Shown here: positions 1 to 64,000 of the stretch, one piece after another | Position numbering within the stretch: position 1 is the first letter of the stretch | How the letters are laid out: each line of letters begins with the position of its first letter | Position numbers and translations under genes: made by a program | Source: Candidatus Woesebacteria bacterium | GTDB lineage: Bacteria; Patescibacteriota; Microgenomatia; UBA8517 | DNA length: 64,000 bases | Assembly: GCA_016432525.1 (NCBI GenBank) | Contig: CP066693.1 | Location: 849,639-913,638 of the forward strand | Direction: 5' to 3' | Notes under the pieces: model-generated | Database searches by the model: none | Seen by the model: the letters and a program-made list of their open reading frames with translations, nothing else | Told to the model about the DNA's origin: nothing

Positions 1-503
1 CCAACAACTAAAGGGATGATATAATGCTGTGAATTATTGGTAATTTCCATTGTCCAGCGATTTATATATCCAACATCTCCCCACCCTGCACATTTACAAA
101 CCTCAATAAAATTCCTCCCCCATGACGATCTTGCCTTCATCATAGTAGTTACTCCATTTCTTCCTCCTATGTACTCACGAGTATGGCACAAAAATGTCTC
201 CCCGGGTGGAATCAAAATTACTAAATCTTTTTTAGAAATCCCAATTGGCAGTTTAACTCCATGATCACAAAAATATTTAAAAGCATTGGTAGCCTTTTGA
301 GGTTTTCCCCAAATCCTATTAACTTCCGCCTCACCCCAAGGGCTATAAATTGCATACCCCGGATCAGGCATTTGTTCACGATAAAAGTATTCGCCCAAAG
401 TCACATCATATGAAGCACTTCCCAAATTTTTGGGATCATACGGATCAATAATAATATTTCCCTTTTTTAAATTTTGAAGTATGAATTTATCTGAAAGTAA
501 CAT
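1..503 (-). CDS. dcd: dCTP deaminase; the C-terminal end runs off the window start
   Basis: Minus-strand translation from the ATG at 503 reads MLLSDKFILQNLKKGNIIIDPYDPKNLGSASYDVTLGEYFY..., which matches the dCTP deaminase/dUTPase-fold N-terminus. The ORF runs past coordinate 1. Confidence 0.7.
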   Translation of the reverse strand, partial: MLLSDKFILQNLKKGNIIIDPYDPKNLGSASYDVTLGEYFYREQMPDPGYAIYSPWGEAEVNRIWGKPQKATNAFKYFCDHGVKLPIGISKKDLVILIPPGETFLCHTREYIGGRNGVTTMMKARSSWGRNFIEVCKCAGWGDVGYINRWTMEITNNSQHYIIPLVV

Positions 504-506
504 AAA

Positions 507-827
507 TCAAGAAGCTTTTTTAAGGACTAGCTCTCCAAACTCAGCCAAAAAAACAGGAATTTCATGGTCCTCAAATACAGGAAATTCAGAAATACCAATA
601 TTTCTCATTTTCTCAGCTAAAGTTTCTCCTCTTACATCCTGTATCTCAAAACCATTCGTAAGTACTCTTTTGGCACAGTTTACACTCTCAGTTTTATCTC
701 CATCATAATAAAGCCTCAATTGTTCAAAATAAGTTCCACCATCTTGAATTTTGCCGATTTGATATAAGGTAACAGCGCTTCCTTTGATTTGCGCTTCTCG
801 TATTGGATGTATATTTCTCTCTGACAT
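507..827 (-). CDS. hypothetical protein (106 aa)
   Basis: ORF whose stop lies 4 bp upstream of the dcd start, giving an operon-like arrangement. No recognisable motif. Confidence 0.4.
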   Translation of the reverse strand: MSERNIHPIREAQIKGSAVTLYQIGKIQDGGTYFEQLRLYYDGDKTESVNCAKRVLTNGFEIQDVRGETLAEKMRNIGISEFPVFEDHEIPVFLAEFGELVLKKAS

Positions 828-879
828 ATTTATTTGTTTCCAAAAATCAGGGAAACTAAGTAGTATATATGAAGTCTAA

Positions 880-2829
880 TTACTTAGCAAGTGCAATTTT
901 TTCTTCAGGTTTTTTCCATGAAGCAAATTTACAATCAGGGTATCTAGAGCATCCATAAAACTTTCTTCCTTTTTTAGTTCTCTTCAAAATTACCTCACCT
1001 TGTCTACACTCAGGACACTTCATATTAATTTTTTCCATATATTTTGCAGTATATTTACAATCTGGAAATCGAGAACAGCTTATAAATTTTCCAAACCTTC
1101 CAACTCTTACAACTAATTCTCCTTCTTTACATTCCGGACATTTCTCGTTTAACTTTTCAGTTTCAATCTTTACTCTGTCAGCCTTTTCAGCATCACTCAA
1201 TTTCTTATCAAATGGCGTGTAAAAATCCTTAATTTCTTTTTGCCATTTTGTTTTTCCATTAGCAACCGAATCCAGTTTATCTTCCATTTCAGCAGTAAAA
1301 GAAAAGTCAACAACTTCGGCAAAATTGTGAAGTAAAAAGTCAGAAACAGCCATTCCAACTGAAGTCGCAAAAAACTTCCCTTCATTTTTCTCTACATAAC
1401 TCCTCAATTGAATTGTTGAAATAATAGGAGCATAAGTCGAAGGCCTTCCAATCCCCAACTTTTCCAAAGTTTTAATTAAAGATGCTTCGTTGTATCTGGC
1501 AGGCGGCTCTGTAAACTTCTGAAACGGGCTAACCTTGATCAAATCTAAACTTTCATCTTTCGAAACATCAGGCAAGTTTACCTCATCACTTACGATTGGC
1601 ATAACCTTTCTCCATCCATCAAATTTCATAATTTGTCCAGAAGTTCTAAGCTCATATTTGTCTGCCTGAACAATAATCACAGTTTCGTCATAAATACTCG
1701 CCGCCATTTGGCATGCCATAAACCTTCTCCATATAAGTTGGTAAAGTTTTAACTCAGTTGGGTCTCCTTCAATCAAAGTCTTAAAAACATCGGTTGGTCT
1801 TATTGCCTCATGCGCCTCCTGTGCGACTTTTGATTTAGTTTTATAAAATCGTGCCTTTTCAGGTAAATAATTTACCCCAAATTCTTTTTCTATAAATTTT
1901 CGAGAGGCAGTTATTGCAACAGCAGAAATATTTGTAGAGTCAGTTCTGTGATAAGTGATAACTCCATTTTCATAAAGTTTTTGAGCAACAGCCATTGTTC
2001 TTTTGGCACTCCAACCAAAGGCTCTTGCCGCAGTCTGGCTCATGGTTGAAGTAGTAAGCGGAGCATATGGATTTTTGGAAATTGTTCTCTTTTTAACATC
2101 AAAAACTTTGTAACGAGCTTTTTCCAAACCAGAAATTACATTATCCGCTTCTTTTTTATTGTCTATTTGTGCTTTTTTGCCATCAATTTTTGTCAGTTGA
2201 ACTGTTATTTTTAGTTTTTCCTGATCTTGCGAAGCAAGATCGACATATACTTCCCAATATTCAATAGGTTTAAATGCATTAATCTCCCGCTCACGCTCAA
2301 CAATAAGTCTCACCGCAACTGATTGAACGCGCCCAGCAGAAAGCCCGCGCCTAACTTTTTTCCATAAAAGCGGTGAAAGTTTATACCCTACTAATCTATC
2401 CAAAACTCTTCTTGCAATCTGAGCATTTACCAAATTTTCATCTATCTCGTGAGGGTTTCTTATTGCCTCCTCGACTGCGCCTTTTGTAATTTCATGAAAT
2501 ACGATTCTTTTTATATCTTTTTTATCAATTTTCTTCTCTTTTAAAATCTCCAAAACATGCTGTGAAATTGCCTCTCCTTCACGATCAGGATCGGATGCCA
2601 AATAAATCTTTTCCGCCTTCTTGCTATCTTTCAAAATTGCAGATATATATTTCTTTTTGTTCCCAACCTCTTCATATAAAGGCTCAAAATTATGATCAAT
2701 ATCAATAGATAACTTTGATTTTGGAAGATCTTTAATATGCCCTCCAGTTGCATCAATTAGATATTCTTTTCCCAAAAATCGAGAAAGTGTCTTTGCTTTA
2801 GTCGGTGACTCAACAATTATTAAATTCAT
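880..2829 (-). CDS. topA: DNA topoisomerase I
   Basis: N-terminal TOPRIM (IIVESPTKAKT...DREGEAIS), a central topoisomerase IA core, and two C-terminal Cys4 zinc ribbons (CPECKEG...CSRFPDC and CPECRQG...CSRYPDC). Confidence 0.95.
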   Translation of the reverse strand: MNLIIVESPTKAKTLSRFLGKEYLIDATGGHIKDLPKSKLSIDIDHNFEPLYEEVGNKKKYISAILKDSKKAEKIYLASDPDREGEAISQHVLEILKEKKIDKKDIKRIVFHEITKGAVEEAIRNPHEIDENLVNAQIARRVLDRLVGYKLSPLLWKKVRRGLSAGRVQSVAVRLIVEREREINAFKPIEYWEVYVDLASQDQEKLKITVQLTKIDGKKAQIDNKKEADNVISGLEKARYKVFDVKKRTISKNPYAPLTTSTMSQTAARAFGWSAKRTMAVAQKLYENGVITYHRTDSTNISAVAITASRKFIEKEFGVNYLPEKARFYKTKSKVAQEAHEAIRPTDVFKTLIEGDPTELKLYQLIWRRFMACQMAASIYDETVIIVQADKYELRTSGQIMKFDGWRKVMPIVSDEVNLPDVSKDESLDLIKVSPFQKFTEPPARYNEASLIKTLEKLGIGRPSTYAPIISTIQLRSYVEKNEGKFFATSVGMAVSDFLLHNFAEVVDFSFTAEMEDKLDSVANGKTKWQKEIKDFYTPFDKKLSDAEKADRVKIETEKLNEKCPECKEGELVVRVGRFGKFISCSRFPDCKYTAKYMEKINMKCPECRQGEVILKRTKKGRKFYGCSRYPDCKFASWKKPEEKIALAK

Positions 2830-2869
2830 GTGTTTAATTTAAGCAAACTGGGAGTATAGCAAACAAGTA

Positions 2870-3448
2870 CTAATATGACAAACTTTCAACATATTCAATT
2901 AAATCAGAAGGTGCTCTTACAATCCTTGCTCCATTTTCAACTAGAAAATAACCAACTTCGCTAAATGGATCATTAATTGGTCCCAAAATTACAAATACTT
3001 CTCGCCCTAAATTTGCAGCCGCAGCGGCAGTTGATAAAGTTCCACTTCTTCTTTTTCCTCCAACAACTAAGACAGCCGAAGACATCTCGGCAATAATTTT
3101 ATTTCTAGCCAAAAAATTTTTTCCCAATGGCAGTGTACCGTCAGGAAATGGCGATATTACCTTTCCATGTTTTTTAATTCTTTCAGCTAGATCTTTATTT
3201 TCAGGAGGATAAATTATATCTTTACCTGATCCTAAAATTGCAATCGTTTCTCCACCTGCATCAAGCGCCGCCTTATGTGCAACAGTATCAATTCCGCGGG
3301 CAAGCCCTGAAATAATAGTAATTCCATTTTTGGCAACTTCATACGAAAATTTATATGCAATTTTTCTCCAATAATCATTTGTCTCGCGTGAGCCAACTAT
3401 CGCAATTGTTTTTTTGTACTCTTTCATGGATTGTTTCTTAAATTCCAA
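2870..3448 (-). CDS. dprA: DprA/Smf-like DNA-processing protein (short form, Rossmann-like domain only)
   Basis: IAIVGSRE...GIDTVAHKAAL...TIAILGSG...VVGGKRRSGTLSTAAAAANLGREVFV is typical of the DprA core. dprA next to topA is a common arrangement. Confidence 0.75.
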   Translation of the reverse strand: MEFKKQSMKEYKKTIAIVGSRETNDYWRKIAYKFSYEVAKNGITIISGLARGIDTVAHKAALDAGGETIAILGSGKDIIYPPENKDLAERIKKHGKVISPFPDGTLPLGKNFLARNKIIAEMSSAVLVVGGKRRSGTLSTAAAAANLGREVFVILGPINDPFSEVGYFLVENGARIVRAPSDLIEYVESLSY

Positions 3449-5016
3449 TAGTCAAAAATTTTTCTTGCAATTGGGGCAGCAACAACAGACCCCTCCCCTC
3501 CTTTTTCAACTAAAACTGTAACAACAACTTGTGGATTATCAGCCGGACCAAAAGCAGAAAACCACGCATGAGTTTTGTCTTTTTCGTCTGTTTCAGCAGT
3601 ACCAGTCTTACAAGCAACCTGAGGTTTAAAATCAAAAAATGGAAAGGCTGTACCCCCTGAACTACAAGCTCCAATCATTCCTTCTTTAACAATTTCTAAA
3701 GTCTCTTTACTTATACCTAAATCAGTGCAATCAATTGAAAGTTTGGAGTTTAAATAAGGTTTACAAAGTTTTCCACCATTGGCCACAACTGATGTAATAA
3801 TGTTTGCTTGAAGTGGGGTCGCAGTCAAATCTCCCTGTCCAATTGCCATATGATAAGTATTTCCCAAAAACCATCTCTCCCCTTTTACATCATTTTTCCA
3901 TTTAGGGTCAGGAACAATTCCACCCGCTTCTCCTGGCAAATCAATCCCCAAACTTTTTCCCAATCCAAATTTATGAGCCCAAAAAGCAAGTCTATCAACT
4001 CCAACCATCTCTCCAAGTTTATAAAACATTGTGTCAGTTGATCTGGCAATTCCTTTAACTAAATTTATAACCCCTTCTCGTCCTCCATATTGAGTAAAAT
4101 ACCAGTTGGTATAAGAAAAATCCCCAATTTTAATTATCCCTTCATCATTATATGTAAAATTGCGATCAATTTTGTGATCTTCCAAAGCAGCGGTAGCTGT
4201 CACAATTTTAAAAACAGATCCAGGATGAAACGTACCACTTATACTTCGATTAAAAAAAGGAAGATCAGAATTTGTCAAACCAGAAGAAATATTTGTTGGA
4301 TCAAAAGAAGGGGAAGAATACATAGAAAGAATCTGGCCTTTTCCATCACTTACAACAACAGCTCCTTTTTTGTCTCCCAATGCCTCAGCTGTTTTTTTCT
4401 GAATTCCAACATCAATAGTAGTATGAATATCAGATCCCACAATTGGCTCTTTCATTCCCAAAAGTCGCACAAATCTACCCAAAGAATCAACCTCCATTAA
4501 CGCCTCACCGTCAATTCCCCGTAAAGTGCAGTCATACTCTTCTTCCAAACCAGTTCTTCCAGTCAAATCTCCAAGTTTTCGCGCTCCTTTGTCTAAACAA
4601 TTTGGATCAACCTTGGAAACTTCACTACTATTAACTTCACTCAAATACCCAGAAATATGAGAAAATTTATCTTCCAGAGGATATATTCTCTCTGGCTCTG
4701 TAATAATCTCTTCAGGTCTCGCATTTCCCAAATCTGTAACTTTTGTGTATCCTCCTGATTTTTTAAACTCAATCCTCTTTTTAACTTCATTATTGGAAAC
4801 CAACTCCTCGCCTCCCCGAGCAAGTATTTTTCCTCGTGCTGCTGTAATCGAAATTCTTCTTATTCTATTTTCATCAGAAAGGCTGCGAAAATACGATCCT
4901 TTTATGATTTGAAGCTCAAAAAGTCGAACACTTAAAACCAAAAAACCCAAAGCCAAAAATCCTCTCAAAGCCCATGTAAGCCAGCTTAATTTTTTCTCTT
5001 GGTTAAGCTTTTGCAT
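3424..5016 (-). CDS. mrdA: penicillin-binding protein 2-type peptidoglycan transpeptidase
   Basis: N-terminal TM anchor, SxxK (GSVFK) and KTG (KTGTAE) motifs, and a location downstream of mreB. Confidence 0.85.
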   Translation of the reverse strand: MQKLNQEKKLSWLTWALRGFLALGFLVLSVRLFELQIIKGSYFRSLSDENRIRRISITAARGKILARGGEELVSNNEVKKRIEFKKSGGYTKVTDLGNARPEEIITEPERIYPLEDKFSHISGYLSEVNSSEVSKVDPNCLDKGARKLGDLTGRTGLEEEYDCTLRGIDGEALMEVDSLGRFVRLLGMKEPIVGSDIHTTIDVGIQKKTAEALGDKKGAVVVSDGKGQILSMYSSPSFDPTNISSGLTNSDLPFFNRSISGTFHPGSVFKIVTATAALEDHKIDRNFTYNDEGIIKIGDFSYTNWYFTQYGGREGVINLVKGIARSTDTMFYKLGEMVGVDRLAFWAHKFGLGKSLGIDLPGEAGGIVPDPKWKNDVKGERWFLGNTYHMAIGQGDLTATPLQANIITSVVANGGKLCKPYLNSKLSIDCTDLGISKETLEIVKEGMIGACSSGGTAFPFFDFKPQVACKTGTAETDEKDKTHAWFSAFGPADNPQVVVTVLVEKGGEGSVVAAPIARKIFDYWNLRNNP

Positions 5017-5077
5017 TAGCTTAATTATAAAGCCGCCTTGCTTTCAATAAAGATCCAAAGCGGCCAACTAAAATAAC

Positions 5078-5575
5078 CTATTTAGAGATTGCATACCCCA
5101 ATACACCATTTATATTTCCTTCTTCACCACATCTTCCAAAAAACCACAACAAATTTTTTCCGTCAATATATGTCCATATTATGCAACTATATGCACGTCT
5201 CGTACTATGAGAGAACACAAAATCACACTCAAAAAATCCTTCAGAGTATTTACATTGACGATCTATTACAAAAACCCCAAACGCGTCGGATGGAAAACCT
5301 AATCCGTCCGAACAAACTACATACACATAAGAATCTGTTCTGACAATAGGACAAACTTTACCTTCACTTAATCGAACTTGTTTATTATTAATTTCAATTT
5401 TTGGATCCTTATAAGATGAATATAATGATTTGGGAAAGTAAATAGCCTCATTTCTTGAGAGCAAAATCACGAAAGCCAAAACTAAACTAGACAAGACAAA
5501 AACACCAAAAAAGATCTTTGTAGCTTTCGGAAACATTTTCCTCTCCTTTCTCTCGAATTTCAAAGGACGCGCCAA
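5078..5575 (-). CDS. hypothetical membrane-anchored Cys-rich protein in the MreC/MreD position
   Basis: Single N-terminal TM segment. Lies between mreB and PBP2 where mreC/mreD usually sit, but shows no sequence similarity I can confirm. Confidence 0.35.
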   Translation of the reverse strand: MARPLKFERKERKMFPKATKIFFGVFVLSSLVLAFVILLSRNEAIYFPKSLYSSYKDPKIEINNKQVRLSEGKVCPIVRTDSYVYVVCSDGLGFPSDAFGVFVIDRQCKYSEGFFECDFVFSHSTRRAYSCIIWTYIDGKNLLWFFGRCGEEGNINGVLGYAISK

Positions 5576-5590
5576 TTCTACTACCTAAAT

Positions 5591-6637
5591 TCAATTAAAT
5601 CCACTTTTAACCTTAAGTCGTTTAAGAAGATTTTTATCCTCCAAAACTTTTCCACAACCCCTGACAACACAAGTTAAGGGGTCATCTGATATATAAACTG
5701 GCATATTTGTAATCTCCGATATAAGCCTATCTATTCCAGGTAAATTTGCTCCCCCGCCAGCCATAATAATTCCAGTATCCATAACATCAGAAATAAGCTC
5801 GGGAGGTGCTGATTCAATTGTCTCTTTTATATTCAAGCAAATTTCTAAAAGCACAGAGGAAAGTGCCTCTCTTACCTCATCAGAAGAAAACTTAATTGAT
5901 TTTGGAAGTCCTGTTTCCAAATCTCGCCCACGAACAACAAAAAACTTTTCTTTTTCAGATGGATATGCTGATCCAATTGAAATTTTTACATTCTCAGCAG
6001 TAGGTTGCCCCAATAAAAGTGAGTATTTAAGTCGCGCATAGGCAATTATCGCCTCATCCATCTCATCCCCTGCAGTACGAATTGATCTTCCAACAACTAA
6101 ACCCCCCAAAGAAATAAGCCCAATTTCAGTTGTTCCACCACCAACGTCAACTATAAAAGAACCAGTTGAATCCTCTATGTTAATCCCTGCTCCAATCGCA
6201 GCAGCCATTGGCTCTTCTATTAAATGTGCTTCCCTTGCTCCAGCAGCTATCGCAGCTTCGGCAACCGCTCGTCTTTCTACTTCAGTAACTCCTGACGGAA
6301 TCCCAATTACAATCTTAGGTCTTGGAATTTTTGGAATAATTGTTCCCGATTCGTGAACTTTTTTAATATAATAGGAAAGCATTGCATAAGTTGCATCAAA
6401 ATCAGAAATCACCCCATCTCGAAGTGGTCTTATCGCCTCAATTGTTGCCGGTGTTCTTCCAACCATTTTTTTTGCAGTTGTTCCAATAGCTAGTACTTCT
6501 TTTGTCTTTTTATGTCTTGCAACAACTGACGGCTCTCGAATCAAAATTCCTTTTCCCGCAACATAAACCAAAGTATTTGCAGTCCCTAAATCGACTCCGA
6601 TATCATGAGAAAAAAGTCCCAGTACTCGATTAATCAT
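5591..6637 (-). CDS. mreB: rod shape-determining actin homolog MreB
   Basis: DLGTANTLVYVAGKGILIREPSVVA..., an actin-fold phosphate loop, and 348 aa length. Confidence 0.95.
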   Translation of the reverse strand: MINRVLGLFSHDIGVDLGTANTLVYVAGKGILIREPSVVARHKKTKEVLAIGTTAKKMVGRTPATIEAIRPLRDGVISDFDATYAMLSYYIKKVHESGTIIPKIPRPKIVIGIPSGVTEVERRAVAEAAIAAGAREAHLIEEPMAAAIGAGINIEDSTGSFIVDVGGGTTEIGLISLGGLVVGRSIRTAGDEMDEAIIAYARLKYSLLLGQPTAENVKISIGSAYPSEKEKFFVVRGRDLETGLPKSIKFSSDEVREALSSVLLEICLNIKETIESAPPELISDVMDTGIIMAGGGANLPGIDRLISEITNMPVYISDDPLTCVVRGCGKVLEDKNLLKRLKVKSGFN

Positions 6638-6661
6638 CGAAGAAAGTATAACATTAAAATC

Positions 6662-8653
6662 ATGAAAAAAATTACTTCCCTCCTTTTTAACATTCTGTTT
6701 TTGATTACTCCGTTTGTTGTTTACTCAAAAACTTCTGAACTTTTTGAATTCAATAAAATGGTCTTTATTTATTTGCTTACAATTCTAATAGTTGCAAGTT
6801 GGGTAATAAAAATGATTTTGGAAAAAAAATTTATCTTCAAAAGAACTGCTCTTGATATTCCACTTTTACTTTTTTTATTAAGCCAAATTATTTCAACTCT
6901 ACTTTCAATTAATCCTCATACTTCAATTTTTGGATACTACTCCCGTTTTAACGGAGGTTTACTTTCTACCATCTGCTACCTACTATTATATTGGGCTTTC
7001 GTTTCAAATTTAGATCAAACTCAAACAAAAATTTCTTTAAAACTTGCTTTAGTTTCGGGAAGTCTTGTTGCCCTCTATGCCATACTTGAACATTTTGGTC
7101 ATAGTATAAGCTGCGCCATCTTTACTGGAAAATTTGATGATGATTGTTGGGTTCAAGATGTAAAGCTTCGGGTCTTTGCAACATTAGGCCAACCAAATTG
7201 GCTTGCAGCTTGGATAGTTGCCCTAACCCCAGTAACTTGGGCCTTTACCTTAGAATCAAAACTAAAAACCAGAAAGTCCTTTTTGTATATTTTCTTGTCA
7301 ATTTTATTTGTATCAACTTTAATATTTACAAAATCAAGATCAGGATTTTTAGGTTTTTTTGTTGAATCATTAATTTTTGCAATATTGACGCTCAAAAATT
7401 ATCCCAAAAAATTAATTGTTATTGCATTTTCTGTTTTTTTGACTTTCATAAGTTTTGGTTCTCCTTGGACTCCATCCATCTCTCAATTTCTTGACAAAAA
7501 ACCAAAGACGCAAGAAACAGTTCTGCCTACTGTCACTAGTCAATTAGAGGCGGGTGGAACAGAATCAGGAGACATCAGAAAAATTGTCTGGAAAGGGGCA
7601 CTTAGTGTTTTTACTCACTACCCAATATTTGGAACAGGTGTCGAAACTTTTGCTTACTCCTATTATCAATTTAGACCAATTGAACACAACTTAACTTCAG
7701 AATGGGACTTTCTATATAACAAAGCTCACAATGAATATCTAAATTACATGGCAAATTCTGGAATTTTAGGAATTTCCAGCTATCTTGCTATCATTTTATT
7801 TAGTATTTTTGTATTTTTAAAAAACAGAAAAAATATTTTCTCAATAGCTCTTCTTTCTGGATTTGTCTCTCTTCTGATTTCGAATTTTTTTGGCTTTTCA
7901 GTAACCCTTACAAACCTTGAACTTTTCTTGTTTCCCGCAGTCGCTATTTGTTTATCTCAAAAATCAAAAGAAAGAAAAATAAATTTTAAAGAAAACGATT
8001 TTTTACAAAACTCCCTTTTAGTGGTGGCACTTCTTACAAGCTTCTATATTATTTTTCTGATTGGAAAATATTGGTATGCAGATATTCTCTATTCTAGAGC
8101 CCGTACTTTTAATAATAGTAATCACCCCGAAAAAGCCATCGACGATCTAGACAAAGCAATTTATCTAATCGCAAACGAGCCAAATTATCATATGGAATTA
8201 GCCCAAAGTTATGCTCAAATTGGCCAGAAAAAGGTGATAGCTGAAGAGGCAGTAAAAGAAGGCCGTCTCGCACTTTCTTTAAATCCAGTAAGCATAAATC
8301 TAGTAAGAAGTCTTTCCAATGTTTACACCAAATTATCAAGCATTGATCCTCAATATCTAAATGATTCAGTAGATATTCTTAAAAATTCAACGGAAATCGC
8401 CCCTCACGATCCAAAACTTTATTTTCAGCTAGGTCTTTCCTACGGCAGAATAGAAGATGTAAAAAATTCAATCGAAAATCTCAAAAAAGCAATAGATTTA
8501 AAGCCTGATTACAAAGACGCTCGGCTCGCTCTTGCAATAGTCTATGAATCCGCAAATCAAAAAGATGATGCCAAGAATCAACTTGAATATATCCTAAAAT
8601 ACATCGCCCCAGGTGATAAATTTGTCAAAACCGAGTTAGAAAAGCTAAAATAG
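6662..8653 (+). CDS. polytopic membrane protein with an O-antigen ligase (Wzy_C)-like core and C-terminal TPR repeats
   Basis: About 10 TM segments followed by a TPR-like repeat region (AIDDLDKAIYL...LKKAIDLKPDYKDARLALA). The ATG at 6662 is preferred because the 6605 start would overlap the mreB end. Confidence 0.6.
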   Translation: MKKITSLLFNILFLITPFVVYSKTSELFEFNKMVFIYLLTILIVASWVIKMILEKKFIFKRTALDIPLLLFLLSQIISTLLSINPHTSIFGYYSRFNGGLLSTICYLLLYWAFVSNLDQTQTKISLKLALVSGSLVALYAILEHFGHSISCAIFTGKFDDDCWVQDVKLRVFATLGQPNWLAAWIVALTPVTWAFTLESKLKTRKSFLYIFLSILFVSTLIFTKSRSGFLGFFVESLIFAILTLKNYPKKLIVIAFSVFLTFISFGSPWTPSISQFLDKKPKTQETVLPTVTSQLEAGGTESGDIRKIVWKGALSVFTHYPIFGTGVETFAYSYYQFRPIEHNLTSEWDFLYNKAHNEYLNYMANSGILGISSYLAIILFSIFVFLKNRKNIFSIALLSGFVSLLISNFFGFSVTLTNLELFLFPAVAICLSQKSKERKINFKENDFLQNSLLVVALLTSFYIIFLIGKYWYADILYSRARTFNNSNHPEKAIDDLDKAIYLIANEPNYHMELAQSYAQIGQKKVIAEEAVKEGRLALSLNPVSINLVRSLSNVYTKLSSIDPQYLNDSVDILKNSTEIAPHDPKLYFQLGLSYGRIEDVKNSIENLKKAIDLKPDYKDARLALAIVYESANQKDDAKNQLEYILKYIAPGDKFVKTELEKLK

Positions 8654-8657
8654 CTCC

Positions 8658-9188
8658 ATGATCCTGAAAATCACAGACGTTAAAGATCCAAAATTACGCT
8701 TAAAATCAAAACCCGTCATCAAATTCGACAAAAAAATAAGACAGTTAATTTCTAACATGAGGGAAACTCTTATCGCCCAAAAAGATCCAGAAGGAGTTGG
8801 TCTTGCTGCTCCTCAAGTTGGAAAAAGTATCAGACTTTTCATTATAGATTATCGAAAAGAAAAAAAAGTCATCATAAATCCTGAAATAATTTCAGTTTCA
8901 AAAGAAAAAAAAGCCCCAAAAACCAAAAACAAAGATAGCATTTTAGAAGGTTGCCTTTCTCTCCCTCATTATTACGGCCCAATAAAAAGGTCACAAAAAA
9001 TAAAAATTAAGTATCAAAATTTGGATGGAAAGCTCGTTTCTGAAGAATTTACTGGATTTATAGCCCAAATTATCCAACACGAAATAGATCATTTAAACGG
9101 GGTCTTATTTGTAGATAGGATTCTTGAGCAGAAAGCCCCCCTTTATAAATTCGAAGGAAAAGATTTTGAAGAAGTGGAACTAATATGA
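8658..9188 (+). CDS. def: peptide deformylase
   Basis: Motifs GVGLAAPQVG, EGCLSLP and HEIDHLNG. Confidence 0.9.
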   Translation: MILKITDVKDPKLRLKSKPVIKFDKKIRQLISNMRETLIAQKDPEGVGLAAPQVGKSIRLFIIDYRKEKKVIINPEIISVSKEKKAPKTKNKDSILEGCLSLPHYYGPIKRSQKIKIKYQNLDGKLVSEEFTGFIAQIIQHEIDHLNGVLFVDRILEQKAPLYKFEGKDFEEVELI

Positions 9189-10033
9189 AAATAATCTTTT
9201 TTGGAACCCCAACATTTGTTCTTCCTATCCTTGAAAAATTGAACAAAAAATATAATTGGACAAACCACAAAGAATTGGTTGGCGTTGTCACACAACCTCC
9301 TCGCCCAGATTATTCAGCAGTCGATAAGTTCGCCCACAACCATAAAATTTCAATTTATTATGACCCTAAAGAAATAGAGGAAGCAGATTTAGGAATTGTT
9401 GCCTCCTACGGCAAAATCATTCCAGAGTCAGTCATTAAAAATTTCAGATTTGGAATTTTAAATATTCATCCCTCACTTCTTCCAAAGTACAGAGGCGCAT
9501 CTCCAATTCAATATGCAATTAAAGAAGGAGAAGAAAAAACAGGAGTAACAATTATTAAAATGGATGAAAAAATGGATCATGGTCCAATTGTTTCTCAATT
9601 TACTGAAGAAATACAAGAAGATGACACTCAAGAAACCTTAAGAGATCGCCTGTTTGAAAGAGCATCCGAATTTCTAATTGAGCTAATTCCAAATTATATA
9701 AATGGAAAAATAAAACTAGAGCAGCAAGATGATTCAAAAGCAACTTTCACAAAAATAATTACCAAAAAAGACGGATTTCTAAATCCCAAAGATTTACTTA
9801 GCAAAGAAAAATCTCAAGAAAATTTTAATCTAATTCGGGCAATGTATCCTTGGCCAGGAGTTTGGACAAAGGTTTACTTAACTCCCAACTCTAAAACTTC
9901 AAAAATATTAAAATTATTAAAGTCTCACTTGGAAAAAGAAAGGTTGATTATAGATGAAGTTCAACTCGAAGGAAAAAACAAAGTGACTTTCAAACAATTT
10001 CAAGAAGGCCACCCAAATTACAAACTGGCCTGA
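9185..10033 (+). CDS. fmt: methionyl-tRNA formyltransferase
   Basis: N-terminal formyltransferase fold (IIFFGTP...HPSLLPKYRGASPIQ). A 4-bp ATGA overlap with def gives the classic def-fmt pair. Confidence 0.9.
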   Translation: MKIIFFGTPTFVLPILEKLNKKYNWTNHKELVGVVTQPPRPDYSAVDKFAHNHKISIYYDPKEIEEADLGIVASYGKIIPESVIKNFRFGILNIHPSLLPKYRGASPIQYAIKEGEEKTGVTIIKMDEKMDHGPIVSQFTEEIQEDDTQETLRDRLFERASEFLIELIPNYINGKIKLEQQDDSKATFTKIITKKDGFLNPKDLLSKEKSQENFNLIRAMYPWPGVWTKVYLTPNSKTSKILKLLKSHLEKERLIIDEVQLEGKNKVTFKQFQEGHPNYKLA

Positions 10034-10275
10034 AGCTGAAATCTTTGGCTTGAAAGCTTATTGTCTTTTCTAAACTTTTTAATACATTTAGCGCAAAGAT
10101 TCATTTGATAAGCTGTATTACCCATAACAATGGTAGTTTTTTGAATATTTGGTTTAAAGGTTCTGGAGGTTTTATGGGCACGTTTTCTCCAGCGCTTACC
10201 AGCAACTCCACGATGGTGGGTTTGAGTGCGCCCATAAACAGTCTGTTTTCCGCAGTTCATACAAAAAGATGCCAT
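10018..10275 (-). CDS. rpmB: 50S ribosomal protein L28
   Basis: MASFCMNCGKQTVYGRTQTHH...TFKPNIQKTT...MNLCAKCIKK resembles L28 (MAKxCxICGKxxxxGNxVSHAN...TWKPNLQK...CTRC). Confidence 0.7.
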   Translation of the reverse strand: MASFCMNCGKQTVYGRTQTHHRGVAGKRWRKRAHKTSRTFKPNIQKTTIVMGNTAYQMNLCAKCIKKFRKDNKLSSQRFQLQASL

Positions 10276-10323
10276 AGCCTTAAATTCGTCCTCGTATTAT
10301 AATATAAAAACTTATATTACTCA

Positions 10324-10971
10324 ATGCTTTCATATCTTTTGTCTGATCCAATAATTTTTTTAGTGTCCGTAGTAGCTCTTTTGGTTGCAATCACAGTCCA
10401 CGAATTTGCCCATGCTTTTGCAGCAGATAGATTAGGTGACCCAACTCCCCGCCTTCAAGGCCGCTTAACTCTTAATCCCCTTGCCCACCTAGATCCAATA
10501 GGAACTTTAATGCTTTTGATCGTTCGTTTTGGTTGGGGAAAGCCTGTTCAGTTTGACCCATATAATCTTAAAAATCCCAAAAAAGATGCTGCAATTATAT
10601 CTCTTGCAGGTCCAGCCTCTAATTTAATATTGGCAACAATACTCGCAATAATAGTAAGGTTAGCCCAATCGCCATTCTCGCCATTTATTCTTCTTTCAAA
10701 TCTTTTGACCCCTTTGATATTTTTAAATGTAGCACTAGCAGTCTTTAACTTAATTCCAATCCACCCATTAGATGGAGGAAAAATTCTGGTCGGTTTGCTT
10801 CCAACAAGTGACGCACTAAAAGTCAACAAACTCCTAGATCAATATGGAACGATTCTTTTGATAGCCTTAGTCTTCCCTCTTCCAACAGGTTCAAATCTTG
10901 CCTACACCATCACTTCTCCTCTTATTAATTTGATCTTAGGAATACTTATTCCTTCAGTCAAAACCATCTAA
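10324..10971 (+). CDS. site-2 protease family (M50) membrane metalloprotease
   Basis: HEFAHAF HExxH in a TM helix plus NLIPIHPLDGGKIL. Confidence 0.8.
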   Translation: MLSYLLSDPIIFLVSVVALLVAITVHEFAHAFAADRLGDPTPRLQGRLTLNPLAHLDPIGTLMLLIVRFGWGKPVQFDPYNLKNPKKDAAIISLAGPASNLILATILAIIVRLAQSPFSPFILLSNLLTPLIFLNVALAVFNLIPIHPLDGGKILVGLLPTSDALKVNKLLDQYGTILLIALVFPLPTGSNLAYTITSPLINLILGILIPSVKTI

Positions 10972-11180
10972 AAAAGTTTGACCTAATAAGCTATAATATA
11001 GTTAGACCCTGCTTAAAGGAACAGGTAGCTAAAAGTTTTTCCTTGACTAAAAGCTTTTAAATGGGAAGGCGAATTTCTTTAACCCCGTGGGGTTTTATGA
11101 TGAGCCCACCCACTTGTGTGATCACAGGGGAAAATTTTAAAAGCGGCTACACCCTAAAAGCAGGGTTGTTAGTTTTCTTG

Positions 11181-11265
11181 TGCCGAGACCAGGATTCGAA
11201 CCTAGGTAGCCCATACGGGCGACAGTTTTACAGACTGTTGCGATTGACCGCTCCGCCATCTCGGC
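11181..11265 (-). tRNA. tRNA-Tyr (GTA), type II with long variable arm
   Basis: Reverse complement folds as acceptor GCCGAGA/TCTCGGC, anticodon loop CTGTAAA and a long variable arm. Confidence 0.8.
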
Positions 11266-11284
11266 AAATTCAAATAGCTATCTG

Positions 11285-11356
11285 AGCCATCTCTGGGATT
11301 TGAACCCAGGACCTTCGCTTTACAAAAGCGTTGCTCTACCGCTGAGCTAAGATGGC
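11285..11356 (-). tRNA. tRNA-Thr (TGT)
   Basis: Reverse complement GCCATCTTAGCTCAGCGGTAGAGCAACGCTTTTGTAAAGCGAAGGTCCTGGGTTCAAATCCCAGAGATGGCT. Anticodon loop TTTGTAA. Confidence 0.8.
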
Positions 11357-11406
11357 CGTTAGAGCCCAATTATACCAAAAAAAAGGTATTTACTGAAGTT
11401 TCTCCT

Positions 11407-12588
11407 TTATAAAATTAGAGCTATACCAATCACAAACAATCCCAATCCTGCAAGTACGCTAATTATTGTTGGAGCAGAAAAACCTGCAGCAGGAAGTTTG
11501 CTTGGTTGTGTTGTCACAGTTGGAGCAGAAGTTCCCGTACTCACCGTAAAACTAGCGCTTGCATTACTCGTATTGTTTGAACTATCTGTTGCAGTAATTG
11601 CAATGGTGTGCGATCCATTAGAAAGAGGATTTGTTGGAGTAAACGACCAGTTACCACTACTATTAGCAGTAACTGTTGTATCTATTTGTGCATCTGAATG
11701 AATTACTATTCTAATAGAAGCACCTGCTGCAGCTTTTCCAGAAAAAGTTGGCTTTGAAGTTGTAAGCACTCCCCCCGTTGAAAAGCTTGTTAAGCTTACA
11801 GCAACTGGTGTAGCCGTACTACCAGCCCCTCCAAGCGGTGCTTGAGTTGGTGCAAGTGTTGGTGTTGGACTAGCTGTAGGTGTAGGCGATGGGCTTTGAG
11901 TGGCTAGTGCTAGCTGAGAATTTCCACCTAGATTTGATGTTTCATTCGCCGGAGCTAGCGTTGGTGTTGATGTAGGTGTTGGCGATGGACTTTTGGTTGC
12001 GTTCGGGGTAACTGTCCCTTCTGGAGTAGCAGAAGGTGTAGCACTTGCTTGAGCTATTTCTCCCACATTTATAGTCGCACCATTTTTATTCTGTAAAACA
12101 TTTTGCCCACCTTCTCCAACTGCTACTACAATTGTGTCGTTTGTAAAGTTAACAGCAACCGCTCCATTTGCAAGAGCAGTAAAATTAACTACAGCCAAAT
12201 TTCCTGTTCCGCTTTTGGGAACAACTCCAGGAGGCAAATAAATACTATAAAAAACAGTCCCGTTTGTGTTATTTATAGTTGGTCCAATAACTTGAGGTGA
12301 TACAAAAAATGTACCCAGTGAAACACTATTTGCCTTAAGCTTTGAGGAATCAAAACTTACATAAAGTTCTGTTCCCGCAACTTGATTCGCTCCAGTATCA
12401 ATGTTAATTCCAACATCAAAGCTATCTCCAATTGCAGGCGTCGTACTAGTAGGAGCAAGAGTTAAGCTAGTAGCAGGAGCAGCTTTTTGTTTAAAAAGCT
12501 GCTGTTTTGAAGCAAGAAATATTACGGTAACCAAACCTCCAACCAAAATCAAAATCCCTATTATCGAAAAAATTAGTCTTTTATTCAT
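11407..12588 (-). CDS. cell-surface protein: N-terminal signal-anchor, cohesin-like beta-sandwich domain, Thr/Pro/Ser linker, Ig-like domain, C-terminal LPAAG + hydrophobic tail
   Basis: Paralogous to the 22068..22613 and 13121..14167 N-domains (GTFYxxPxxxGPTIxNTxG...LPPG...SGxGxLAxxNFTA...GEGGQNV). PT-rich linker. C-terminal KLPAAG followed by a hydrophobic segment resembles a sortase signal. Confidence 0.5.
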   Translation of the reverse strand: MNKRLIFSIIGILILVGGLVTVIFLASKQQLFKQKAAPATSLTLAPTSTTPAIGDSFDVGINIDTGANQVAGTELYVSFDSSKLKANSVSLGTFFVSPQVIGPTINNTNGTVFYSIYLPPGVVPKSGTGNLAVVNFTALANGAVAVNFTNDTIVVAVGEGGQNVLQNKNGATINVGEIAQASATPSATPEGTVTPNATKSPSPTPTSTPTLAPANETSNLGGNSQLALATQSPSPTPTASPTPTLAPTQAPLGGAGSTATPVAVSLTSFSTGGVLTTSKPTFSGKAAAGASIRIVIHSDAQIDTTVTANSSGNWSFTPTNPLSNGSHTIAITATDSSNNTSNASASFTVSTGTSAPTVTTQPSKLPAAGFSAPTIISVLAGLGLFVIGIALIL

Positions 12589-13124
12589 AAGTTTTTATTT
12601 ATATTTAATAAAATTGATTTCCCTGTTATATTCAACAAATTCTTCATTTTGGTGACACCATAATAAGAATCAGGTAATATACTCAAGGTAGTAGATTTCG
12701 AAGTAGGATTCAAGACCTGAAAATTCAAATTTGCAATCATAAGCTTCCCAGTCAATTGTGAGTCAAACCCTTGTCCCATTGAAAGAGTAACTATTCCATT
12801 TTTATTATCGATTTCTTTCTCTAAAACGTTAGTGCTTGTCCATATATCTCCAATGTGAACCGAAGTAATCTTTATTGTCTTTGGGTCATATTTTATCTTT
12901 ATACTAAACGCATTCGGAGCATACGTATTAAAATTATCAAATAGTAAACTTACGCTATTTGGCTGTGGTTCAAAATGAACTCCAAGATTTCTAAAGACTC
13001 TGCTCTTTCCTTCCAAAAATGCGATATCAGAAAAATTATTTTTTACCTCATACGACGCTACGAGTAGAATTACTGCAAAAATACCAAAAAAGAAAAAGTA
13101 TATAAATTTATATTTTTTTGTCAT
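12585..13124 (-). CDS. small membrane-anchored protein, possible cohesin-like fold
   Basis: N-terminal TM segment. 4-bp overlaps with both neighbours put it in the operon. No defined motif. Confidence 0.35.
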   Translation of the reverse strand: MTKKYKFIYFFFFGIFAVILLVASYEVKNNFSDIAFLEGKSRVFRNLGVHFEPQPNSVSLLFDNFNTYAPNAFSIKIKYDPKTIKITSVHIGDIWTSTNVLEKEIDNKNGIVTLSMGQGFDSQLTGKLMIANLNFQVLNPTSKSTTLSILPDSYYGVTKMKNLLNITGKSILLNINKNL

Positions 13125-14167
13125 TGGGCAGTTTTACCAAAATTCTCAAACAAAACTATGTAATCCAATAGGTTTACTTTTCCATCTTTATTTATATCTG
13201 CACGTGTATCGAAATTCGAAGTCTTTCCAAAATTCTCAAACAAAACTATGTAATCCAATAGGTTTACTTTTCCATCCCCATTAATATCCCCAGCAAGAGT
13301 TGGTGTTACAGTTGGAGTCGAAGTAGGCGCCCCTGTTGGAACTGGTGTCCCACTAATTGTAGGTGTTGGAGAAGAAACTTCTGTTGCGCAAATTAGTACT
13401 CCGCAAGAGCAAGAATTTGTTCCTTGGTATACACAATTCGGCGCTGGAGTTGCACATACTGCAGGAGTACAAGTCGGGATAATTGTAGGCACTATTGTCG
13501 GAGTAACTGTTGGGCTTGCTGCAGGTGTCGGCGTTGGAATAGCAGTAGCCGTAGCTGTTGGAATCGGGAAAGGAGAAGGAGAAGACATGCTCACTAAAGC
13601 ATTAGATGTAGTAAAACTCAAATCCGTTGGTGTCATATCAACTATCTGTATATTTGAATTACTAATAGAAAAAGTGGCAGGCCCTTGGGATAGACCTGTT
13701 GTAACAGGAGTAATTTTAAAATTTGCTAGCTCAAAAGCTCCAGTTGGAGCATTAGCTACATCATTAGGATCAATTCCAAGAATCGCAACAATCTTTCCAG
13801 TTGCATTCGCATTAGCAAGAGATGTAAGAGAAATAACCTTTTTAAGAGTGGTTGTTGGTATAACTTCAGAGGCTAGATTAACTTTACTGTTATCAAAGTC
13901 AATTTCAACTTTAACAAAACCGATTTTGTAAGTTTTCGCATCCATCATAAGTCTCAATGTTCCATCAGGTGGCAAACTTACACTGGAAGGTAAAAAACTC
14001 AAACTTACGGGGTTTATCAATGCTTTAGATAAATATTTAGCACTTTGAAAAACTTCATACAAGGTAAATGGAAGCGCAACCAAAACAACAATTAATACCA
14101 AAGCTTTTTGAAAACGACTCCCTCTTTTAAGTTCTTTTTTTAGCTCAAAAAATTTACTAAACTTCAT
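13121..14167 (-). CDS. membrane-anchored cohesin-like domain protein with a C-terminal dockerin module
   Basis: N-terminal TM segment, cohesin-like domain and PT/Cys-rich linker. Two C-terminal Ca-binding dockerin repeats (DINGDGKVNLLDYIVLFENFGKT x2), encoded by an 81-bp tandem DNA repeat. Confidence 0.6.
   Translation of the reverse strand: MKFSKFFELKKELKRGSRFQKALVLIVVLVALPFTLYEVFQSAKYLSKALINPVSLSFLPSSVSLPPDGTLRLMMDAKTYKIGFVKVEIDFDNSKVNLASEVIPTTTLKKVISLTSLANANATGKIVAILGIDPNDVANAPTGAFELANFKITPVTTGLSQGPATFSISNSNIQIVDMTPTDLSFTTSNALVSMSSPSPFPIPTATATAIPTPTPAASPTVTPTIVPTIIPTCTPAVCATPAPNCVYQGTNSCSCGVLICATEVSSPTPTISGTPVPTGAPTSTPTVTPTLAGDINGDGKVNLLDYIVLFENFGKTSNFDTRADINKDGKVNLLDYIVLFENFGKTAQ
13135..13300. 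repeat. tandem 81-bp direct repeat (2 copies) encoding the two dockerin segments
   Basis: ccaaaattctcaaacaaaactatgtaatccaataggtttacttttccatc recurs 81 bp apart. Confidence 0.8.
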
Positions 14168-14251
14168 AACTCTTCAAGATTATAATAGCACCTTTCAAAT
14201 ATTGGACACATATCAAAAACCCAATCTGTTATAATATTGCTTGACGATTGT

Positions 14252-14324
14252 GCCTGGATAGCTCAGTGGTAGAGCACTAACTTGGTAAGTTAGGGGTCGA
14301 GAGTTCAATCCTCTCTCCAGGCTC
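14252..14324 (+). tRNA. tRNA-Thr (GGT)
   Basis: GCCTGGATAGCTCAGTGGTAGAGCACTAACTTGGTAAGTTAGGGGTCGAGAGTTCAATCCTCTCTCCAGGCT. Anticodon loop TTGGTAA. Confidence 0.85.
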
Positions 14325-14329
14325 ACAAG

Positions 14330-17300
14330 CTAAAGCAACTTGGATACAACCAAATCCAAATCACTCTGATCAACCTTTCCATCAATATTTAAATCCCCAT
14401 CCATCGGTCCGCGAGTAGTTGTCTGTCCAAAATGAAGTATTACGGTTACATAATCTATTCCATCCACTTTTCCGTCACCATTGGCATCTCCGACAACTGC
14501 AGATGGAGTAGGAGAAGGAGCAGTAACCCCACCCTGACAATTAGAACTTGAAACCCCATTGTCGCTAAAGGCAAAACTTGTTCCCCCAAAAAACTTACAG
14601 GAAACCACTTGATTATTTTTAATTCTTATAACAGCAAGAGCTGCATCTGTTGTAAATGGCCCGACTGTTCGTGAACTTCGAGAATTTTTAAAATTACTTG
14701 TTCCCACCAAAAACCAATCTGTTCCCTGAGATGTCGTCACTTTTACTGAACGGGAATTATCGGAACTGTTAGTTGCGGTAGTTTGGATATTTTGGATGAA
14801 TCCACTTTTTCCAACTCCAATCGGCTCAAGCGTATCGACATAGGTCGCTTCCGTTCCGTTTCGTTCTGCCACGGCAAAATCCTGGCGGAGATTCGTGGTT
14901 TGATTCCTGGCTGGACCTGTTAACCACGCTACGGTTACTTTTGTATTTGGAACTCCTTCCATGGTCAAACGCATTTTTGAACCTTTGGGCGGCCAAGCGT
15001 ACGTCGCATCCTGCATAATACTTCCTTCGTTCATCGTCCAGTCTCCTTGCCATAATCCGGTAGCTGTAAATTGCTGTCCTTTGTGACCAGTGTTTGTAAT
15101 GTAGTATCCAAACGGATCCCAGTCCGCACCACTCGGATCTTTTGCATCTGATAACGCAACCGTCGGATTCGATATTGCCAGTTCGCCCATATTCCGATAT
15201 CCCCATTCAATTCTATGCACCGCTCCATCACGAGGTTTCACAATGAACGTATCAAACAAATACTCCGGTAACTGAACGTTCCATCTTTCCTGATGTGCCA
15301 TGCCAGGAGTAGTGCTCCAGCTTGCTGCCATTTCCGTTGTCGCCACAGCCGAAGGCGTGTTGGGGTCAGGATCAAAGTGAACAAAATCTCCCCAAAACCC
15401 AGGCTCTGATCGATCAATCATAACTTTATTAAGAAGAAGATATGGATACCCTCTCCAATCATACCCATATCGAGGAGTCAAGATTGTTCCATTAGCAAAG
15501 GCAACAATCCCCATACCATCACCAGAAACATGATCTCCAGGATAAAATCCTAGGTGTTTGCTGGACAAAAGTGTCTCCATTCGAGTATCCCAGGATCCGG
15601 GACCACGCAGCATCGCATAACCCCATCCATCAATTTTAAATGACTGATTATCAACGGTTGATCCTGCTTTTCGGCTATTTTCCTGATTAATGGTGTTTTG
15701 GAAATAAGAAATAAGATCCGTGCGGTCAGGGTACATGAGCTTCAGTAAGGCAAAAGCATTCCCATAAGCTCGTGTCAGTTGATTGACCGCTCCTCCTCCA
15801 TTTAACATCGGGAAACTCCCGTCAGAGAATGGAAACTCATTCCACATAACCAAAGATTTGAGAATTAAATCCTTCAAATTGGTAAAGGCCGGAAGTTGAA
15901 TTGTGCTTAAAAACGCCGATGCTTCATTGGCCAGATCCATATAGACACCGGGCCATCCGTAACTTCCAGGTTCATTTGCAAACGATCCGTCCTCGCGAAA
16001 AAGATTTTGAGTGGTGTACAGAGTATTTATCCACTCCGCGGCTTGCTCTTGGACAGCACTGTCGCGGGAACTTGCTGCTGCTGCTAAAAACGTCCAGATG
16101 TCCGTGCCTTCTAGTTCCACCGCTTCCCGCATATGATAGGACACAAACGGTTCACCGGCTAGATGTGTCTTCGTTGCATTCCCAAACATTTTGGTCGGGG
16201 CATAAAAATGGAATCCATTACCACCCAACGCTTGGACATCCATGTGGATATATTCCATATTGGATCCAGTCCCCAGTCGAATCCATTCTCCTGATTCATT
16301 GGCCATATCCATAAATGGGGCAGTTTTAACATTAAAATAAATATTCGCCTGTCCTGGACTATAATTTTGTGCCAGTGTACCAGAAATCCGCAAATCATCC
16401 CGATAACTTAAAAATAGCGGCAGGATGACATTATGCAAGAAACGAAAATGTTCATCGTCCGTCATGGCATTTTGTTGTAACAACTTGACATAAGAAGTGA
16501 GAGCAGTAACTCCGCCAAATTCATACTGCGTCGCAGGAAGAATAAACGGGCGTGCGATGTCCCACCGCGGTACAAAATAATAGGGTACTTCATTGGATAG
16601 AACTTGCATCGCAGACTTAAGCTCAGCAGTTGATGAATTCTGACCGATGCCAGCCAAAACAGTAGAAAGTGGACTGCCAAGGTACGGAGATCTGTTGGTT
16701 CGTGTGGCATCTTCCAAAAGAGTTCCCGGGCGCGTCAGTGCCCAATTTGTTAAATCAAATCCACCTTTGGTCATAATATGAGACGGCGCATGGGTTAACG
16801 CATAGACAAACGCACCCGTGACATCCTGTTGATATATCCCATTTTGGAATCCAAAACTCTGTCTTGTTGGAATTACATTTGTCATATCTGTGGTATCAAC
16901 CGGAGCAAATCCACCAGCGTTGTAGTCTTTTACATAGGCTAATTTTGTGACGGTTTGCATGGGAAGATAGCCATTGGCTGCAGACATCAAATATGGTTTT
17001 GATAAATTAGCAATATCATTTGATTTAAGATCCAACCGAACCAGCTCTGAGTAATTTGCTGGAACCGGTGCGTTTGATTCGACCGTCAGTGAAAATGGAG
17101 TGCTCTGTCCACGAGCAAGTTGCAATGTGGATCCGGTACTCACAGAAGTGACAGAATAGACACTTGTGGTTTTTCCAGACCGAGGCATAACAGATGTGGT
17201 GACGCCAAAACTTACCGTACTGGGAGCTAAATTGGTCCAGGTGCCATTGAACGTAATACGAATCCGTCCGTCTGAGAGCGTTGTGACCTGATGGTTGGAA

Positions 17301-17905
17301 AAATCCAATGCAGGAAATACAGAATTTCCCACAATCGCCCAGGGATTGGCGGGATTTGTTGGAGGAGCTCCTTGGGTAAAATAGGCACTTTTTAAAACAA
17401 CGCCTCCATTATGGAAATCAAATTCGATAGTATGAGATCCGGTTGCCAGATTGACTGTTCCCGGAAGGGACCAGGTGATTGCCGGTGGAGCCCCGCCATA
17501 AAATTGTGGCGTTGAACCCCATTTGTAATCCGGACTATTCGGCCACAGATCTATTTGCGACCATCCAGATGGACTTTGACCATCTACTTTTACATCCATC
17601 AGTCTATGCGCCGCTATCTGATAGTAACTAAAGACGAATGAATAATTTCCTGCGGTTGTCGCTGTGAATGGATACTGAATCGACCCATCTCTATATGAAC
17701 CAACTCCTTTTGGTGGAAATCCGCTTAAAGGACTAGCCTCTGTCGAAAGATATAAATTCCGATTCACAACATTTACAGCCGTTACACCAGCTCCTGCTGG
17801 ATCAAGGTTAAGATTAATCGTTGTAGAAGTTTGAGCGAAAGCTATCTCCTTTGCAGCAAAAAGAATAATGCCACTAACTAAAAAAATAAGTAATTTTTTA
17901 AACAT
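14330..17905 (-). CDS. large (1191 aa) secreted dockerin-bearing protein, probably a carbohydrate-active enzyme (polysaccharide-lyase/heparinase II-III-like fold suspected)
   Basis: Signal peptide and a ~1100-aa body with elevated GC. C-terminal dockerin repeats (DANGDGKVDGIDYVTVILHFGQ, DLNIDGKVDQSDLDLVVSKL). The enzyme family is not confirmed. Confidence 0.5.
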   Translation of the reverse strand: MFKKLLIFLVSGIILFAAKEIAFAQTSTTINLNLDPAGAGVTAVNVVNRNLYLSTEASPLSGFPPKGVGSYRDGSIQYPFTATTAGNYSFVFSYYQIAAHRLMDVKVDGQSPSGWSQIDLWPNSPDYKWGSTPQFYGGAPPAITWSLPGTVNLATGSHTIEFDFHNGGVVLKSAYFTQGAPPTNPANPWAIVGNSVFPALDFSNHQVTTLSDGRIRITFNGTWTNLAPSTVSFGVTTSVMPRSGKTTSVYSVTSVSTGSTLQLARGQSTPFSLTVESNAPVPANYSELVRLDLKSNDIANLSKPYLMSAANGYLPMQTVTKLAYVKDYNAGGFAPVDTTDMTNVIPTRQSFGFQNGIYQQDVTGAFVYALTHAPSHIMTKGGFDLTNWALTRPGTLLEDATRTNRSPYLGSPLSTVLAGIGQNSSTAELKSAMQVLSNEVPYYFVPRWDIARPFILPATQYEFGGVTALTSYVKLLQQNAMTDDEHFRFLHNVILPLFLSYRDDLRISGTLAQNYSPGQANIYFNVKTAPFMDMANESGEWIRLGTGSNMEYIHMDVQALGGNGFHFYAPTKMFGNATKTHLAGEPFVSYHMREAVELEGTDIWTFLAAAASSRDSAVQEQAAEWINTLYTTQNLFREDGSFANEPGSYGWPGVYMDLANEASAFLSTIQLPAFTNLKDLILKSLVMWNEFPFSDGSFPMLNGGGAVNQLTRAYGNAFALLKLMYPDRTDLISYFQNTINQENSRKAGSTVDNQSFKIDGWGYAMLRGPGSWDTRMETLLSSKHLGFYPGDHVSGDGMGIVAFANGTILTPRYGYDWRGYPYLLLNKVMIDRSEPGFWGDFVHFDPDPNTPSAVATTEMAASWSTTPGMAHQERWNVQLPEYLFDTFIVKPRDGAVHRIEWGYRNMGELAISNPTVALSDAKDPSGADWDPFGYYITNTGHKGQQFTATGLWQGDWTMNEGSIMQDATYAWPPKGSKMRLTMEGVPNTKVTVAWLTGPARNQTTNLRQDFAVAERNGTEATYVDTLEPIGVGKSGFIQNIQTTATNSSDNSRSVKVTTSQGTDWFLVGTSNFKNSRSSRTVGPFTTDAALAVIRIKNNQVVSCKFFGGTSFAFSDNGVSSSNCQGGVTAPSPTPSAVVGDANGDGKVDGIDYVTVILHFGQTTTRGPMDGDLNIDGKVDQSDLDLVVSKLL

Positions 17906-19389
17906 TAACTAATTTTACTAATAATTAAGTTTAGATCATTAATGTCAACTTTTCCATCCGCATTTACGTCTCCATCTCTTGCTCCGTTTGTTGTTGTTTG
18001 CCCAAAATGAATTACTACAGTCATATAATCAATTCCATCCACTTTCCCATCTCCATTAACATCGGGGGAAGTAGGAATCGGAGACGAAGTTGGTGCTAAA
18101 GTTGGGCTAGGGGTATTAGTTGCTACATTTCCAAATCTGTCCCAATCCCGCAAACCCAATGCTCTGAATGCATTCCAAAACCCGTCCACACTTGTGGGAG
18201 CTAATGAATTAGGTCCAACATTAACTACTTGCCCAAACCATTGTCTTCCTGATCCATATAGCGGGCTTCCTGAAGGAACTACCATCCTGAGTTTTGAAAA
18301 ATACCCTTCTATGTTTTGATTCGAAAAGATGTCTGATATAGGACTAGAAAAAGCCTGTTTTATGGAAGAAATATTGCTATCTATTTCTGCTTCAGATAAC
18401 CCAAGCTCTTGAGCCTCTTGCCCCCGAGTTAGTGTTATAGTCTGGCTCCCTAATAAAGGCGAGCTCAAAAAGGCATTGTTAGTAATTGTATTAGTTGTAT
18501 TGCCGCTTGTCCAAGCATAACCATTGGGACCAAGAATATTGTTAATCAAATATGTGTTGGCTCCAGCAAGCCAAGGTCCCCATGGGCCCTCGCGACCAGC
18601 CTGTCCTGTCATTTTCCAAAAAAAATTGTTGGCAATCAAATGGTCGGAACCGTCCATAACAAGGCCCCAAAAATGACCTGTAACAAAATTACGGGTGACA
18701 ATACTATCATGTGTATTATGCCAACCGTGAATTCCATATCCTTCACCTCCAATTAGAATGTTATTGTCGACAATGGTATGGGTAGCCATTTGGCCAACGG
18801 TATATCCACCAGAAATATACAGCCCATGGTCAAACCTTCCGTTTCCCATCAAAATAAATCTATTTCCCTGATAAAATGTGTATTCTGCCGAACCCTGACT
18901 AATCCCGTTATAACCAAAAAGTGTATTGTTAACTAGTTGGATCCCATTACTAACTGGACTACCTCCAGTAAAAAACGCGTTTCCAGAATTTGCTTTGCCT
19001 CCAAACCACATACTTTCCAATCTTGTATAACTAGCGACATGAACAGGAGGCGGCAAATCACCATCAGTTGAAAAGATAACTCTCGCGCCTGGCTCAGATT
19101 TGAAAATAGTCATATTTGAAGAACTTGTTCCTGCAGGTCCAAAAGAAACTGAAGAAATCCTATAAATGCCTGAGGCAATCATTACTGTATCTCCGCTTTT
19201 TATGCTGCTTATTGCTTTTGTTATAGTCTTCCAAGCGGAAGTTTGTTGAGTTCCAAGATTTCCATCATTTCCACTATTAGTATTTACATAATAAGTAGAT
19301 GCCAACGCTTTTCTTGGAAATAAAAACAAAAAAAAGAAAACCAGAATCAAAAACAAAAATATTCTTTTCATCTCAAAAACTATAAACAT
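17905..19389 (-). CDS. secreted right-handed parallel beta-helix (pectate-lyase-like) protein with C-terminal dockerin
   Basis: Signal peptide and PbH1-like repeats (NNILIGGEGYGIHGWHNTHDSIVTRNFVTGHFWGLVMDGSDHLIANNFF). Dockerin repeats DVNGDGKVDGIDYMTVVIHFGQ and DVNADGKVDINDLNLIISK. Confidence 0.6.
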   Translation of the reverse strand: MFIVFEMKRIFLFLILVFFFLFLFPRKALASTYYVNTNSGNDGNLGTQQTSAWKTITKAISSIKSGDTVMIASGIYRISSVSFGPAGTSSSNMTIFKSEPGARVIFSTDGDLPPPVHVASYTRLESMWFGGKANSGNAFFTGGSPVSNGIQLVNNTLFGYNGISQGSAEYTFYQGNRFILMGNGRFDHGLYISGGYTVGQMATHTIVDNNILIGGEGYGIHGWHNTHDSIVTRNFVTGHFWGLVMDGSDHLIANNFFWKMTGQAGREGPWGPWLAGANTYLINNILGPNGYAWTSGNTTNTITNNAFLSSPLLGSQTITLTRGQEAQELGLSEAEIDSNISSIKQAFSSPISDIFSNQNIEGYFSKLRMVVPSGSPLYGSGRQWFGQVVNVGPNSLAPTSVDGFWNAFRALGLRDWDRFGNVATNTPSPTLAPTSSPIPTSPDVNGDGKVDGIDYMTVVIHFGQTTTNGARDGDVNADGKVDINDLNLIISKIS

Positions 19390-19429
19390 GTTAGCATAAC
19401 TTAAATCTTTGTGCTAAAATACCCTCACT

Positions 19430-19621
19430 ATGGCCAAAAAAGGAGCTCGAGAAATAGTCGCTTTAGTGTGTAGTGTTTGTAAAAGCCAAAACTACATAAC
19501 TGAGCGAAACAAGGTTAATCTTCAAGTTAAAGCCAAAAAAGGCGAAAAACTTATAGTCAAAAAATATTGCAAAACTTGCAAAAAACACACCGAGCACAAA
19601 GAATCTTCAAAGCTAAAATAA
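19430..19621 (+). CDS. rpmG: 50S ribosomal protein L33
   Basis: MAKKGAREIVALVCSVCKSQNYITERNK...KYCKTCKKHTEHKE resembles the L33 zinc-ribbon form. Confidence 0.8.
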   Translation: MAKKGAREIVALVCSVCKSQNYITERNKVNLQVKAKKGEKLIVKKYCKTCKKHTEHKESSKLK

Positions 19622-19623
19622 GC

Positions 19624-19652
19624 TTGACTTTTTCTTTATCTTATAGTATATT
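19624..19652 (+). promoter_or_regulatory. sigma70-like promoter (TTGACT-N17-TATATT) for the first small Cys-rich gene
   Basis: -35 TTGACT at 19624-19629, 17-bp spacer, -10 TATATT at 19647-19652. Confidence 0.45.
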
Positions 19653-19701
19653 TATGCAGTAGCAAATCGCTACTCTAGTAGCTTTTTTCGTGGAGGAACG
19701 G

Positions 19702-19980
19702 ATGCAAACGCCAGTATCTTTTATCAAAGAAGGTGGCAGCTTGCCGCACTCGTATCATAGGGATCCAATGATTCCCCGCGAGCGAGTGACCGCCGAGATC
19801 ACAAATTGCGCTTGCTGCGGTAAGCCAATCATGATCAAAGAGGGCGAAGATCCCCTCTGTCGGCGTTGCAAGAACCAGGGTGCGATCCCGGTTTTGTGTC
19901 GCATTGCAACCTGCACCACCATCATGTGGCGACGCAAGGACGAGCCTGCACCGGTTTGTTGCAATCACGAAAAAGTTTAG
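19702..19980 (+). CDS. small Cys-rich (zinc-ribbon-like) protein, paralog 1
   Basis: RBS GGAGGA before the ATG at 19702 (the ORF track's 19690 is a GTG). Cys pairs CACCG...CRRC and CRIATC...CC. GC-rich. Own terminator downstream. Confidence 0.5.
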   Translation: MQTPVSFIKEGGSLPHSYHRDPMIPRERVTAEITNCACCGKPIMIKEGEDPLCRRCKNQGAIPVLCRIATCTTIMWRRKDEPAPVCCNHEKV

Positions 19981-19992
19981 GGCCAAAGGGCC

Positions 19993-20040
19993 ATCCCGCA
20001 CTGACTTGGGTCAACCAACGTTAGCGCGGGATCTTTTTTG
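19993..20040 (+). terminator. rho-independent terminator
   Basis: ATCCCGC...GCGGGAT stem followed by TCTTTTTT. Confidence 0.6.
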
Positions 20041-20116
20041 CTCAAAAATTCATTTATTGATATAATATAATTCCTTAAATATTCGAGATGTCTTAGAGTT
20101 CATTGAAAGGAAAAAC

Positions 20117-20401
20117 ATGAGTAAGCATAGTAGGGCTCGGTTGTCGTTGGACAGAGTTGGCAATTACGTTTTTGGCGGAGTCTTAAATCACCCGCCATCG
20201 TATCTTCCCAATTACCAGTGTCTAAGTGACTATTCGCTTAGACAAAAGGTCATCGCCCAAAACGGCGGAAAGCCACCAACTTCCGGCGACATACGTGCAC
20301 TAAAGCCTTCCTATCATATCCAGACATGTAGAGAGCCTGGTTGCACAACTAAAGGCATCACCAAAATTGGTGAACCATTTTTCTGTCGCAGACACAAATA
20401 A
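20117..20401 (+). CDS. small Cys-rich (zinc-ribbon-like) protein, paralog 2
   Basis: RBS AGGAAA. CREPGC...CRRH C-terminal motif. AT-rich promoter-like region with TATAAT at 20061-20071. Own terminator. Confidence 0.5.
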   Translation: MSKHSRARLSLDRVGNYVFGGVLNHPPSYLPNYQCLSDYSLRQKVIAQNGGKPPTSGDIRALKPSYHIQTCREPGCTTKGITKIGEPFFCRRHK

Positions 20402-20422
20402 TAGGAAATAGCATATAGATCA

Positions 20423-20462
20423 ATCCCGCATTCAAAAATCTAACGAATGCGGGATTTTTTTG
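20423..20462 (+). terminator. rho-independent terminator
   Basis: ATCCCGCATTC...GAATGCGGGAT stem followed by TTTTTTT. Confidence 0.65.
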
Positions 20463-20521
20463 CCTATTTAATGTATAATATACTATCGTAACAAGCTTAG
20501 TGTAAAAGACAAGGGGACGAG

Positions 20522-20752
20522 ATGGTGACAAAGATGGTGGTACCTGAAAAAAGGGAAGCTAAAGTTCAATTGGTTACACGCCCACACAACCATGCGCGTC
20601 GGACTCCGGATGCAATGATTGTTCCATGTGCAGGTAAAGGCTGTCACGTTCAATTGATCGTTCCAATTGAACGATATGAAAAGGATAAGCTTTATTACTG
20701 CAGAGGCACTTTTTGTAAATACGAACGAACTACTCAAACAGGAGTAAGATAA
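20522..20752 (+). CDS. small Cys-rich (zinc-ribbon-like) protein, paralog 3
   Basis: RBS AAGGGGA. CAGKGC...CRGTFC motif. Extended -10 TGTATAAT at 20473-20480. Own terminator. Confidence 0.5.
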   Translation: MVTKMVVPEKREAKVQLVTRPHNHARRTPDAMIVPCAGKGCHVQLIVPIERYEKDKLYYCRGTFCKYERTTQTGVR

Positions 20753-20769
20753 CAAACCAAAGCAGGCCA

Positions 20770-20812
20770 AATCCTCGCAACACACGACAATTTTGCGAGG
20801 ATTTTCTTTTTG
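20770..20812 (+). terminator. rho-independent terminator
   Basis: AATCCTCGCAA...TTGCGAGGATT stem followed by TTCTTTTT. Confidence 0.6.
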
Positions 20813-20829
20813 ATATAATGACCATAAAT

Positions 20830-20900
20830 AGGCCTGTAGTGAAATGGCATCACAACCGTCTCCAAAACGGTTATTCCAGGTTCGAATCCTGGCAGGCCTG
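20830..20900 (+). tRNA. tRNA-Trp (CCA)
   Basis: AGGCCTG acceptor, anticodon stem ACCGT/ACGGT with loop CTCCAAA, T-arm CCAGGTTCGAATCCTGG. Confidence 0.8.
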
Positions 20901-20990
20901 CATTTGTTATTCAATTGTCGACACTTTTTTACACTTACATTCACTTTACCTATCTCGTAAATGTTGCTATTTTTACTCTATAATTAATTA

Positions 20991-21947
20991 ATGCCTGAAA
21001 TATTAATTGCTTTAATAAGCGGAATCGTCCTTCTCCTCTTTTCAACCAAAACTCTAATAAAGTTATCTGAAACTCTTTCTTTATCCTTAAAGCTATCACC
21101 TTTGATTATTGGTATGACTGTTGTCGCAATCGGGACTTCCCTGCCTGAATTGTCAGTATCCACAATCGCATCACTCCAGCACGATTATGGTTTGGCAGTC
21201 GGAAATATTATCGGGTCAAATATTGTAAATATTCTACTTGTTTTTTCAGTAGGTATACTCATAGGGAACCTCCGCATAGGGACAACTAAAACCCCAAGAA
21301 ATGCAATAATTTTGCTACTTTTTACTTTCATTTATACCTACACGCATCTATTTACAAATTTCCCTAGACAAACACTGGGGTTATTCTTTATAACCACCTC
21401 ATTTTTGGTTACTTTTCTCGAATATAAATGGGCACTCTTTGGTCGAACTCATGAAGATAATAAAAAATTCAAAAATTCTAAAAGGGTTAGGTTTACATTA
21501 GGAAAACTTATATTACTAATAATGTCTGTAGCCGGAATAATAACAGGCGGATATTTCATCGTAACATCAACCGAGAAACTATCTTTGATTACCGGATTGT
21601 CTACGGGGGTGCTTGGTTTAACTTTAACTGCAGTTGCAACTTCCTTACCGGAACTTCTAACTACCATATTTAGCCAAGAAGAACATGAAGAAAAGATGAC
21701 TATCGGAAACATAATTGGAAGTAATATTTATAATCTTTTTCTAATAGGAGGAATTATCGACTTATTCAGTGGTAATACAAATTTAATTCAAATCAACTGG
21801 TTAACGCTAAACTTAACGACTGTCTTTTTGGTTTTAATAATATTTATATTTCGCGGTAAAACAATTCCTAAATGGATTGGCCTAACATCTCTACTTTTAT
21901 TTTTTATGTATATCCTATACGAGACCAAAAATCTATCTTTGAACTAA
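20991..21947 (+). CDS. Ca2+/cation antiporter (CaCA / YrbG-like)
   Basis: Two alpha-repeats (GTSLPELSVS...GNIIGSNIVN and ATSLPELLTT...GNIIGSNIYN) and about 10 TM segments. Confidence 0.75.
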   Translation: MPEILIALISGIVLLLFSTKTLIKLSETLSLSLKLSPLIIGMTVVAIGTSLPELSVSTIASLQHDYGLAVGNIIGSNIVNILLVFSVGILIGNLRIGTTKTPRNAIILLLFTFIYTYTHLFTNFPRQTLGLFFITTSFLVTFLEYKWALFGRTHEDNKKFKNSKRVRFTLGKLILLIMSVAGIITGGYFIVTSTEKLSLITGLSTGVLGLTLTAVATSLPELLTTIFSQEEHEEKMTIGNIIGSNIYNLFLIGGIIDLFSGNTNLIQINWLTLNLTTVFLVLIIFIFRGKTIPKWIGLTSLLLFFMYILYETKNLSLN

Positions 21948-22067
21948 TAGATTACTTAATAGAATAAGCGTATTGAAGGTTTAGAAACTGTCCGATCTTT
22001 TCAACATCAAACGAGCTAATTTTTTTTGTGCCAAATTGTTCGAAGGTCGTGCACTAATGCCTGCCAA

Positions 22068-22613
22068 TTACTTCCCAGAAGCCTTACGAACGTTTATGGA
22101 AATAGGAGAAAGAGTGGAGATAACGTTTTGCCCGCCTTCACCAGTTGCAATAACTAAAGTATTCGCCGAATCAAAAGAAACAGGAGTAATTCCTTGAGAG
22201 ATAGCCGTAAAATTAAGAGTTGCCAGAACCCCAGATCCCGAAACAGGCATAGATCCTGGGGGAACAATCAAAGCATAAGAAAGTTTCCCTGAAGTATTAT
22301 CTATAGTAGGCCCTAATATTGTCGGATTTGTATAAAATGTTCCGGCAACAACTCCATTAAGTCTAAGCTTCAAAGGATCATAATTTATATTTAATTGAGC
22401 CCCAGCTGTTTGATTTAAACCTGTCGAAATATAAACTCTCAAAGAAAATTGATCGTTTACTTTAATTTTATTATTAACAAGCAAAAAACTTAGGCTTGTA
22501 GAAGGAGCGGCACTGCTTCTAATATCATATTTTCTATTCACCTGGTTAACTACAAAAAGGCTAACTAAAACTGAAATCAGAAAAAATACCGTTGCCAAAA
22601 ACCATTTAACCAT
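22068..22613 (-). CDS. membrane-anchored single cohesin-like domain protein
   Basis: N-terminal TM segment. Domain paralogous to the N-domains of the 11407 and 13121 genes. Confidence 0.45.
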   Translation of the reverse strand: MVKWFLATVFFLISVLVSLFVVNQVNRKYDIRSSAAPSTSLSFLLVNNKIKVNDQFSLRVYISTGLNQTAGAQLNINYDPLKLRLNGVVAGTFYTNPTILGPTIDNTSGKLSYALIVPPGSMPVSGSGVLATLNFTAISQGITPVSFDSANTLVIATGEGGQNVISTLSPISINVRKASGK

Positions 22614-22671
22614 TTCTTTTAATTTAATAACTTTTGCAATTTAAATGCAAATTTTATTATAATTAGCGTCC

Positions 22672-23712
22672 ATGTCTATAAAAAATGAAGCCCAAAAGTT
22701 AACTATCATTATTCCAGCCTATAAAGAGGCTGGCTCAGTTGGCGATACTGTCAAAAGTTTGATTAATCAAACTACACCACCAAAACAGATAATTGTAATT
22801 GATGACTGCTCAACAGATAATACAGCCGAAGTAGCCAAAGCATCAGGCGCAAAAGTCGTGACACCTCCTCATAACACAGGCACTAAAGCCGGAGCTCAAA
22901 ATTATGGTTTATCTTTTGTTGATACAAAGTATGTTATGGCAATTGATGCAGATACAATTATCGCAAAAGATGGAGTCGAAAAGCTTCTTCCCGCTCTTTT
23001 TGAAAAAAATGTTGTGGCAGCTTGTGGATCAGTAATTCCAAGATATCGAAAAACTCTTTGGGAACGTGGGCGATACATTGAATATCTAATGGCTTTTACT
23101 TTTTACAAACCAATTCAAAACTACTTTGAAAAGCCATTAATCTCATCTGGCTGTTTTTCTGTCTACAAAACAAAAATTCTCAAAAAAATGGGTGGTTGGC
23201 AAACTCGCACAATGGCAGAGGATATGGATCTTACCTGGAGTTTTTATCATAAAGGATATAGTGTAAGATTTGTACCAGAAGCAGTAAGCTACCCCATCGA
23301 GCCTCACAATTTTAATTTTATGAAAAAACAGCTCAAAAGATGGTCGCATGGTTTCATGCAAAATGTAATTCTTCATGGAAAAGAAGTAATAGAAATTCCC
23401 TATCTTGCAGGAATTATTACTGTTGGTCTTTGGGATGCATTAATAGCTTCTCTTTCCTACCTTTTTCTAGCCCCTGTTCTTACTTTGGTTTTCAGAAATC
23501 CTATTTTTTTACTTGCGTATATAATTGACGCCCCTGCCATTGCAGCTCCAGTCCTTATAAAAGCCTATGAAAGAAAAGAATTTTGGGAAGCTCTTACAAG
23601 TATTCCATCATTTTTTGTTCTACGTTTTGTTAATTGTTACTTTATATTAGAAGCATTTTTCCAAGAAATAGTATTCAAAAACAGATTAACTGTTTACGAG
23701 AAAGGTCACTAA
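22672..23712 (+). CDS. family-2 glycosyltransferase, processive synthase type (QxxRW)
   Basis: IIIPAYKE...VIDDCSTD...AIDADT and QLKRWSHG (QxxRW), with C-terminal TM helices. Confidence 0.75.
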   Translation: MSIKNEAQKLTIIIPAYKEAGSVGDTVKSLINQTTPPKQIIVIDDCSTDNTAEVAKASGAKVVTPPHNTGTKAGAQNYGLSFVDTKYVMAIDADTIIAKDGVEKLLPALFEKNVVAACGSVIPRYRKTLWERGRYIEYLMAFTFYKPIQNYFEKPLISSGCFSVYKTKILKKMGGWQTRTMAEDMDLTWSFYHKGYSVRFVPEAVSYPIEPHNFNFMKKQLKRWSHGFMQNVILHGKEVIEIPYLAGIITVGLWDALIASLSYLFLAPVLTLVFRNPIFLLAYIIDAPAIAAPVLIKAYERKEFWEALTSIPSFFVLRFVNCYFILEAFFQEIVFKNRLTVYEKGH

Positions 23713-24114
23713 ATGAACGCAGGATTACCAACAACAGGGATAGCATCAATCTTCTATTTTTTAAGTATAATCTTCATGTTTGTAAATGAGTGCATAAATA
23801 TTGTCCGCAAGAAAAGTAACTTAAAAAGGTGGAGATTTGTAGGAAAACAAATTTTTATAACAGCTTCCATTATATTTGCAATAGTGGGAACTGGGTATAT
23901 CTTAAAGATGGCAATCCCAGCAAAAGAAGTAACTGCAATTACTGGCATAAATACAACTGAAGGGTTTCAAAAAAATACAAATTTGATATTTTTTACTCCT
24001 TTTATAATACTCGCAATTTTAATAGCACTTACCCAGATCCTCAGATTATTCTTTCGACTTTCTTCCCGCTATATAAACTCCCAAAGACACAAAAGCCAAC
24101 AAAGCCATAATTAA
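23713..24114 (+). CDS. small 3-TM membrane protein coupled to the GT2 gene
   Basis: TAA-ATG junction with the GT2 gene. Hydrophobic segments. Overlaps the convergent 24046..24597 gene, so the exact end is uncertain. Confidence 0.4.
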   Translation: MNAGLPTTGIASIFYFLSIIFMFVNECINIVRKKSNLKRWRFVGKQIFITASIIFAIVGTGYILKMAIPAKEVTAITGINTTEGFQKNTNLIFFTPFIILAILIALTQILRLFFRLSSRYINSQRHKSQQSHN

Positions 24115-24597
24115 AAATAAGACCTGAAATCCAAAATAGGTAGCAATAAACCCACTTGCGATACTTCCAACGGCTGTCATTAAAGCCGCCCAAAATTGCC
24201 ACACTCCCCATTCTCGAACATGTTTTTTGGGATCCAGATATCTTGAAACTGAAGCATTAAAAACAGGGGAACCAACTCCATCAGTAATTCCAACAATTAT
24301 CTGTACTGCAAATAAAGTTGGAATACTTGGGAATATTGCAATCGCAAGCCAAGCCAGTCCCCTTACCAAAAAATTAAGCTGCAAAATGTGGCTTTCAAAT
24401 TTCACTCCATCATGAAGCCTTGTTGAAATAAGTCCAGCAATACTACTTGCCAAAAATCCAACTCCAAATAATATCCCCGAAATAATTGCCCCTCCGTGAA
24501 TTGATTTTACAAAAAGCGCATAAACTGGGACCAAAATAGCTCCAGCCAAAACAAAAATAACATTCGAAGCAAGTAAAAATTTCAAATTTCTATTCAT
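24046..24597 (-). CDS. 6-TM membrane protein resembling a half-size MFS transporter
   Basis: Six hydrophobic helices and an MFS-like signature region (...GVGFLASSIAGLISTRLHD...). Confidence 0.45.
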   Translation of the reverse strand: MNRNLKFLLASNVIFVLAGAILVPVYALFVKSIHGGAIISGILFGVGFLASSIAGLISTRLHDGVKFESHILQLNFLVRGLAWLAIAIFPSIPTLFAVQIIVGITDGVGSPVFNASVSRYLDPKKHVREWGVWQFWAALMTAVGSIASGFIATYFGFQVLFLIMALLAFVSLGVYIAGRKSKE

Positions 24598-24683
24598 CTA
24601 TATTTATAATATCAGATGTAAATATACTATTGTGATATAATATTTTATCGATCGTTTAGTTTTTTGCACATTAGGAGATTTCG

Positions 24684-24923
24684 ATGATTGTAAAAATTTC
24701 CGCGCCGGAGATCAAAGATTGTTCATCACCTTGCCAAAAATTGGATGCAATAAGAATCGCAAACAACATCACCGACTTGACAATGTTTGTCAGATTCTTG
24801 GCAATTCAGGGCATCCGCACAAGCGAACAAGAACTCACCATGATCCAAACAGGAAATTACCTCCCAGCATTTGAGCAAAAAGCACAGACATTGGTATTGA
24901 GTATTTCAGAAGTCATGCAGTAA
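24684..24923 (+). CDS. hypothetical small protein
   Basis: RBS AGGAGA before the ATG. Followed by a strong hairpin. Confidence 0.35.
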   Translation: MIVKISAPEIKDCSSPCQKLDAIRIANNITDLTMFVRFLAIQGIRTSEQELTMIQTGNYLPAFEQKAQTLVLSISEVMQ

Positions 24924-24940
24924 AAATTAAACCTCTTCTT

Positions 24941-24971
24941 CCCCTTCGGGAAAACCAAAACCTCGAAGGGG
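24941..24971. terminator. bidirectional hairpin terminator between convergent genes
   Basis: CCCCTTCG...CGAAGGGG 8-bp stem between the 24684 (+) and 24979 (-) genes. Confidence 0.5.
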
Positions 24972-24978
24972 ATTCAAA

Positions 24979-25995
24979 TTAACCTCCACAATTAGGACAA
25001 ACATATTTTGTGGATCCATTAACTCCTTGTTTAACCATGTTTGCTCCACAATCAAAACAAACCCTTACTGAACTATTCGCCTCTCTAGTATTTTCCACTT
25101 TTATCTCGTCTCCTGCTCTCAAATCAAAGCTCATTTGATTTTCAGAAATTTTAACTCTTGGTTTTTTTCTACGAATAGGTCTTCTATCATATTCACGAGT
25201 GTTATCAACCACTTGAGATCCATAATCACATCTTCTCCAATACTGGCAAAAATTCCTACAAATAAGGCTATTGGTAGGGTTAGCAACTGGTATTTTACCT
25301 TCGCCAATTCTTTTATTTAAATCTTCAAGATAACCAACTAAGGTTATAAACTCTCGAAGAGTCTGGCCATTCCAGGGCAGTTTTCTTTCCAACTGCATTC
25401 CGCGAGAATTTTTTCCTCCATCCACAGAGACATATAAAAGGTTTGCTCCTACTATATCAAGCTCTCTTCCTTCGGGAGTTAAAGTATTTGAAGCAACTCC
25501 CATATTCCATACCAACAATTTACGGACATCAGAGTTTAAATCAGATTCAGCCTTTAATTGTTTTAAAACAAAATAAGGAACAAATTTAATACAAACCAGC
25601 TGATCCAAAGTATATATTTGTCCAGTTTCCTGATCTTCTTCCTGATAGCTATAAACACAATCTATTCTACTTTTAACTCCCAAATCTAAATCAATAAGTT
25701 CAAGTGGTTTTCCAAATCTTGTTAATTTCTCTTGAAGAATTCTTTTTGATCCTGCAGATTTTATCTCTGCTACTGTATATAAATACCTATCCTCACTTGT
25801 ACTTCGTGAATCAATTCCGATCTTTCGAAAATACCACATCCTATCACAAGCCAGTGGAACAGAAATATCAACTTTTGGATTAAACCCTATTCCGTCACTC
25901 AAAGACTTAACCAAATTGGGTGTAAAATCCCTAACTCCTGGAGTCCTCTCAGAAGCAAACTCAATTTCACCCGAGAATTCAATTCTCTCTGCCAT
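24979..25995 (-). CDS. hypothetical protein with Cys cluster and C-terminal zinc ribbon; possibly a Cas4/RecB-like PD-(D/E)xK nuclease
   Basis: One N-terminal Cys plus a Cx3Cx5C cluster (CRNFCQYWRRC) reminiscent of Cas4/AddB-type Fe-S nucleases. C-terminal CFDCG...CPNCGG ribbon. The catalytic motif is not confidently identified. Confidence 0.3.
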   Translation of the reverse strand: MAERIEFSGEIEFASERTPGVRDFTPNLVKSLSDGIGFNPKVDISVPLACDRMWYFRKIGIDSRSTSEDRYLYTVAEIKSAGSKRILQEKLTRFGKPLELIDLDLGVKSRIDCVYSYQEEDQETGQIYTLDQLVCIKFVPYFVLKQLKAESDLNSDVRKLLVWNMGVASNTLTPEGRELDIVGANLLYVSVDGGKNSRGMQLERKLPWNGQTLREFITLVGYLEDLNKRIGEGKIPVANPTNSLICRNFCQYWRRCDYGSQVVDNTREYDRRPIRRKKPRVKISENQMSFDLRAGDEIKVENTREANSSVRVCFDCGANMVKQGVNGSTKYVCPNCGG

Positions 25996-26138
25996 CGACT
26001 ATCGGCCCTAGTTATACTATCAATTCAAATAGTTCAAAAAAAGGGGATCTTCTTGTATCAAAATAATACTAAAAATTTCATTTCTTTGAAGTGATCTGAT
26101 AAAATACTTAATAAGTTCCGGAAAGGAGGCGAATTTAA

Positions 26139-26333
26139 TTGATTATTATTAAAAAACAAAAAGGAGAATCCGAAGATCATCTCATTGCCCGTTTTAGGAA
26201 AAAAATCCTTTACGAAAAGGTAATTCCTGATTTTCGTGAACGCGAACGCCACAAGAAAAAATCAGAGCAAAGAAAAGAAAGAAACTATAGAGTCGCCCAC
26301 TTAAGAGAGCTTGAGAAAAAGCGTTCTGTGTAA
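26139..26333 (+). CDS. rpsU: 30S ribosomal protein S21
   Basis: TTG start after GGAGG. ...HLIARFRKKILYEKVIPDFRERERHKKKSEQRKE matches the basic C-terminus of S21. Confidence 0.7.
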   Translation: MIIIKKQKGESEDHLIARFRKKILYEKVIPDFRERERHKKKSEQRKERNYRVAHLRELEKKRSV

Positions 26334-26978
26334 TTTTGTAGGACCATTTATGGCAATCGCATCCCTGTGTTCTTTTGTTCCATATCCCTTGTTTTTGTGC
26401 CATAAATAAGGGAGGTATGGAGGACTTTTTGAAAACTCTTCCATAAGTTTATCTCTATAGACTTTGGCAATAATCGAAGAAGCTGCAATTGAAATACTTT
26501 TGGAGTCTCCACGGATAATTGCTTTTTGTTTCTTCTGAGAAACACCCGAGACATATGGAACATAAAATGCATCAATCAGCAAATAATCAATTCTTATTAA
26601 ACTTTTTACAGCCCTTCTAAATGCCATATTGGTAGCATCAACAATTCCATTTTTATTAATTTCAGATACACTTGCTTCCCCTATTGCCCAAGCTAAACAG
26701 TTTTCTTTAATCCAAAAAGATGCCAATTCTCGCTGTTTTGGTGTCAACTTTTTCGAGTCGTTAATGCGAACCATACTGCGAATCGCATCTTTCTGGCTAC
26801 GAAGTCTCGAAGAAAGTGCGATCGCAGTTGGTTCGAAGATAACAGCAGCAGTAACCACAGGCCCAGCAAAAGCGCCCCTCCCCACTTCATCCATCCCAGC
26901 AACAAGCTTATGCCCCTGCTTCCAAAGCCCTCTCTCAAATGAAAAATTAGGTAGATCCATAATTGCAAATTCTAACAT
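26301..26978 (-). CDS. rnhB: ribonuclease HII
   Basis: AGMDEVGRGAFAGPVV (DEVGRG) motif and overall RNase HII layout. Confidence 0.9.
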   Translation of the reverse strand: MLEFAIMDLPNFSFERGLWKQGHKLVAGMDEVGRGAFAGPVVTAAVIFEPTAIALSSRLRSQKDAIRSMVRINDSKKLTPKQRELASFWIKENCLAWAIGEASVSEINKNGIVDATNMAFRRAVKSLIRIDYLLIDAFYVPYVSGVSQKKQKAIIRGDSKSISIAASSIIAKVYRDKLMEEFSKSPPYLPYLWHKNKGYGTKEHRDAIAINGPTKLHRTLFLKLS

Positions 26979-26996
26979 AGAAATTTATACTGAATT

Positions 26997-27269
26997 ATGA
27001 AAAAGATTGATTCAGATGAAATAAAGAAAATTGTTTCTGAGGCTCTAAATGAAGTTATAGTACCAATTATTGAAAAAATTGACGAAAAAACTGATCAAAT
27101 GGAAACGAAGATGACAACATTGGAAACGAAGATGACAACATTGGAAACTAACATGGCAACCAAGGAAGATATTGATCGTCTCGAAAGAAAATTTGACGCA
27201 CAGCAAAAAAGACTAGATCGGCATGGAATTCAGATTGAAAATCTTCAAAAAAGAGTAAGTATCTTATAA
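26997..27269 (+). CDS. small coiled-coil protein with an internal repeat
   Basis: METKMTTLETKMTTLETNMATKEDI, encoded by a tandem ~21-nt DNA repeat. Confidence 0.35.
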   Translation: MKKIDSDEIKKIVSEALNEVIVPIIEKIDEKTDQMETKMTTLETKMTTLETNMATKEDIDRLERKFDAQQKRLDRHGIQIENLQKRVSIL

Positions 27270-27352
27270 TCAATATTGATTATCCGTTTTCTTTGCAATT
27301 TGGATTTATTCTGTGTTAAAATACCCCAAAACCTCCAAAGGTAACCTACACA

Positions 27353-27526
27353 ATGCTTAAGTATTTTAAAGAAGTTCTAGGTGAGTTAAAACAAGTAACA
27401 TGGCCAACTAGATCTGAAACTATAAAACTAACATTTATAGTAATTGCAATTTCAACTATAGTAAGCATTTATCTAGGAGGTCTAGATTTAGGTTTCACTA
27501 AACTATTAGGAATTTTACTAAAATAA
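27353..27526 (+). CDS. secE: preprotein translocase subunit SecE (57 aa, absent from the ORF track)
   Basis: MLKYFKEVLGELKQVTWPTRSETIKLTFIVIAISTIVSIYLGGLDLGFTKLLGILLK. The conserved KVTWPTR motif plus a single TM helix. The stop lies 1 nt before nusG. Confidence 0.75.
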   Translation: MLKYFKEVLGELKQVTWPTRSETIKLTFIVIAISTIVSIYLGGLDLGFTKLLGILLK

Positions 27527-27527
27527 A

Positions 27528-28142
27528 ATGGACGACACAAAAAAAGAATCAGTAGAAGAGCGCGGAACTGGAAAGAAAAAAATTCCAGGCCATATCGTCA
27601 TTTCTCAAACTGAAGACAAAAATGCCAAATGGTATGTAGTTCACACTGCATCAGGCCATGAAGCTCGCGTTTCAGAAAATCTTCGCCAACGCGTTGAAAC
27701 AATGAATCTTCAAAAAAATATCTTCGAACTTCTTATTCCAACTCAGGATAAAGTAATTATTCGTGGTGGTAAAAAATTAAATATCAAAGAAAAAATTTTT
27801 CCAGGATATCTTTTAGTTAAAATGATTTTGGATGACAACTCTTGGCTTGCAGTCAGAACAACCCAGGGAGTTACTGGCTTTGTAGGAACTGGCGATCAGC
27901 CAACTCCTCTGTCAGATTCAGAAGTATCAAATATTCAAAAATTCGTATCATCTCCTGCTCCCCGTTATAAAACCAAACTTTCAGTTGGTGAAGCAGTTAA
28001 AATTACAGATGGTCCATTCACAGATTTCCTTGGAACAATTCATGAAATGGACGAAACAAGAGGAAAAGTAAAAGTATTGGTCTCAATTTTTGGTCGCGAA
28101 ACTCCAGTCGAGCTAGATTTTCTTCAAGTACAAAAAGTTTAA
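27528..28142 (+). CDS. nusG: transcription antitermination factor NusG
   Basis: NGN domain (WYVVHTASGHE...) and KOW (GEAVKITDGPFTDFLGTI). Confidence 0.9.
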   Translation: MDDTKKESVEERGTGKKKIPGHIVISQTEDKNAKWYVVHTASGHEARVSENLRQRVETMNLQKNIFELLIPTQDKVIIRGGKKLNIKEKIFPGYLLVKMILDDNSWLAVRTTQGVTGFVGTGDQPTPLSDSEVSNIQKFVSSPAPRYKTKLSVGEAVKITDGPFTDFLGTIHEMDETRGKVKVLVSIFGRETPVELDFLQVQKV

Positions 28143-28720
28143 GGTTTCTCAAAGACTAAAACATACGATTCTTCCTGAAAAACAGAAAAAACACCTGATC
28201 TTTTTAGATCCACTACTCCTTCTTGACTAAAAATTTTATTTACTCCTTCTCTTCCTCTTCCGTGATATTCCTCTTTTAGGCTAAATCCCGAAGATTCAAA
28301 TACATTCTTCAAATCAATATCCTCACTAAAACCTCTATATCCATACGGGGTATTTGTCTCGAGAATAATCACTTTTCCATCTCTTCGGCAAACCCTAAAC
28401 CATTCTTTTGCTATTTCACTTAAATCTCCTATATTGCCTGATGAAAAATTTAGAGAAAGCTTATATTTATCATTTGGAGGATAATGTGAACCAAAAAAAT
28501 CTTTGCAAAAGATAGAACCAACGGATTCAGCTGCCAAAGGTAGTCTTTGAGCATTGGCAACAAGATCTGTCCCTTTTTTAATTGAAACACCAGGAAAAGA
28601 AGTAGAGTCTTTATCCAATCTAACAACATCTTCAGTTACCAAATCAGGTCTCAGATACTCTGCAAACGAAGTCATTCCTACTCCCACCTCTAAAGTAAAA
28701 TCCTTATCTTCACTCATCAT
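28139..28720 (-). CDS. probable class I SAM-dependent methyltransferase
   Basis: LEVGVGMTSF (motif I-like) and DGKVIILE. The 28753 start in the ORF track is a TTG. The ATG start at 28720 is preferred. Confidence 0.4.
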   Translation of the reverse strand: MMSEDKDFTLEVGVGMTSFAEYLRPDLVTEDVVRLDKDSTSFPGVSIKKGTDLVANAQRLPLAAESVGSIFCKDFFGSHYPPNDKYKLSLNFSSGNIGDLSEIAKEWFRVCRRDGKVIILETNTPYGYRGFSEDIDLKNVFESSGFSLKEEYHGRGREGVNKIFSQEGVVDLKRSGVFSVFQEESYVLVFEKP

Positions 28721-28860
28721 AAAAGTGTATACAAAATTACCATTGAAACACAAGACATAGGGTTCTAATATAGGTTAGAACGCCCTTTTACACTAAGTGG
28801 AGGTGTCCCTGGAAAAAAAATCCTTATCGTCAGTTTCTTGTCGTAAGTAAAGGGGGATAT

Positions 28861-29247
28861 ATGAATCTCAACACGCTTTTCAAGTTGGGAGCAATCCTGC
28901 TCCTCGTAGTCGGGCTCGCCCTTCTTGTCGTTCCAAATGAAGTGGCTAAGCTTGTAGGTATCTCCTACGATTGGCCGCTAACTGATGGTCTGCGAGTAAT
29001 GGGTGGTATGCTCCTTGGGGTAGCCCTTGTCCAGTGGCAGGTCAGCGAATCCAAATCCAAAGACTTCAAGGAAACAGCTATATGGTCTGGCCTTGCAGGC
29101 ACAGTTCTGGGATTTGTAGTTCTATTGACCGCCCAAATCGGTCAGCGCTACAACTGGGTTGCATGGGCACTGGTCGTAATTCTTGGTCTAGGCGCATTGG
29201 GATTCCTATATTATGGAGTCCTCGGCCAGGGCGAAAAGCAAACCTAA
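28861..29247 (+). CDS. small 4-TM membrane protein (GC-rich)
   Basis: RBS AGGGGGA before the ATG. Four hydrophobic helices. Confidence 0.45.
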   Translation: MNLNTLFKLGAILLLVVGLALLVVPNEVAKLVGISYDWPLTDGLRVMGGMLLGVALVQWQVSESKSKDFKETAIWSGLAGTVLGFVVLLTAQIGQRYNWVAWALVVILGLGALGFLYYGVLGQGEKQT

Positions 29248-29323
29248 CAACAACAAGCGGCTTCTCCTCAAAAAACCAATTAAACCAAGGGGTTAGTTGA
29301 TGAGGACAAGCCGCATTTTTTAT

Positions 29324-29614
29324 TTATCTACTTTCAGTCTCAACTTCAATTCCACCAGTTCTTCTTGCAATTAAATTATATAAAAAACCCTCCAGTAGTC
29401 CCATTAAAAAACCTATCACTACATACAAAACAGGCATTATCAAAAAAGTTGTTACCAGAAGTGGGGTTGCAGAAACTGGTTTGACAAATCGATATTGCAT
29501 TAGAAAAGTCGCAGAAGAACTCAAAACAGCATTAATTATTCCAAAAACAAAAAAAATAAATGCTTGTACCTTTGCTAAAGACATGGAATTTATGTGTTTA
29601 ATTCTTGTCATCAA
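29324..29614 (-). CDS. small membrane protein
   Basis: Two to three hydrophobic helices. Confidence 0.35.
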   Translation of the reverse strand: MMTRIKHINSMSLAKVQAFIFFVFGIINAVLSSSATFLMQYRFVKPVSATPLLVTTFLIMPVLYVVIGFLMGLLEGFLYNLIARRTGGIEVETESR

Positions 29615-29640
29615 CTTTCACCCCCAATACCAATATATTA

Positions 29641-30165
29641 TTATGCAACTTTCGTCTGATCAAATGAAAGCCCTTCCTTACTCATCCATATTCCAGGTTC
29701 ACCAGTTTTTCGATCAACAAAAAACTCTACTGAATGTTCGCAATTTTGGGAAAAAACATCTTTATATTTATTTACCAAAAGTTGACATTCCATTTTTAGT
29801 ATTAAATTAGCCATATCGTTGTCAAGAGATGACAATTTAAAATAGTCATAAGAAGCAACACTGCTTCTGAAATAACGTTCCACTTCAGTCCGAAGTATCC
29901 TTATGGAAGAGTTTGTCCTCTTTACAATTCCGCCTTCAGGGGTATCTTCTACTATTTGCCCTAATTCTTTGACTCTTTCATCATTTAATCTCCCAGCAAA
30001 AAACCTAGAAAAAAACAGAGCAGTCAGACCATTTCCTTCTTTCTCACCAGTTTTCGATTTACACTCTTGAATAAAATTACCAATAACATTATCAACTACA
30101 ACATCAGAAGATTGGTCTAAATCTCCTAAAAAATTTATAAATGATTTTCCGTTTTCACTTTGCAT
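29641..30165 (-). CDS. hypothetical cytoplasmic protein
   Basis: 11-bp overlap with the upstream 885-aa gene, consistent with an operon. Confidence 0.4.
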   Translation of the reverse strand: MQSENGKSFINFLGDLDQSSDVVVDNVIGNFIQECKSKTGEKEGNGLTALFFSRFFAGRLNDERVKELGQIVEDTPEGGIVKRTNSSIRILRTEVERYFRSSVASYDYFKLSSLDNDMANLILKMECQLLVNKYKDVFSQNCEHSVEFFVDRKTGEPGIWMSKEGLSFDQTKVA

Positions 30166-32812
30166 ATAATTGCAATCCTTTTTGCAAAGAAGTTAACTCA
30201 TCTGCCTTTACTCCACTGGTTGCAAGGCCTTGCGGATCAAAACCTGAAAAGTCAATAAAATATATTTTTCCATCAGAGCCAACTATTATATTATCAGGGT
30301 TGACAATCTGTCCACTCACAGCAATGTCTCCATGTGCACGACCAGTTACAGTTTGTATTTGTTGCAGTTCTGATACCGCTTGATTTATTTGATCTTGTGT
30401 AAACTTTCCTCCAGCCGTCACATAATCAGCCAACGTCTTCCCTGCTATATAAGATTGCTTATACCCAATAATATTTCCCGTAGCATCATAAACGAAACCT
30501 TCAAAGTTAGGTATACCAGCTTGACCTCCAAACTGTTGATAAAACTTTATCTCATTCTCAGCAGACTGTATTGCAACCTCAGATTGTAATGTTGTATTTT
30601 TAAAAACCTTAACTACAGTTCCAGTCGTGGAATCAACATAAGTATCAGCATAAGCTCCGCTCCCTAATTTAGTTACAGATGTAATTGGGTTTCCTGCTTG
30701 ATCAAACAAAGTCTCCCCTGGTTGATAGGCATAAACTCGGGATTGAAGCTCGGGATTAACGATAACACTTACAGGCACTTCTTCCCATTTACCATTAACT
30801 AACCTTAATGTTAATCCTTGTGACTCTAAATCATTCAAGTAATTTCTAACCGAAGCATCTTTAGCAGCCAAATCTAAAAGTTCAGCATATGTCTTTGCCC
30901 CTGCAACTACTGACTGTGCCGGTTTAGAGAAAAAACTAATTATCGCTTCACGAAATGGACTTAATGCCAAATCAGCCAAAAAAGTCCCCTGAATCCCTGC
31001 TGCAATCGTCTCAGCTCCACAGCCTTCTGGCTTTAATCCTGCATTGGCAAGAGCATTACACTGTGCCCACGCAACAGATGCATCAGTAGTTGAACCTAAA
31101 AGACCAAATGTTACCAAATCGGCAGATTGATACTGCAATAAAAGATATTTTTGCCAGAAAGGAAGGCTTGGATCTTTAAGTATAGCCTCCTGTCTTCGAA
31201 TCCATGACTTTAGACCAATAGATAGTGTTTGAAGACTCAGTCTTTCAAACTGAACAGAAATCGGGTCAGTCGCCTTAGTTTGAGCCTCTTTTATCATATC
31301 AACCTGACTCTGACTGAGATTAGAATTTCCAAATAAAATATCTGCTTGGGATTGTGCACTATATTGTTTATCTGCATAGGAAAAAATTTCACTTATAGAT
31401 TTAGAGCAAACTTGACCAGATTTAATTAAATCCGCAACCCTTCTTGGGTCTGCTCCTTCACCCAATCCAAGCTGGATTGTGCCGGTCTGATTTCCATTTG
31501 CATCGCAAAGGTATATGTATGTTCCTTGAAGATCAGCGCTACTTGATAGAAAACTTAAGTATTTCAAAGGGTCGGATAAAAGAGTTTTCTGGAAAGCTGT
31601 CCTAAACGACGGATCATTGACATTATTAATATTTACCCAAGTACAATTTTGGCCATTTTTATCACAAATATAAACTTCATATCCACCATTCACACTTTTT
31701 CTCACAATTCCATCAAATCCAATAAGACACATTCTCCCAACTCCAACAATTTTTCCATCGCAGCTGCATACTCCAGATCCACCTCCATAATAAGGATCAC
31801 ATATTTGCCCAGGAATAATCTCGTAAATATTTTTTGGCGCAGTTCCACACCAATTCTTACCATTAAATTGGAAAGATGTATTAGCACAACACTTTATACC
31901 ATTTACAACTTCCAAACTATCAGAAACGCAAATAGAAGAAGCTATTGTATTTAAAGGCGGAGGAGTACTGGTAAGTATTTGGTTTATCTGTTGCCTGCTA
32001 CAACAAATAGAAGAGGCGCTATCACATCCCGATCCTCCATTTACAACAGAAAGTCCAACGCTTGCACAGCTTCTTGTAGCAATACACACTCCACCAGCCA
32101 AAGAACAAGCAGCTCCATTTGAAACCAAGGCAGATCCAGGGCTTGTTCCAGGTTTACAAGGACCACCATCTGGAAGCAATCCTCCATTCACAACATGGCA
32201 CAAAGTATTATTAATAGCACAGTCTCCTTCATGTAAACATCCAACAGCTGCATAGGGGACAATATCAGGGTTTGAAGAAATTCCAGTTCCCTCACAGACA
32301 TTATTGACACACGAATATCCGCTACAACATCTACTACCATATTTATCTCCACAAACATCTCCGCCAACTGCACAAACAGGAATTACTTGACCAGTACTAC
32401 AACAATTTTGTCCAAAAGAACATTGCCCTGAAGCGCCTTGCCTTCCTGTATAAGAACACGAAAGTATGTAACAAGACCCTAAACAAGGAGGTGGAGTTGG
32501 TGCAGGAGTTGGTCCCGGATTTACTCCAGGAAAAGTGCCGCCTGGCCTTGAAGGTGGAGCCTGGCATCCTCCACAACCAGTCGAACAATTACTTGCAGGA
32601 GATGTATCAGTATAAGCTTCGCACCAACCACCAGGGTTACATCTATAACAGGTTTTAGGTTTTGGATAATTAAAAGGTGTTGCATTAGGTTTTGGAGTTG
32701 TAGGAACAATTGGAGGTGGAGCAATTGCAGCTCGGGTTAAACTTCCACTGGACAGAAAAAGAAAACTTCCAAGAAGAAAAAGTAAAATGGCAGTAATTTT
32801 TAAATTTCTCAC
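30155..32812 (-). CDS. Cys-rich protein with N-terminal signal peptide/anchor and a C-terminal protein-kinase-like (APH/ChoK-type) domain
   Basis: Signal/anchor, Pro-rich segment and many CxxC/CSTGCGGC clusters. C-terminal LGSGAYADTY ... VVKVFK ... ENEIKFY ... AHGDIAVSGQIVNPDNIIV ... KIYFIDFSG give an ordered kinase-like motif set. Confidence 0.55.
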   Translation of the reverse strand: MRNLKITAILLFLLGSFLFLSSGSLTRAAIAPPPIVPTTPKPNATPFNYPKPKTCYRCNPGGWCEAYTDTSPASNCSTGCGGCQAPPSRPGGTFPGVNPGPTPAPTPPPCLGSCYILSCSYTGRQGASGQCSFGQNCCSTGQVIPVCAVGGDVCGDKYGSRCCSGYSCVNNVCEGTGISSNPDIVPYAAVGCLHEGDCAINNTLCHVVNGGLLPDGGPCKPGTSPGSALVSNGAACSLAGGVCIATRSCASVGLSVVNGGSGCDSASSICCSRQQINQILTSTPPPLNTIASSICVSDSLEVVNGIKCCANTSFQFNGKNWCGTAPKNIYEIIPGQICDPYYGGGSGVCSCDGKIVGVGRMCLIGFDGIVRKSVNGGYEVYICDKNGQNCTWVNINNVNDPSFRTAFQKTLLSDPLKYLSFLSSSADLQGTYIYLCDANGNQTGTIQLGLGEGADPRRVADLIKSGQVCSKSISEIFSYADKQYSAQSQADILFGNSNLSQSQVDMIKEAQTKATDPISVQFERLSLQTLSIGLKSWIRRQEAILKDPSLPFWQKYLLLQYQSADLVTFGLLGSTTDASVAWAQCNALANAGLKPEGCGAETIAAGIQGTFLADLALSPFREAIISFFSKPAQSVVAGAKTYAELLDLAAKDASVRNYLNDLESQGLTLRLVNGKWEEVPVSVIVNPELQSRVYAYQPGETLFDQAGNPITSVTKLGSGAYADTYVDSTTGTVVKVFKNTTLQSEVAIQSAENEIKFYQQFGGQAGIPNFEGFVYDATGNIIGYKQSYIAGKTLADYVTAGGKFTQDQINQAVSELQQIQTVTGRAHGDIAVSGQIVNPDNIIVGSDGKIYFIDFSGFDPQGLATSGVKADELTSLQKGLQLYAK

Positions 32813-32843
32813 CCTTTAACCACTATAAATTAGACCAGATTTC

Positions 32844-32872
32844 TTTACAATAGGCTTAATTTATAATATAAT
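32844..32872 (+). promoter_or_regulatory. sigma70-like promoter TTTACA-N17-TATAAT for rplK, predicting a near-leaderless transcript
   Basis: -35 at 32844-32849 and -10 at 32867-32872. The ATG is at 32881. Confidence 0.35.
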
Positions 32873-32880
32873 TTCATGCT

Positions 32881-33306
32881 ATGGCAGCAAAAAAAGTAAA
32901 AACTATCGTTAAAATTAACCTGAAAGGGGCAGAGGCAACTCCGGCCCCACCTGTTGGTACTGCATTAGGCCAACATGGTATTGCCATTATGGAATTTGTC
33001 AAAGCTTACAACGACAAAACAGCCAGCCTCAAAGGCCAGGTAGTCCCCGCAGTCATCACAATTTACGAAGATCGTTCATTTGATTTTATTATCAAAATGG
33101 CCCCAGTAGCTGATATGATCAAGAAAAAACTAGGAATCGAAAAAGGTTCAGGTAAAGTTCCATCAGTTACAGTCGGCACTCTCACAAAATCTCAAGTCGA
33201 AGAAATAGCCAAAGAAAAAATGCCAGATTTAAATACTGATAATTTAGAGGCAGCAGAAAAAATTGTTGCAGGTACAGCAAGATCGATGGGAGTAAAAATA
33301 GAATGA
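32881..33306 (+). CDS. rplK: 50S ribosomal protein L11
   Basis: MAAKKVKTIVKINLKGAEATPAPPVGTALGQHGI... Confidence 0.95.
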   Translation: MAAKKVKTIVKINLKGAEATPAPPVGTALGQHGIAIMEFVKAYNDKTASLKGQVVPAVITIYEDRSFDFIIKMAPVADMIKKKLGIEKGSGKVPSVTVGTLTKSQVEEIAKEKMPDLNTDNLEAAEKIVAGTARSMGVKIE

Positions 33307-34052
33307 AAAAAGTAAAAGAAGAAAAAAGTTTACCCGCCGACAGAAGGGTCCATATAGCAGGTTTAAAAGGCGGTCAGCGCGTAGTATCAATCTCAGCAGA
33401 ATCAGAACAAAAAGAAACAAAAACTGAAAAAGTGGAGACTAAAAAAGAAACAAAAGAAAAAAAGGAAAGAGCTCGTGGCAAGAAATATCAGAGTTCAAGA
33501 TCAAAAATTGATAAAAACAAATTTTATACAACACCAGATGCAGTCAAAACTTTAAAAGAAATAAGTTATTCCAAATTTGATGAAACAGTCGAACTTCACG
33601 CTCTTGTCAAAAAAGATTCCCTTTCAGTTAATGTCACTCTCCCTCATTCATTTGGCAAATCTAAGGCAATTGAGGTTGCAAACGAAAAAACCATAGAGAA
33701 ACTCGAAAAAGGAAAAGTTGACTTTGATGTTCTTTTATCAACCGCTGATTTCATGCCAAAACTCGTTAAATTCGCAAAAATCCTAGGTCCAAAAGGCCTT
33801 ATGCCAAATCCCAAAAATGGAACACTAATCAAAAAGACATCAGATGCTGACAAATTCGCGTCAAACTCTATGACAATAAAAACCGAGAAAAAAGCTCCTT
33901 TAATTCATACAACAGTAGGAAAACTAAGTATGGATCCAAAAAATCTTGAAGAAAATGTTGAAAGCGCTCTAACAGCAATTAACAAAAGATTAATTCTTAA
34001 AGCCTACTTAAAATCAACAATGAGCCCTTCAATAAAGCTATCACTTAGCTAA
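33303..34052 (+). CDS. rplA: 50S ribosomal protein L1 with a ~55-aa Lys/Glu-rich N-terminal extension
   Basis: L1 homology begins near GKKYQSSRSKIDKNKFYT...FDETVELHA. ATGA overlap with rplK. Confidence 0.85.
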   Translation: MKKVKEEKSLPADRRVHIAGLKGGQRVVSISAESEQKETKTEKVETKKETKEKKERARGKKYQSSRSKIDKNKFYTTPDAVKTLKEISYSKFDETVELHALVKKDSLSVNVTLPHSFGKSKAIEVANEKTIEKLEKGKVDFDVLLSTADFMPKLVKFAKILGPKGLMPNPKNGTLIKKTSDADKFASNSMTIKTEKKAPLIHTTVGKLSMDPKNLEENVESALTAINKRLILKAYLKSTMSPSIKLSLS

Positions 34053-35381
34053 AGGAGTAATCGGATAAACAATAGGAGTACTCTTTTGACCAAATAAAAT
34101 TAAAAGTAAAATTCCAATTCCTAGAAACAAAGTGATAAATATTAAAGTCAAAAACAAATTCGCAATAGAGGCACCCAATCCATATTTTGAATAAATAAAG
34201 GCAGCAGCCCCAAAAATTAAAATTCCATAGACTATCAAAGAAATTACCAAAACCAAAAGAGCAATAAGTGGGAAAAATTGTGAATTAGAATAAATATAAA
34301 AATTTCTGGAAAAATAATTAAATCCTGCAAATATTAATCCTGTATAAAGACTTGCAAATATTGACGATCCCAAACTAACCAAGAAAATAACCACTACTTT
34401 ATTGGTTTTCTCAAAACTTCTACTCTTCAAGATTTTATACAAAACAAATCCAACCAAAGAAACAGTAACTATTACTCCGACAAAAACAGCTATTCCCATT
34501 CCAATTTCTCTGAGGTAAAGTTTTATCTGGCTATCTGCATAAATTCCAGCGACTTTATAAGTTTCGGAAGGTCCCAAAGAAGATGCGTTCTTAATAATAG
34601 CTCCATTACCAATCTGATTATAAAAATTATCAAAACTCGGGCTTGCCGCAGGTGCAGCCGAACCTGCATCCATTTTAAGGCTTGAGACAATCTCATTTGT
34701 TCTATAATTTATCTGCCCCTGTCCACCTTTTAGAAATAAATCAGAGTCAGTTGATATCCCAACCTGCAAATTTTGGATTTTATCATCTACTTTTAAAGTT
34801 TCAAAATTAAAATTCCAAGCTCCCAGTATATTTTTGCTCGCATACCCATTTGCCCTAAAGTAAACAAAAAATGCTCCAGATTTATTTTCTTTAACAGGGG
34901 TAGGTAGGCTAATATTTAATGTATCCCCTTTTAAATTAAAGTCCGCTTTCTGATATTTATTATTTCCGTAATATTGAAAATAATCAGGCTCCTGATACTC
35001 CAAACACGGGGGCTGAATGTAAAGAGTTCCCTGGGGTACTACCCCATATCGAATGCAACTAGGCTCTGCCAGAACTTGATAAACAGTTAAATCGTTTGGG
35101 TTTACTTTTGGAATCTGAAGCTGCATTTCAGAAAGCTGTTTGCTATCCAAATTCGAAAAAACAATCTTGGCAGATACTACTGCCTCCCCATTTCCACGAA
35201 AGGTAACTGAATAGTATTGCGACTGTCCTAAAAAATTAGGATTAGAAGGAGGTCTTCTGACTGGCATTATAGAAGGAGCAATTGTTCCGCTACTTCCAGC
35301 AGATTGAGAATCCTGAGCCAATATCGATCTTGGAAGCAACAAAAAAATGCTAAGTATTATCAAGAATATTTTTTTAACCAT
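34041..35381 (-). CDS. membrane protein: signal peptide, ~280-aa extracytoplasmic domain, C-terminal multi-TM region
   Basis: Hydrophobicity pattern only. Confidence 0.4.
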   Translation of the reverse strand: MVKKIFLIILSIFLLLPRSILAQDSQSAGSSGTIAPSIMPVRRPPSNPNFLGQSQYYSVTFRGNGEAVVSAKIVFSNLDSKQLSEMQLQIPKVNPNDLTVYQVLAEPSCIRYGVVPQGTLYIQPPCLEYQEPDYFQYYGNNKYQKADFNLKGDTLNISLPTPVKENKSGAFFVYFRANGYASKNILGAWNFNFETLKVDDKIQNLQVGISTDSDLFLKGGQGQINYRTNEIVSSLKMDAGSAAPAASPSFDNFYNQIGNGAIIKNASSLGPSETYKVAGIYADSQIKLYLREIGMGIAVFVGVIVTVSLVGFVLYKILKSRSFEKTNKVVVIFLVSLGSSIFASLYTGLIFAGFNYFSRNFYIYSNSQFFPLIALLVLVISLIVYGILIFGAAAFIYSKYGLGASIANLFLTLIFITLFLGIGILLLILFGQKSTPIVYPITPLAK

Positions 35382-35403
35382 TATCTAATTATAAACATCT
35401 AGT

Positions 35404-35796
35404 CTATTCCATTAAAGTATCGTTTGTATAATCTTTTATTAAATTATCCAAAGAAGCCTGTCCTTTACTCTTTTCTTCTACGCTGCCATGCAACAAATCA
35501 TATATATGTAGTATCTGATCCAAATGAACAGAGCCCTCCATATACCATTCCACTACTTTTCTTTTCTTATTTAAAAGTATATGAGTTATGCTTCTTATGG
35601 TAAAATCATGCTCATCATCAAGCTTGGGATCGAATTTTGAACTAATTGATTTAGTCCCTTCCATCACTTCATCCCACCATTCAGGATCAATTTTTTCTAT
35701 AGAAACAACTGGCCAAATTCGTTTGCGCTCGGATGACATATTTGCAATAATCATTGTATCAAATATTGATATGGATGAAGACGTTGCAAGAGACAT
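35404..35796 (-). CDS. hypothetical protein
   Basis: ORF with no recognisable motif. Confidence 0.3.
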   Translation of the reverse strand: MSLATSSSISIFDTMIIANMSSERKRIWPVVSIEKIDPEWWDEVMEGTKSISSKFDPKLDDEHDFTIRSITHILLNKKRKVVEWYMEGSVHLDQILHIYDLLHGSVEEKSKGQASLDNLIKDYTNDTLME

Positions 35797-36049
35797 AAGA
35801 CCTGGTCAAGGTAGAATAGTTTCCAATACTGAAGCTAAACTAAATATGGGGAGAAGCTTCCAAAGAGCAAGACATGAGGGACTAAAATCCAATCCAACAG
35901 AATGGGAAGCAAGTAAACGCCTAGCAAATAAGCCTCCAACCGACAATGAAAGAAAAATCCTTTTTGATGAAAACCCGTCAGATGTTAAAACATATAAAGC
36001 ATCAGGTTTGTCAGATGAAGAAATCTATAATATCTTGAAAAATAGATAG
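35771..36049 (+). CDS. hypothetical small protein (92 aa)
   Basis: Internal ATG at 35771 of the 35588 ORF. Avoids a long antisense overlap. Confidence 0.3.
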   Translation: MDEDVARDIRPGQGRIVSNTEAKLNMGRSFQRARHEGLKSNPTEWEASKRLANKPPTDNERKILFDENPSDVKTYKASGLSDEEIYNILKNR

Positions 36050-36123
36050 ATCTTTGCTACAATACTCTCTACTTGTCCAAAGACAGCAAGCATCAAGTTA
36101 ATTAAGTCTTGCCGAGGAAATAT

Positions 36124-36645
36124 ATGAAAAAACTTGCAAAAAGAGAGTTTGCCGAAAAACTCACCGATAAATTTCAAAAAGCTAAATCTATTGTGTTTGT
36201 GGATTTCGCAAAAATGAATGTGACAATCCAACAAACTCTTAAAAGTGATCTTAAAAAGTCTGATGGTAAGCTTTTAGTCGCCAAAAATACTCTTATAAAA
36301 ATCGCTGGAAAAAATGCCAAGCTTCCAGAAGATTTGCTAACCGATCAAATTTTGTCAGGTCAAACAGCAATTTTAATTGCAGATAAAGACCCAGTTGCCC
36401 CAATTCAAACACTTGGAAAATTCTTAAAAACTTCTGAAATTCCCCAACCCAAAGCAGGAATTGTCGAAGGACAGTTTCAGACCAAAGAGGCAATTATAGC
36501 TATCTCTAAACTTCCTTCTAAAAATGAATTGTTCGCTCAGGTTGTCGGCTCAATTCAATCCCCACTTTATGGTTTGGTTGGAGTTTTGAATGGCAATTTG
36601 CAAAAACTTGTCTGGATCCTGCAAGCTAAAGCAAACGCAAATTAA
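36124..36645 (+). CDS. rplJ: 50S ribosomal protein L10
   Basis: L10 fold. RBS GAGGA before the ATG at 36124 (the 36109 start in the track is a TTG). Confidence 0.8.
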   Translation: MKKLAKREFAEKLTDKFQKAKSIVFVDFAKMNVTIQQTLKSDLKKSDGKLLVAKNTLIKIAGKNAKLPEDLLTDQILSGQTAILIADKDPVAPIQTLGKFLKTSEIPQPKAGIVEGQFQTKEAIIAISKLPSKNELFAQVVGSIQSPLYGLVGVLNGNLQKLVWILQAKANAN

Positions 36646-36691
36646 TATTAATAATAGTATATATTTTTATAGAAGCTAGGAGGTGAGTCAA

Positions 36692-37072
36692 ATGGCAGAA
36701 AAAATAGAAAAATTAGTTAAAAGTATTTCAGAACTTTCAGTTTTGGAGGTATCTGAACTCGTTAAAGAACTTCAAGACAAACTTGGAGTTTCCGCTATGC
36801 CAGTCGCAGCAGCTCCAGCAGCAGCCGCAGCATCTGAGGAAGCCCCAACAGCAAGTGGTGGAGTTCAAACAGTTACCATGACCGCATCCGGTGCAAACAA
36901 AATTGCAGTCATCAAAGCTTTAAGAGAAATTAACCAAAATTTAGGACTCAAAGAAGCAAAAGACATGACAGAAAGTTTACCAGCTAAAGTTGCAGAAAAC
37001 GTTAAAGCAGAAGAAGCAAAAACTTTTGCTGAAAAACTTAAAGCAGCAGGAGCAACTGTTGAAGTTAAGTAA
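36692..37072 (+). CDS. rplL: 50S ribosomal protein L7/L12
   Basis: MAEKIEKLVKSISELSVLEVSELVKELQDKLGVSA...AAGATVEVK. RBS AGGAGG 8 nt upstream. Confidence 0.9.
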   Translation: MAEKIEKLVKSISELSVLEVSELVKELQDKLGVSAMPVAAAPAAAAASEEAPTASGGVQTVTMTASGANKIAVIKALREINQNLGLKEAKDMTESLPAKVAENVKAEEAKTFAEKLKAAGATVEVK

Positions 37073-37074
37073 AA

Positions 37075-37962
37075 CTAAATTATTTTTTCAAAATACTTAG
37101 CAAGTGCAGGTAGTTCTGGAGATATTTTATTATATGTAAAACCAGGGCCTCTATTTACTTCCAAAAGCCATGGTTTTCCTGCTTTGTCTATCAAAACATC
37201 AACTCCAGCTATCTCAAGTTTTAAGACCCTTGAAGATTTTGTCGCTATAGTTCGAATATCTGGCGGCACTTCTTTGGGGTCAAAAAATTCTTCAGATGCC
37301 CCTCGTGCAACATTTGCTCTAAACTCTCTTGGATCATCTTGAATCTTCTTTTCAGCTACAGCAATTCTATCACCCAAAACTAAAAGTCTATATTCGATAT
37401 CTCGCTCGCAATATTTTTGAAACATAAATCCTTCACTTGGATGTTTCTTGCGAAGTTCCATAAAATCATTGCGGTCTTTAAGTAAAAATACACCAATTCC
37501 TCTTTGAGTTTTTGGATTTTTAGAAACTACTGGAAGTCCAAATTTATTAATAATCCGATCAATGTTCTTTTCAATATTTCCTCTTGAACATAAAAATGTA
37601 GGAATTACCGGCAAGTCATTTATTGCAAGCCTAATAAGTGAAGGAAGCTTATCACCAGTATAACTGGCAAAACTAAATACTGAATCTATAAATCCAATAT
37701 GGTAATAATCCATACATATAGATAATGCTTTTGCAATTGAAGAATATCCAAAAGTTTTACGAAAATATATCAAATCAAAATCACGAAGGTCATGCTTTCC
37801 AATATTTACATCAATCTTTCCTCTTTCAAAACTAAACTCAATATCTGAAAAAGATGCCGTCAAAACATCAACTTTTCCTTTTAAATCATGTTTTACATGT
37901 GAATAAATACTATCTTTTGTTTTCTCCTCTTTGCCCATTAAAATTAGAAGCTTTTTTTTCAT
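37075..37962 (-). CDS. RimK-like ATP-grasp ligase (paralog 1)
   Basis: PVVSKNPKTQRGIGVFL and GVDVLIDKAGKPWLLEVNRGPGF ATP-grasp signatures. Confidence 0.75.
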   Translation of the reverse strand: MKKKLLILMGKEEKTKDSIYSHVKHDLKGKVDVLTASFSDIEFSFERGKIDVNIGKHDLRDFDLIYFRKTFGYSSIAKALSICMDYYHIGFIDSVFSFASYTGDKLPSLIRLAINDLPVIPTFLCSRGNIEKNIDRIINKFGLPVVSKNPKTQRGIGVFLLKDRNDFMELRKKHPSEGFMFQKYCERDIEYRLLVLGDRIAVAEKKIQDDPREFRANVARGASEEFFDPKEVPPDIRTIATKSSRVLKLEIAGVDVLIDKAGKPWLLEVNRGPGFTYNKISPELPALAKYFEKII

Positions 37963-38062
37963 TACTCAGATTATATGCTTAAAAAATTAATAACACAAAA
38001 AAATGCCACGTATTTGGTGTAATTTGCCAATATACGTGGCTAACTAAAATATTAAAACAGAT

Positions 38063-38665
38063 TCATACGAGTCGACCGGTCAGGAAAAGCCAGATAGCCC
38101 AAACCGTCTCTTGCGAAACAGAGGCCAAGACCTTGGTCGGCGGCTCATAAGCCAAAAAGGTGGTGTCTATGATCCTAAGAGCCTCATCATTCCCAGCGTT
38201 GGACTTCCTGAGCCACTTCCAAACCCTACGATTCAGGTTGGGAATGAACTTCGGGTCATCAGTAACGACATAAAAAAGCAGATCAGCCGCCCACTGATGA
38301 GCACCACGGCCTTCTGTGCCGGGAATCGGCTCACCAGTTTTATTGCTGACAATCTTTGTGCTCTCACCCTGCATGGAATCATCACAGAGATTAATCAGTC
38401 TCTCAAGTGTCTCCTTGCCCAAAATTGCCTCCATAGCAGGTCCACGCCCGGTCGTAATCGACCGAAATTGGGTCTCCTCCCGGATTTGCCTCATTACCTT
38501 TGGTCCCAGTTTGTCTGGATCAAGGTTGTAACCCAAGATGGTAAGCCATACCCGCATTGCCGTAAGCTGATCAAAGCTAAAAAATTCAATCGGATACGGA
38601 TTCTCTGAGTTAACTAAATTGAGAATAATCCGATCAATTTCTTCACGAATATCTTTAGGTGCCAT
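38063..38665 (-). CDS. hypothetical protein (200 aa), GC-rich, embedded in the ATP-grasp array
   Basis: Clearly higher GC than its neighbours. No recognisable motif. A 9-bp perfect inverted repeat lies downstream (38005..38040). Confidence 0.4.
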   Translation of the reverse strand: MAPKDIREEIDRIILNLVNSENPYPIEFFSFDQLTAMRVWLTILGYNLDPDKLGPKVMRQIREETQFRSITTGRGPAMEAILGKETLERLINLCDDSMQGESTKIVSNKTGEPIPGTEGRGAHQWAADLLFYVVTDDPKFIPNLNRRVWKWLRKSNAGNDEALRIIDTTFLAYEPPTKVLASVSQETVWAIWLFLTGRLV

Positions 38666-38734
38666 TTCTTCCTCCAGGCTACTTAGCCTTAGAATATAGA
38701 ATAGTAAACATATTATATCATACTACAGGATAGT

Positions 38735-39622
38735 TTAACTACTTTGAAGAGTCTCAAAATATTTAATGATTTCGAGAGCTGCATTTACGCTCGTATATTT
38801 TTCCAGACCTTCAAACTGAGGGGCTGGATTTACCTCAAGTATATATGGCTTGTCAGTTTCTTTATTTATCATAATATCAACTCCTGCAATTTGAGTTCTC
38901 ACAACAGCTGCTACACTCTCGGCCAATTCTCTAACATCCGCTCGACTATTCAAATCAAAATTAGAACCCATCCCTCCTTGACTGATATTACTTCTAAACT
39001 CCCCGATCTTTGGAGTTCTCTTCATGGCCCCAACTGCTTTATACCCAACACAAAAAACTCTAATATCTCCATCGTTTGGAATAAACTCTCTTACAACAAA
39101 CGATAAAGAACTTTTAAGTATTTCGGAAGCCCTAGCTTTAAGCTCATTCATATCATTTGCCTTAAATACACCTTTACCTTTTCTTCCATCACTTCTTTTA
39201 ATAATGATTGGAAATTTAAATTCACCAGAAAAATTATCTAAAAATTTTATTGAAAAGAAAAGAAAGCTTCTTGGATATTGAAAGTTATTTTGAGTTTGCC
39301 TTAAATAATCTATGGCAGGAGTTAAAAAATAATTATACGTTGGGTCAATCACCTTCTTATTTACTATTATGGTTTTATATTTCTCCGCTAAATATAAAAA
39401 CGCTGTATACCATTCCCATCTTCTTTTGCTAGTTAGGGAATAAACTAGATTATATGAGGACAAATCATGTCCAGTTAGAATTGGTTTAAATTCATTAGTT
39501 GATGTATCAATTATAAGATCAGATGAAAGAGATCCCAAAACTTCATGTCCTCTTTTTTTACCTTCTTCAGAAAGTCTTTCAAACTGAATTCCTTTTGTAA
39601 GTCCAACAATAAGTATTTTCAT
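38735..39622 (-). CDS. RimK-like ATP-grasp ligase (paralog 2)
   Basis: FPIIIKRSDGRKGKGVF and GVDIMINKETDKPYILEVNPAPQF. Confidence 0.75.
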   Translation of the reverse strand: MKILIVGLTKGIQFERLSEEGKKRGHEVLGSLSSDLIIDTSTNEFKPILTGHDLSSYNLVYSLTSKRRWEWYTAFLYLAEKYKTIIVNKKVIDPTYNYFLTPAIDYLRQTQNNFQYPRSFLFFSIKFLDNFSGEFKFPIIIKRSDGRKGKGVFKANDMNELKARASEILKSSLSFVVREFIPNDGDIRVFCVGYKAVGAMKRTPKIGEFRSNISQGGMGSNFDLNSRADVRELAESVAAVVRTQIAGVDIMINKETDKPYILEVNPAPQFEGLEKYTSVNAALEIIKYFETLQSS

Positions 39623-40491
39623 TTTGCATTTGCAATTGCGTGTTCAACATAAACTTTCCCAATATTCTTTGAATATGCCTTTTCCATCCCGATAAAACCA
39701 GCAGTATGATTAACCTCCAATAAATATTTTTTGTTTTGCTTATCAATCAAGATATCTACTCCAGCAACGCTCATGTCAACAGCTTTTACGGCCAAATTAG
39801 CCAGTTTACGGCTTTCGCTATCAAGCTCAATAGTTTCAACACTTCCACCAAGAGAAAAATTTGCTCTAAACTCACCCTGCCCTGGAATTCTTCTCATTGG
39901 AAAAATCTCCCCTCCGATAACCAAAGCTCTAATATCATATTCATAATCAATGAATTTTTGCGCTATAAAACTTTTTGCTTCTTTTCCCTCTTCCTGAAGT
40001 TTCGAAATAAGATCGTTTAGTTCGTTTTGATTATTTAGCTTATATACAGAAGCCCCCTTGCCCATCCTGGATGATTTAAAAACAAATGGAAATCCTAAAG
40101 TTTGAGATGCTTTTTTATAATCTTCAAAATCCCTAGAATAAAAGCTGTCTGGAATAGGTAAATGATTAATATTAAGCCTCAATATATCACCGATTTTATC
40201 GATTGAATATTGATGTTTGAGTACATTATTGTCAAAAATCTTTATTCCTCTTTCCTTAAGCGCCACTATAACATTTGAGATAGATTTTATTGATGTAAAT
40301 ATCCCCCTAACAATTGCGATATCACAATTTAAATTATCTAACTTATCTACATTTAGTTTGTTATCAATTATAGAAAATTTAAATTCCGATAGATCAACGA
40401 GCTCAAAATCATGTCCCAAAGCACGTATTTCTTCTTCAATTCTTTTGTTTTCATCAAGACTTGTTAAAGTTGTAATAAGAGATATCTTCAT
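39619..40491 (-). CDS. RimK-like ATP-grasp ligase (paralog 3)
   Basis: FPFVFKSSRMGKGASVY and GVDILIDKQNKKYLLEVNHTAGF. 4-bp overlap with paralog 2. Confidence 0.75.
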   Translation of the reverse strand: MKISLITTLTSLDENKRIEEEIRALGHDFELVDLSEFKFSIIDNKLNVDKLDNLNCDIAIVRGIFTSIKSISNVIVALKERGIKIFDNNVLKHQYSIDKIGDILRLNINHLPIPDSFYSRDFEDYKKASQTLGFPFVFKSSRMGKGASVYKLNNQNELNDLISKLQEEGKEAKSFIAQKFIDYEYDIRALVIGGEIFPMRRIPGQGEFRANFSLGGSVETIELDSESRKLANLAVKAVDMSVAGVDILIDKQNKKYLLEVNHTAGFIGMEKAYSKNIGKVYVEHAIANAK

Positions 40492-40507
40492 TTTTATTAT
40501 TTGTGAT

Positions 40508-41845
40508 TCATACCTGTTTATGACTCCAAAGCTTCTGATACCAATCCGCGCTTTTGTCTATCTGCTTTGGACTAACCAAAAATCCTGACAAATCTCGTCT
40601 TCCTATTATAATCTGAGATCTTAAATTTGATCTATTTGCTAAACTTGCAATCGTAACAATTTTCCTCCCAGCTAGATAGAATGTCAAATTGATAACTGTT
40701 CTATTTTCCTTACCCAAGCCACTTTTTACCTTTTTCGACCATAAAATATTTTCTTTTGTTACGAGTCCCAGTTTTTTTGCCAAGTCCCTATCCATTGAAG
40801 TTCTCCATGCACCAGTATCAATTTTTGCAATCATTTCGTGTTTCTTGCTACTGTTGGATACCACTTTTATTTTTTCCCAAGTATTAATTGTTTTAATTCC
40901 ATCATCAGGAATTACTCTGTTTCCAAATCTTTCTCCAAAGATAGCTTTGGCTATCTTTACAGCATGCTCGCTATCTCTTACTTCCAAATCCTCTACACGA
41001 TCCAATCTTTTTTTAAGACCAGCCATATTGGCAAGTTGAATTTGAAGTCCGGGTCGTGCATTTAACTCCAATATCATAGGCCCATCAGTTGGATGAAGTA
41101 TAATATCCACACCAACATATCCAAGCCCACAAGCTTCAGCAGTTTTAGATGCAAGATCCAAAATCTTATTCCATTGAGGAATTTTAATTCCATTGAGCTT
41201 TCGCTTTGTATCAGGCTTGTAAATTATCGGATTTCCATGATAAATTGCCCGTGTTGTAATACCAGTTGCAATATCAATTCCAACAGCAACCGCTCCTTGA
41301 TGAAGATTTGCTCTTCCTCCTGATTCCTTTGTAGGGAGTCTGAGCATTGCCATAACCGGAATTTTGTTAAAAACAATAACACGGATATCAGGTGTTCCGC
41401 GATACGCATATCGCAAAAATGCCTTATGTCTTCCAACATATTCCTGAATAAATGCAACGTCAGGCACATTTCCAAGGCTATAAGCCCCTTCCAAAATATC
41501 AACAACCTTAAGCTTCAAGTCCTCAACTGTAACTCTCTCTTTTTGCGTTGTAACCCACCCGTTTCCATCTCTAGCCTTTCTTTTAATAACTACGATTCCC
41601 TCGCCTCCAAATCCTCTGCTTGGTTTTAATACAAAACTACTGGGTAATTTTTCCCAACTAAAATCAGTTATATCCGCCAAACTTTTGAATCTTTTGTAAA
41701 CCATTGGGGTTGGAATTTTAGCCCTTTTCAAAACTCTATACATCTGAAGTTTTGAATCAGCGATTCTTTTTCCAACTCTTGAATTATATTTATATAAATA
41801 AAGCTGCGATCTTGCATTGAGTCCCAATATTGAAGAAATTTTCAT
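40508..41845 (-). CDS. ATP-grasp ligase (paralog 4) fused to a C-terminal retropepsin-like aspartyl peptidase domain (RimB/'ATP-dependent Zn protease'-like)
   Basis: N-terminal ATP-grasp (VLKPSRGFGGEGIVV ... GVDIILHPTDGPMILELNARPGL). C-terminal KIDTGAWRTSMD (DTGA) retropepsin-like signature. Confidence 0.65.
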   Translation of the reverse strand: MKISSILGLNARSQLYLYKYNSRVGKRIADSKLQMYRVLKRAKIPTPMVYKRFKSLADITDFSWEKLPSSFVLKPSRGFGGEGIVVIKRKARDGNGWVTTQKERVTVEDLKLKVVDILEGAYSLGNVPDVAFIQEYVGRHKAFLRYAYRGTPDIRVIVFNKIPVMAMLRLPTKESGGRANLHQGAVAVGIDIATGITTRAIYHGNPIIYKPDTKRKLNGIKIPQWNKILDLASKTAEACGLGYVGVDIILHPTDGPMILELNARPGLQIQLANMAGLKKRLDRVEDLEVRDSEHAVKIAKAIFGERFGNRVIPDDGIKTINTWEKIKVVSNSSKKHEMIAKIDTGAWRTSMDRDLAKKLGLVTKENILWSKKVKSGLGKENRTVINLTFYLAGRKIVTIASLANRSNLRSQIIIGRRDLSGFLVSPKQIDKSADWYQKLWSHKQV

Positions 41846-41864
41846 AATTTATTACAAGCTTTGC

Positions 41865-42674
41865 TTATTTTGACTTAATCAGTTTTCTAAATCGATAGTA
41901 TTCCAAAAATCTTAAACCCGAATATTTTCCAATTACAAAATCCAAAACAGCAACTCCTATCAAAAGAATTTCGGGATGAGCAAGAGCAAAACTTCTCAAA
42001 ACCTGAGTAACCAAAAGAAGGTATGACAAAAAACCCAAAAACAGTGTTTCTGCTGTTATCTTGATGGCTGTTTTCCCAGATTTTCCAAGTTGAACTCTTG
42101 TAAAATCCTCAGACAAAAGAACCAAAACAAGGACAGGGAAAATAGATACATTTGCTATGTCAATTCTTCCGATTACAGGAGTTAAAAATACAAGTCCGAG
42201 TAAACATACTGCAATTGCCCAAAGTATAAATGCCATACGAGGAAGATATTGCAACCTAACCTTGGCATCCCTCAAAAAGACACGCGTAAATGTAGACACA
42301 AAAACAATTATTAGAAATAAAATAATTCCAATCAAAGGGCCTATTGATAAAAATACAACAGAAAGCGCTGCAGGAAGTAAAATTCCAAAACCTCGAATAC
42401 CAACTATGTGGCGAATTGCAGCAATCAAAGATGCAACCAGAGGTAATAATAGAAGAAGAGTTATAGTATCCGAAGACACTCCTGATGCAATCGCATAGGA
42501 AATCGCATAAGATATAACATTCCCAGGCCAAAAAGCCGATGTCCCAGCCAAAAATCTATTAGCAATAAAAAAAGTTAAAACAAATGTTGCCAAAAAAAAG
42601 GTAAGAAGTGTTACTTTTCGAAGGGTTGTCATGGAAATAAGCTCCAAAATTATACCATTTTTTGAAGATGTCAA
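41865..42674 (-). CDS. polytopic (about 7-8 TM) membrane protein heading the ATP-grasp operon
   Basis: Seven to eight hydrophobic helices. Sits where 7TM partners of RimK-like/peptidase systems are described. Divergent from the rSAM gene. Confidence 0.45.
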   Translation of the reverse strand: MTSSKNGIILELISMTTLRKVTLLTFFLATFVLTFFIANRFLAGTSAFWPGNVISYAISYAIASGVSSDTITLLLLLPLVASLIAAIRHIVGIRGFGILLPAALSVVFLSIGPLIGIILFLIIVFVSTFTRVFLRDAKVRLQYLPRMAFILWAIAVCLLGLVFLTPVIGRIDIANVSIFPVLVLVLLSEDFTRVQLGKSGKTAIKITAETLFLGFLSYLLLVTQVLRSFALAHPEILLIGVAVLDFVIGKYSGLRFLEYYRFRKLIKSK

Positions 42675-42810
42675 GCCACTTGCTCTTGTTTTTGGTCCAC
42701 CAAAATCCGCAAACTTGATTCAAGTGATATAATAATCTATAGGATATTAGAATAATATCTTTTATTTCAAAAGCACATTCACATATTAGTTGTAGCGAAA
42801 GCAGGATCAA

Positions 42811-43929
42811 ATGAACGAATGGATATTCAGGACTTTCAGTCCAATAATAAAAGTCGTTGGAGCGGGATGTAATTTAAGATGTACATACTGCTTCTACTTT
42901 GGACATCAGCCAAAGATAAATATAATGGGAAATGATGTGTTGAAACTAGTATTAAGCGAGTGTCTTCAAGCGGCGTCTTTCGTTAGATTCATCTGGCACG
43001 GAGGTGAACCCACAATAGCAGGAGCAGAATATTATCGAAAGATACTTGCCATAGAAGACAAAGTTCGTAGAGATGGTCAAAAAGTTACTCATAGTATACA
43101 AACCAATGCTACGCTTTTAAATCCTCAATGGATTGATCTTCTTAAATCCAAGAGATTCTCTATCGGAGTAAGCATTGATGGGCCAGAATACCTCCATAAT
43201 TTTGCTAGAATCAACGCAAACGGTCGCGGATCATTTAGAGAGGTTCAAAAAGGTATCGTGCTATTTCGGAATGCAGGAATAAAATTCGGCTCAATCGCTG
43301 TAGTCAATAGTTACACAGTGAATTTCCCTGAAGAAATATTCTGGTTTATGTACAATCAGAAAATTTCCTTTAGTGCTAATGCGTGTGTAGCATATCCTAG
43401 CGATCCAGAGGAGGTCAGACAATTAACAATAAGCCCAATGCAATTCTCTAATTTCCTTCTTCGATTGTTAGATCTATGGCTAAAAACAGATGATCCAACA
43501 TTCAACATCAAGCCATTAGATGACATAATCAAAGGAATATTAGGACGACAACCTTCTCTGTGTAGATATCGCGGACAATGTCAAATGTATCTAACAATAG
43601 ACTCCAATGGAGATGTTTATCCATGCGATGAGTATCTAAATCAAAATTACAACTTTGGCAACCTAAGACAAACGCCATTGAAAAAAATTGTTCAAAGCAC
43701 AAACCTCAATGAGTACTATGCAGGCAGAACAATCATGCAAACTGTCTGTCAAAACTGTCAATGGTTCAATATCTGCAAAGGAGGCTGTATGAGAGAATGG
43801 GGCGGTTCTAAATCCATTACCGACCCTAGAGAAACGGAATTCTGCAAAGCTCGACAGTTTCTGTTCGAGGAAGTAAGAGATCGAATTCAGCTATTGGGAT
43901 ATTCCAAAAAGGAGATTCTAAATGTCTGA
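42811..43929 (+). CDS. radical SAM enzyme with C-terminal SPASM domain (peptide-modifying maturase type)
   Basis: CNLRCTYC (CxxxCxxC) near the N-terminus. C-terminal CQNCQWFNICKGGC (Cx2Cx5Cx3C) plus additional auxiliary-cluster Cys. Confidence 0.9.
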   Translation: MNEWIFRTFSPIIKVVGAGCNLRCTYCFYFGHQPKINIMGNDVLKLVLSECLQAASFVRFIWHGGEPTIAGAEYYRKILAIEDKVRRDGQKVTHSIQTNATLLNPQWIDLLKSKRFSIGVSIDGPEYLHNFARINANGRGSFREVQKGIVLFRNAGIKFGSIAVVNSYTVNFPEEIFWFMYNQKISFSANACVAYPSDPEEVRQLTISPMQFSNFLLRLLDLWLKTDDPTFNIKPLDDIIKGILGRQPSLCRYRGQCQMYLTIDSNGDVYPCDEYLNQNYNFGNLRQTPLKKIVQSTNLNEYYAGRTIMQTVCQNCQWFNICKGGCMREWGGSKSITDPRETEFCKARQFLFEEVRDRIQLLGYSKKEILNV

Positions 43930-44167
43930 CATACTCATATCCACAATCAGATGCGTGGCAATCCCACCTCCGTCTCACATCGGTCCTTCTCAAATCGTAA
44001 ACGCTCTTTTGGCAAACAGCAGCCCTCTTGCTATAAATGCCAATATGCCTGCAATAGACGGCGAAGAGGATTGGGACGACGATTGGGACGATAGCTGGTC
44101 GGAACATTCAGATGGGCCAAGCTGGGGTGACGGCGACCAATGGAGTGATTCCACTCACAATCCATAA
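43922..44167 (+). CDS. candidate RiPP precursor peptide (81 aa) with five Trp-x-Asp/Glu repeats
   Basis: ATG overlaps the rSAM stop (atgtctga). Leader-like N-terminal half, then core EEDWDDDWDDSWSEHSDGPSWGDGDQWSDSTHNP. Confidence 0.55.
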   Translation: MSDILISTIRCVAIPPPSHIGPSQIVNALLANSSPLAINANMPAIDGEEDWDDDWDDSWSEHSDGPSWGDGDQWSDSTHNP

Positions 44168-44272
44168 CGTCGAAAACTACAACATAGTATGCTAAAATAA
44201 AAAGCCTGGATCCTACTTGCTCTAAACAAAAGTGGGATCTGGGCCTCTCTGAAACGAGAGATACAAAAAATT

Positions 44273-45277
44273 ATGAATCTCAACTTCCGAATTACAAAAA
44301 CTTCTAATCTTTTTCATTTCATCTCAAATCTAACTAACTGGCATTTCAGTGTTAGACCTTCATACAAAAGATACTGGTTAGAAAAAACTGGTCCACTTAC
44401 AAAAAAAGAGGAAGAAACACTTCAAGAAGTAGATTCTTTATTTAAAAAATACAATTTTGGTCCCAATTACTGGGGACACGTACTATTAACAGAAGAAGAT
44501 GAAATTGTTTGGGAAAAAGCAAATAAAAAATTTGGGGCAAAAGATACCGAAAAATTCAGGCATTTTGAAAAAGTATTTTCAAAAAGATTTGAAAAAATCT
44601 GGACAGAAGACAAAAACAAATTAACTGAATGGAAAAAAGTATTAGAAAGATCAAATCAAAATAAAACTTCTGATAAACTTATTGAAACTCTAAATTCATT
44701 ATTTGGAAAAGACGGGGGCGGAGAGGTGATTGATGTAATCTTACTATTAAGCACTCCTAACACACGAGGTGCTGGTGGTGGAAATCTAGCTCCTCGCGCT
44801 ATTACATTGGAAGTATCTCAAACTCCAGACCAGTATACTACTAACGTTCAACTTATGCTTTGGCACGAACTTGTTCACGTAATTTGGGAAAAAGGACCGT
44901 ATCAAAAAACATTCAATAACTTTCACGAAAAGTTATTGAATTCAGGAGCTCTATCTCCTGTAGAAAATGTCCCATTAAGAGTTACACTCAACGAAGCTGT
45001 AATGGAATCCCTCTTACCTTATGGATATCTTGGATATAAATATTTCAATTATAAAAGTAAAGATTACTTCAATGAAATACTTTCGAAACTTGAAAACAAT
45101 TTCGACAAGAATCAAGTGATGATATATTGGCGAGTATATTCTGCCAACAAACTTTTTGAATTATCTCAAAATTATTGTGAAAGAGGAAAAGCAATTGATA
45201 AAGACTTTTTAGAAAAGGTTGTAAAAATAATGATTGAATTTATTAATAAAAGGTGGAGTCTATCAACCAATCCCTGA
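44273..45277 (+). CDS. hypothetical protein with an HExxH motif (WHELVH); possible metallopeptidase
   Basis: LMLWHELVHVIWE. Immediately downstream of the precursor. Confidence 0.35.
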   Translation: MNLNFRITKTSNLFHFISNLTNWHFSVRPSYKRYWLEKTGPLTKKEEETLQEVDSLFKKYNFGPNYWGHVLLTEEDEIVWEKANKKFGAKDTEKFRHFEKVFSKRFEKIWTEDKNKLTEWKKVLERSNQNKTSDKLIETLNSLFGKDGGGEVIDVILLLSTPNTRGAGGGNLAPRAITLEVSQTPDQYTTNVQLMLWHELVHVIWEKGPYQKTFNNFHEKLLNSGALSPVENVPLRVTLNEAVMESLLPYGYLGYKYFNYKSKDYFNEILSKLENNFDKNQVMIYWRVYSANKLFELSQNYCERGKAIDKDFLEKVVKIMIEFINKRWSLSTNP

Positions 45278-45291
45278 AACTTTAAAGGACA

Positions 45292-45501
45292 TTACCCTTG
45301 TTTCTGTATCCCTAAAATCCACAAAACAGCTTCTTTTTTGTAACGTCTGTCTCCTCTTGAATTAATCCTAATCGGAGGAAGTTTACCTCTTTTGCCCCAC
45401 CTCTTAATAGTAAGGGGAGAAACTCTTAGAAGTTCTGCAACCTCCCTTACTGTCAATAAATCTGGCAGTTCATCAAGGTTGATCTTCTTTTTACTATTCA
45501 T
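45292..45501 (-). CDS. small helix-turn-helix DNA-binding protein (excisionase/MerR-like HTH)
   Basis: LLTVREVAELLRVSPLTIKRW HTH signature. 69 aa. Confidence 0.55.
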   Translation of the reverse strand: MNSKKKINLDELPDLLTVREVAELLRVSPLTIKRWGKRGKLPPIRINSRGDRRYKKEAVLWILGIQKQG

Positions 45502-45574
45502 ATCTTAATTGATATAGTCTCAAGCCTAAGGCTTAACTTAATCAATCACAAATTAACAAAAGGTATCATTTATG

Positions 45575-47068
45575 TCAACGGTCAATTACACCATAAATTA
45601 TATATGGCCCAAATTGGTTCAGTTTTACAAAGCCTGGATAAGGCTTCTCGTTTGAATAAATTAAAAGGTAATGAGCCTCAAAATCACTATATTCTTCAGA
45701 TCTTTTAAGTTGCTCTCGCCAAACATAAGCTGTTGCCCAATTAAAATAAAAGCCAAAAGGCCTTTTAGCATCATTACTCAAACTATATTCAAAATACCCT
45801 CTTCCAAGCGCATCTTTATCTATAAAGTTTATAGATTTATCCAAAAAACTATAAGGAATATCTGAATAATGGCTTAAAAAACCGTTTGGATATGTGTAGT
45901 TTTCAATAAATCTAAAATAAGAAAAACTAAATCCGGCAAACCACAAAATCAAAAAAGGGAAAACAAATAAGATTACCCAGCCATTTTTAGCTATATCATC
46001 AATAGTAATACCAAAAATTAAAGCAAGTGCCGGCAAGCTTATCAAAAAGTATCTGGGCACAATTGGAATTTTAAAAAGAATCAAAAACCAAACAGGAGCA
46101 ACAGCCCAAGCAAGTAATAATAGTTTATTAAAACTCTTCTTCTCCTTCAAAGCTTTTATGGCAAAATATATTAGAGCACCACAGATCGAAAATTTCATCA
46201 CCAAACCTAACTTTAAAAGTTGGGAATTTATATCTGAAAATTTTTTATACCCATACCCAAGTTGATATTCAAAATCACCTCCCCCAATAAAATTAAAATA
46301 ATGAGAGGCTACATCAGCACTCCTTTGAATAATAGACATATTTTTATCTTCAAACTTAGTTTCAGACTTAAAAAAACTTCCAAACTTATTATTATTTCTA
46401 TAGTAAATCAAAGAAGGAACAAATATTACACCTGCCAAAACTATCCCAATGAAAAAATACCTTTTTGAGATTCCTTTAAGGCTAATTACTACTGCCCAAA
46501 AACTAGTAAATACAAATGAAAAACAAATAAGATAAAGCTGAATTAACGCCCCCCACAAAAAAGCAAGAAATATAATGAATTTACTTTTCTTTTTCAAGGC
46601 CAAAAATGTAATAAGAATTGAAATTGATACAAAGCTAACAACTGGTGTGGGCTGATAAATCATTCTAGAAAACACAATCCACCATGGATGCACTGCCAGA
46701 AAAAGAGATGAAATAATAGCCACTTTCAAAGAAAAAAACTTGTAGCCAACCACAAATATAGCTAAAACACTCACCAGATTAAAAATGGAAACCAAAATTG
46801 ATGCACTTACAGGGTTTGTGCTAAAAGCTATAAAGGGAGCAAAAAACCAGATCAAAATTGGTCCCCAAGATAAATTTCCCCAAGGAGATTCTAAAGCAAA
46901 TTTCTGAGCGTTCAAAAAGTTTCCATGTCTTAGATATTCCTGAACTTGAGTCGCAAGCCTAGGTTGGTCATATCCAAACTCAATCGTATCAATGTGAGAT
47001 AGACGCAAAAAAAGATAGATAGAAGAAATTAATACTAAAACTAAAAATATGGCTACATTACGCGACAC
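45575..47068 (-). CDS. GT-C fold glycosyltransferase (ArnT/PMT-like, family 39/83 type)
   Basis: Twelve or more TM helices. N-terminal loop FGYDQPRLA and a topology typical of lipid-linked sugar transferases. Confidence 0.55.
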   Translation of the reverse strand: MSRNVAIFLVLVLISSIYLFLRLSHIDTIEFGYDQPRLATQVQEYLRHGNFLNAQKFALESPWGNLSWGPILIWFFAPFIAFSTNPVSASILVSIFNLVSVLAIFVVGYKFFSLKVAIISSLFLAVHPWWIVFSRMIYQPTPVVSFVSISILITFLALKKKSKFIIFLAFLWGALIQLYLICFSFVFTSFWAVVISLKGISKRYFFIGIVLAGVIFVPSLIYYRNNNKFGSFFKSETKFEDKNMSIIQRSADVASHYFNFIGGGDFEYQLGYGYKKFSDINSQLLKLGLVMKFSICGALIYFAIKALKEKKSFNKLLLLAWAVAPVWFLILFKIPIVPRYFLISLPALALIFGITIDDIAKNGWVILFVFPFLILWFAGFSFSYFRFIENYTYPNGFLSHYSDIPYSFLDKSINFIDKDALGRGYFEYSLSNDAKRPFGFYFNWATAYVWREQLKRSEEYSDFEAHYLLIYSNEKPYPGFVKLNQFGPYIIYGVIDR

Positions 47069-48332
47069 GATCTTTTAATGCTCGATAATATCTCTCTAAT
47101 GCTTCTTCAGCTTTCTTCCAATGCTCTTCCCCATATCCTCTTTCAGCCAAAGCTCTTTCGTGAACCGCCAAAGCTCTCAAATGAGCGGCTTTGGAAGCCT
47201 GAAAATCAGAAATTCTATAGACTTCAGATACAAACTTTCGAGTTAAACTTTCCGTTTCCTCACTAAAGTCAGTTGTTACATCAACTTTTTTACGAAGTAA
47301 ATGAATCTCAAGTGAAGCTGCAATTTTAGGCTCAAATGCCAATTTCACCTCATCGCGAATTAACTTATAAAACTTAACTAATCTTTTACTTGCCTTATCC
47401 CATTTACTTTGCTCTCCTTGGGAAATCGCTTCAATCATAAGCTTTGCTGCGTCAGTTGCTAGATTCTTGGAAAGCCCCCATTGCTCTTTTAAATGCTTCA
47501 TTGCATAATCTACGAATTTAGTTCCCTTGGGAATCTTAGATAATCTCCACCAATTCACTTCAAACCCAGCCACAACTTCAGGTTTAAATCTAAAATGAAA
47601 CATATTATCATTTCCCCCAAATCTTCTCCTTCTTCTACTATAGTCAAGAATTGCCCTTTTAAGATGCTCAGGAGTCATTGCTGGAAGATGGTCCTCTTCC
47701 CAATAAATTTCTGCATATGTCATCTGCCATGGTAGAAGCCCGCTTGTCCTCTGCTCCCCAGAAGGTCTTATAAAAAGATCTACATAAGGATATAGCTGAT
47801 CTCCTGTATCAAGGTAGGAAGAAAAAAGTTTCTCATCAATCTGGTCCTCAGAAATTCCATCTCTTATAATCTTTTTTGTGGCTCGCATTATCTCATCACG
47901 CCCTCCATAATCAAGTGCAACATTTAAAACATGTTTTGTATAATGTCTAGTTTCCTCTTCTGCTTTTTGTATCTCAGAAACAAGTGCCTTTGGAAGCCTG
48001 TCTTTTCTACCCAAATGAACAAAACGAATCTGATTCTGATGTGCTTCTTTCATAACATCTTTAACAAACCTTGAAAAAAGCTTCATTAAGTAAGATATTT
48101 CATCATCAGTCCTATCCCAATTTTCAGTTGAAAATCCCCAAACTGTAAGTGTATGTATCCCAAGCTCCCTCGCTGCCTTTGCAATGCTTTTTCCTGCTTC
48201 AAAGCCTTTATGGTGACCTTTTAGAGTATGAAGTCCTCGAGCTCTTGCCCAACGCCTATTACCATCAAGAATTATAGCTATATGATCAGGAACTTTTGTG
48301 CCTCTGGGAAGTGTTAAATCACCTTTTAACAT
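47058..48332 (-). CDS. uppS: undecaprenyl-diphosphate synthase (cis-prenyltransferase) with a ~170-aa C-terminal extension
   Basis: HIAIILDGNRRWA...VWGFSTENW...DLFIRPSGEQRTSGLLPWQ core. Extra helical C-terminal domain. Confidence 0.85.
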   Translation of the reverse strand: MLKGDLTLPRGTKVPDHIAIILDGNRRWARARGLHTLKGHHKGFEAGKSIAKAARELGIHTLTVWGFSTENWDRTDDEISYLMKLFSRFVKDVMKEAHQNQIRFVHLGRKDRLPKALVSEIQKAEEETRHYTKHVLNVALDYGGRDEIMRATKKIIRDGISEDQIDEKLFSSYLDTGDQLYPYVDLFIRPSGEQRTSGLLPWQMTYAEIYWEEDHLPAMTPEHLKRAILDYSRRRRRFGGNDNMFHFRFKPEVVAGFEVNWWRLSKIPKGTKFVDYAMKHLKEQWGLSKNLATDAAKLMIEAISQGEQSKWDKASKRLVKFYKLIRDEVKLAFEPKIAASLEIHLLRKKVDVTTDFSEETESLTRKFVSEVYRISDFQASKAAHLRALAVHERALAERGYGEEHWKKAEEALERYYRALKDRVA

Positions 48333-48344
48333 GGGTAAGAGAAA

Positions 48345-49160
48345 TTATATCATAAGTCTGCTTTTTAGTACCAATATAGGGAAAACAAAGACTGCATTAT
48401 AAATTCTTGAAATTCTTGATGGCTCTTTTATAAGTCTCCACATCCACTCCAATCCTATAGCTGAAAGCCATTCAGGGGGTAAACTAGCCTCACCTGAAAA
48501 ATAATCCAAGGTTCCACCAACAACCATCACTCCTTTTACTTTTAGATTTTCAATATTATCAAATACCCATTTCTCCTGCTTTGGTGCGCCAAATGCTACA
48601 AACAAAAAATCTGGCTTAGACATATTAATATCTCTTAAAGTATCTTTATATAACTTACTATCTACTTCTGAGACAGGCTTCGCATCATTATTTAGTTTAG
48701 GTCCAGAATTTCCTTGAATATTTATATTAGGGAACTCTTTTAGTATTTTTTCGATGCATCTTTTATTTACTCTATTTACTCCTCCAAGAAGAAAAACTTT
48801 ATATCCACGCTCATTGGCTATCTTAAGCAGTTCAATAAACATTTCCCTTCCTTTTGTTATCCTATATCCATCAAACCCTAAAACTTTCAGTGCTAATTTT
48901 AGTCCTACTCCATCAACGATTGAAATATTACTTTTCTCCAAAGATTCTTTTAGTTTTTTGTCATCTTGTGCCTGAACAATTATCTCAGGGTTCGGAGTAG
49001 TTATGTAAAATTTTTTGCCTCTTGTTAGGCAAAAATCAACTTTTTCTAGCACTTCGCGCTTATCTTTGCTAGTAATTTTTACTCCTAAAACAGTGGCATG
49101 AGTTTGACCTTTTCTCATAAATTTAAGGCTAAATACATCTCTAACATTACCACAAACCAA
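48345..49160 (-). CDS. WecG/TagA/CpsF-family glycosyltransferase (GT26)
   Basis: VFLLGG...VAFGAPKQEKWV...GVGGTLDYFSG signature. Confidence 0.8.
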   Translation of the reverse strand: MVCGNVRDVFSLKFMRKGQTHATVLGVKITSKDKREVLEKVDFCLTRGKKFYITTPNPEIIVQAQDDKKLKESLEKSNISIVDGVGLKLALKVLGFDGYRITKGREMFIELLKIANERGYKVFLLGGVNRVNKRCIEKILKEFPNINIQGNSGPKLNNDAKPVSEVDSKLYKDTLRDINMSKPDFLFVAFGAPKQEKWVFDNIENLKVKGVMVVGGTLDYFSGEASLPPEWLSAIGLEWMWRLIKEPSRISRIYNAVFVFPILVLKSRLMI

Positions 49161-49410
49161 AATATAATTGCAATTTTTGTGATTCCTTTCTTAAAAACTA
49201 CTTTTACCTATAACATCCTAAATCTCATCCAAAAAGTCAAAATTTTAAGTTTTACTATATTCATACATAATTCTAATTTAACAAGCAAAAATTACTTATT
49301 TTGTGTAAAAAAATTTTCCTTTTTTCTGAAGCTACAAATAAAAATACATGCCCAATTTATCCACAATTTGTAGATCGTTAAGCTTACAAAATATAGGACA
49401 TAGCAAAAAT

Positions 49411-49440
49411 TTGACAGTAACTTTCTAAATCAAATATAAT
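49411..49440 (+). promoter_or_regulatory. near-consensus sigma70 promoter TTGACA-N18-TATAAT
   Basis: Directly upstream of the 49484 peptide gene. Confidence 0.55.
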
Positions 49441-49483
49441 CAATCTTGTCCGGGAATTTTTAAGTACAGAAAGGAAACTGAAA

Positions 49484-49636
49484 ATGTTTGTTTTCTCTCT
49501 ACACGAAGAGGAATTGCCGGAAGACATAGCAAACGGCCCAGTTGAAATGGAAGACGGTCCCGTCGAAGGATTAAGCCCTCTACACGTCACATCAAATCCA
49601 GACGCCGACGAAGGGGACAAGGATCCTGAACAGTAA
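49484..49636 (+). CDS. small acidic peptide (50 aa)
   Basis: RBS AAAGGAAA before the ATG. MFVFSLHEEELPEDIANGPVEMEDGPVEGLSPLHVTSNPDADEGDKDPEQ. Promoter and terminator present. Confidence 0.45.
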   Translation: MFVFSLHEEELPEDIANGPVEMEDGPVEGLSPLHVTSNPDADEGDKDPEQ

Positions 49637-49663
49637 TCACATAAGTTGATTCTTTAATTCAAA

Positions 49664-49718
49664 TGCCCTGCGCAAACGAGAAATCTATATATCTCAATAA
49701 ACGCAGGGCACTTTTTTT
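49664..49718 (+). terminator. rho-independent terminator (9-bp stem, long loop, T7 tract)
   Basis: TGCCCTGCG...CGCAGGGCA followed by CTTTTTTT. Confidence 0.45.
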
Positions 49719-49741
49719 AAAATTCTTCTTCCTATAATATA

Positions 49742-49770
49742 TTGACTCATTTGAAATCTTGTAATATAAT
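49742..49770 (+). promoter_or_regulatory. near-consensus sigma70 promoter TTGACT-N17-TATAAT
   Basis: Directly upstream of the 49809 peptide gene. The ACAGAAAGGA leader resembles the 49484 leader. Confidence 0.55.
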
Positions 49771-49808
49771 ACGCTTATCCAATTTTTTGGCACAGAAAGG
49801 ATTCAAAA

Positions 49809-49955
49809 ATGCCAACCGTATATTGGATGAGCAGCGACGATGATGACGAGGTCTCAAATCCTGGCACCCCGCCGCCGGAATTGGGTGAGCCGCAAAGCGA
49901 CCCGCCGCCTTCTGGAACCGAAATCGATGAGAATGGAGAACCCACCGGTAGTTAA
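49809..49955 (+). CDS. small acidic Pro-rich peptide (48 aa)
   Basis: RBS AAAGGA. MPTVYWMSSDDDDEVSNPGTPPPELGEPQSDPPPSGTEIDENGEPTGS. Confidence 0.45.
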   Translation: MPTVYWMSSDDDDEVSNPGTPPPELGEPQSDPPPSGTEIDENGEPTGS

Positions 49956-50042
49956 CATCTAGTCGCAAGTCACAGTGAGCGAGTTCACCTCCAAAGATTT
50001 ACCTCTTTGAATGAATTCGCTCATATATCATAATAAAAAATA

Positions 50043-51272
50043 ATGCCTCATCAAATAAAAACTTCAAAGAACGGTCTAACAATAATTCTTTCAATACAAC
50101 CCAATGTCAAAATTACAACAATAGTTTCTTCTTCTAGAGCTGGCTCAAGATATGAGACAAAGGAAGAGAGAGGATATGCACACTTAATGGAACACACAAT
50201 GCTTCTAGGATCAAAAAATTATTCTCAAAAAGACATAAATTCTAATCTTGATCTTTACGGAGGATATCTAAACGCTCTCACAAATCAGGAATTTGTTAAA
50301 TGCACAATGCAGGTATTATCTGAAAACGAAGAAAAACTCTTGCCTATTTTTGCAGATTTGTTAGAAAACCCTATTTTTAACGAAAAAATATTAAATAACG
50401 AGAAAAAAGTTGTTTTGGAGGAAATAAAACTATTTGAAGGCAAATATCGAGAAATACTTTGGAGAAATACTCTTCAAAAAATTTTACCTAAAAACCATCC
50501 CCTTACAAATCATGCTTTAGGTGAAGTGAATACAATCAAAAAGGCATCCAGTGACCATCTAGCTAAATACCACAATCGAACAATGCAGCCAAACCAAACA
50601 GTAATTTGTATAATTACACCCAATAAAAGTGGCCAAAAAGCTTCAGAATACATATTAAATAATCTTTGGAAGAACCAAAAAATTGAAACTCAAAAGAATA
50701 ATAAAATAACAACAAAAATTAAACAAGCTTATATTGAAATGGAAATACCCACTCCCCAATCTCAAATTCTAATAAATTATGCAACAAAAAGACTTGAATA
50801 CAAAGAGTCACTTATCTTGCATTTAATTTCAACTTACTTGGGATATGGAAAAACTGGGGCACTTAAAGACATGCTCAGGAGTCAAAAGGGTCTAATATAT
50901 AGTCTGCAAACCATGACTCCTTCTTATCAAGAAATGTCTTGTTTCGCTGTAGCGACATCATCCACAAAACCTAAAGAAGTTATAGAAGTAATAACTAATA
51001 AATTAGAAAGTTTATCTCAAAGCATAACAGATCAAGAAATTGAAATTGCAAAAACTAAACTTATAAACTCAGTCTCTCTTTCTTTTGTAAATCCCATAAA
51101 TGAATGTAATGTTCTTCTCAGTGAATATCAAAATTACAATATAGTTCAGACAAACGAGGAGAGAAAAGAGAAAATAAAAAAAATCAAACCAGAAGAAATA
51201 AAGGAAATTGCCTCTAGGCTACTCAAGCCACAAAACAGAGCAATAGCTATTGGAAAAGGAAAATCAGATTAA
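50043..51272 (+). CDS. M16-family (insulinase-like) zinc peptidase
   Basis: Inverted zinc motif HLMEH (HxxEH) plus downstream E. 409 aa. Confidence 0.75.
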   Translation: MPHQIKTSKNGLTIILSIQPNVKITTIVSSSRAGSRYETKEERGYAHLMEHTMLLGSKNYSQKDINSNLDLYGGYLNALTNQEFVKCTMQVLSENEEKLLPIFADLLENPIFNEKILNNEKKVVLEEIKLFEGKYREILWRNTLQKILPKNHPLTNHALGEVNTIKKASSDHLAKYHNRTMQPNQTVICIITPNKSGQKASEYILNNLWKNQKIETQKNNKITTKIKQAYIEMEIPTPQSQILINYATKRLEYKESLILHLISTYLGYGKTGALKDMLRSQKGLIYSLQTMTPSYQEMSCFAVATSSTKPKEVIEVITNKLESLSQSITDQEIEIAKTKLINSVSLSFVNPINECNVLLSEYQNYNIVQTNEERKEKIKKIKPEEIKEIASRLLKPQNRAIAIGKGKSD

Positions 51273-51277
51273 TTTTT

Positions 51278-52285
51278 TTACCTCTTAGTAGTAATACTTC
51301 TTTTCCAAAGATCAATATTCTCTAAAACAATCCCAGTTCCCCTTACAACACAATAAAGCGCATCGTCTGCAACATGAGATGGCACTCCAGTTTCATCAGT
51401 CATAAGCCTGTCAAAATTGCGAAGAGTCGAAGTTCCGCCACTCATAATAATTCCTTTATCAATAATGTCAGATGCCAATTCAGGCGGAGTATCTTCTAAA
51501 ACCCCCTTGACAGCACCAATAATTTGATCTAATACGGGCCTTATTGCATCAGTAATTCCTTGCGAAGAAACTATTACACTTCTGGGGAGTCCAAAAACTA
51601 AGTCTCGTCCTGAAATCTCTATCTTTTCATCTTTAGTCAAATGTGTTGCAGATCCAATCTTAATTTTTATATCCTCAGCAGTCTGTTCTCCAACGATTAG
51701 ATTGTGTTTCTTCTTCATATAATTTTGAATTGCCTCATCGATTTTGTTTCCAGCAACTCGAACACTGCGACTAATTACAACTCCTCCAAGAGAAATTACT
51801 GCAGCCTCAGCTGATCCCCCACCAACATCCAAAATCATATGCCCAGAGGCAGCATTAACAGGAATATTTGCTCCGATTGCTGCAGCTAGTGGCTCGTCAA
51901 TTAAATACGCATTCCCAGCTCCAGCTGAGCGCGTAGCATCTAAAGCTGCTCGTCTTTCAACTTGTGTACAACCAGCTGGAACGCAAACCATAACATCAGG
52001 TCTCACAAAATGAATTCTTCCTGTAACTTTACCAATAAAATACTTAAGCATCGCTTCAGTTACTTGATAGTCAGCAATCACTCCATCTCTCATGGGTTTT
52101 AATGCAATCAAAGAATCAGGAGTACGTCCAAGCATCCTTTTGGCTTCCTCCCCAACAGCTAAAACACTATTATCATCAGCTGAAATAGCAACAACAGTTG
52201 GCTCATTTGATATAAGCCCTTCTCCTGCTACCCAGACAAGAGTGTTAGCAGTTCCCAAATCAATAGCAATACGTTTCTTAATCAC
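51278..52285 (-). CDS. second MreB-like actin homolog
   Basis: IDLGTANTLVWVAGEGLISNEPTVVA... A paralog of the 5591..6637 mreB. Confidence 0.85.
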   Translation of the reverse strand: MIKKRIAIDLGTANTLVWVAGEGLISNEPTVVAISADDNSVLAVGEEAKRMLGRTPDSLIALKPMRDGVIADYQVTEAMLKYFIGKVTGRIHFVRPDVMVCVPAGCTQVERRAALDATRSAGAGNAYLIDEPLAAAIGANIPVNAASGHMILDVGGGSAEAAVISLGGVVISRSVRVAGNKIDEAIQNYMKKKHNLIVGEQTAEDIKIKIGSATHLTKDEKIEISGRDLVFGLPRSVIVSSQGITDAIRPVLDQIIGAVKGVLEDTPPELASDIIDKGIIMSGGTSTLRNFDRLMTDETGVPSHVADDALYCVVRGTGIVLENIDLWKRSITTKR

Positions 52286-52309
52286 AGTTTATTATTATAT
52301 AATATACCA

Positions 52310-53467
52310 ATGACCAAAATTAGAGTTCTCTTTTTCTTGATGTCACTTTTTATAGTTTTGACTGTAGGCACAATTGCTTTCTTTTATGCAACTGGTTATA
52401 GGATTAACAAAGGAAATTTATCTCCTCAAGGAATTCTCGTTATTAACTCAGACCCAAATGGGGCACAAATTTTAATCAATGGTGAGCTTAAAGAAGTCTC
52501 AAATGCCAATCTCACACTCCCTGAGGGTGATTATGACATTATTCTTAAAAAAGATGGTTTTATTTCATGGCAAAAAAGAATAAAAATTCAAAAAGAAGTG
52601 GTTACTGAGCTTGATGCAGATCTTTTTCCAAGCGCACCATCGCTCTCTGCAATCACATTTGACGGAATTTCAAATCCCATCATCTCAGACGATGGAACAA
52701 AAATCGCCTACAATATCACAAGCTCTGACGCAGATAAAAATGGCTTGTGGCTTCTCGAAACAGTTAATCTTCCTTTAGGTTTTAATCGCGAACCCAGAAG
52801 AATAACAGATTTAAATTTAGATCCAACCTCAACCTGGAAATTTTCACCAGATTCAAGAGAAATTTTAGTCACTTCAAAAAACGGGCTCTTTTTGCTCTCT
52901 ACATCCGAATTCAAATCTCAATCCAGTTTAGTTAATGTTGCTGCTCAAAAGGAAAAAATCCTCACCGCATGGAAACAAAAAGCCGATGAGCTTTTAAATT
53001 CGCAGCTTCAAAAACTTCCCCAAGAGCTTTCAAATATATTCCTAAACAAAACTTCCAACATTTCTTTCTCTCCAGATGAAAATAAAATTTTATATGAAGC
53101 TTCCGCATCAGCCACAATTGCCAAAGGTTTAATTAAACCCCTACCTGGAAGTTCAACTCAAAAAGAAGAAAGAAATATTGAAAAAGGAAAAAAATATGTC
53201 TTCGATATTAAAGAGGACAAAAATTTTGAAGTGGGAGCATCAAGCGATACAATCTATTGGCTTCCAAATTCAAGAAATTTACTTATTCCACAAAAAGACA
53301 AGATTGTAGTTTCAGATTATGATTCAACAAACAAAATAACAGTCTATTCAGGATCATATATTTCTCCAAATGCGTTTCCATCTGCTGCCCAATCAAGAGT
53401 TTATCTTCTTACAAACTTAGGCTCACAAAATTCTCCTCTAAATTTATATTCTTTAAGCCTGAAGTAA
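52310..53467 (+). CDS. membrane-anchored PEGA-domain protein with a large extracytoplasmic region
   Basis: N-terminal TM segment, then ILVINSDPNGAQILINGE...LTLPEGDYDIILKKDGF (PEGA). Confidence 0.55.
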   Translation: MTKIRVLFFLMSLFIVLTVGTIAFFYATGYRINKGNLSPQGILVINSDPNGAQILINGELKEVSNANLTLPEGDYDIILKKDGFISWQKRIKIQKEVVTELDADLFPSAPSLSAITFDGISNPIISDDGTKIAYNITSSDADKNGLWLLETVNLPLGFNREPRRITDLNLDPTSTWKFSPDSREILVTSKNGLFLLSTSEFKSQSSLVNVAAQKEKILTAWKQKADELLNSQLQKLPQELSNIFLNKTSNISFSPDENKILYEASASATIAKGLIKPLPGSSTQKEERNIEKGKKYVFDIKEDKNFEVGASSDTIYWLPNSRNLLIPQKDKIVVSDYDSTNKITVYSGSYISPNAFPSAAQSRVYLLTNLGSQNSPLNLYSLSLK

Positions 53468-53470
53468 TAA

Positions 53471-53722
53471 TTATTTAAGTTTTATATAAACAATGGCCAG
53501 ACGGGCAACAGAATATACAATAATAATGCCATCAAAAACTTCGTACACAATACGAAATGGCCATACCCGCAATGATCTCAAGCCTTTGAGCTCTCCCCTT
53601 AAGGGTTTACCAGCCAAAGGATCATCAGCCAAGATCTCAAGTTTGTTTATGATCTTCGTCTTCTCTTTTTTTGAAAGTCTCTTCAGTTGTTTAACTACTT
53701 GAGGTTTATATCTTATCTCCAT
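53471..53722 (-). CDS. RelE/ParE-family type II toxin
   Basis: MEIRYKPQVVKQLKRL...KIINKLEILADDP...GKPLRGELKGLRSLRVWPFRIVYEV. Immediately downstream of a Phd/YefM gene. Confidence 0.65.
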   Translation of the reverse strand: MEIRYKPQVVKQLKRLSKKEKTKIINKLEILADDPLAGKPLRGELKGLRSLRVWPFRIVYEVFDGIIIVYSVARLAIVYIKLK

Positions 53723-53733
53723 TCAACTACAAA

Positions 53734-53997
53734 TTACATTCCAATCTTTTCGAGAAGCTCTTTATGGGAAATAGTTGCCTTCTCTTTTCTGGCACCTCTT
53801 ATCACATTCGGCTCCTCTTTATTTGATAAAATGTCTAAAGTTTCAAACCAAGAATCAAGCTCATCTTTGCTTAAAAGAACCACAGAAGATCCACTTCTTA
53901 ATTTAATCTCATATTTTCTTATTCCTTTACTCGCAGCTTTTATTAAAGAATAGAGATTTTTTCTCGCTTCACTCGCAGTATAAACAATTGTATCCAT
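53734..53997 (-). CDS. Phd/YefM-family antitoxin
   Basis: ...YTASEARKNLYSLIKAAS...SVVLLSKDELDSWFETLDIL. Confidence 0.7.
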   Translation of the reverse strand: MDTIVYTASEARKNLYSLIKAASKGIRKYEIKLRSGSSVVLLSKDELDSWFETLDILSNKEEPNVIRGARKEKATISHKELLEKIGM

Positions 53998-54035
53998 ACA
54001 AAAATCGTACTACAACCAGTACGCATTGTCAACTG

Positions 54036-54107
54036 TGTCCCCGCCAAGAATCGAACTTGGATTTAAGGTTTAGGAAACCTCCGTTCTATCCGTTGAACTA
54101 CGAGGAC
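54036..54107 (-). tRNA. tRNA-Arg (CCT)
   Basis: Reverse complement GTCCTCGTAGTTCAACGGATAGAACGGAGGTTTCCTAAACCTTAAATCCAAGTTCGATTCTTGGCGGGGACA. Anticodon loop TTCCTAA. Confidence 0.8.
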
Positions 54108-54317
54108 GTGCCTAAATTATACCAAATTCGCCTAAAGTAAACTAATTTTTATCCAACACAACTCCAATCTCCCTTTTGAGTTTGCAATCAAAACCAACTA
54201 GTGATAAATTACACATTATGGGACTGGCTGAATAAGCTAGAATGGAATTGGGCATATTCACAATATGATGGACATAGAGCAGTATCATCAATCCTAATCG
54301 AAAGGAGGTAATAATTT

Positions 54318-54530
54318 ATGCCTATCGATATATGGAAAGACGATTGGCGCAATCTCGGAGATAACGTACACGGCGCAACCGTGAAAATCGACGACGATAA
54401 CACTCATACAACCGTTCATGGAGATGATTGGCATAGATCATGGGATACAAACCGGACCACAAACGAAATCTCACATGATCATGTCACAACCCATGATGAT
54501 CACGAGCACTATGACGTAGACAAACTCTAA
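54318..54530 (+). CDS. small His/Asp/Trp-rich peptide (70 aa)
   Basis: RBS AAAGGAGG. MPIDIWKDDWRNLGDNVHG...DDWHRSWDT...HDDHEHYDVDKL. Confidence 0.45.
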   Translation: MPIDIWKDDWRNLGDNVHGATVKIDDDNTHTTVHGDDWHRSWDTNRTTNEISHDHVTTHDDHEHYDVDKL

Positions 54531-54645
54531 GTCTAATCATATTTGTAACTGTCTAATTCCAAACTGAAGAGTGCCTCAAAAGGTACAGATCCCATCTGTA
54601 GAATTAACAATTCCACTCTTCTTACAATAAGATATAATAAAGTTT

Positions 54646-54984
54646 ATGAGCGACCCAAAACAACCACTTTATAAATATCTATTTGAATATTGTAAAGAAA
54701 ACAAATCATTAGGCCACAAAGCCACTAAGGATATTTTAAATAAAGCAGTTAAAGACTTTCTTAAAAAGGAAATAAGTATAAAAGAATTAAGTAGCATCGG
54801 AGAACAATTACTATACGAATTAAATAAGCCTTCAGAACCATACAATTGGCCTGGTACAACTGGTAATTTATTGTCTGATCTATCCGAATTCGATTATTAT
54901 TCAAATTTAGCGTCAAAAGGTGACAAAGGAGCAGAAAAGTATATCCAAAAACTTCTATCAGAGATAAAAGATTGGATTAAATAA
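54646..54984 (+). CDS. hypothetical protein (112 aa)
   Basis: ORF only. Confidence 0.35.
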   Translation: MSDPKQPLYKYLFEYCKENKSLGHKATKDILNKAVKDFLKKEISIKELSSIGEQLLYELNKPSEPYNWPGTTGNLLSDLSEFDYYSNLASKGDKGAEKYIQKLLSEIKDWIK

Positions 54985-55650
54985 CTATTTATCCACAACC
55001 ACCACAATCTCCCCTTTAATCTTTTCAGGCATGATACTCAGAACTTCAGATATTGTTCCACGATAGATAGTCTCATAAATCTTAGTAAGCTCACGGCATA
55101 CACAAATCCTTCTATCTCCCACACTCTCAAGAATTTCAGTTAAAGTTTTTCTGATTCTAAATGGTGACTCAAAAAATATAATTGGCATATCAATCTCTTT
55201 GATTCTTTCAAAAATCTTTTTCCTTCCTTTTTTGGGCATAAATCCCAAAAATTCAAATTTGCTCATATTAAAACCACAAATAGAAATAGAAGAAGTCAAA
55301 GCTGACGCCCCCGGAATAGATATTATTTTAATCCCGTTCTCATTCGAGGTTAAAAACTCAACAAGCTCATTTCCAGGATCAGAAACCGATGGAGTACCTG
55401 CATCTGTTACCAGTGCTAGACTACTCCCCTTTCGCAAAAGAGATATTATGGTGGCATACTTCTTATCTGAACTGTGCTGATGGTAACTGTCAAGAGGAGT
55501 CTTTATATCGTAATGCATCAAAAGTAGTCTTGTTTTTCTAGTATCCTCACAAAGTATCAAGTCAACACTCTTTAAAATCTCTAGTGCTCTTAAACTAATA
55601 TCCCCCAGATTCCCAATCGGTGTAGCAACAATAAACAAGCTTCCAGCCAT
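54985..55650 (-). CDS. rsmI: 16S rRNA (cytidine1402-2'-O)-methyltransferase
   Basis: MAGSLFIVATPIGNLGDISLRALEILKSVDLILCEDTR... Confidence 0.85.
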   Translation of the reverse strand: MAGSLFIVATPIGNLGDISLRALEILKSVDLILCEDTRKTRLLLMHYDIKTPLDSYHQHSSDKKYATIISLLRKGSSLALVTDAGTPSVSDPGNELVEFLTSNENGIKIISIPGASALTSSISICGFNMSKFEFLGFMPKKGRKKIFERIKEIDMPIIFFESPFRIRKTLTEILESVGDRRICVCRELTKIYETIYRGTISEVLSIMPEKIKGEIVVVVDK

Positions 55651-56062
55651 ATATCCATTATAGGCCTGCTAATTTCTAAACACAAATTGTGGATAACTTT
55701 GCAATTTTATTTACTACAAGATAATATCTCTAGTTTTTGCCCAAAAATGATATAATATTTTTATCGCAAGATTAACAAACAAGGGATAAAAAAAATGAGT
55801 GAAGATAAACAACTTTCACTCGATTCGGCATCTCTAGAAGGAAAAATTGTTTAGGCTTTCCACCACGACGGACTTTCATATCAGGATTACACAAACATGG
55901 AAAACGTAGTGCTGGAATCTGGAGGTGGAATACCATTTAGGGTCTCTGACTTTGTCATGACCCTACTTAATTGGGGAATGATTATTTGGAAGAACAATAA
56001 GCTTGTCACACAAGACAGCAATCAAACACCGCCCCGATTTTTTTTCTGAAAAAAAACTAAAT

Positions 56063-58537
56063 TTATGGAGCCACTTCCTTCCAAATAACATTGCGCCTTG
56101 ATAGTTGTCTTGGGAAATTTACAATCTGAGTTGGATCATACTGCACAAACTCAGCCGGTGTCGTGTTATTCAAAGCTCCACCCAAATCTCTTTGCAAATT
56201 AACTGTAGTAGCAACAACAGCTCCGTCTACCACAAGCTTCGTGTTTCCAGCCCCAGTATTAAAGCTCCCCCCATTAAAGAATAATCCAGTCAAAGCTGGG
56301 TTATTTCCATTGGTTATAGATTGATCAACATTTGTATTATTCTGAACTATTGCCAAAAAGAAATCAGAAGCGCTATTCAAAGCAATTCTTCCGTTTATAT
56401 TAAGATTGCCTCCTTCAACAAATAGTATTACTTTCCCACTGATAGTTACATTTCCGCTAATCGTTAAATCACCACTACTTTTGTACCATCTATATCCGCC
56501 AGAAGAAGAGCCACCAGTGTTAAATGTAGTATTTGTTGCAGTTGAAGAAGGCAGATTAAAGTTTGCATCAGCCAAAACACTTGATGGTGTCAAGCTTGAA
56601 AAGTAAGCATAGTCATACTGCTTACCCAAATATGAGCTATTGGCATTCCAATTTGTTGAAGAAGGTGATCCTCCAGCTATACCAAGATCCAAATTCCCTC
56701 CATAAGTTGCAACTCCAGGTGAAACTCCAGGACTATTTACAATCAAGCTTGGAGTGCATGCAGGAGTTGTACAAGTAAATGGAATCTTAGATGAAACATT
56801 TCCTCCACCATACACATCCCCATCCCCACATTGCCACCAAGCAATAGCAGGGCAAAGACCAACAGTAACAGTTGCAGATGGTCCAGAAAGAGCTGATATG
56901 GAACAAGCAGGCAAACCCGAAGCCTGAATCCTTGAATAATACGATCCTATTGCCATATTTATAGTTGTGTATGTGCATCCTAAGGCTCCACAACTGAATG
57001 TCGCGGCTGGCAGCATCCCGCTATCAATTATTTGGTTATTAGTAACTGCGTTATAAATTCTTATCTGGTATTGAGTAGCCAAAGGAACTCGATTCCACTT
57101 CCAAGTAACAGATCCAGTACCAGTTGGAGTTGGAGAGCATGTTGAAGCAGGAGGATCAATTGGAGTAGGAGTAGCACATTGTAGAACTGCCACATTTACA
57201 TTTACAGTTGCAGTTGCAGTTCCACCTGAACCTATACAATTCAAGGTATAAAAGGCACTGACCGTCAAATTTGCTGTTTGTTCTGTCCCAGAAGTACTCT
57301 TAGTCCCATTCCAAGCGCCTATTGCACTACACGATGTTGCATTTGTAGTGCTCCAATTTAAAGTTGCAGATGTGCCAGATGGAATAGTTATTGTTGTCCC
57401 AGTTTGAGGCGGAGTACCTCCTGTTGCAGTAAATGTTATTACGGGAAGCGGAGAACAAGTTGATTGAATTTGAGCCTGACTAAATCCAGAAGACTGACCA
57501 GTCGCTTGATTATAAAGAAAACTGTTTCCAACTGCTGCCCAATCACATTTTGGTCTTACTAGTTGGGGATTATTGGTATAATAATAGCCCGTGGCGTCAC
57601 CCGGCTTGCTACCTGTACAATAAGTTGTTCCAGCTCCTCCAGGACAAGAAACTCCCGAAACGAAAGTGCACATGCTCCCTGCACCACAAGGTCCTGCGCA
57701 AGGCTGACCACATTTATACGGAGTATTAGATTTACATAAACATGTTGTTCCTGGCTGAGTATAATCAACACCATCAACTACACAGGTTGGGTTCGCACAT
57801 ACTCCTCCACCACCTGGCAGTGGCTTACAATATACTGCTTCTCCAGAAGTTGATTTTGCACAATCCGCAGTTACTATACAAGGTCCACCACAAATACTAT
57901 TAAGACAACCCAATGGTCCACAACCACTTGGAGGTGGAGTACCAGTACCACCACCAGATGAAGCTGCACAGCAAATTACATCAGTTGAGTTACTACAGTA
58001 TCCAGCTCCAGAAGATGCAGTTCCACCTGAAGCACTACAACTTGCAGATGAAGTACACCAATAAGGTGGTGAACAAGACGGTGTTCCACCTCCACTGGGT
58101 GTTGGAGTAGGAGTAGATCCACCCCCCCCACAAGCAGGACCACTATTTACTAAAACAGAGTCGCAAGGTGCAGCTCCAGGTTGGCAAAGATGTCCGCCAA
58201 CACAATCACCAGGAGCAGTACATCCCGGTGTACCTGTACAACTCACACCACCACAACAACTCGCCGGAGCTGGGCCATTAACATAAGTGGCATCACAAGA
58301 AGTTGCACCCATGGTACAACCAACTGCAAACAAACAACTACAAATTCCTGTTCCTGTCCCGCAACTACTAGCGTAGTCACTATTTATCGAACAAGAACCA
58401 GGTCCAATTTGATTACAACTACTTCCACAAGTCTGAGCATTAACAACCCCAGGTTTTAAAAATAGTCGAACACCAATAAATAAAGCAAAAAGTATGGTAA
58501 AAATATTTATTATTTTGACAAAATTAGTAATTCGCAT
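56063..58537 (-). CDS. large (824 aa) secreted Cys/Gly/Ser/Thr-rich protein with Ig-like middle and a beta-helix-like C-terminal repeat region
   Basis: Signal peptide, ~300 aa of dense Cys/Gly/Thr-rich sequence, and C-terminal ISGNVTISGKVILFVEGGNLNINGRIAL-type repeats. Confidence 0.45.
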   Translation of the reverse strand: MRITNFVKIINIFTILFALFIGVRLFLKPGVVNAQTCGSSCNQIGPGSCSINSDYASSCGTGTGICSCLFAVGCTMGATSCDATYVNGPAPASCCGGVSCTGTPGCTAPGDCVGGHLCQPGAAPCDSVLVNSGPACGGGGSTPTPTPSGGGTPSCSPPYWCTSSASCSASGGTASSGAGYCSNSTDVICCAASSGGGTGTPPPSGCGPLGCLNSICGGPCIVTADCAKSTSGEAVYCKPLPGGGGVCANPTCVVDGVDYTQPGTTCLCKSNTPYKCGQPCAGPCGAGSMCTFVSGVSCPGGAGTTYCTGSKPGDATGYYYTNNPQLVRPKCDWAAVGNSFLYNQATGQSSGFSQAQIQSTCSPLPVITFTATGGTPPQTGTTITIPSGTSATLNWSTTNATSCSAIGAWNGTKSTSGTEQTANLTVSAFYTLNCIGSGGTATATVNVNVAVLQCATPTPIDPPASTCSPTPTGTGSVTWKWNRVPLATQYQIRIYNAVTNNQIIDSGMLPAATFSCGALGCTYTTINMAIGSYYSRIQASGLPACSISALSGPSATVTVGLCPAIAWWQCGDGDVYGGGNVSSKIPFTCTTPACTPSLIVNSPGVSPGVATYGGNLDLGIAGGSPSSTNWNANSSYLGKQYDYAYFSSLTPSSVLADANFNLPSSTATNTTFNTGGSSSGGYRWYKSSGDLTISGNVTISGKVILFVEGGNLNINGRIALNSASDFFLAIVQNNTNVDQSITNGNNPALTGLFFNGGSFNTGAGNTKLVVDGAVVATTVNLQRDLGGALNNTTPAEFVQYDPTQIVNFPRQLSRRNVIWKEVAP

Positions 58538-58541
58538 ATTT

Positions 58542-59030
58542 TCAGTTAATTATTTTCTGGACTTCCAGTGCTTTAAAAGAAAAGTCACTTTTGAAGGCCG
58601 AGCGTATTGCAACATAATCTTTATTATTTATATCACTTGAGCTAACCAATAAATACTCTTTTTTGATTGAATTAGTTAAAGTAAATTTTGTAGTATTATC
58701 AAAAGAAACACTAAATACTCTATAAGTTGTTACTAAATCAAAAGAGCCATTAGAGCCATTTCTTTTTAAATTATTTACTTCACCTAATATAAAAACCTGA
58801 TCTGGATTGTTTATCACAAAATCCACTCCGGTTTTAGATTTTGGATCAACTCTGTACCTTGTGACAAAAAACTTAACATCACTATTTGCCAGATCAATCA
58901 TACCCTGGATCTTTTTTTCACCTTCTCTGTTTCTTAAATAATCATTTTGAAGTTTAAAATAAACAGCCAAAAGAATAAGAAGTAATACACCAATAAACAT
59001 AATTACACCTAAAAATATTTTTCTCTTCAT
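58542..59030 (-). CDS. membrane-anchored hypothetical protein
   Basis: N-terminal TM segment. 5-bp gap from the upstream gene. Confidence 0.4.
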   Translation of the reverse strand: MKRKIFLGVIMFIGVLLLILLAVYFKLQNDYLRNREGEKKIQGMIDLANSDVKFFVTRYRVDPKSKTGVDFVINNPDQVFILGEVNNLKRNGSNGSFDLVTTYRVFSVSFDNTTKFTLTNSIKKEYLLVSSSDINNKDYVAIRSAFKSDFSFKALEVQKIIN

Positions 59031-59156
59031 AGGTAGGCTATCAATTCAGTATATGAGAGTTCTAATAAAAATGTCAATAAAACAAAAAACCACTGGCTTC
59101 ACCTTGAAAATGCTTACGCACCTCCTAGGACTTTGACCAGTGGTCGGGGATTAAGG

Positions 59157-59573
59157 TTATAGGTAGCTGAGCTTGCACGTCGGGCTCGATGGGATGAGAA
59201 ACTCTCCAGAGCATTTAAGCTCATAAACTGGTCCTCCCCATGATACAGTCGCAAGCACAACATCGGTCAGCGCGATAGGCACACTGCAATCGTATGACGA
59301 GTTCACCGGCGACGCTTGATAAGTCAGCTGCTGACCTATCACCACATGTTTCGGCGGATAACTCATGCCATAACGCATGTTCCACTCGCCGTCCTTCGGC
59401 CTATAACCAGGTTCGAGAATATGACAAAAAACCCAACTCCCGTCACTGAGTGCGATCTTAACCTCAGCTCCGTAAGCAGGGCTGTTGTCAGCAGTTTTCT
59501 CTGACGCCTGGGCTCCTGTACCGAACGCCAACACACAGCATAGAGCTACCAAAACCAAAATTCGGGTTTTCAT
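59157..59573 (-). CDS. small secreted protein (138 aa) in a high-GC patch
   Basis: Signal peptide MKTRILVLVALCCVLAFGTGAQA. RBS AGGAGGG. Local GC far above the window average. Confidence 0.45.
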   Translation of the reverse strand: MKTRILVLVALCCVLAFGTGAQASEKTADNSPAYGAEVKIALSDGSWVFCHILEPGYRPKDGEWNMRYGMSYPPKHVVIGQQLTYQASPVNSSYDCSVPIALTDVVLATVSWGGPVYELKCSGEFLIPSSPTCKLSYL

Positions 59574-59756
59574 ATTTCCCTCCTGAGAAACAGTTTACCC
59601 TTACGTTAGACGACTCGAAGAAGATTTATCTTCCTCTATAGAGTCGTCTAGCTAATCCTTTGTTATTTCAAAAATTTAAAGAGCTAACCCAATAATTATT
59701 TCTATAGGACATATAATAGTCTCATTCACCTACAAAGTCAAATCCTACAGGATGAA

Positions 59757-59908
59757 ATTGGCAAAAAAAATCCCCCTTTTGGGGGTTTAAGTCCTTCCCC
59801 TTTTTCCTTAAAAGGGAAAAACGCAAACTAGGTTGCGTAATAATTAATTCCATTCTGAGAAACAAGTATAACACACATTTTCAACAGGAAAAAGATAGTC
59901 AAAAGATA
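59757..59908. repeat. copy 1 of a ~150-bp repeated element containing three consecutive hairpins
   Basis: About 99% identical over ~110 bp to 63778..63887. Hairpins CCCCC-TTTT-GGGGG (an intrinsic terminator on the minus strand with an A8/T8 tract), CCCTTTT-TCCTT-AAAAGGG and ACGCAA-ACTAGG-TTGCGT. Confidence 0.7.
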
Positions 59909-60086
59909 TATCTATCTATATATCAAACGAAAAATTAACCCAGATCCCCAGTAACAAGAATAGAAGGCTCCACTGAACCTATTGTTAATAATCTTCTTTT
60001 TATTCCCCCATGGAGTATCTTCCCTACTAAGGGAATAACAAAATAAGTTTAACGATTACAATAGTGGATTTTGAAATACTACCAAT

Positions 60087-60115
60087 TTGACACAAAACAT
60101 TCAGCTTGATACTAT
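60087..60115 (+). promoter_or_regulatory. sigma70-like promoter TTGACA-N17-TACTAT
   Basis: Upstream of the 60182 peptide gene. Confidence 0.45.
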
Positions 60116-60181
60116 GCATTCATCCTAATGTTCTAGAACCATAGGATAATATTTCGTTCTTTCCAAATTCGGAGGTGCCTT

Positions 60182-60409
60182 ATGTCAACCAAGGATGAAG
60201 AGCAGGCAAAACGTGATACGTTAGTTGGTCGATTTGACCGAGCAATGTACGGTGATCTGCTCAACAAATTCGGACCACCAGCAACGAACGATGACGATGA
60301 GTTTGATGCTCAGGTAACAGGTTCCACGCCATCTGATCTGCGCGCAGCTCAACATGACGCTCGAAATGATGCGGAGATCCGAGAATCAAAGCCAAACTCA
60401 AACGATTGA
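60182..60409 (+). CDS. small acidic protein (75 aa)
   Basis: RBS GGAGGTG. MSTKDEEQAKRD...NDDDEFDAQ... Confidence 0.4.
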   Translation: MSTKDEEQAKRDTLVGRFDRAMYGDLLNKFGPPATNDDDEFDAQVTGSTPSDLRAAQHDARNDAEIRESKPNSND

Positions 60410-60459
60410 CAAAGCAGTGGCGAAAGGCCTCATTTTTTAACAAAAAAGTGAGGCCATTT

Positions 60460-60807
60460 TCATCTAACCTCCAGCTTAACAAAAAGCTTTAGAAGTGCTT
60501 CCTCAGGGCAATCGCCATAGAATTCATTTTTTTTATAAATAACTTTATAACCTTCCTCTGTATGACTCAGTTTAATTTTATCTCCAATTATTTCCATTAC
60601 ATTAATATTCACTTCAGGATTAACAGGTATATAAGTTTCGCATAATCGCCATAAATAAGACAAACTAGGAATCCACAACTTATCTATTTCTTCATCCCAT
60701 TCATGTTTTGATTTTCTAAATGACTGAATCCAAGAATTTTCCTCAAGAAGTTTTATAAATTCTTCTGAATATTTCTGTATTGCTAGCTCTCTAGTTATAT
60801 TCAACAT
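60460..60807 (-). CDS. hypothetical protein (115 aa)
   Basis: ORF only. Confidence 0.35.
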   Translation of the reverse strand: MLNITRELAIQKYSEEFIKLLEENSWIQSFRKSKHEWDEEIDKLWIPSLSYLWRLCETYIPVNPEVNINVMEIIGDKIKLSHTEEGYKVIYKKNEFYGDCPEEALLKLFVKLEVR

Positions 60808-60990
60808 AAAATATTATAACAAAACTGTGCTTTCTAGTTCTAGTTTTACAGTGGGACAAAGCACTAGATACTAGACAATGGGTGGTGCAAATCCACCCCT
60901 CCCCAAATCTACAAAACAATAAATTTCACTTCAGTTCCAAAAGCTGCAAGAGTTAAAAACTTCCTCCTAGTAATTTCCTTAGACATAAAA

Positions 60991-61974
60991 TCAAGATACT
61001 CTTCCTTGAAGCTTAAAGATATTATCCAATCTCACATCTCCACCATCACCATCAGAAGCATTGTTAGACGGTAATTGAACTTGTGAGTTGTTATCAAAAT
61101 GATTTGTCCAAATCCAAGGCTTAATACCTTTTGCACTAGCATTTTTCATATAACTCCTATACATAGATACTAAATCAGCCGAATCTGCTTTGCCGCCAGA
61201 CAAAAAAAACAAAGAAACAGGCAAGATATTTGATATATATATAGATTGCCAATCACCATCTAACGACAATTCCTGTTTTCTAAAAGAATTGTCAAGATAA
61301 ATCTCAAACAACCCATCATCCAAGATTGAATAACTGAAGTTCCAACCTGGATAAAAACCATTTCTAAATACGTTTTGCCCTTTTCTGTCTGAGCCAAAAC
61401 GAATTATTACAGGAGCATCTTTTGAAACTTCCCTTTTTTCTACAATTTCTCCATATTCATTTTTCTTTCCAGAAGCCATCCACACATCAATCATTCCATT
61501 TTTATTTGAGGCAACCTCCATTGCTTGTCTTACTTGTTTTGCCAATGCCTCAACCGAACCGATTCTCTCTCCATCGGGATCATCAACTGTATACGTCTCA
61601 TTATAACCAAACGATTCAAGAGTAAATATATGTCCATCCTGCATTCTAGTACTTTTGTCAGCCACAAAAACCACAGGATTGTAACCAGGAATTGCAGCTT
61701 CAACTATAAATTTTGCATTTGGATCCAATCTCTCCACCTGTGCTCTCATTGTCTTTATTTGGTCTTTAACAACATTTTCATCCATCCACCTCTCTACCTT
61801 TGGGGCAGCGCTAATTTTAGTCTTTTCGATTGTTGGAGTCTGATCTAAAGTCGGAGTAGCTGTAAGCTCACCTTGAGCAACCACTTTTCTTTGTGAAGAA
61901 ACTCCCAATAAAGCACCAGCAGTTCCAAAAGCTGCAAGAGTCAAAAACTCTCTTCTACTAATCTCTTTGGGCAT
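60991..61974 (-). CDS. secreted protein with a Tat-type signal (SRREFLT), paralog A
   Basis: MPKEISRREFLTLAAFGTAGALLG. The C-terminal 230 aa are paralogous to the 62007..63695 protein (IPGxNPxxFxADK...DDPDGxRxGxVEAL...KKNEYGxIxEKRxVSKDAPVI). Confidence 0.5.
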   Translation of the reverse strand: MPKEISRREFLTLAAFGTAGALLGVSSQRKVVAQGELTATPTLDQTPTIEKTKISAAPKVERWMDENVVKDQIKTMRAQVERLDPNAKFIVEAAIPGYNPVVFVADKSTRMQDGHIFTLESFGYNETYTVDDPDGERIGSVEALAKQVRQAMEVASNKNGMIDVWMASGKKNEYGEIVEKREVSKDAPVIIRFGSDRKGQNVFRNGFYPGWNFSYSILDDGLFEIYLDNSFRKQELSLDGDWQSIYISNILPVSLFFLSGGKADSADLVSMYRSYMKNASAKGIKPWIWTNHFDNNSQVQLPSNNASDGDGGDVRLDNIFKLQGRVS

Positions 61975-62006
61975 AATTAAAACAGATTCGTTGAAGTCTA
62001 AAGATA

Positions 62007-63695
62007 TTATTCAACATGTGTTTTCATTTTAATAATTGACGCAAATGATCCAGACAAGTCCGAGGCGTTATTTACTGGTATATTTTGCCTTTTAGAATCG
62101 TTAGGAAGTACTGGCGTTAACCATTCCCATGCTCTGATTCTCTTTTCCTCAGCCCTTGATACATAAGCACGCATCATTGGCCAAACATCTGTACCATGAT
62201 AATCTGGATTAAGACTTATAAAAGAAATATCCAAGGCAGAGAGAAAGAAAATAGAATTACCGAGATCTTTTAATATCGCCTTGCTATCGAACCAAGATTT
62301 GGGATAAGAATCAGTTTTTAAAAAGACATAAAGTTCGCCATCCTTTAACAGTTGAAAACCAAATTTCCAACCATTTATTGTCTCCATAGCAACATCTTGT
62401 GTAGTATTAGATCCAATCTCCACGATTACAGGTGCATCTTTTGAAACTTGTCTTTTTTCTATAATTTTTCCATATTCATTTTTCTTTCCCGTATTGACCC
62501 ATACATTAACCATTCCATTCTCATCAGACACTACTTCCATCCGTTGTCTAATCTGTTTCGACAGAGCTTCAACCGCACCAACTCTTCCTCCATCAGGATC
62601 ATCAACAGAATATTCATTATCAAATTCAAATTCCTCGAAATAAAGATTTCCACCTTTTAATTTATCTGTCTTATCTGCCATAAAAATTATTGGGTTAGCC
62701 CCAGGAATCCAAGCTTCTAAAGTATAATGCAGGCTTGGATTCAATCTATTTATTTTTTTATTCATCTCGGAAAACCATTGATCTGCAGAGGATTTTTCAA
62801 TCCACTTTCCTGAAGGAATAAAACCCTTCAATTCTTTTGCACTTAACCCTCCCTTACTTTCATACTTCCCATCCACATATTTTGCAAAAACAAGATTGTC
62901 TGCAGCAAAAAGACCTGGATCTGGAGTCGGTTGAGGAGTAACCTGCCCGCCATCGGTATTTCCTTCTAAAGGATTATTAATCATTCCTGATTCATTTGGA
63001 TTTTGGTTATCTTTGACGAAAGGAGTATAAGTCACAGTCCCCGTTTCTTTGTCTTTGATAAGTGCCATTCCTGGCGTGTATCTATTAAAATCAGATATTT
63101 TAACTTGAAGGACTATCCCCAATTTTCTATTCACACCACTTATAGTTGACTCATCAACTCCATAAAAAGCAAGTTGATGAAAATTATCTCCAGCCGCAGC
63201 TCCGGAAATATATAGTTCATCATTAATCATTCCTGCAAAAATATAAGGTGTATATGTTACGTCAGGAGTGTTTGCAGTTTGTACCAAATTTCCAACAGCG
63301 CTAAGCACGCTAGTTAATTTCTTATACTCATCCTTTGAGGTTATTTCTTTTGCAAGAGCGCTTTCAGGGTTATAAAAAGACTTAAGATCATCTTCGCTTT
63401 TAATTCCGTAATCAGACGCTTTTCCCAAATCATAAGCAAGCGTTGGAAAGGGGTTTAAAGTTTCTTGTTTCTCAGGTGATTTAGGAGCCTCATAAGGTAA
63501 AGCTGTTGGAGTAACCAGTTTCCCACTATTTAGCCACTCATTTGCATCATAAATAATAGTAGTTGGTTTGTCATCACTCTGGGGAGCTTGAAATTTTATA
63601 TCTTTTGCGTTTGCAGGACGAGAGTTACCACCGAATGTGGCCTCGGTAGCCAATACTGTAACAACTCCAAAATTTATAAGTCTATCTTTATTCAT
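62007..63695 (-). CDS. secreted/exported protein (562 aa), paralog B
   Basis: Conserved C-terminal domain shared with the 60991..61974 protein. Confidence 0.5.
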   Translation of the reverse strand: MNKDRLINFGVVTVLATEATFGGNSRPANAKDIKFQAPQSDDKPTTIIYDANEWLNSGKLVTPTALPYEAPKSPEKQETLNPFPTLAYDLGKASDYGIKSEDDLKSFYNPESALAKEITSKDEYKKLTSVLSAVGNLVQTANTPDVTYTPYIFAGMINDELYISGAAAGDNFHQLAFYGVDESTISGVNRKLGIVLQVKISDFNRYTPGMALIKDKETGTVTYTPFVKDNQNPNESGMINNPLEGNTDGGQVTPQPTPDPGLFAADNLVFAKYVDGKYESKGGLSAKELKGFIPSGKWIEKSSADQWFSEMNKKINRLNPSLHYTLEAWIPGANPIIFMADKTDKLKGGNLYFEEFEFDNEYSVDDPDGGRVGAVEALSKQIRQRMEVVSDENGMVNVWVNTGKKNEYGKIIEKRQVSKDAPVIVEIGSNTTQDVAMETINGWKFGFQLLKDGELYVFLKTDSYPKSWFDSKAILKDLGNSIFFLSALDISFISLNPDYHGTDVWPMMRAYVSRAEEKRIRAWEWLTPVLPNDSKRQNIPVNNASDLSGSFASIIKMKTHVE

Positions 63696-63777
63696 TATTT
63701 AGTTTAACTAAATATTATGGGTCTGATTATATCTTGACTTATATTCGTTGTCAAATTTATATAGGATATTTTATCTA

Positions 63778-63930
63778 ATTGGCAAAAAAAATCCCCCTTT
63801 TGGGGGTTTAAGTCCTTCCCCTTTTTCCTTAAAAAGGAAAAACGCAAACTAGGTTGCGTAATAATTAATTCCATTCTTAAGAAATCAGTATATCACAAAC
63901 CTTCAAGAGGAAAAAGATAGTCAAAAGATA
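63778..63930. repeat. copy 2 of the three-hairpin repeated element
   Basis: See copy 1. Lies 84 bp upstream of the start of the 62007..63695 gene. Confidence 0.7.
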
Positions 63931-64000
63931 ACAAACTACACCATTTTCATAACTAAACCCGCCTGAGAAACAGCATGCGGCAAAGAAGAAAGTGGGCTCA

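What the first reader, a model, noticed from the sequence alone, without database searches (positions are those of the whole stretch)
11407..19389. Cellulosome-like cell-surface module: dockerin-bearing secreted enzymes next to membrane-anchored cohesin-like proteins
Two secreted proteins carry C-terminal type-I dockerin repeats with the canonical Ca-binding loop (DxNxDGKVD/NxxD). One is a 1191-aa enzyme-like protein and one a beta-helix/pectate-lyase-like protein. The adjacent operon (14167 to 11407) encodes three membrane-anchored proteins whose N-domains are mutually paralogous, and a fourth paralog sits at 22068. One of these also has a dockerin, and another ends in an Ig-like domain plus LPAAG sorting-type tail. 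Established knowledge: dockerin-cohesin pairs assemble extracellular multi-enzyme complexes. Inference: the paralogous domains are cohesin-like receptors and this is a miniature surface scaffold that displays polysaccharide-active enzymes, which is notable in a reduced genome.
Basis: partly seen in the sequence, partly recalled or inferred. Interest (0 to 1): 0.65.

Follow-up and report, generated by a model that had tools for sequence, protein, structure and literature searches.

The report
Cohesin-dockerin enzyme display in Woesebacteria
A tiny-genome Woesebacteria (CPR) bacterium encodes four membrane-anchored cohesin proteins and two secreted, dockerin-tagged polysaccharide-lyase-like enzymes, a real but non-cellulolytic relative of the cellulosome of a kind already noted in neighbouring CPR lineages.

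Summary
Three proteins (348, 1191 and 494 aa) end in type-I dockerins, and all six Ca-binding loops are intact. All four paralogous N-domains are cohesins. Three pass Pfam's threshold. The fourth (348 aa) is supported by a clade-specific HMM and by a predicted fold whose top 48 PDB matches are all cohesins.

- Each protein carries only one cohesin, and no cellulases are present, so this is not a cellulosome in the strict sense.
- The three-gene operon (cohesin+dockerin adaptor, small cohesin, cohesin with LPxxG-like tail) recurs in at least five other loci. Cargo there includes phosphatases, beta-helix proteins and a neighbouring GH39.
- The two enzymes form a pair that also sits, without dockerins, in an exopolysaccharide-type gene cluster of a 60%-GC genome. 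They were probably acquired horizontally and then given dockerins, which points to a bacterial exopolysaccharide as substrate.
- The 1191-aa enzyme belongs to a very rare family with no Pfam or PDB sequence match. Its predicted fold resembles PL17/PL40/PL12 lyases.

Cohesin-dockerin sets have already been reported in other Microgenomates. This is therefore a new member of a known kind. Which cohesin binds which dockerin, and the substrate, remain inferred.

The parts
11407..12588 (-). p393, the anchoring cohesin protein. It has an N-terminal membrane anchor (res 5-27), a cohesin (res 36-178, window 12055-12483), a Pro/Thr linker, a Big_13 Ig-like domain (res 274-350, window 11539-11769) and a C-terminal KLPAAG plus hydrophobic tail (res 364-393, window 11410-11499).
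   Evidence: Pfam Cohesin E 5e-9 and Big_13 E 2.4e-14. The own cohesin HMM gives E 2e-53. The tail motif [LIM]PxxG..PT plus a TM segment is conserved in homologues P0156-P0161. LPXTG_anchor is sub-threshold.
12585..13124 (-). p179, a small membrane-anchored single-cohesin protein (cohesin about res 69-158, window 12651-12920). It overlaps both neighbouring genes by 4 nt.
   Evidence: Pfam Cohesin 28.3 bits, E 2.3e-6. An HMM trained without it gives E 1e-13. A small cohesin gene sits in the same position in L005, L010, L014, L016 and L018.
13121..14167 (-). p348, the adaptor-type protein. It has an N-terminal anchor (res 22-44), a divergent cohesin (res 55-177, window 13637-14005), a Pro/Thr linker holding a 6-Cys segment (res 233-260, window 13388-13471), and a symmetric dockerin (res 292-346, window 13130-13294).
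   Evidence: Dockerin_1 E 4.4e-10. The two repeats are identical at 21 of 22 positions, with Leu-Leu at positions 10-11. The cohesin is supported by HMM E 2e-5 and by the AF2 model with Foldseek, where the top 48 hits are cohesins. Proteins with the same architecture are P0054, P0063, P0074 and P0118 and the L005 cohesin+dockerin proteins.
14252..14324 (+). tRNA-Thr(GGT) on the opposite strand. It separates the enzyme pair from the cohesin operon and is a boundary, not a component.
   Evidence: ARAGORN and Rfam.
14330..17905 (-). p1191, a secreted dockerin-tagged enzyme. It has a signal peptide (res 1-24, AFA|Q), two N-terminal beta-sandwich domains (res 28-310, window 16976-17824), a helical toroid-like region plus beta-sandwich core (res about 360-1115, window 14561-16828), and an asymmetric dockerin (res 1139-1191, window 14333-14491).
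   Evidence: Dockerin_1 E 7.5e-8, with no other Pfam or NCBIfam family. There is no PDB sequence match even with profiles. The family has only about 40 core relatives among 1.84 billion representatives. The AF2 model has pLDDT 69. Foldseek finds PL17 alginate lyases and a PL40 ulvan lyase at E 1.2e-9 and heparinase III at about 1e-5.
17905..19389 (-). p494, a secreted dockerin-tagged right-handed beta-helix enzyme. It has a signal peptide (ALA|S, res about 7-30), a beta-helix body (res 31-422, window 18124-19299) and a dockerin (res 443-493, window 17911-18063). Its stop codon overlaps the p1191 start codon by 1 nt.
   Evidence: Dockerin_1 E 2.3e-9. Chondroitinas_B scores 27.1 bits against a cut-off of 24, and DUF1565 22.5 against 20.3. 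A precomputed Pel9A-like_beta_helix hit is on record. The body is 55% identical over 415 aa to a dockerin-less beta-helix protein three genes from the p1191 homologue in L008.
22068..22613 (-). p181, the fourth cohesin: a membrane-anchored single-cohesin protein with no linker (cohesin res 35-178, window 22080-22511).
   Evidence: Pfam Cohesin 48.2 bits, E 1.7e-12. It is 39% identical to p393. PDB phmmer hits are dominated by cellulosomal cohesins.

Best explanation
This is a non-cellulosomal cohesin-dockerin system that displays enzymes on the cell surface of a Candidatus Woesebacteria (CPR/Patescibacteria) bacterium.

Four single-cohesin proteins are held at the cell surface by N-terminal membrane anchors. 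One of them, p393, stands on a long Pro/Thr stalk with an Ig-like domain and has a conserved LPxxG-type C-terminal sorting-like signal. Another, p348, also carries a symmetric Leu-Leu-type dockerin, so it can plug into another cohesin as an adaptor.

Two Sec-secreted enzymes are translationally coupled. One is a PL6/PL9-like beta-helix protein. The other is a large protein with a PL17/PL40/PL12-like toroid plus beta-sandwich fold. Both end in a second, asymmetric dockerin type. In the presence of Ca2+ these dockerins tether the enzymes to the cohesins, keeping the enzymes and their products at the cell surface of an organism that depends on scavenging.

The enzyme pair was most likely acquired horizontally from a high-GC bacterium, where the same two genes lie without dockerins in an exopolysaccharide-type gene cluster. 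Its substrate is therefore probably an (acidic) bacterial exopolysaccharide or capsule, not cellulose.

Shown: domain identities, folds, gene order and conservation of the module. Inferred: that these cohesins bind these dockerins, which binds which, the anchoring chemistry, lyase activity and the substrate.
For: - Domains are above curated thresholds. All six Ca loops are intact and two dockerin types are present.
- The fourth cohesin is confirmed by an independent HMM and by fold.
- The enzymes have signal peptides with AxA sites, while the cohesin proteins have 20-23-residue hydrophobic anchors.
- Gene overlaps of 1 and 4 nt indicate two operons.
- The triad [cohesin(s)+LL-type dockerin] then [small cohesin] then [cohesin-linker-LPxxG tail] is conserved in L014, L010, L016/L018 and L005. 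Dockerin-tagged cargo lies next to the cohesins in L003 and L005. In L016/L018 the first gene is a two-cohesin + CBM96 + dockerin scaffoldin.
- 84 proteins sharing the enzymes' dockerin subtype carry varied hydrolase and lyase domains.
- p1191 has a lyase-like fold.
- The p494/p1191 pair lies dockerin-less in L008 (60% GC) among GT4, DegT and PMT_2 genes, and the P0003 homologue lies near a PL8 lyase.
- Other p1191 relatives include a Planctomycetota protein.
- p1191 has the third-highest GC3 among the window's genes.
- The source organism is named by NCBI records as Candidatus Woesebacteria.
Against: - No binding data exist and no complex prediction was possible.
- The p348 cohesin is below Pfam's detection.
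- The p1191 model is only moderately confident (pLDDT 69). It is weakest (residues 776-871) over the most conserved motif block. Global TM-scores to the lyases are low (0.2-0.3). No sequence-level link to any PL family was found.
- Catalytic residues were not mapped for either enzyme.
- The LPxxG tail is below the LPXTG model's cut-off, lacks a basic tail in p393, and no sortase gene lies in the window.
- The compositional signal for horizontal transfer is modest (GC3 z = 1.6), and the direction of transfer is inferred.
- The taxonomy of the related loci was not established.
Confidence: 0.7

Rival explanations
1. The tethering is as described, but the enzymes work on the organism's own surface polysaccharide. 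They would trim or release self-made EPS or capsule, as AlgL, PelA, PslG and BcsZ do in other EPS systems, rather than forage on foreign polymers.
For: In L008 the homologous pair lies inside a biosynthesis-type cluster with two GT4 genes, a DegT aminotransferase and PMT_2. The window itself encodes a processive-type GT2 next to p181 and a Wzy_C/O-antigen-ligase-like protein.
Against: The window genes are not embedded in a biosynthetic cluster. Cargo at related loci (metallophosphatases, a phosphoesterase, GH39) looks like nutrient scavenging. CPR bacteria depend on external substrates (established knowledge).
Confidence: 0.15
2. The cohesin and dockerin modules mainly mediate adhesion. This could be cell-cell attachment of the episymbiont to a host, or self-assembly of a surface layer through the cohesin+dockerin protein p348. 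Enzyme display would be secondary.
For: p348 carries both a cohesin and a symmetric dockerin, so it could polymerise or bridge. Membrane-anchored single cohesins on stalks resemble adhesins. The Foldseek list for the p348 cohesin also includes an adhesin CLIPPER domain at rank 49.
Against: Across loci, dockerins sit overwhelmingly on enzymes. No host-side partner is known.
Confidence: 0.08
3. The dockerins and cohesins are neighbours but do not pair. The dockerins would serve as Ca-binding stabilising or wall-binding modules, and the cohesins would bind something else.
For: Many non-cellulosomal dockerin-like and cohesin-like modules have no known partner (established knowledge: Peer et al. 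2009, recalled, not read here). No binding test was possible.
Against: Cohesins and dockerins are adjacent in at least six independent loci, and the LL-type dockerin is conserved in the triad's first gene.
Confidence: 0.05
4. It is a classical cellulosome for plant cell-wall (cellulose or hemicellulose) degradation.
For: Cohesin and Dockerin_1 domains are present. Earlier CPR papers use the word cellulosome for such gene sets.
Against: There are no GH5/9/48 or other cellulases. The window has no multi-cohesin scaffoldin and no scaffoldin with a CBM. The cargo enzymes are lyase-like, and in relatives are phosphatases.
Confidence: 0.02

Closest known systems
Ruminococcus flavefaciens cellulosome parts ScaC (single cohesin + dockerin adaptor) and ScaE (single cohesin + LPXTG sortase signal)
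   Same: p348 has ScaC's architecture, one cohesin plus one dockerin. p393 has ScaE's, one cohesin plus a linker and a C-terminal LPxxG/hydrophobic signal. Dockerin-tagged enzymes are encoded nearby. Cohesins of this organism are among the structural matches.
   Different: There is no multi-cohesin ScaA/ScaB in the window and there are no cellulases. The cohesin proteins also have N-terminal membrane anchors. The sorting motif is degenerate (LPAAG) and sub-threshold. Sequence identity to any solved cohesin is below 20%.
Cohesin/dockerin ('cellulosome') gene sets reported in other CPR: Ca. Shapirobacterales and Ca. Roizmanbacterium (Microgenomates), and Saccharibacteria T. rhizospherense
   Same: Same superphylum, and for Microgenomates the same supergroup. 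These are small genomes with cohesin-domain and dockerin-domain proteins. In Shapirobacterales the proteins were detected by proteomics. A 'two-subunit cellulosome' was reported in Saccharibacteria.
   Different: Those reports are annotation-level and interpret the system as cellulose degradation. I found no description of the triad operon, the two dockerin types, the non-cellulase cargo or the dockerin-tagged EPS-cluster enzyme pair. No paper in the library links dockerin with Woesebacteria. The Roizmanbacterium paper itself was not readable here.
Non-cellulosomal cohesin-dockerin systems (Clostridium perfringens glycosidase/toxin complexes; Archaeoglobus fulgidus cohesin+dockerin protein)
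   Same: Cohesin-dockerin pairing is used outside cellulose degradation, to assemble glycan-degrading enzymes. Cohesin and dockerin also occur in one polypeptide. The A. fulgidus cohesin 2xdh is among the fold matches.
   Different: Different lineage, anchoring and cargo. The comparison with C. perfringens rests on recalled knowledge and was not tested here.
PL17 alginate lyases, PL40 ulvan lyase and PL12 heparinase III (heparinase II/III-type fold)
   Same: p1191's predicted helical toroid followed by a beta-sandwich aligns over about 820-890 columns at E 1.2e-9 (PL17 8bdd, PL40 9vtk) and about 1e-5 (PL12 4mmi, 4fnv).
   Different: No sequence similarity is detectable to any Pfam family or PDB chain, even with family profiles. 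p1191 has two extra N-terminal beta-sandwich domains and a dockerin. Catalytic residues are unmapped.

Membership tests
Cohesin domain (Pfam PF00963) | Sequence match above the curated gathering score | tested here: met
   p393 scores 36.9, p179 28.3 and p181 48.2 bits against a cut-off of 24.1. p348's N-domain is NOT detected by Pfam. It is supported only by a clade HMM (19.2 bits, E 2e-5).
Cohesin domain (Pfam PF00963) | Jelly-roll beta-sandwich fold of solved cohesins | tested here: met
   Tested for the doubtful member p348. In the AF2 model, residues 55-177 have pLDDT about 72-88, and the top 48 Foldseek PDB hits are cohesins with TM up to 0.68 and rmsd 2.7-3 A. The other three were not modelled.
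Cohesin domain (Pfam PF00963) | Ca-dependent high-affinity binding of a dockerin | not testable with these tools
   Needs ITC, ELISA or native PAGE, or multimer structure prediction.
Type I dockerin (Pfam PF00404) | Sequence match above the gathering score | tested here: met
   p348 scores 40.0, p1191 32.9 and p494 37.7 bits against a cut-off of 22.9.
Type I dockerin (Pfam PF00404) | Two tandem segments of about 22 residues, each with an EF-hand-like loop bearing Asp/Asn at positions 1, 3, 5, 9 and 12 | tested here: met
   All six loops read D-x-N-x-D-G-K-V-D/N-x-x-D, spaced 30-31 residues apart.
Cellulosome sensu stricto | Scaffoldin with several cohesins and a cellulose-binding CBM | tested here: not met
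   Each window protein has one cohesin and no CBM. A relative (L018, 647 aa) has two cohesins plus CBM96 plus a dockerin.
Cellulosome sensu stricto | Dockerin-bearing cellulases or hemicellulases (for example GH5, GH9, GH48) | tested here: not met
   The only dockerin-bearing enzymes are a beta-helix PL6/PL9-like protein and a PL17/PL12-like-fold protein.
Sortase substrate (LPXTG cell-wall anchor, TIGR01167) | LPXTG motif, hydrophobic segment and basic tail, scoring above the model's cut-off | tested here: not met
   p393 has KLPAAG plus a 24-residue hydrophobic stretch ending ...ALIL with no basic tail. TIGR01167 scores 7.4 bits against a cut-off of 15.9, and homologues score 11.2-12.7. The motif [LIM]PxxG..PT is nevertheless conserved in 7 of 7 family members.
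Sortase substrate (LPXTG cell-wall anchor, TIGR01167) | A sortase encoded in the genome | tested here: inconclusive
   No real ORF in the 64-kb window carries a TLxTC motif, and no Sortase Pfam hit appears in the related loci. The rest of the roughly 0.9-Mb genome could not be searched.
Heparinase II/III-like / PL17 / PL12 / PL40 polysaccharide lyases | Helical (alpha/alpha)n toroid followed by an antiparallel beta-sandwich | tested here: met
   Foldseek probability is 1.00, with E 1.2e-9 for PL17 and PL40 and about 1e-5 for PL12. However, the model pLDDT is 69 and global TM is 0.2-0.3.
Heparinase II/III-like / PL17 / PL12 / PL40 polysaccharide lyases | Sequence membership (Pfam Hepar_II_III or Alginate_lyase models, or similarity to a characterised member) | tested here: not met
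   No Pfam hit at E<=10 for p1191 or for P0002 and P0003, and none at E<=0.01 for eight more relatives. No PDB chain at E<=10 with profile A2 or A8.
Heparinase II/III-like / PL17 / PL12 / PL40 polysaccharide lyases | Catalytic Tyr/His(/Asn) constellation in the toroid-sandwich cleft | not tested
   The tools return no residue-level structural alignment. Family-invariant Y649, H843, D845, H897, Y813 and R812 are candidates only.
Right-handed beta-helix lyases (PL6 chondroitinase B / PL9 Pel9A-like) | Sequence match above the gathering score | tested here: met
   Chondroitinas_B scores 27.1 bits against 24, but covers only profile positions 5-112 of 426. DUF1565 scores 22.5 against 20.3. Pel9A-like is listed in precomputed hits but was not reproduced in my scan of p494.
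Right-handed beta-helix lyases (PL6 chondroitinase B / PL9 Pel9A-like) | Catalytic Lys/Arg base and Ca site | not tested
   No model or residue alignment was made for p494.

The most novel reading that the evidence does not exclude
The module may be an episymbiont's tool against its host's envelope. Two depolymerases would have been captured from the exopolysaccharide gene cluster of a high-GC (Planctomycetota-like) bacterium, fitted with dockerins and mounted on membrane-anchored cohesins. They would cut through or feed on that specific host EPS or capsule, so their specificity would point to the host. p1191 would also found a new polysaccharide lyase family.
Probability: 0.2. Interest if true: 0.65.

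Novelty: new member of a known kind. Interest (0 to 1): 0.4.

Why it matters
CPR bacteria have tiny genomes and live off other cells, and how they obtain substrates at their surface is poorly known. This locus shows a compact, conserved cohesin-dockerin operon in Woesebacteria and its relatives. The operon serves as a general socket for secreted enzymes such as lyases and phosphatases, and horizontally acquired enzymes are plugged in by adding a dockerin.

It offers three concrete things:
- A small, experimentally tractable 4 x 3 cohesin-dockerin interaction set with two dockerin types.
- A candidate new polysaccharide lyase family that is very rare and has no sequence link to known families.
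- A possible handle on which exopolysaccharide, and so which neighbour or host, the organism exploits.

It also cautions against annotating such CPR gene sets as cellulose-degrading cellulosomes.

Tried and rejected
- GTDB species-representative scans found no confirmed relative, either for the anchor-cohesin alignment (A4 was too divergent to make patterns; A5 gave none) or for the p1191 family. Taxonomic spread could therefore not be measured.
- Two word-index homologue searches were nearly empty: 3 proteins for p1191 and 2 for p181.
- p1191 has no sequence link to solved structures as a single sequence (only its dockerin matches), as the full family profile or as the conserved-block profile.
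It was rebuilt as A7.
- The promoter/terminator scan showed no excess over shuffles and says nothing about operon boundaries.
- The sortase search by TLxTC motif hit only spurious ORFs.
- I considered and dropped the idea that 14.2-20.9 kb is a tRNA-bounded genomic island. rpmG lies inside it, and only p1191 is compositionally elevated, and modestly (GC3 z 1.6).
- I considered and dropped a type IV pilin-like leader for the cohesin proteins. The N-termini have no G|FTLxE-type motif.
- Housekeeping genes of the window have almost no counterparts in the fetched loci, so relatedness of those loci to Woesebacteria could not be quantified.

Full report
**Observation**

- p393: 11407-12588
- p179: 12585-13124
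- p348: 13121-14167
- p1191: 14330-17905
- p494: 17905-19389
- p181: 22068-22613

p348, p179 and p393 overlap by 4 nt each, and p494 and p1191 overlap by 1 nt. These are therefore two tightly packed transcription units. They are separated by 162 nt that hold a plus-strand tRNA-Thr(GGT) at 14252-14324.

Pfam places Dockerin_1 above its gathering score at the C-termini of p348, p1191 and p494, and Cohesin above its gathering score in p393, p179 and p181. p393 also has a Big_13 Ig-like domain.

A six-frame motif scan finds exactly six dockerin Ca-binding loops in the 64-kb window, two per dockerin protein.

**The fourth cohesin**

p348's N-domain gets no Pfam hit, even when scanned alone at E<=10. 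Three lines of evidence make it a divergent cohesin:
- I built a cohesin HMM from 14 clade members, excluding p348 and p179. Against all 383 window ORFs it recovers p181 and p393 (E about 1e-53), p179 (1e-13) and p348 residues 55-169 (2e-5). The next ORF is at E 0.36.
- An AF2 model of p348 gives a beta-sandwich at residues 55-177 with pLDDT mostly in the 70s-80s. The alignment was made of window paralogues and homologues.
- The top 48 Foldseek hits of that model in the PDB are all cohesins. The best is C. acetobutylicum CohA2 (6kgf_C) at E 3.6e-7, TM 0.66, rmsd 2.7 A. The list also includes C. thermocellum, A. cellulolyticus and R. flavefaciens cohesins and the non-cellulosomal A. fulgidus cohesin.

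The window holds no other cohesin or dockerin.

**Topology**

p1191 and p494 start with ordinary Sec signal peptides (…AFA|QTS and …ALA|STY). The four cohesin proteins start with a short basic stretch and a 19-23-residue hydrophobic helix that looks like a membrane anchor.

p393 ends KLPAAG-FSAPT followed by a hydrophobic stretch. Its homologues P0156-P0161 all share the layout N-anchor / 'AAPATS' / cohesin / Pro-Thr linker / (Big_13) / [LIM]P-x-x-G-x-x-x-PT plus TM. The tail is therefore a conserved signal.

That signal scores below NCBIfam's LPXTG_anchor cut-off (7.4-12.7 bits against 15.9). p393 lacks a basic tail, and no sortase gene is in the window. Sortase anchoring is plausible but unproven.

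**Two dockerin types**

p348's two repeats are identical at 21 of 22 positions, with Leu-Leu at the recognition positions 10-11. p1191 and p494 share another type. They are 63-71% identical to each other over the dockerin, with Gly-Ile in repeat 1, Gln-Ser or Ile-Asn in repeat 2, and only 9 of 21 positions identical between their own repeats.

From established knowledge of type-I dockerins, positions 10, 11, 17, 18 and 22 set specificity, and symmetric repeats allow dual binding. This suggests two cohesin specificities, with p348 acting as an adaptor. That is inference.

**Source and comparative evidence**

Identical proteins are recorded by NCBI as Candidatus Woesebacteria bacterium. One copy lies on a 916,571-bp contig.

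The cohesin family is sparse in the databases, but the neighbourhoods of its members are informative:
- **L005** carries Phosphoesterase+Doc, Beta_helix+Doc, Coh+Doc (287 aa), Pel9A-like+Doc, Coh+Doc (350 aa), GH39, Coh (174 aa), Coh with tail (290 aa) and Coh (205 aa). The order matches the window.
- **L003** carries Coh, Metallophos+Doc, a small Coh-like protein, Coh with tail, and a second metallophosphatase-like protein with a dockerin.
- **L010** has an upstream gene ending in an LL-type dockerin very like p348's, followed by Coh (184 aa) and then Coh+Big_13+tail.
- **L014** is 81% identical to p393 and shows the same triad, including p348's Cys-rich linker motif.
- **L016 and L018** have the same triad, but the first gene is a 647-aa protein. 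It has a p348-type cohesin, CBM96 (E 1.7e-27), a second cohesin and an LL-type dockerin.

The three-gene unit [cohesin(s)+dockerin], [small cohesin], [stalked cohesin with LPxxG tail] is therefore conserved, and dockerin-tagged cargo varies around it.

Eighty-four proteins whose dockerins most resemble p1191's include 56 that match Pfam Dockerin_1. Between them they carry Beta_helix, GH16, GH26, GH39, GDSL lipase, phytase, phosphoesterase, polysaccharide lyase and peptidase M64 domains. This fits a general socket for secreted enzymes, not a cellulose machine.

**The enzymes**

*p494.* The body is a right-handed beta-helix. Chondroitinas_B (PL6) scores 27.1 bits against 24 but covers only the first quarter of the profile. 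DUF1565 is above threshold. There is weak PDB similarity to lacto-N-biosidase and chondroitinase B N-termini. A Pel9A-like hit is on record among precomputed hits.

*p1191.* Apart from its dockerin it matches nothing by sequence:
- No Pfam or NCBIfam family.
- No PDB chain with the single sequence, a 14-member profile or a conserved-block profile.
- An exhaustive HMMER search of 1.84 billion representatives finds only about 40 core relatives, many of them fragments. The other roughly 400 hits are dockerin-only.
- Two GTDB scans found none.

Its AF2 model has pLDDT 69 and shows two N-terminal beta-sandwiches, a helical region (about 360-745) and a beta-rich C-terminal part. Foldseek aligns 820-890 columns to PL17 alginate lyases and a PL40 ulvan lyase at E 1.2e-9, and to heparinase III/HepC (PL12) at about 1e-5. 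The N-terminal domains match sugar-binding and Ig domains of GH2 enzymes.

Three caveats apply:
- Global TM is low.
- The model is least confident (residues 776-871) over the family's most conserved block (PGDHVSGD…TPRYGY).
- I could not map catalytic residues.

**Origin of the enzyme pair**

The closest dockerin-less homologue of p1191 is P0002 (46-49% identity). It lies in L008 (60% GC) between a DegT aminotransferase and two GT4 glycosyltransferases, with PMT_2 upstream. Three genes away is a beta-helix protein that is 55% identical to p494's body over 415 residues and also lacks a dockerin.

Another homologue, P0003, comes from a 64%-GC contig and has a C-terminal SHD1 domain. It lies near a PL8 lyase and an apiosidase-like protein. 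A further relative is from Planctomycetota.

Within the window, p1191 has the third-highest GC3 (0.36 against a mean of 0.26, z 1.6).

The simplest reading is that the two enzymes are a functional pair associated with an exopolysaccharide locus, moved into the CPR lineage, and acquired Pro/Thr linkers and dockerins there. One other low-GC-style homologue, P0006, also has a dockerin. The direction of transfer and the substrate are inferred.

**Comparison with what is known**

In architecture, p348 corresponds to single-cohesin adaptors such as R. flavefaciens ScaC, and p393 to the sortase-anchored single-cohesin ScaE (recalled knowledge; their cohesins are among the fold hits).

The system fails the defining tests of a cellulosome. 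The window has no multi-cohesin CBM scaffoldin and no cellulases.

Non-cellulosomal cohesin-dockerin systems are known. Within CPR, cohesin and dockerin proteins have been reported and detected by proteomics in Ca. Shapirobacterales. That paper also cites a 'cellulosome' in Ca. Roizmanbacterium. A 'two-subunit cellulosome' was reported in a Saccharibacterium. I found no paper linking dockerins with Woesebacteria.

The finding is therefore a new member of a known kind. The new details are the conserved triad, the two dockerin types, the non-cellulase cargo, the dockerin-tagged horizontally acquired pair, and a probable new lyase family.

**Verdict**

Domain identities are close to certain. Cohesin-dockerin tethering of the two enzymes is likely (about 0.7). 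An exopolysaccharide substrate is plausible (about 0.4). Pairing specificity and the anchoring chemistry are open. Interest is moderate, at 0.4.

Noticed in passing
window 13388-13471 (p348 residues 233-260); L014 3-308: All six cysteines of p348 lie in a 28-residue stretch of its Pro/Thr linker (CTPAVCATPAPNCVYQGTNSCSCGVLIC). The other three cohesin proteins have no cysteine at all. The motif is conserved in the L014 orthologue, which suggests a small disulfide-knotted module of unknown role.
   Followed up: partly
window 19432-20750 (+): rpmG (ribosomal protein L33) at 19432-19620 is followed by three small Cys-rich ORFs (19690-19980, 20117-20401, about 20523-20750). Each has its own TATAAT-like box and a GC-rich hairpin with a T-run. 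No family was assigned.
   Followed up: no
window 56063-58537 (-): An 824-aa secreted protein has a very Cys/Gly/Thr-rich N-terminal half and no Pfam match. Its GC is 0.42, above the window background. It has no dockerin.
   Followed up: no
window 59157-59573 (-) and 38063-38665 (-): These are the two strongest compositional outliers among the window's genes (GC 0.51 and 0.48, GC3 z about 4). The first is a small secreted protein. They may be recent acquisitions.
   Followed up: no
window 20991-21947 (+) and 22672-23712 (+): A Na/Ca-exchanger-family transporter and a processive-type GT2 glycosyltransferase (with weak chitin-synthase similarity) flank the fourth cohesin gene, p181. The Ca link to dockerins may be coincidence. 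The GT2 bears on the rival reading that the enzymes process the organism's own EPS.
   Followed up: partly
L018 5445-7388 (also L016 5454-7394): In a related locus the first gene of the triad is a 647-aa scaffoldin-like protein with a p348-type cohesin, CBM96, a second cohesin and an LL-type dockerin. This is closer to a classical scaffoldin than anything in the window.
   Followed up: partly
p1191 residues 776-871 (window about 15293-15580): The AF2 model is least confident exactly over the family's most conserved sequence block (PGDHVSGD...TPRYGY...HFD). This is unexplained. It may be a metal or active-site region that needs a ligand or a deeper alignment.
   Followed up: no
window 24979-25995 (-): A 338-aa protein with a CX2CX5C cluster and a C-terminal zinc-ribbon motif (CFDCG...CPNCGG) has no Pfam hit. 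It may be a Cas4/RecB-like nuclease.
   Followed up: no

Follow-up and report, generated by a model that had tools for sequence, protein, structure and literature searches.

Phage morons are defined by a promoter and terminator of their own, a deviating GC content and horizontal spread (PMC3594210), and the C(P)XCG proteins of Haloferax volcanii are small one-domain zinc-finger micro-proteins (PMC6562870, PMC11241148). The locus that we describe here, a block of three small genes, g1, g2 and g3, between rpmG and tRNA-Trp, shares features with both. The window, by which we mean the whole 64-kb stretch of DNA that was analysed, comes from a Candidatus Woesebacteria bacterium, a groundwater organism with a tiny genome of only 0.92 Mb. 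CPR genomes are about 1 Mb in size, and for a large fraction of the genes in them no function is known. The borders of the block, its genes and their predicted signals are as follows.

19430..19621, + strand: rpmG (ribosomal protein L33, C4 zinc form), left border of the block; exact match to QQG47419.1
19624..19652, + strand: P1, predicted sigma-70-like promoter TTGACT-N17-TATATT, 2 nt past the rpmG stop codon
19702-19980, + strand: g1, 92 aa, from ATG at 19702 to TAG at 19978-19980; SD GGAGGA at 19692-19697
19980..20039, + strand: T1, predicted terminator of g1, a two-part hairpin with T-run; stem ATCCCGC...GCGGGAT at 19993-20032
20058..20066, + strand: P2, putative extended -10, TGATATAAT
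20117-20401, + strand: g2, 94 aa; SD AAGGA at 20107-20111
20422..20462, + strand: T2, predicted terminator of g2, a perfect 12-bp hairpin AATCCCGCATTC...GAATGCGGGATT with T-run (repeat I8)
20474..20479, + strand: P3, putative -10 hexamer TATAAT
20522-20752, + strand: g3, 76 aa; SD AAGGGGA at 20511-20517
20769..20812, + strand: T3, predicted terminator of g3, a perfect 12-bp hairpin AAATCCTCGCAA...TTGCGAGGATTT with T-rich tail (repeat I10)
20811-20819, + strand: putative extended -10, TGATATAAT, before tRNA-Trp
20830-20901, + strand: tRNA-Trp(CCA), called by ARAGORN and Rfam; right border of the block (20811..20901 with its -10)

As in phage morons, g1, g2 and g3 are each a single small gene with its own predicted promoter and terminator and a deviating GC content, placed between conserved genes, and a unit is present or replaced between close relatives. 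Thus, the block displays the predicted own promoter, own terminator and deviating composition of a moron, but not its location in a phage or prophage genome. Indeed, it lies outside any recognisable phage or prophage, and no phage, integrase or transposase gene was found within ~9 kb on either side (ten flanking ORFs scanned, together with precomputed matches for the flanks). The flanks instead harbor rpmG, tRNA-Trp, cohesin/dockerin proteins, a Na/Ca exchanger and a glycosyltransferase. BLASTN and TBLASTN searches against phages gave no match, and across the IMG/VR and phage searches the only match was one weak, seeded viral match of g3. The block also differs from morons in comprising three tandem units, and in that the ORF body changes within a scaffold that stays in place; a classical moron moves as one piece. 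Integron cassettes likewise form a promoter-proximal array of single ORFs that differs between strains and is separated by hairpins. In the block, in contrast, the hairpins precede T-runs and promoters, and each cassette has its own promoter. The attC sites of integrons contain RYYYAAC and GTTRRRY cores; an integron was rejected, as no recombinase domain is encoded in the ~9 kb on either side and T1, T2 and T3, on inspection, lack such cores. A DGR target was rejected as well, since no part of the block has a second copy in the 64-kb window (best BLASTN E 0.22), as was a RiPP precursor, since no modifying enzyme is present among the scanned flanking ORFs. The nearest ORF of that kind, at 42811-43929 and ~22 kb from the block, may be radical-SAM-like, judging by its N-terminal Cys motif.

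The three small + strand genes that an earlier note on this DNA had placed at 19702, 20117 and 20522 are real ORFs. They do not overlap, all start with ATG and have an SD-like site 4-6 nt 5' of the ATG, and in each cassette a leader of ~40-50 nt separates the -10 or extended -10 from an ORF of 76-94 codons. Among 5000 first-order Markov simulations of the block, only 2 contained three such ORFs with a length of 70 aa or more, and none contained three ORFs that all have spaced Cys/His pairs. The three-ORF arrangement is not due to chance. Antisense ORFs at 19675-20001 (108 aa) and 20483-20944 (153 aa) were discarded: they lack an SD and oppose the orientation of the promoters and terminators, and the second overlaps tRNA-Trp. 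The NCBI annotation contains no gene in the block and passes from rpmG, QQG47419.1 (record title 'MAG: 50S ribosomal protein L33 [Candidatus Woesebacteria bacterium]'), directly to the next CDS, QQG47420.1; the rpmG orthologue in the related strain L003 matches PF00471. In addition, g1 and g2 are missing from a collection of 15 billion predicted proteins, and g3 is the only one of the three picked up by a gene finder (Logan contigs, singleton cluster P0001). Foreign codon usage is probably the reason that g1 and g2 escaped the gene calls of that collection.

The gene bodies of g1, g2 and g3 are foreign in base composition. The GC content of g1 is 53%, which places it in the top 1% of 280-nt windows, and GC3 is 0.59, 0.45 and 0.32 for g1, g2 and g3, respectively, compared with 0.26 in long ORFs, bearing out the view that the block is GC-richer than its flanks. 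The codon scores of g1 and g2 fall under the 5th percentile of host genes. The two alleles in L003 have GC3 values of 0.48 and 0.45, compared with 0.27 for the L003 rpmG.

The proposal that each gene has its own promoter and its own intrinsic terminator, the terminators having related stems, agrees with the signals predicted here. P1 matches the consensus at 10 of 12 positions, and its 29-nt motif differs by one base in L003. In 10 of 80 related loci, the motif TTGAC[AT]-N16-18-TAnnnT occurs in the 160 nt that follow rpmG, compared with 1.4% of control windows. P2, P3 and the -10 before tRNA-Trp were read from the sequence; P2 and P3 are both kept in L003 and both lack a good -35, which is why P2 was not listed by the promoter scan. 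That generic scan showed no enrichment over shuffles (7 found, 6.7 expected). The three hairpins T1, T2 and T3, each followed by a T-run or T-rich tail, fold with -33.3, -19.2 and -18.7 kcal/mol (z -5.3, -4.9 and -5.5), T2 is kept in L003, and ATCCCGC...GCGGGAT occurs exactly twice in the 64 kb, where 0 occurrences are expected. Collectively, the predicted promoter, SD and terminator of each gene support separate transcription units of small Cys-rich proteins, as had been suggested, and g1, g2 and g3 would be transcribed discretely. A Trp_leader RNA at 20362-20462 was rejected; at 25.7 bits it stays below the gathering score of 41, and it overlies T2.

Cysteine makes up 4-10% of the residues of the three products, compared with 1.05% in long ORFs, and each product contains spaced Cys/His pairs. 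The g1 protein contains nine Cys and two knuckle pairs, C36/C38/C39...C53/C56 and C66/C71...C86/C87/H89 (CxCC...Cx2C and Cx4C...CCxH), with a net charge of +4. The g2 protein harbors C35, C71, C76, C90 and H93 (Cx4C...Cx2H), with a net charge of +10, and the g3 protein has C36/C41...C60/C65 (Cx4C...Cx4C), with a net charge of +8. Two knuckles (CxnC or CxnH, n = 1-4) at least 8 residues apart are thus found in g1 (twice), g2, g3 and both L003 ORFs. AF2 single-sequence models reached pLDDT values of 60 and 65 and show beta-hairpin elements around the Cys pairs; in the g2 model, residues 33-94 are at a pLDDT of about 70-86. Foldseek comparison of the pLDDT 60-65 models with the PDB and BFVD returned matches that all have E > 1. 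As judged from the Cys/His spacing and these low-confidence beta-hairpin models, the knuckles may fold as zinc-ribbon/treble-clef mini-domains, and the products are predicted to bind zinc. They would bind nucleic acid or a protein partner, possibly in a conflict-related role.

Sequence searches of Pfam, PHROGs, PADLOC, NCBIfam and the PDB gave nothing above threshold for g1, g2 or g3, so that the anti-sigma or toxin-like character put forward earlier found no matching family in the first four, and neither a significant curated family nor a solved fold was recovered (Pfam, NCBIfam, PDB; Foldseek E > 1). When g1, g2 and g3 were used in word-indexed searches of 5.8 billion clusters, no match came back other than g3 itself, and a full HMMER search of g2 against 1.84 billion representatives gave 0 matches at E <= 0.001. 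In TBLASTN, neither 80 related rpmG loci nor the remainder of the window contained a match to g1, g2 or g3; metagenome scans with the T1 hairpin and the alignment of g2 with its L003 counterpart, g2b, and viral scans with g1, g2/g2b, T1 and T2, found none either. A secreted effector was rejected, as the g1, g2 and g3 sequences, on inspection, show no N-terminal hydrophobic segment.

Several described families nevertheless resemble the products in design. Like the zinc-finger micro-proteins of H. volcanii, they are shorter than 100 aa, have two Cys knuckles 10-20 residues apart, and belong to a class that is often orphan and often unannotated; g1 contains one CxxCG, and the ORF in the g1 position of L003, g1b, contains CPKCG. 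Unlike the C(P)XCG proteins, to which they show no sequence homology, they have knuckles that are mostly Cx4C or Cx2H, and their genes come from a CPR bacterium, form a cluster, vary between strains and have a foreign composition, with zinc binding a prediction. Mu Com (PF10122) and Lar (PF14354) are of similar size and share the basic zinc-ribbon design. The g1, g2 and g3 proteins do not match the Com and Lar Pfam families; the L003 g2b protein gives sub-threshold matches to Com (15.5 compared with 22.9 bits) and to a Lar-like PHROG. The single viral match of g3 is to ORF L084 4890-5399, with which it has 'YEKDKLYYC' and a nearby Cys knuckle in common; because this match was reached via an exact 8-residue seed, its E-value does not apply database-wide, and at that scale the match is not significant. 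That viral ORF is itself a sub-threshold Lar (15.9 compared with 28.6 bits). The EsV-1-7 motif (PF19114) has the consensus C-x4-C-x16-C-x2-H. The C terminus of g2 reads C-x4-C-x13-C-x2-H and the second finger of g1 reads C-x4-C-x14-CC-x-H, though residues 71-94 of g2 score 11 bits (E 0.41), below the PF19114 gathering threshold of 25. Compared with EsV-1-7 proteins, a family from brown-algal viruses and eukaryotes, g2 has shorter spacing (x13) and a single copy rather than tandem repeats.

The junction between rpmG and tRNA-Trp had been described as normally empty and as leading to secE. An empty junction is wrong for the clade, in which 72 Microgenomates loci have gaps of 9 to 3504 bp (median near 750 bp), and the next gene downstream is a Na/Ca exchanger, not secE. 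Among these loci, the gap contains PaaX-like and GIY-YIG proteins, many orphan ORFs and a YafQ-like toxin match that is sub-threshold and has a small ORF beside it.

The only related allele set, of 1065 bp, is that of L003; exchange between strains is thus drawn from one comparison, with g3 outside it. The rpmG gene, promoters and terminators are 90-100% identical between the strains. Homology extends over rpmG, P1 and the leader up to window position 19685, is absent over g1 (190 nt in L003, compared with 293 nt) and is back directly 3' of the g1 stop, where 54 nt over T1, loop included, are identical. Past T1 it extends over P2 and the leader of g2, fades within g2 and returns at the T2 stem. 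In L003, an unrelated 54-aa Cys-rich ORF, g1b, takes the place of g1 from a point just 5' of the SD through the stop codon. These data reveal cassette replacement at g1 in L003. The g2 orthologue, g2b, has 44% protein identity (E 8e-20), and both g1b and g2b are likewise basic (net +8 and +11), with CxxC-type pairs. Thus, the suggestion that the locus is variable is upheld. In the N-terminal half of g2, pN is 0.25 and pS 0.58 (Fisher p 6e-4), and the indels relative to L003 are 3 nt long; because dN/dS there is about 0.28, g2 is coding and under protein-level constraint. The dS of rpmG is 0.29 and that of g2 about 1.1, but the rpmG value may underestimate neutral divergence, in which case the g2 value could represent ordinary divergence with conserved regulatory DNA, not import. 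In the g2 leader, a hairpin that would sequester the SD has two compensated pairs between the strains, yet is weak (-8.9 kcal/mol, z +1.4).

Our preferred reading, to which we give a probability of roughly 0.55, is that the rpmG/tRNA-Trp junction carries an accessory array, variable between strains, of three moron-like cassettes for small basic zinc-ribbon proteins. The ORF bodies would have been acquired horizontally and may have been swapped by homologous recombination, with the conserved promoter and terminator flanks as anchors; diversifying or frequency-dependent selection perhaps acted on the swapped bodies. Genes for conflict with phages, mobile elements or the host cell of the episymbiont would fit this pattern better than housekeeping genes. 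We also entertain, as a tentative and rather unlikely idea, that promoter, leader and terminator constitute fixed 'expression slots' in which unrelated zinc-ribbon ORFs are swapped between strains, an integrase-free cassette exchange. If so, a minimal-genome CPR bacterium would gain a strain-level repertoire of small nucleic-acid- or protein-binding inhibitors against phages or host cells. The ORF bodies are unusually self-complementary (z to -4.8), which might be part of such a slot mechanism, through mRNA stability, recombination or an RNA-level function.

The earlier note had called the genes paralogous, and they could be a vertically inherited, fast-diverging family that arose by tandem duplication of a Cys-rich gene together with its terminator and promoter, with divergence past recognition. 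The T1 and T2 stems indeed have ATCCCGC/GCGGGAT in common, with a similar stem in T3 (AATCCTCGC), each junction has the same layout of hairpin, T-run and then TATAAT, and g1 and g2 have loose motifs in common (C-x13-C-R-R-[CH]-K and CR...CTT...EP...C..H). However, Smith-Waterman scores tested against composition-preserving shuffles are not significant (p = 0.09 for g1-g2, 0.83 for g1-g3 and 0.21 for g2-g3), BLAST among the three gives E-values of 0.26 or worse, and the Pro/His-rich segment said to be shared is statistically no different from chance. Moreover, the junctions can be aligned only over short motifs, GC3 differs strongly among the three genes, and the non-homologous ORF in the L003 g1 slot, with its other length and sharp borders, indicates replacement and not gradual divergence. 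We therefore regard a paralogous origin as unlikely. Taken as a whole, what the earlier note observed survives for the ORFs, their signals, GC and Cys richness and falls for paralogy, the empty junction and secE; from its interpretation, separate Cys-rich units, variability and foreign composition are retained, and a paralogous family, an anti-sigma or toxin match and the empty junction are dropped.

It is also improbable that the units are structured non-coding or dual-function RNAs of ~300-400 nt in which the ORFs are incidental or secondary, though one property of the block does point that way. The bodies of g1 and g2 fold far better than dinucleotide shuffles on both strands (z -3.5/-3.7 and -4.2/-4.8), beyond all of forty host coding windows (mean -0.14, sd 1.16, minimum -3.24), and this strong folding is not predicted by a coding model. 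Their L003 counterparts fold well too (z -3.2 and -2.7), even though the sequence of g1b is unrelated. In an AT-rich genome, islands that are rich in GC, fold strongly and have a promoter and terminator of their own are a classic sign of ncRNA, and gene finders passed over g1 and g2. Set against this, a known RNA family was rejected, as nothing in Rfam reached the gathering score and none of the matches up to E 10 was credible; g3 folds in an ordinary way (z about -1), and the reverse strand folds as strongly, so that the folding is not strand-specific evidence. Pairs of the main g2 hairpin, as read from the alignment, are lost uncompensated in L003. In both strains an SD lies 4-6 nt before the ATG and the ORF fills the unit to the terminator, the constraint on g2 is at the protein level, with 3-nt indels, and Cys/His pairs recur in five unrelated or diverged ORFs. 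The foreign composition and the lack of homologues and annotation, in a block that adjoins a tRNA gene and contains a short imperfect repeat of the tRNA-Trp 3' end, could be taken to suggest non-functional debris, that is, decayed remnants of a mobile element or prophage with chance ORFs. Yet chance would not be expected to yield three ORFs with SD sites and Cys pairs, purifying selection acts on g2, and the regulatory DNA is better conserved than the synonymous sites of rpmG; with mobile-element genes absent nearby and junk rare in a genome of 0.92 Mb, debris is very unlikely. Finally, small, very basic products with Cys4-type knuckles like those of L33, L32, L36 or S14, encoded next to rpmG with strong SD sites, might be zinc-related or ribosome-associated, for example lineage-specific ribosomal or ribosome-binding proteins, and the best, non-significant Foldseek matches of g1 include archaeal and eukaryotic zinc-ribbon ribosomal proteins. 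We consider this highly improbable: all structural matches have E > 1, the codon usage is foreign, the opposite of that of highly expressed core translation genes, and the genes are unconserved even between close strains and absent from the 80 related loci, the missing orthologues in sister species being a strong argument.

With an accessory cassette array as the preferred reading, the block provides a concrete case of CPR accessory small genes that lie outside protein databases, three well-formed genes having been wholly missed by NCBI. If the pattern of a kept scaffold and swapped ORFs holds in more strains, it would provide streamlined episymbionts with a simple route to a variable set of small effectors or regulators, and the products would be candidates for new anti-phage, anti-defence or host-interaction factors. 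If it fails, the block would be an ordinary group of small orphan genes at a variable site beside a tRNA gene. The short imperfect repeat of the tRNA-Trp 3' end region pairs 19944-19960 with 20897-20910 and has inverted copies at 20749-20769. The same promoter-to-terminator gene architecture is also observed at 49412-49990 of the window.

Three stand-alone, unannotated orphan genes, here termed g1, g2 and g3 and encoding small, basic, Cys-rich proteins, do lie at a variable site, the stretch between rpmG and tRNA-Trp (the block) of this 916,571-bp Candidatus Woesebacteria (CPR/Microgenomates) MAG. The locus is organized as follows.

19430-19621: rpmG (QQG47419.1)
19702-19980, plus strand: g1, 92 aa
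20117-20401, plus strand: g2, 94 aa
20522-20752, plus strand: g3, 76 aa
20830-20901: tRNA-Trp
20991-21947: Na/Ca exchanger (QQG47420.1), the next annotated protein after rpmG

As QQG47419.1 and QQG47420.1 are consecutive, NCBI has no CDS in the 1.2 kb from rpmG to tRNA-Trp; the protein after the tRNA is the exchanger rather than SecE, the order given in the earlier note. Each ORF is preceded, 4-6 nt before its ATG, by a Shine-Dalgarno (SD)-like site (GGAGGA for g1, AAGGA for g2 and AAGGGGA for g3). Simulation supports the three ORFs as real: among 5000 blocks generated with a first-order Markov model, three non-overlapping plus-strand ORFs of at least 70 aa arose in two, and three such ORFs all with spaced Cys/His pairs in none. 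Cysteine makes up 4-10% of the residues of g1-g3, compared with 1.05% in the window's long ORFs. The exact sequences of g1 and g2 were not found among ~15 billion predicted proteins, and g3 occurs in that collection solely as a singleton, contributed by two same-strain Logan contigs. Two antisense ORFs, at 19675-20001 (minus strand; 108 aa, overlapping g1) and 20483-20944 (minus strand; 153 aa, overlapping g3 and tRNA-Trp), were rejected as, most probably, artefacts of sequence that is rich in GC or poor in stop codons; a gene map that naively takes the longest ORF chooses the latter over g3.

The predicted promoters of g1-g3 (P1-P3) comprise TTGACT-N17-TATATT in P1, which has 10 of 12 consensus positions in a promoter scan, an extended −10 element in P2, TGATATAAT, a sequence that recurs upstream of tRNA-Trp, and TATAAT in P3. 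A generic promoter scan showed no enrichment over shuffles (7 found, 6.7 expected), so the separate promoters proposed earlier stand as sequence predictions, with conservation in a second strain as their main support. The predicted intrinsic terminators T1, T2 and T3 form hairpins of −33.3, −19.2 and −18.7 kcal/mol (z-scores −5.3, −4.9 and −5.5), with a T-run after each, and were overlooked by a simple terminator scan solely because their loops exceed 8 nt. The stem ATCCCGC...GCGGGAT, common to T1 and T2, occurs exactly twice in 64 kb, compared with 0 expected, in line with the related stems noted earlier.

The second strain, a related one, is represented by a 1065-bp Logan contig (L003) that spans rpmG to the g3 promoter, the gene bodies compared being those of g1 and g2. 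At rpmG, identity is 93% for DNA and 97% for protein, the intergenic DNA between rpmG and g1, g1 and g2, and g2 and g3 is ~90% identical, and 54 nt across T1, loop included, are identical. Homology ends at window position 19685, just before the g1 SD, and returns right after the g1 stop codon. The slot so delimited measures 293 nt in the window and 190 nt in L003, where it contains g1b, a 54-aa ORF unrelated to g1 that is SD-led, ends just before T1, has a net charge of +8 and carries CxC...CPKCG. A non-homologous swap with such sharp borders allows no reading other than a replacement event, and because both unrelated inserts in the same slot are SD-led, slot-filling, basic, Cys-paired ORFs, g1 is taken as a gene. 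The g2 slot of L003 contains a clear g2 orthologue (g2b) that is 44% identical (E = 8e-20). In the N-terminal half, pN is 0.25 and pS 0.58 (dN/dS ~0.28; Fisher p = 6e-4), with indels of 3 nt, while the C-terminal part reads Cx4C...Cx2H in the window versus CxxC...CxxC in L003. The lower pN and the 3-nt indels mark g2, by its pattern of substitution, as a protein-coding gene under constraint.

The bodies of g1 and g2 also fold unusually well, with z-scores against dinucleotide shuffles of −3.5/−3.7 and −4.2/−4.8, on both strands, compared with a mean of −0.14 (SD 1.16, minimum −3.24) for 40 host coding windows; g3 and other small ORFs fold ordinarily. The L003 alleles (L003 348-959) reach −3.2 (g1b) and −2.7 (g2b), even though g1b is unrelated to g1 in sequence. 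This self-complementarity on both strands, with z from −2.7 to −4.8 over the four bodies, could also fit structured or dual-function RNAs in the g1 and g2 units, a less likely reading: the ORFs are SD-led, g2 shows constraint at the protein level and the block has no Rfam match. In the g2 leader, a putative hairpin around the SD shows two compensated base pairs between the window and L003, yet is thermodynamically weak.

The products of g1-g3 showed no significant homologue in PHROGs, PADLOC or NCBIfam, among PDB sequences, in a word-indexed search of 5.8 billion clusters, in metagenome and viral contig scans or, for g2, when 1.84 billion representatives were scanned in full with HMMER. Pfam likewise gave no significant match for g1-g3, the best being g2 against EsV_1_7_cys at 11 bits (cut-off 25). 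Gene finders skipped g1, g2, g1b and g2b, and protein databases are thus partly blind to such genes. By means of an exact 8-residue seed, g3 was matched to a 169-aa ORF (4890-5399) on a 92-kb IMG/VR viral contig, IMGVR_UViG_3300045988_182914, the two having 'YEKDKLYYC' and a nearby Cys knuckle in common. That ORF, itself a sub-threshold match to Lar_restr_allev (15.9 versus 28.6 bits, E = 0.015), may provide a weak link to phage sequence, the only one for g1-g3. The CxxC...CxxC end of g2b produced a smear of sub-threshold generic zinc-ribbon matches (Com, Prok-RING, FmdB, TFIIB). AF2 single-sequence models of g1 and g2 (pLDDT 60 and 65, the latter ~70-86 for residues 33-94) contain beta hairpins around the Cys pairs, and Foldseek found no match to the models under E = 1 in the PDB or BFVD. 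All five products (g1-g3, g1b and g2b) are strongly basic, with net charges of +4 to +11. Collectively, the data support small, basic products that carry Cys/His knuckles of a zinc-ribbon-like type and probably bind nucleic acid or a partner protein. Their description as a paralogous family was not supported, since pairwise similarity is not significant: Smith-Waterman comparison against composition-preserving shuffles gave p = 0.09 (g1-g2), 0.83 (g1-g3) and 0.21 (g2-g3), and BLAST E values in the five-sequence comparison were at least 0.26. A loose motif common to g1 and g2 (C-x13-CRR[CH]K; CR...CTT...EP...C..H) is suggestive but not significant.

The block is indeed GC-richer than its surroundings, as had been noted, and g1 (53% GC) ranks among the highest 1% of windows of 280 nt. 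GC3 is 0.59 in g1, 0.45 in g2 and 0.32 in g3, compared with 0.26 in 30 long ORFs, and 0.48 in g1b and 0.45 in g2b, compared with 0.27 in L003 rpmG. Scored for codon usage, g1 and g2 rank lower than the 5th percentile of host windows of 90 codons, and g3, which was called by a gene finder, sits at the lower margin of host genes. The high GC3 and deviant codon scores point to horizontal acquisition of the ORF bodies from a higher-GC pool. Against L003, dS is ~1.1 for g2, roughly four times that of rpmG (0.29), while the flanking non-coding DNA is only ~10% different. Either the ORF bodies are older than their flanks, having been imported or having recombined within flanks that are conserved, or neutral divergence is higher than rpmG suggests, with strong constraint on the regulatory DNA. 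For ~9 kb around the block there is no gene for an integrase, a transposase or a phage protein, and no part of the block has a second copy within the window. The flanks encode cohesin/dockerin surface proteins, the Na/Ca exchanger and a glycosyltransferase. The cohesin/dockerin-domain cluster, a cellulosome-like surface machinery, extends on both sides of the block (11407-19389 and 22068-22613) and includes 1191-aa and 494-aa ORFs (pectate-lyase-like beta helix) with 76% identical segments in common. The tRNA-Trp 3′ end with downstream bases, GGCCTGCATTTGTTAT (20890-20910), has an imperfect inverted copy, ATAACAAACCAAAGCAGGCC, at the g3 stop codon (20749-20769) and a gapped direct copy, GCCTGCACCGGTTTGTT, in the g1 3′ end (19944-19960); these could be due to chance or to past recombination at the tRNA.

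The junction had been described as normally empty. We compared 81 loci, 80 from other Microgenomates species and one from the same strain; in 72 of them (71 other species and the same-strain contig) tRNA-Trp lies within 4 kb downstream of rpmG, with gaps of 9-3504 bp (median ~750 bp). The rpmG to tRNA-Trp junction is thus a clade-wide variable site, and the trio is no insertion into an otherwise empty junction. The gaps differ widely in content: a YafQ-like toxin match, below threshold, lies next to a small ORF, and further contents are PaaX-like and GIY-YIG proteins, a membrane-anchored protein that recurs, and numerous small orphan ORFs. Of 80 related loci, 10 have a sigma-70-like promoter no more than 160 nt past rpmG, compared with 1.4% of control windows. 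In at least four species, the gap encodes a ~133-aa protein starting MTHVS[KR].KL, whose match to Trp_repressor is weak (E = 0.009, 16.5 bits, cut-off 27); a TrpR/YerC-like regulator beside tRNA-Trp would be curious. Small minus-strand ORFs just upstream of tRNA-Trp are seemingly related in pairs between species; their coordinates refer to loci in which rpmG stands at about 4001.

L007 5369-5614 and L008 4322-4570, minus strand: common '...DG[ST]FVFLG...CGP.PGDIV'
L006 4324-4536 and L010 5617-5820, minus strand: common '...DGS.WQ[IV]Q'

These ORFs, which have no Pfam match, may represent one or two conserved unannotated small-protein families.

The trio belongs with small zinc-finger micro-proteins and with moron-like accessory cassettes, both of them kinds already known. 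Morons, by definition, have a promoter and a terminator of their own and a deviating GC content, and spread horizontally (PMC3594210). The g1-g3 units resemble them in all these features but, unlike morons, are not inside a phage. The gap would be a permissive site for such cassettes. From the one strain pair, ORF bodies would be swapped between strains, with the conserved promoter and terminator modules as sites of homologous recombination, and selection appears to keep the product class (basic, Cys-paired) while favoring sequence turnover, which would fit small proteins involved in conflict, for instance anti-defence, defence or host-interaction regulators. The conserved scaffold with an exchanged ORF and the strong folding of the gene bodies are worth following. 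A like architecture of two tandem units, with consensus or near-consensus TTGAC[AT]-N17-TATAAT promoters, AGAAAGGA SD sites, GC-rich acidic ORFs of 48-50 aa and long-loop hairpins, of which only the first has a T-run, recurs at 49412-49990.

49412-49440: unit 1 promoter, TTGACA-N17-TATAAT
49484-49636: unit 1 ORF, 50 aa, very acidic, SD AGAAAGGAAA; long-loop hairpin CCCTGCG...CGCAGGG, then a T-run
49743-49771: unit 2 promoter, TTGACT-N17-TATAAT
49809-49955: unit 2 ORF, 48 aa, acidic, Pro-rich, SD AGAAAGGA; hairpin GAGCGA...TCGCTC

Both ORFs are orphans (singleton clusters, Logan only) with no Pfam match, and the recurrence indicates a genome-wide style of accessory small gene. A further accessory spot beside a tRNA gene lies at 53471-54530, where minus-strand ORFs 53471-53722 and 53734-53997, by-eye candidates for a RelE/ParE-type toxin and Phd/YefM-type antitoxin, adjoin tRNA-Arg (54035-54107), past which lies a 70-aa His/Asp-rich orphan ORF (54318-54530; QQG47460.1, hypothetical).

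What the first reader, a model, noticed from the sequence alone, without database searches (positions are those of the whole stretch)
30155..32812. Cys-rich protein with a signal-peptide-like N-terminus and a complete protein-kinase-like domain at its C-terminus
The N-terminus looks like a signal peptide or signal-anchor, followed by about 250 aa packed with CxxC/CSTGCGGC clusters (likely disulfide-rich or metal-binding). The C-terminal ~160 aa show, in the correct order, a Gly-rich loop (LGSGAYADTY), the beta3 Lys (VVKVFK), the alphaC Glu (ENEIKFY), a catalytic loop of Brenner type (AHGDIAVSGQIVNPDNIIV) and a DFG-like IDFSG. Established knowledge: this is the APH/ChoK/eukaryotic-like kinase fold. 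Extracytoplasmic kinase-fold domains in bacteria are rare (CotH-like). Inference: an extracellular kinase or pseudokinase, perhaps binding a host or partner ligand. The gene is co-transcribed with a small cytoplasmic ORF and sits in an accessory insertion between nusG and rplK.
Basis: partly seen in the sequence, partly recalled or inferred. Interest (0 to 1): 0.6.

Follow-up and report, generated by a model that had tools for sequence, protein, structure and literature searches.

The report
Exported Cys-rich protein ending in kinase
A candidate-phylum (Woesebacteria) bacterium encodes an exported, cysteine-rich 885-residue protein that ends in a stripped-down but apparently active protein-kinase domain of an unclassified family, and its architecture and conserved small partner gene suggest, without proving, a polymorphic-toxin-type effector with its immunity protein.

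Summary
ORF 30155..32812(-) encodes 885 aa. It has one N-terminal hydrophobic leader, no other TM segment, and 42 Cys. The C-terminal ~190 aa are a real kinase fold: AF2 pLDDT 92.5, 1537 PDB kinase matches, and a family profile against PDB sequences at 2e-10.

All catalytic residues (K735, E754, H827-G828-D829, N841, D854) are conserved in about 35 relatives, and kinase dN/dS is 0.067. It is therefore not a pseudokinase. The domain ends 31 aa after the DFG-equivalent Asp, like the minimal NleH/OspG/Bud32 kinases, and fits no Pfam or NCBIfam family.

Relatives put this domain at the extreme C-terminus of large, leader-bearing, Cys-rich metagenomic proteins. The 174-aa downstream ORF has homologues directly downstream in five divergent lineages, four of them with the same 11-nt start/stop overlap. 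One related locus carries tandem paralogues with the same N-terminus but a kinase or an HExxH C-terminus. The upstream helical module also occurs with non-kinase C-termini.

Best reading (confidence about 0.5): a Sec-exported polymorphic-toxin-like effector whose kinase acts in another cell, with a cognate immunity-like partner. Toxicity, delivery and substrate are untested.

The parts
30155..32812 (-). Whole gene: 885-aa exported Cys-rich protein with a C-terminal minimal kinase (GTG start at 32812, stop codon 30155-30157).
32729..32812 (-). N-terminal leader, aa 1-28. Positive n-region (R2, K5), 18-residue hydrophobic core, then SLTRA/A. Either a cleavable signal peptide or a signal anchor. 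It is the only TM-grade segment.
   Evidence: sequence read directly
31613..32728 (-). Pro-rich linker plus Cys-rich modules, aa 29-400. Holds 38 Cys, including CYRC, CSTGCGGC and a C-x6-C-x7-CC-x4-C-x4-C knottin-like spacing at aa 147-173. No Pfam family. Presumed disulfide-bonded extracellular presentation or adhesion region.
   Evidence: dN/dS 0.079 for aa 2-285
31223..31957 (-). Hypervariable central cassette, aa ~286-530. Nucleotide identity to the 78%-identical orthologue is 51-69%, against 85-97% in the flanks. Both dN (0.51) and dS (1.77) are elevated, which indicates replacement by recombination.
30743..31222 (-). Conserved helical 'pre-C-terminal' module, aa ~531-690. Motif W..R.EA..LP..YQxxDLxT(L/F)G...WAQCNA.ANAG.KPEGCG.ET.AAG..GT, with an invariant Cys pair C585/C598. 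Also found in proteins whose C-termini are not kinases.
   Evidence: AF2 model too poor to classify
30158..30715 (-). Minimal protein-kinase-like domain, aa ~700-885. Key residues: G-loop 30656-30664, K735 30608-30610, E754 30551-30553, HGD 30326-30334, N841 30290-30292, D854 30251-30253, E872 30197-30199. A 7-aa insert lies between HGD and N841. Only one helix follows the DFG-equivalent.
29641..30165 (-). Partner gene, 174 aa, no leader or TM. Its ATG lies inside the last codons of the kinase gene (ATGCAAAGTGA, 11-nt overlap), with AAGGA 11 nt upstream. Candidate immunity/neutralising protein.
29324..29614 (-). Third gene on the same strand, 27 nt after the partner: a 96-aa small membrane protein (DUF3566, 24.1 bits against a 22.2 cut-off). 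Conserved in the same position in L001 and L013 only.
32822..32850 (-). Promoter-like hexamers (TTGTAA-17-TATAGT) in the 68-nt divergent spacer shared with rplK. Weak evidence: the number of such sites in the region is no higher than in shuffles.

Best explanation
The gene encodes a Sec-exported (or N-terminally anchored) modular effector built like a polymorphic toxin. It has a leader, a disulfide-rich presentation/adhesion region, an exchangeable central cassette that probably sets target specificity, a conserved helical pre-C-terminal module, and at the very C-terminus a catalytically competent minimal protein kinase of a previously unclassified family.

The proposed mechanism is that the kinase module reaches the cytoplasm of another cell, either a competitor or the host bacterium of this episymbiotic-lineage organism. 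There it uses the target's ATP to phosphorylate an essential component. The translationally coupled 174-aa cytoplasmic partner binds and neutralises the kinase in the producer and its kin.

Shown here: the kinase fold, conservation of the catalytic residues, export topology, purifying selection, partner linkage across lineages, and modular swapping of C-termini.

Inferred only: toxicity, the immunity function of the partner, the route of entry and the substrate.
For: Fold and catalytic competence
- AF2 pLDDT 92.5. Foldseek finds 1537 PDB matches at E <= 1e-3, and all 50 listed are protein kinases. Profile against PDB sequences: CK2a 2e-10, YabT 1e-9, NleH2 3.7e-9.
- K, E/Q, HGD, N and D are the most conserved columns across the 35 aligned family sequences.
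- dN/dS is 0.067, against 0.045 for rplK and 0.089 for rplA.

Export
- There is a single N-terminal hydrophobic segment, and 40 of the 42 Cys lie before aa 470.

Position of the domain
- An exhaustive phmmer search with local mapping shows that the HGD-type domain ends within 0-90 residues of the C-terminus in most large relatives (684-2803 aa). Most of these have an N-terminal hydrophobic leader and 5-9% Cys upstream.

Partner
- Homologues lie directly downstream in the window/L001, L013 (36% id, E 5e-29), L005 (E 3e-8; 7e-11 to L013), L009 (3e-5) and L011 (2-4e-5).
- The kinase domains in these loci are only ~24-51% identical to the window's.
- The 11-nt ATG/stop overlap is conserved in four lineages.
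- The partner diverges faster than the kinase (36% against 51% identity to L013).

Polymorphism
- L005 has tandem paralogues that share the N-terminal ~345-430 aa. One ends in an HExxH region followed by its own 224-aa ORF. The other ends in the kinase followed by the partner.
- The pre-C-terminal module recurs in P0014 and P0025 with non-kinase C-termini.

Context
- The window gene lies in an accessory insertion between nusG and rplK.
- Related loci sit next to MazE/PIN, Phd, AbiEii, Fic and a Y1 transposase.

Fit to the published template
- The Sec-dependent polymorphic-toxin template is signal peptide, central presentation region, pre-toxin domain, C-terminal toxin, immunity gene downstream. 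That paper also lists kinase toxin domains (PMC3482391).
Against: - No toxicity, binding or kinase assay exists.
- No recognisable translocation, RHS, HINT or releasing-peptidase domain was found, so how a Sec-exported domain would enter another cell is unknown.
- Between the two sequenced alleles, the C-terminal kinase and the partner are conserved while the centre varies. This is the reverse of classical strain-level toxin/immunity polymorphism.
- No paralogue with another C-terminus occurs in these 64 kb.
- The partner is not universal. In L004, L007 and L012 the downstream gene is a membrane-anchored SIMPL protein. In L008 and L010 the downstream ORFs show no homology to the partner.
- The partner and the pre-C-terminal module match no known immunity or pre-toxin family.
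- Short, leaderless, stand-alone members of the kinase family also exist, so the domain is not restricted to exported proteins.
Confidence: 0.5

Rival explanations
1. Extracellular or surface-displayed kinase. The protein stays on or near the producer's surface and phosphorylates extracellular proteins, glycans or host-surface molecules. The partner is a cytoplasmic regulator or holding chaperone.
For: A Sec-type leader and a Cys-rich ectodomain. No translocation machinery was recognised. Extracytoplasmic SIMPL proteins recur next to relatives. Secreted kinases such as CotH exist (general knowledge).
Against: ATP is scarce outside cells. A leaderless partner with a conserved translational overlap is hard to explain for an enzyme that works only outside. 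The same scaffolds carry alternative C-terminal enzymes, each with its own downstream gene. There is no CotH or secretory-kinase signature.
Confidence: 0.17
2. Non-lethal host-manipulating effector of an episymbiont. The kinase is delivered into the host bacterium to reprogram it, as NleH/OspG do in eukaryotic cells. The partner is a secretion chaperone or activity timer rather than an immunity protein.
For: The organism belongs to the Patescibacteria/Microgenomates group, whose cultivated members live as epibionts (PMC13622651). The minimal kinase fold is shared with T3SS effectors that lack subdomains VIII-XI (PMC12756638). The N-terminus and kinase are strongly conserved while the centre is swapped, which fits specificity switching.
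Against: The lifestyle of this Woesebacteria genome is not known. No host or delivery apparatus was identified here. Sequence data alone cannot separate this reading from the toxin reading.
Confidence: 0.2
3. Small-molecule kinase of the wider PKL superfamily (APH/ChoK/Kdo-like) that modifies an envelope precursor, lipid, sugar or antibiotic rather than a protein.
For: Some family members hit APH, Kdo, EcKL and ABC1 models weakly. The substrate-binding subdomains VIII-XI of protein kinases are absent.
Against: The best profile and structural matches are protein Ser/Thr kinases and NleH. The Gly-rich loop and the HGD...N...D arrangement follow the Bud32/RIO/NleH pattern, and those enzymes act on proteins.
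Confidence: 0.08

Closest known systems
NleH1/NleH2 and OspG (type III secretion effector kinases of E. coli and Shigella)
   Same: A minimal kinase fold that stops soon after the DFG-equivalent and lacks subdomains VIII-XI (PMC12756638; model). The family profile aligns to almost the whole NleH2 crystal construct, E 3.7e-9, chain residues 5-144 of 167. The domain sits at the C-terminus of an exported effector.
   Different: It scores 17-20 bits against the NleH equivalog cut-off of 450. It has a Sec-type leader and a Cys-rich ectodomain instead of a T3SS signal. It comes from a candidate-phylum bacterium with no sign of a eukaryotic host. It has a 7-aa insert in the catalytic loop and a conserved downstream partner gene.
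Polymorphic toxin systems, Sec-dependent class (Zhang, Aravind et al. 2012, PMC3482391), e.g. MafB/MafI; also their 'Tox-Peptide Kinase'
   Same: The layout is leader, presentation region, pre-toxin-like module, then a C-terminal enzymatic domain, with a small gene immediately downstream. Constant N-termini carry alternative C-termini in tandem paralogues (L005). The neighbourhoods are accessory or conflict-type.
   Different: None of the published trafficking, pre-toxin, toxin or immunity families is detectable. Tox-Peptide Kinase is LanL-related with other motifs (DxH, YKP[KR], DxHxEN) and uses the PVC route. Here the inter-strain variable part is the centre, not the toxin/immunity end.
Bud32 / RIO atypical kinases
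   Same: An HGD catalytic triplet instead of HRD, no Lys at D+2, an ID(F/Y)xG metal-binding motif, no activation loop, and about 190-200 residues. Weak NCBIfam hits to Bud32 (E 1e-3 for the window domain, 1.3e-7 for the best family member).
   Different: Far below the cut-offs (18.5 against 125 bits). Bud32 and RIO are cytoplasmic housekeeping proteins (KEOPS, ribosome maturation), not C-terminal modules of exported proteins.
Hanks-type bacterial receptor kinases (PknB/Stk1/YabT)
   Same: They are the best structural and pairwise matches: PknB Foldseek 2e-7, YabT phmmer 1.6e-3 and profile 1.3e-9.
   Different: The topology is opposite: those have an N-terminal cytoplasmic kinase, then a TM segment, then an extracellular sensor. 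They have a full C-lobe with an activation loop. Pfam Pkinase scores 12.8-17.2 bits against a gathering score of 31.7.

Membership tests
Protein-kinase-like (PKL) superfamily | Bilobal kinase fold: N-lobe beta-sheet with alphaC, hinge, then catalytic and Mg-binding loops | tested here: met
   AF2 pLDDT 92.5, pTM 0.86, with the expected order of strands and helices. Foldseek finds 1537 PDB matches at E <= 1e-3, top PknB at 2e-7.
Protein-kinase-like (PKL) superfamily | Catalytic residues: Gly-rich loop, beta3 Lys, alphaC Glu, HxD...N catalytic loop, DFG Asp | tested here: met
   G717/G719, K735, E754, H827-G828-D829, N841 and D854 are all present and are the most conserved columns of the 35-sequence family alignment. 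The D-to-N spacing is 12 instead of 5.
Pfam Pkinase (PF00069), canonical eukaryotic-type protein kinase domain | Score above the gathering threshold, and subdomains VIII-XI present (activation segment, APE, alphaF-alphaI) | tested here: not met
   12.8 bits (whole protein) and 17.2 bits (domain) against 31.7; only profile positions 3-142 of 263 are matched. The protein ends 31 residues after D854, with a single helix.
NleH/OspG effector kinase family | Minimal fold lacking subdomains VIII-XI | tested here: met
   definition taken from PMC12756638
NleH/OspG effector kinase family | Sequence membership (NCBIfam NF041316 equivalog) and a T3SS-dependent N-terminal region | tested here: not met
   17.4-20.1 bits against a cut-off of 450. 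The N-terminus is a Sec-type hydrophobic leader.
Polymorphic toxin system (Sec-dependent class) | N-terminal export signal and an enzymatic domain at the extreme C-terminus | tested here: met
Polymorphic toxin system (Sec-dependent class) | The same N-terminal or pre-toxin scaffold combined with alternative C-terminal domains | tested here: met
   Met in relatives: the L005 tandem paralogues, and the mid-module in P0014 and P0025. Not seen within this 64-kb window.
Polymorphic toxin system (Sec-dependent class) | A cognate immunity gene immediately downstream that neutralises the toxin | tested here: inconclusive
   A conserved, translationally coupled downstream gene occurs in five lineages. 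It is absent or replaced in five other loci. Neutralisation cannot be tested with these tools.
Polymorphic toxin system (Sec-dependent class) | Toxicity of the C-terminal domain to target cells | not testable with these tools
   Needs expression and competition assays.
   No CotH hit at E <= 1 in Pfam for the protein, or at E <= 0.01 for 35 relatives.
Bud32 / RIO | Family model score above the cut-off | tested here: not met
   TIGR03724 scores 14.6-18.5 bits against 125. RIO1 is hit by only 3 of 35 members at E >= 1e-3.

The most novel reading that the evidence does not exclude
This would be the founding example of a bacterium-to-bacterium effector kinase family. Candidate-phyla (Patescibacteria) cells would export modular Cys-rich proteins whose C-terminal minimal kinase enters the host or a competitor bacterium and phosphorylates a key target. 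A dedicated cytoplasmic inhibitor would protect the producer, and a swappable central cassette would set the target range. That would be an interbacterial counterpart of NleH/OspG and a first molecular handle on how these ultra-small bacteria act on their partners.
Probability: 0.25. Interest if true: 0.8.

Novelty: new variant of a known kind. Interest (0 to 1): 0.6.

Why it matters
Candidate-phyla-radiation bacteria make up a large share of bacterial diversity, yet almost nothing is known about the molecules they use on neighbouring cells. This locus defines three linked, unannotated families that travel together in metagenomes: a minimal HGD-type kinase, a helical pre-C-terminal module and a ~175-225-aa partner. 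All are ordinary cloning targets.

If the kinase is a delivered toxin or effector, it adds protein phosphorylation by a minimal kinase to the short list of interbacterial toxin chemistries. It would also give a tractable pair (kinase plus inhibitor) for biochemical work and for finding the cellular target.

If instead it acts outside the cell, it would be a rare bacterial ecto-kinase. Either outcome is informative, and the decisive experiments are simple.

Tried and rejected
Readings rejected
- Additional TM helices that would put the kinase in the cytoplasm: none found. The most hydrophobic later helix averages KD ~1.0 and contains charged residues (and my own hand calculation).
- Pseudokinase: rejected on conservation of the catalytic residues and on dN/dS.
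- Diversity-generating retroelement as the cause of the variable centre: no template/variable repeat anywhere in the 64 kb. The divergent tract is ~730 nt with indels and elevated dS.
- Phage or viral origin: no tblastn hit in 50,697 phage records and no relative in IMG/VR.
- Lanthipeptide-synthetase-type kinase (Cys-rich protein plus kinase): only weak LanKC/LanL hits, no lyase or cyclase, and an export leader is present.
- The partner as a divergent SIMPL protein: no similarity.

Searches that led nowhere
- The search for homologous proteins returned nothing with the C-terminal domain or with the family alignment.
- The search for related loci found nothing in genome contigs or metagenome contigs. 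One hand-made degenerate pattern recovered a single useful locus, L013.
- The AF2 model of the mid module was too poor to search with (pLDDT 52).
- PDB sequence searches with the partner profile and with the alternative C-termini of P0014 and P0025 gave nothing.
- Literature searches found no description of this family.
Full report
**1. What is in the sequence**

It is identical to an NCBI 'hypothetical protein' from a Candidatus Woesebacteria metagenome-assembled genome, which belongs to the Patescibacteria / Microgenomates group.

- A Kyte-Doolittle scan finds one TM-grade hydrophobic segment, aa 4-22. It is preceded by R2 and K5 and followed by SLTRA/AIAPPP.
- 42 cysteines are present, 38 of them between aa 55 and 390.
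- The flanking genes are secE and nusG (27353..28142) on one side and rplK and rplA (32881..34052) on the other. The gene therefore lies in a 4.7-kb insertion in an otherwise conserved cluster.

**2. Is the C-terminus really a kinase?**

Single-sequence searches are only suggestive: Pfam Pkinase E 0.08, NCBIfam NleH 2.4e-3, MAD6 1.4e-3, Bud32 1.8e-2, PDB YabT 1.6e-3. A PADLOC Ser/Thr-kinase model reaches 7e-8 over aa 714-855.

An exhaustive phmmer search of 1.84 billion representatives with aa 401-885 gave 82 hits. I aligned 35 C-terminal domains from these hits (A3).

- The A3 profile hits 341 PDB kinase sequences at E <= 1e-3. The best are CK2alpha 2e-10, YabT 1.3e-9 and NleH2 3.7e-9.
- AlphaFold2 on A3 gives a confident model: pLDDT 92.5, pTM 0.86.
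- Foldseek finds 1537 PDB matches at E <= 1e-3, and all 50 listed are protein kinases, with PknB at the top at 2e-7.

**3. Active or dead?**

The most conserved columns of the family alignment are the GxG loop, the beta3 Lys (K735), an E/Q at the alphaC position (E754), H827-G828-D829, N841, the metal-binding D854 and a Glu in the last helix (E872).

I compared the gene with its only full-length homologue, P0002 (78% identical, same synteny). The kinase domain has dN/dS 0.067. That is in the range of rplK (0.045) and rplA (0.089) from the same two genomes. This is the signature of a working enzyme, not a pseudokinase.

Two features are unusual:
- A 7-residue insert lies between HGD and the catalytic Asn. 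Across the family this insert varies from 0 to about 20 residues.
- The domain ends 31 residues after D854 with a single helix, so subdomains VIII-XI are missing. This is the 'minimal kinase' condition described for NleH and OspG (PMC12756638). Bud32 and RIO show it too, from general knowledge.

No Pfam or NCBIfam family is reached. Hits are scattered over Hanks kinases, NleH, Bud32, LanKC/LanL, Kdo and APH, all far below their cut-offs. It is an unclassified family within the protein-kinase-like superfamily.

**4. Where the family occurs**

In the hit list the HGD-type domain usually ends within 0-90 residues of the C-terminus of large proteins (684-2803 aa). Most of these begin with a hydrophobic leader and are 5-9% Cys upstream of the kinase. 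A second set consists of short, leaderless stand-alone proteins. Ordinary HRD-type Hanks kinases with the opposite topology appear only at the bottom of the list. All ten members I looked up are singleton metagenomic clusters.

**5. The partner gene**

The 174-aa ORF at 29641..30165 has no leader. It starts inside the last codons of the kinase gene (ATGCAAAGTGA, an 11-nt overlap) and has an AAGGA 11 nt upstream.

I fetched the genomic context of ten relatives and one further locus through a degenerate DNA pattern (L013). Homologues of the partner lie immediately downstream in five lineages whose kinase domains are only ~24-51% identical to the window's:

| Locus | Downstream ORF | Similarity to the window partner family |
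|---|---|---|
| window / L001 | 174 aa | 89% identical between the two |
| L013 | 187 aa | 36% id, E 5e-29 |
| L005 | 227 aa | E 3e-8 to the window; 7e-11 to L013 |
| L009 | 186 aa | E 3e-5 |
| L011 | 194 aa | E 2-4e-5 |

The 11-nt ATG/stop overlap is preserved in the window, L001, L013 and L005.

The partner diverges faster than the kinase (36% against 51% identity to L013; dN/dS 0.23 against 0.067). It matches no Pfam family and no solved structure.

A third gene, a 96-aa DUF3566-type membrane protein at 29324..29614, follows in the window, L001 and L013 only.

The linkage is not universal:
- In L004, L007 and L012 the downstream gene is a membrane-anchored SIMPL protein.
- In L008 and L010 the downstream ORFs (188 and 156 aa) show no homology to the partner.

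**6. Modularity**

Three observations point to a cassette-like design.

- Mosaic alleles. Between the window and L001, the N-terminal third and the C-terminal 350 aa are 85-97% identical at the DNA level. Most of these stretches are more conserved than the flanking ribosomal-protein genes (81-88%). In contrast, aa ~286-530 are only 51-69% identical, with indels, and both dN (0.51) and dS (1.77) are elevated. That indicates replacement by recombination rather than merely faster evolution.
- A shared mid module. The conserved helical module upstream of the kinase (aa ~531-690, with an invariant Cys pair C585/C598) recurs in P0008, which also ends in a kinase. It also recurs in P0014 and P0025, whose C-termini are unrelated; P0025 carries an HELVH motif.
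- Tandem paralogues. In L005 two adjacent genes share the leader and the Cys-rich N-terminus, with blocks ~90% identical (58% over 430 aligned columns once gaps are counted) and whole Cys-rich modules inserted or deleted. One ends in an HExxH region (weak Peptidase_M90 hit, E 1.8e-4) followed by its own 224-aa ORF. The other ends in the kinase followed by the partner.

Related loci lie beside MazE/PIN, Phd, AbiEii, Fic and a Y1 transposase.

**7. Interpretation**

The layout is leader, presentation region, pre-toxin-like module, a C-terminal enzyme at the very end, a small coupled gene downstream, and alternative C-termini on a constant scaffold. This is the template of Sec-dependent polymorphic toxins. 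The paper that defines the template also notes kinase toxin domains, although its 'Tox-Peptide Kinase' is LanL-like with different motifs (PMC3482391).

A kinase needs ATP, which argues for action inside a cell rather than outside. A leaderless partner fits a cytoplasmic neutraliser. My best explanation, at about 0.5 confidence, is therefore a delivered effector/toxin kinase with a cognate immunity-like partner.

The main weaknesses are these:
- There are no functional data.
- The entry route is unknown.
- The partner is not universal.
- The strain-level variation is in the centre of the protein, not at the toxin/immunity end. That pattern looks more like receptor-specificity switching, as in colicins or tail fibres (general knowledge).

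Rivals are a genuine ecto-kinase (0.17), a non-lethal host-modulating effector whose partner is a chaperone (0.20), and a small-molecule kinase (0.08).

**8. Novelty and verdict**

The fold is known, and so is the concept of a modular exported toxin/effector. The following appear undescribed in the libraries and papers I could search:
- the kinase family itself;
- its pre-C-terminal module;
- its partner family;
- their joint deployment in candidate-phyla bacteria.

I classify the finding as a new variant of a known kind, with interest 0.6. Its mechanism remains inferred.

Noticed in passing
L004 6580-7242, L007 3659-4321, L012 3497-4393 (directly downstream); L008 3308-3985 (directly upstream); L010 5580-6392: A membrane-anchored SIMPL (PF04402) gene lies next to the kinase-bearing gene in 5 of 10 related loci. 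No SIMPL gene is detectable in the window. This may be a second kind of functional partner or just lineage synteny.
   Followed up: partly
window 31223-31957: The central cassette of the gene is far more diverged from its orthologue than the flanking ribosomal-protein genes are (dS 1.77 against 0.3-0.85), while both ends of the gene are conserved. This indicates a recombinational swap of an internal module.
   Followed up: yes
window 34041-36049: There is a second insertion in the ribosomal-protein cluster, between rplA and rplJ. It holds a 446-aa ORF (34041-35381, minus strand) with a signal peptide and a C-terminal multi-TM region, plus a 130-aa ORF (35404-35796). Neither has a Pfam match.
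   Followed up: partly
window 56063-58537 (minus strand): A second leader-bearing Cys-rich protein is encoded here (824 aa, 51 Cys in the first ~560 aa). It has a beta-rich C-terminal region (weak DUF7305 hit) and no kinase. Disulfide-rich N-terminal modules therefore seem to be a general feature of this organism's large exported proteins.
   Followed up: partly
window 59756-59908 and 63777-63930: Direct repeats lie about 4 kb apart: 101 nt at 99% identity, then 51 nt at 86%. Further repeats are at 60932/61920 and 61406/62425. This may be a duplicated or mobile segment.
   Followed up: no
L005 122-2269 and 2282-2956: A tandem paralogue of the kinase-bearing protein has the same N-terminus but an HExxH (THEIAHS) C-terminal region. 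It is followed by its own 224-aa ORF, which has a C-terminal TM helix. This may be a second effector/partner pair.
   Followed up: partly
N-termini of P0007, P0019, P0022, P0024, P0026, P0031, P0033, P0038 and window aa 1-30: Many large relatives share a leader made of a TM helix followed by a ..Q[DE]IR[SKR]xA.. type motif. The window has SLTRAA in that position. This could be a lineage-specific processing or sorting signal.
   Followed up: no
window 28139-28753 (minus strand) and 28861-29247 (plus strand): The rest of the nusG-rplK insertion encodes a small class-I methyltransferase (Methyltransf_11, E 3e-5) and a 128-aa membrane protein (labelled DUF8292 in the public record). Any relation to the kinase operon is unknown.
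   Followed up: no
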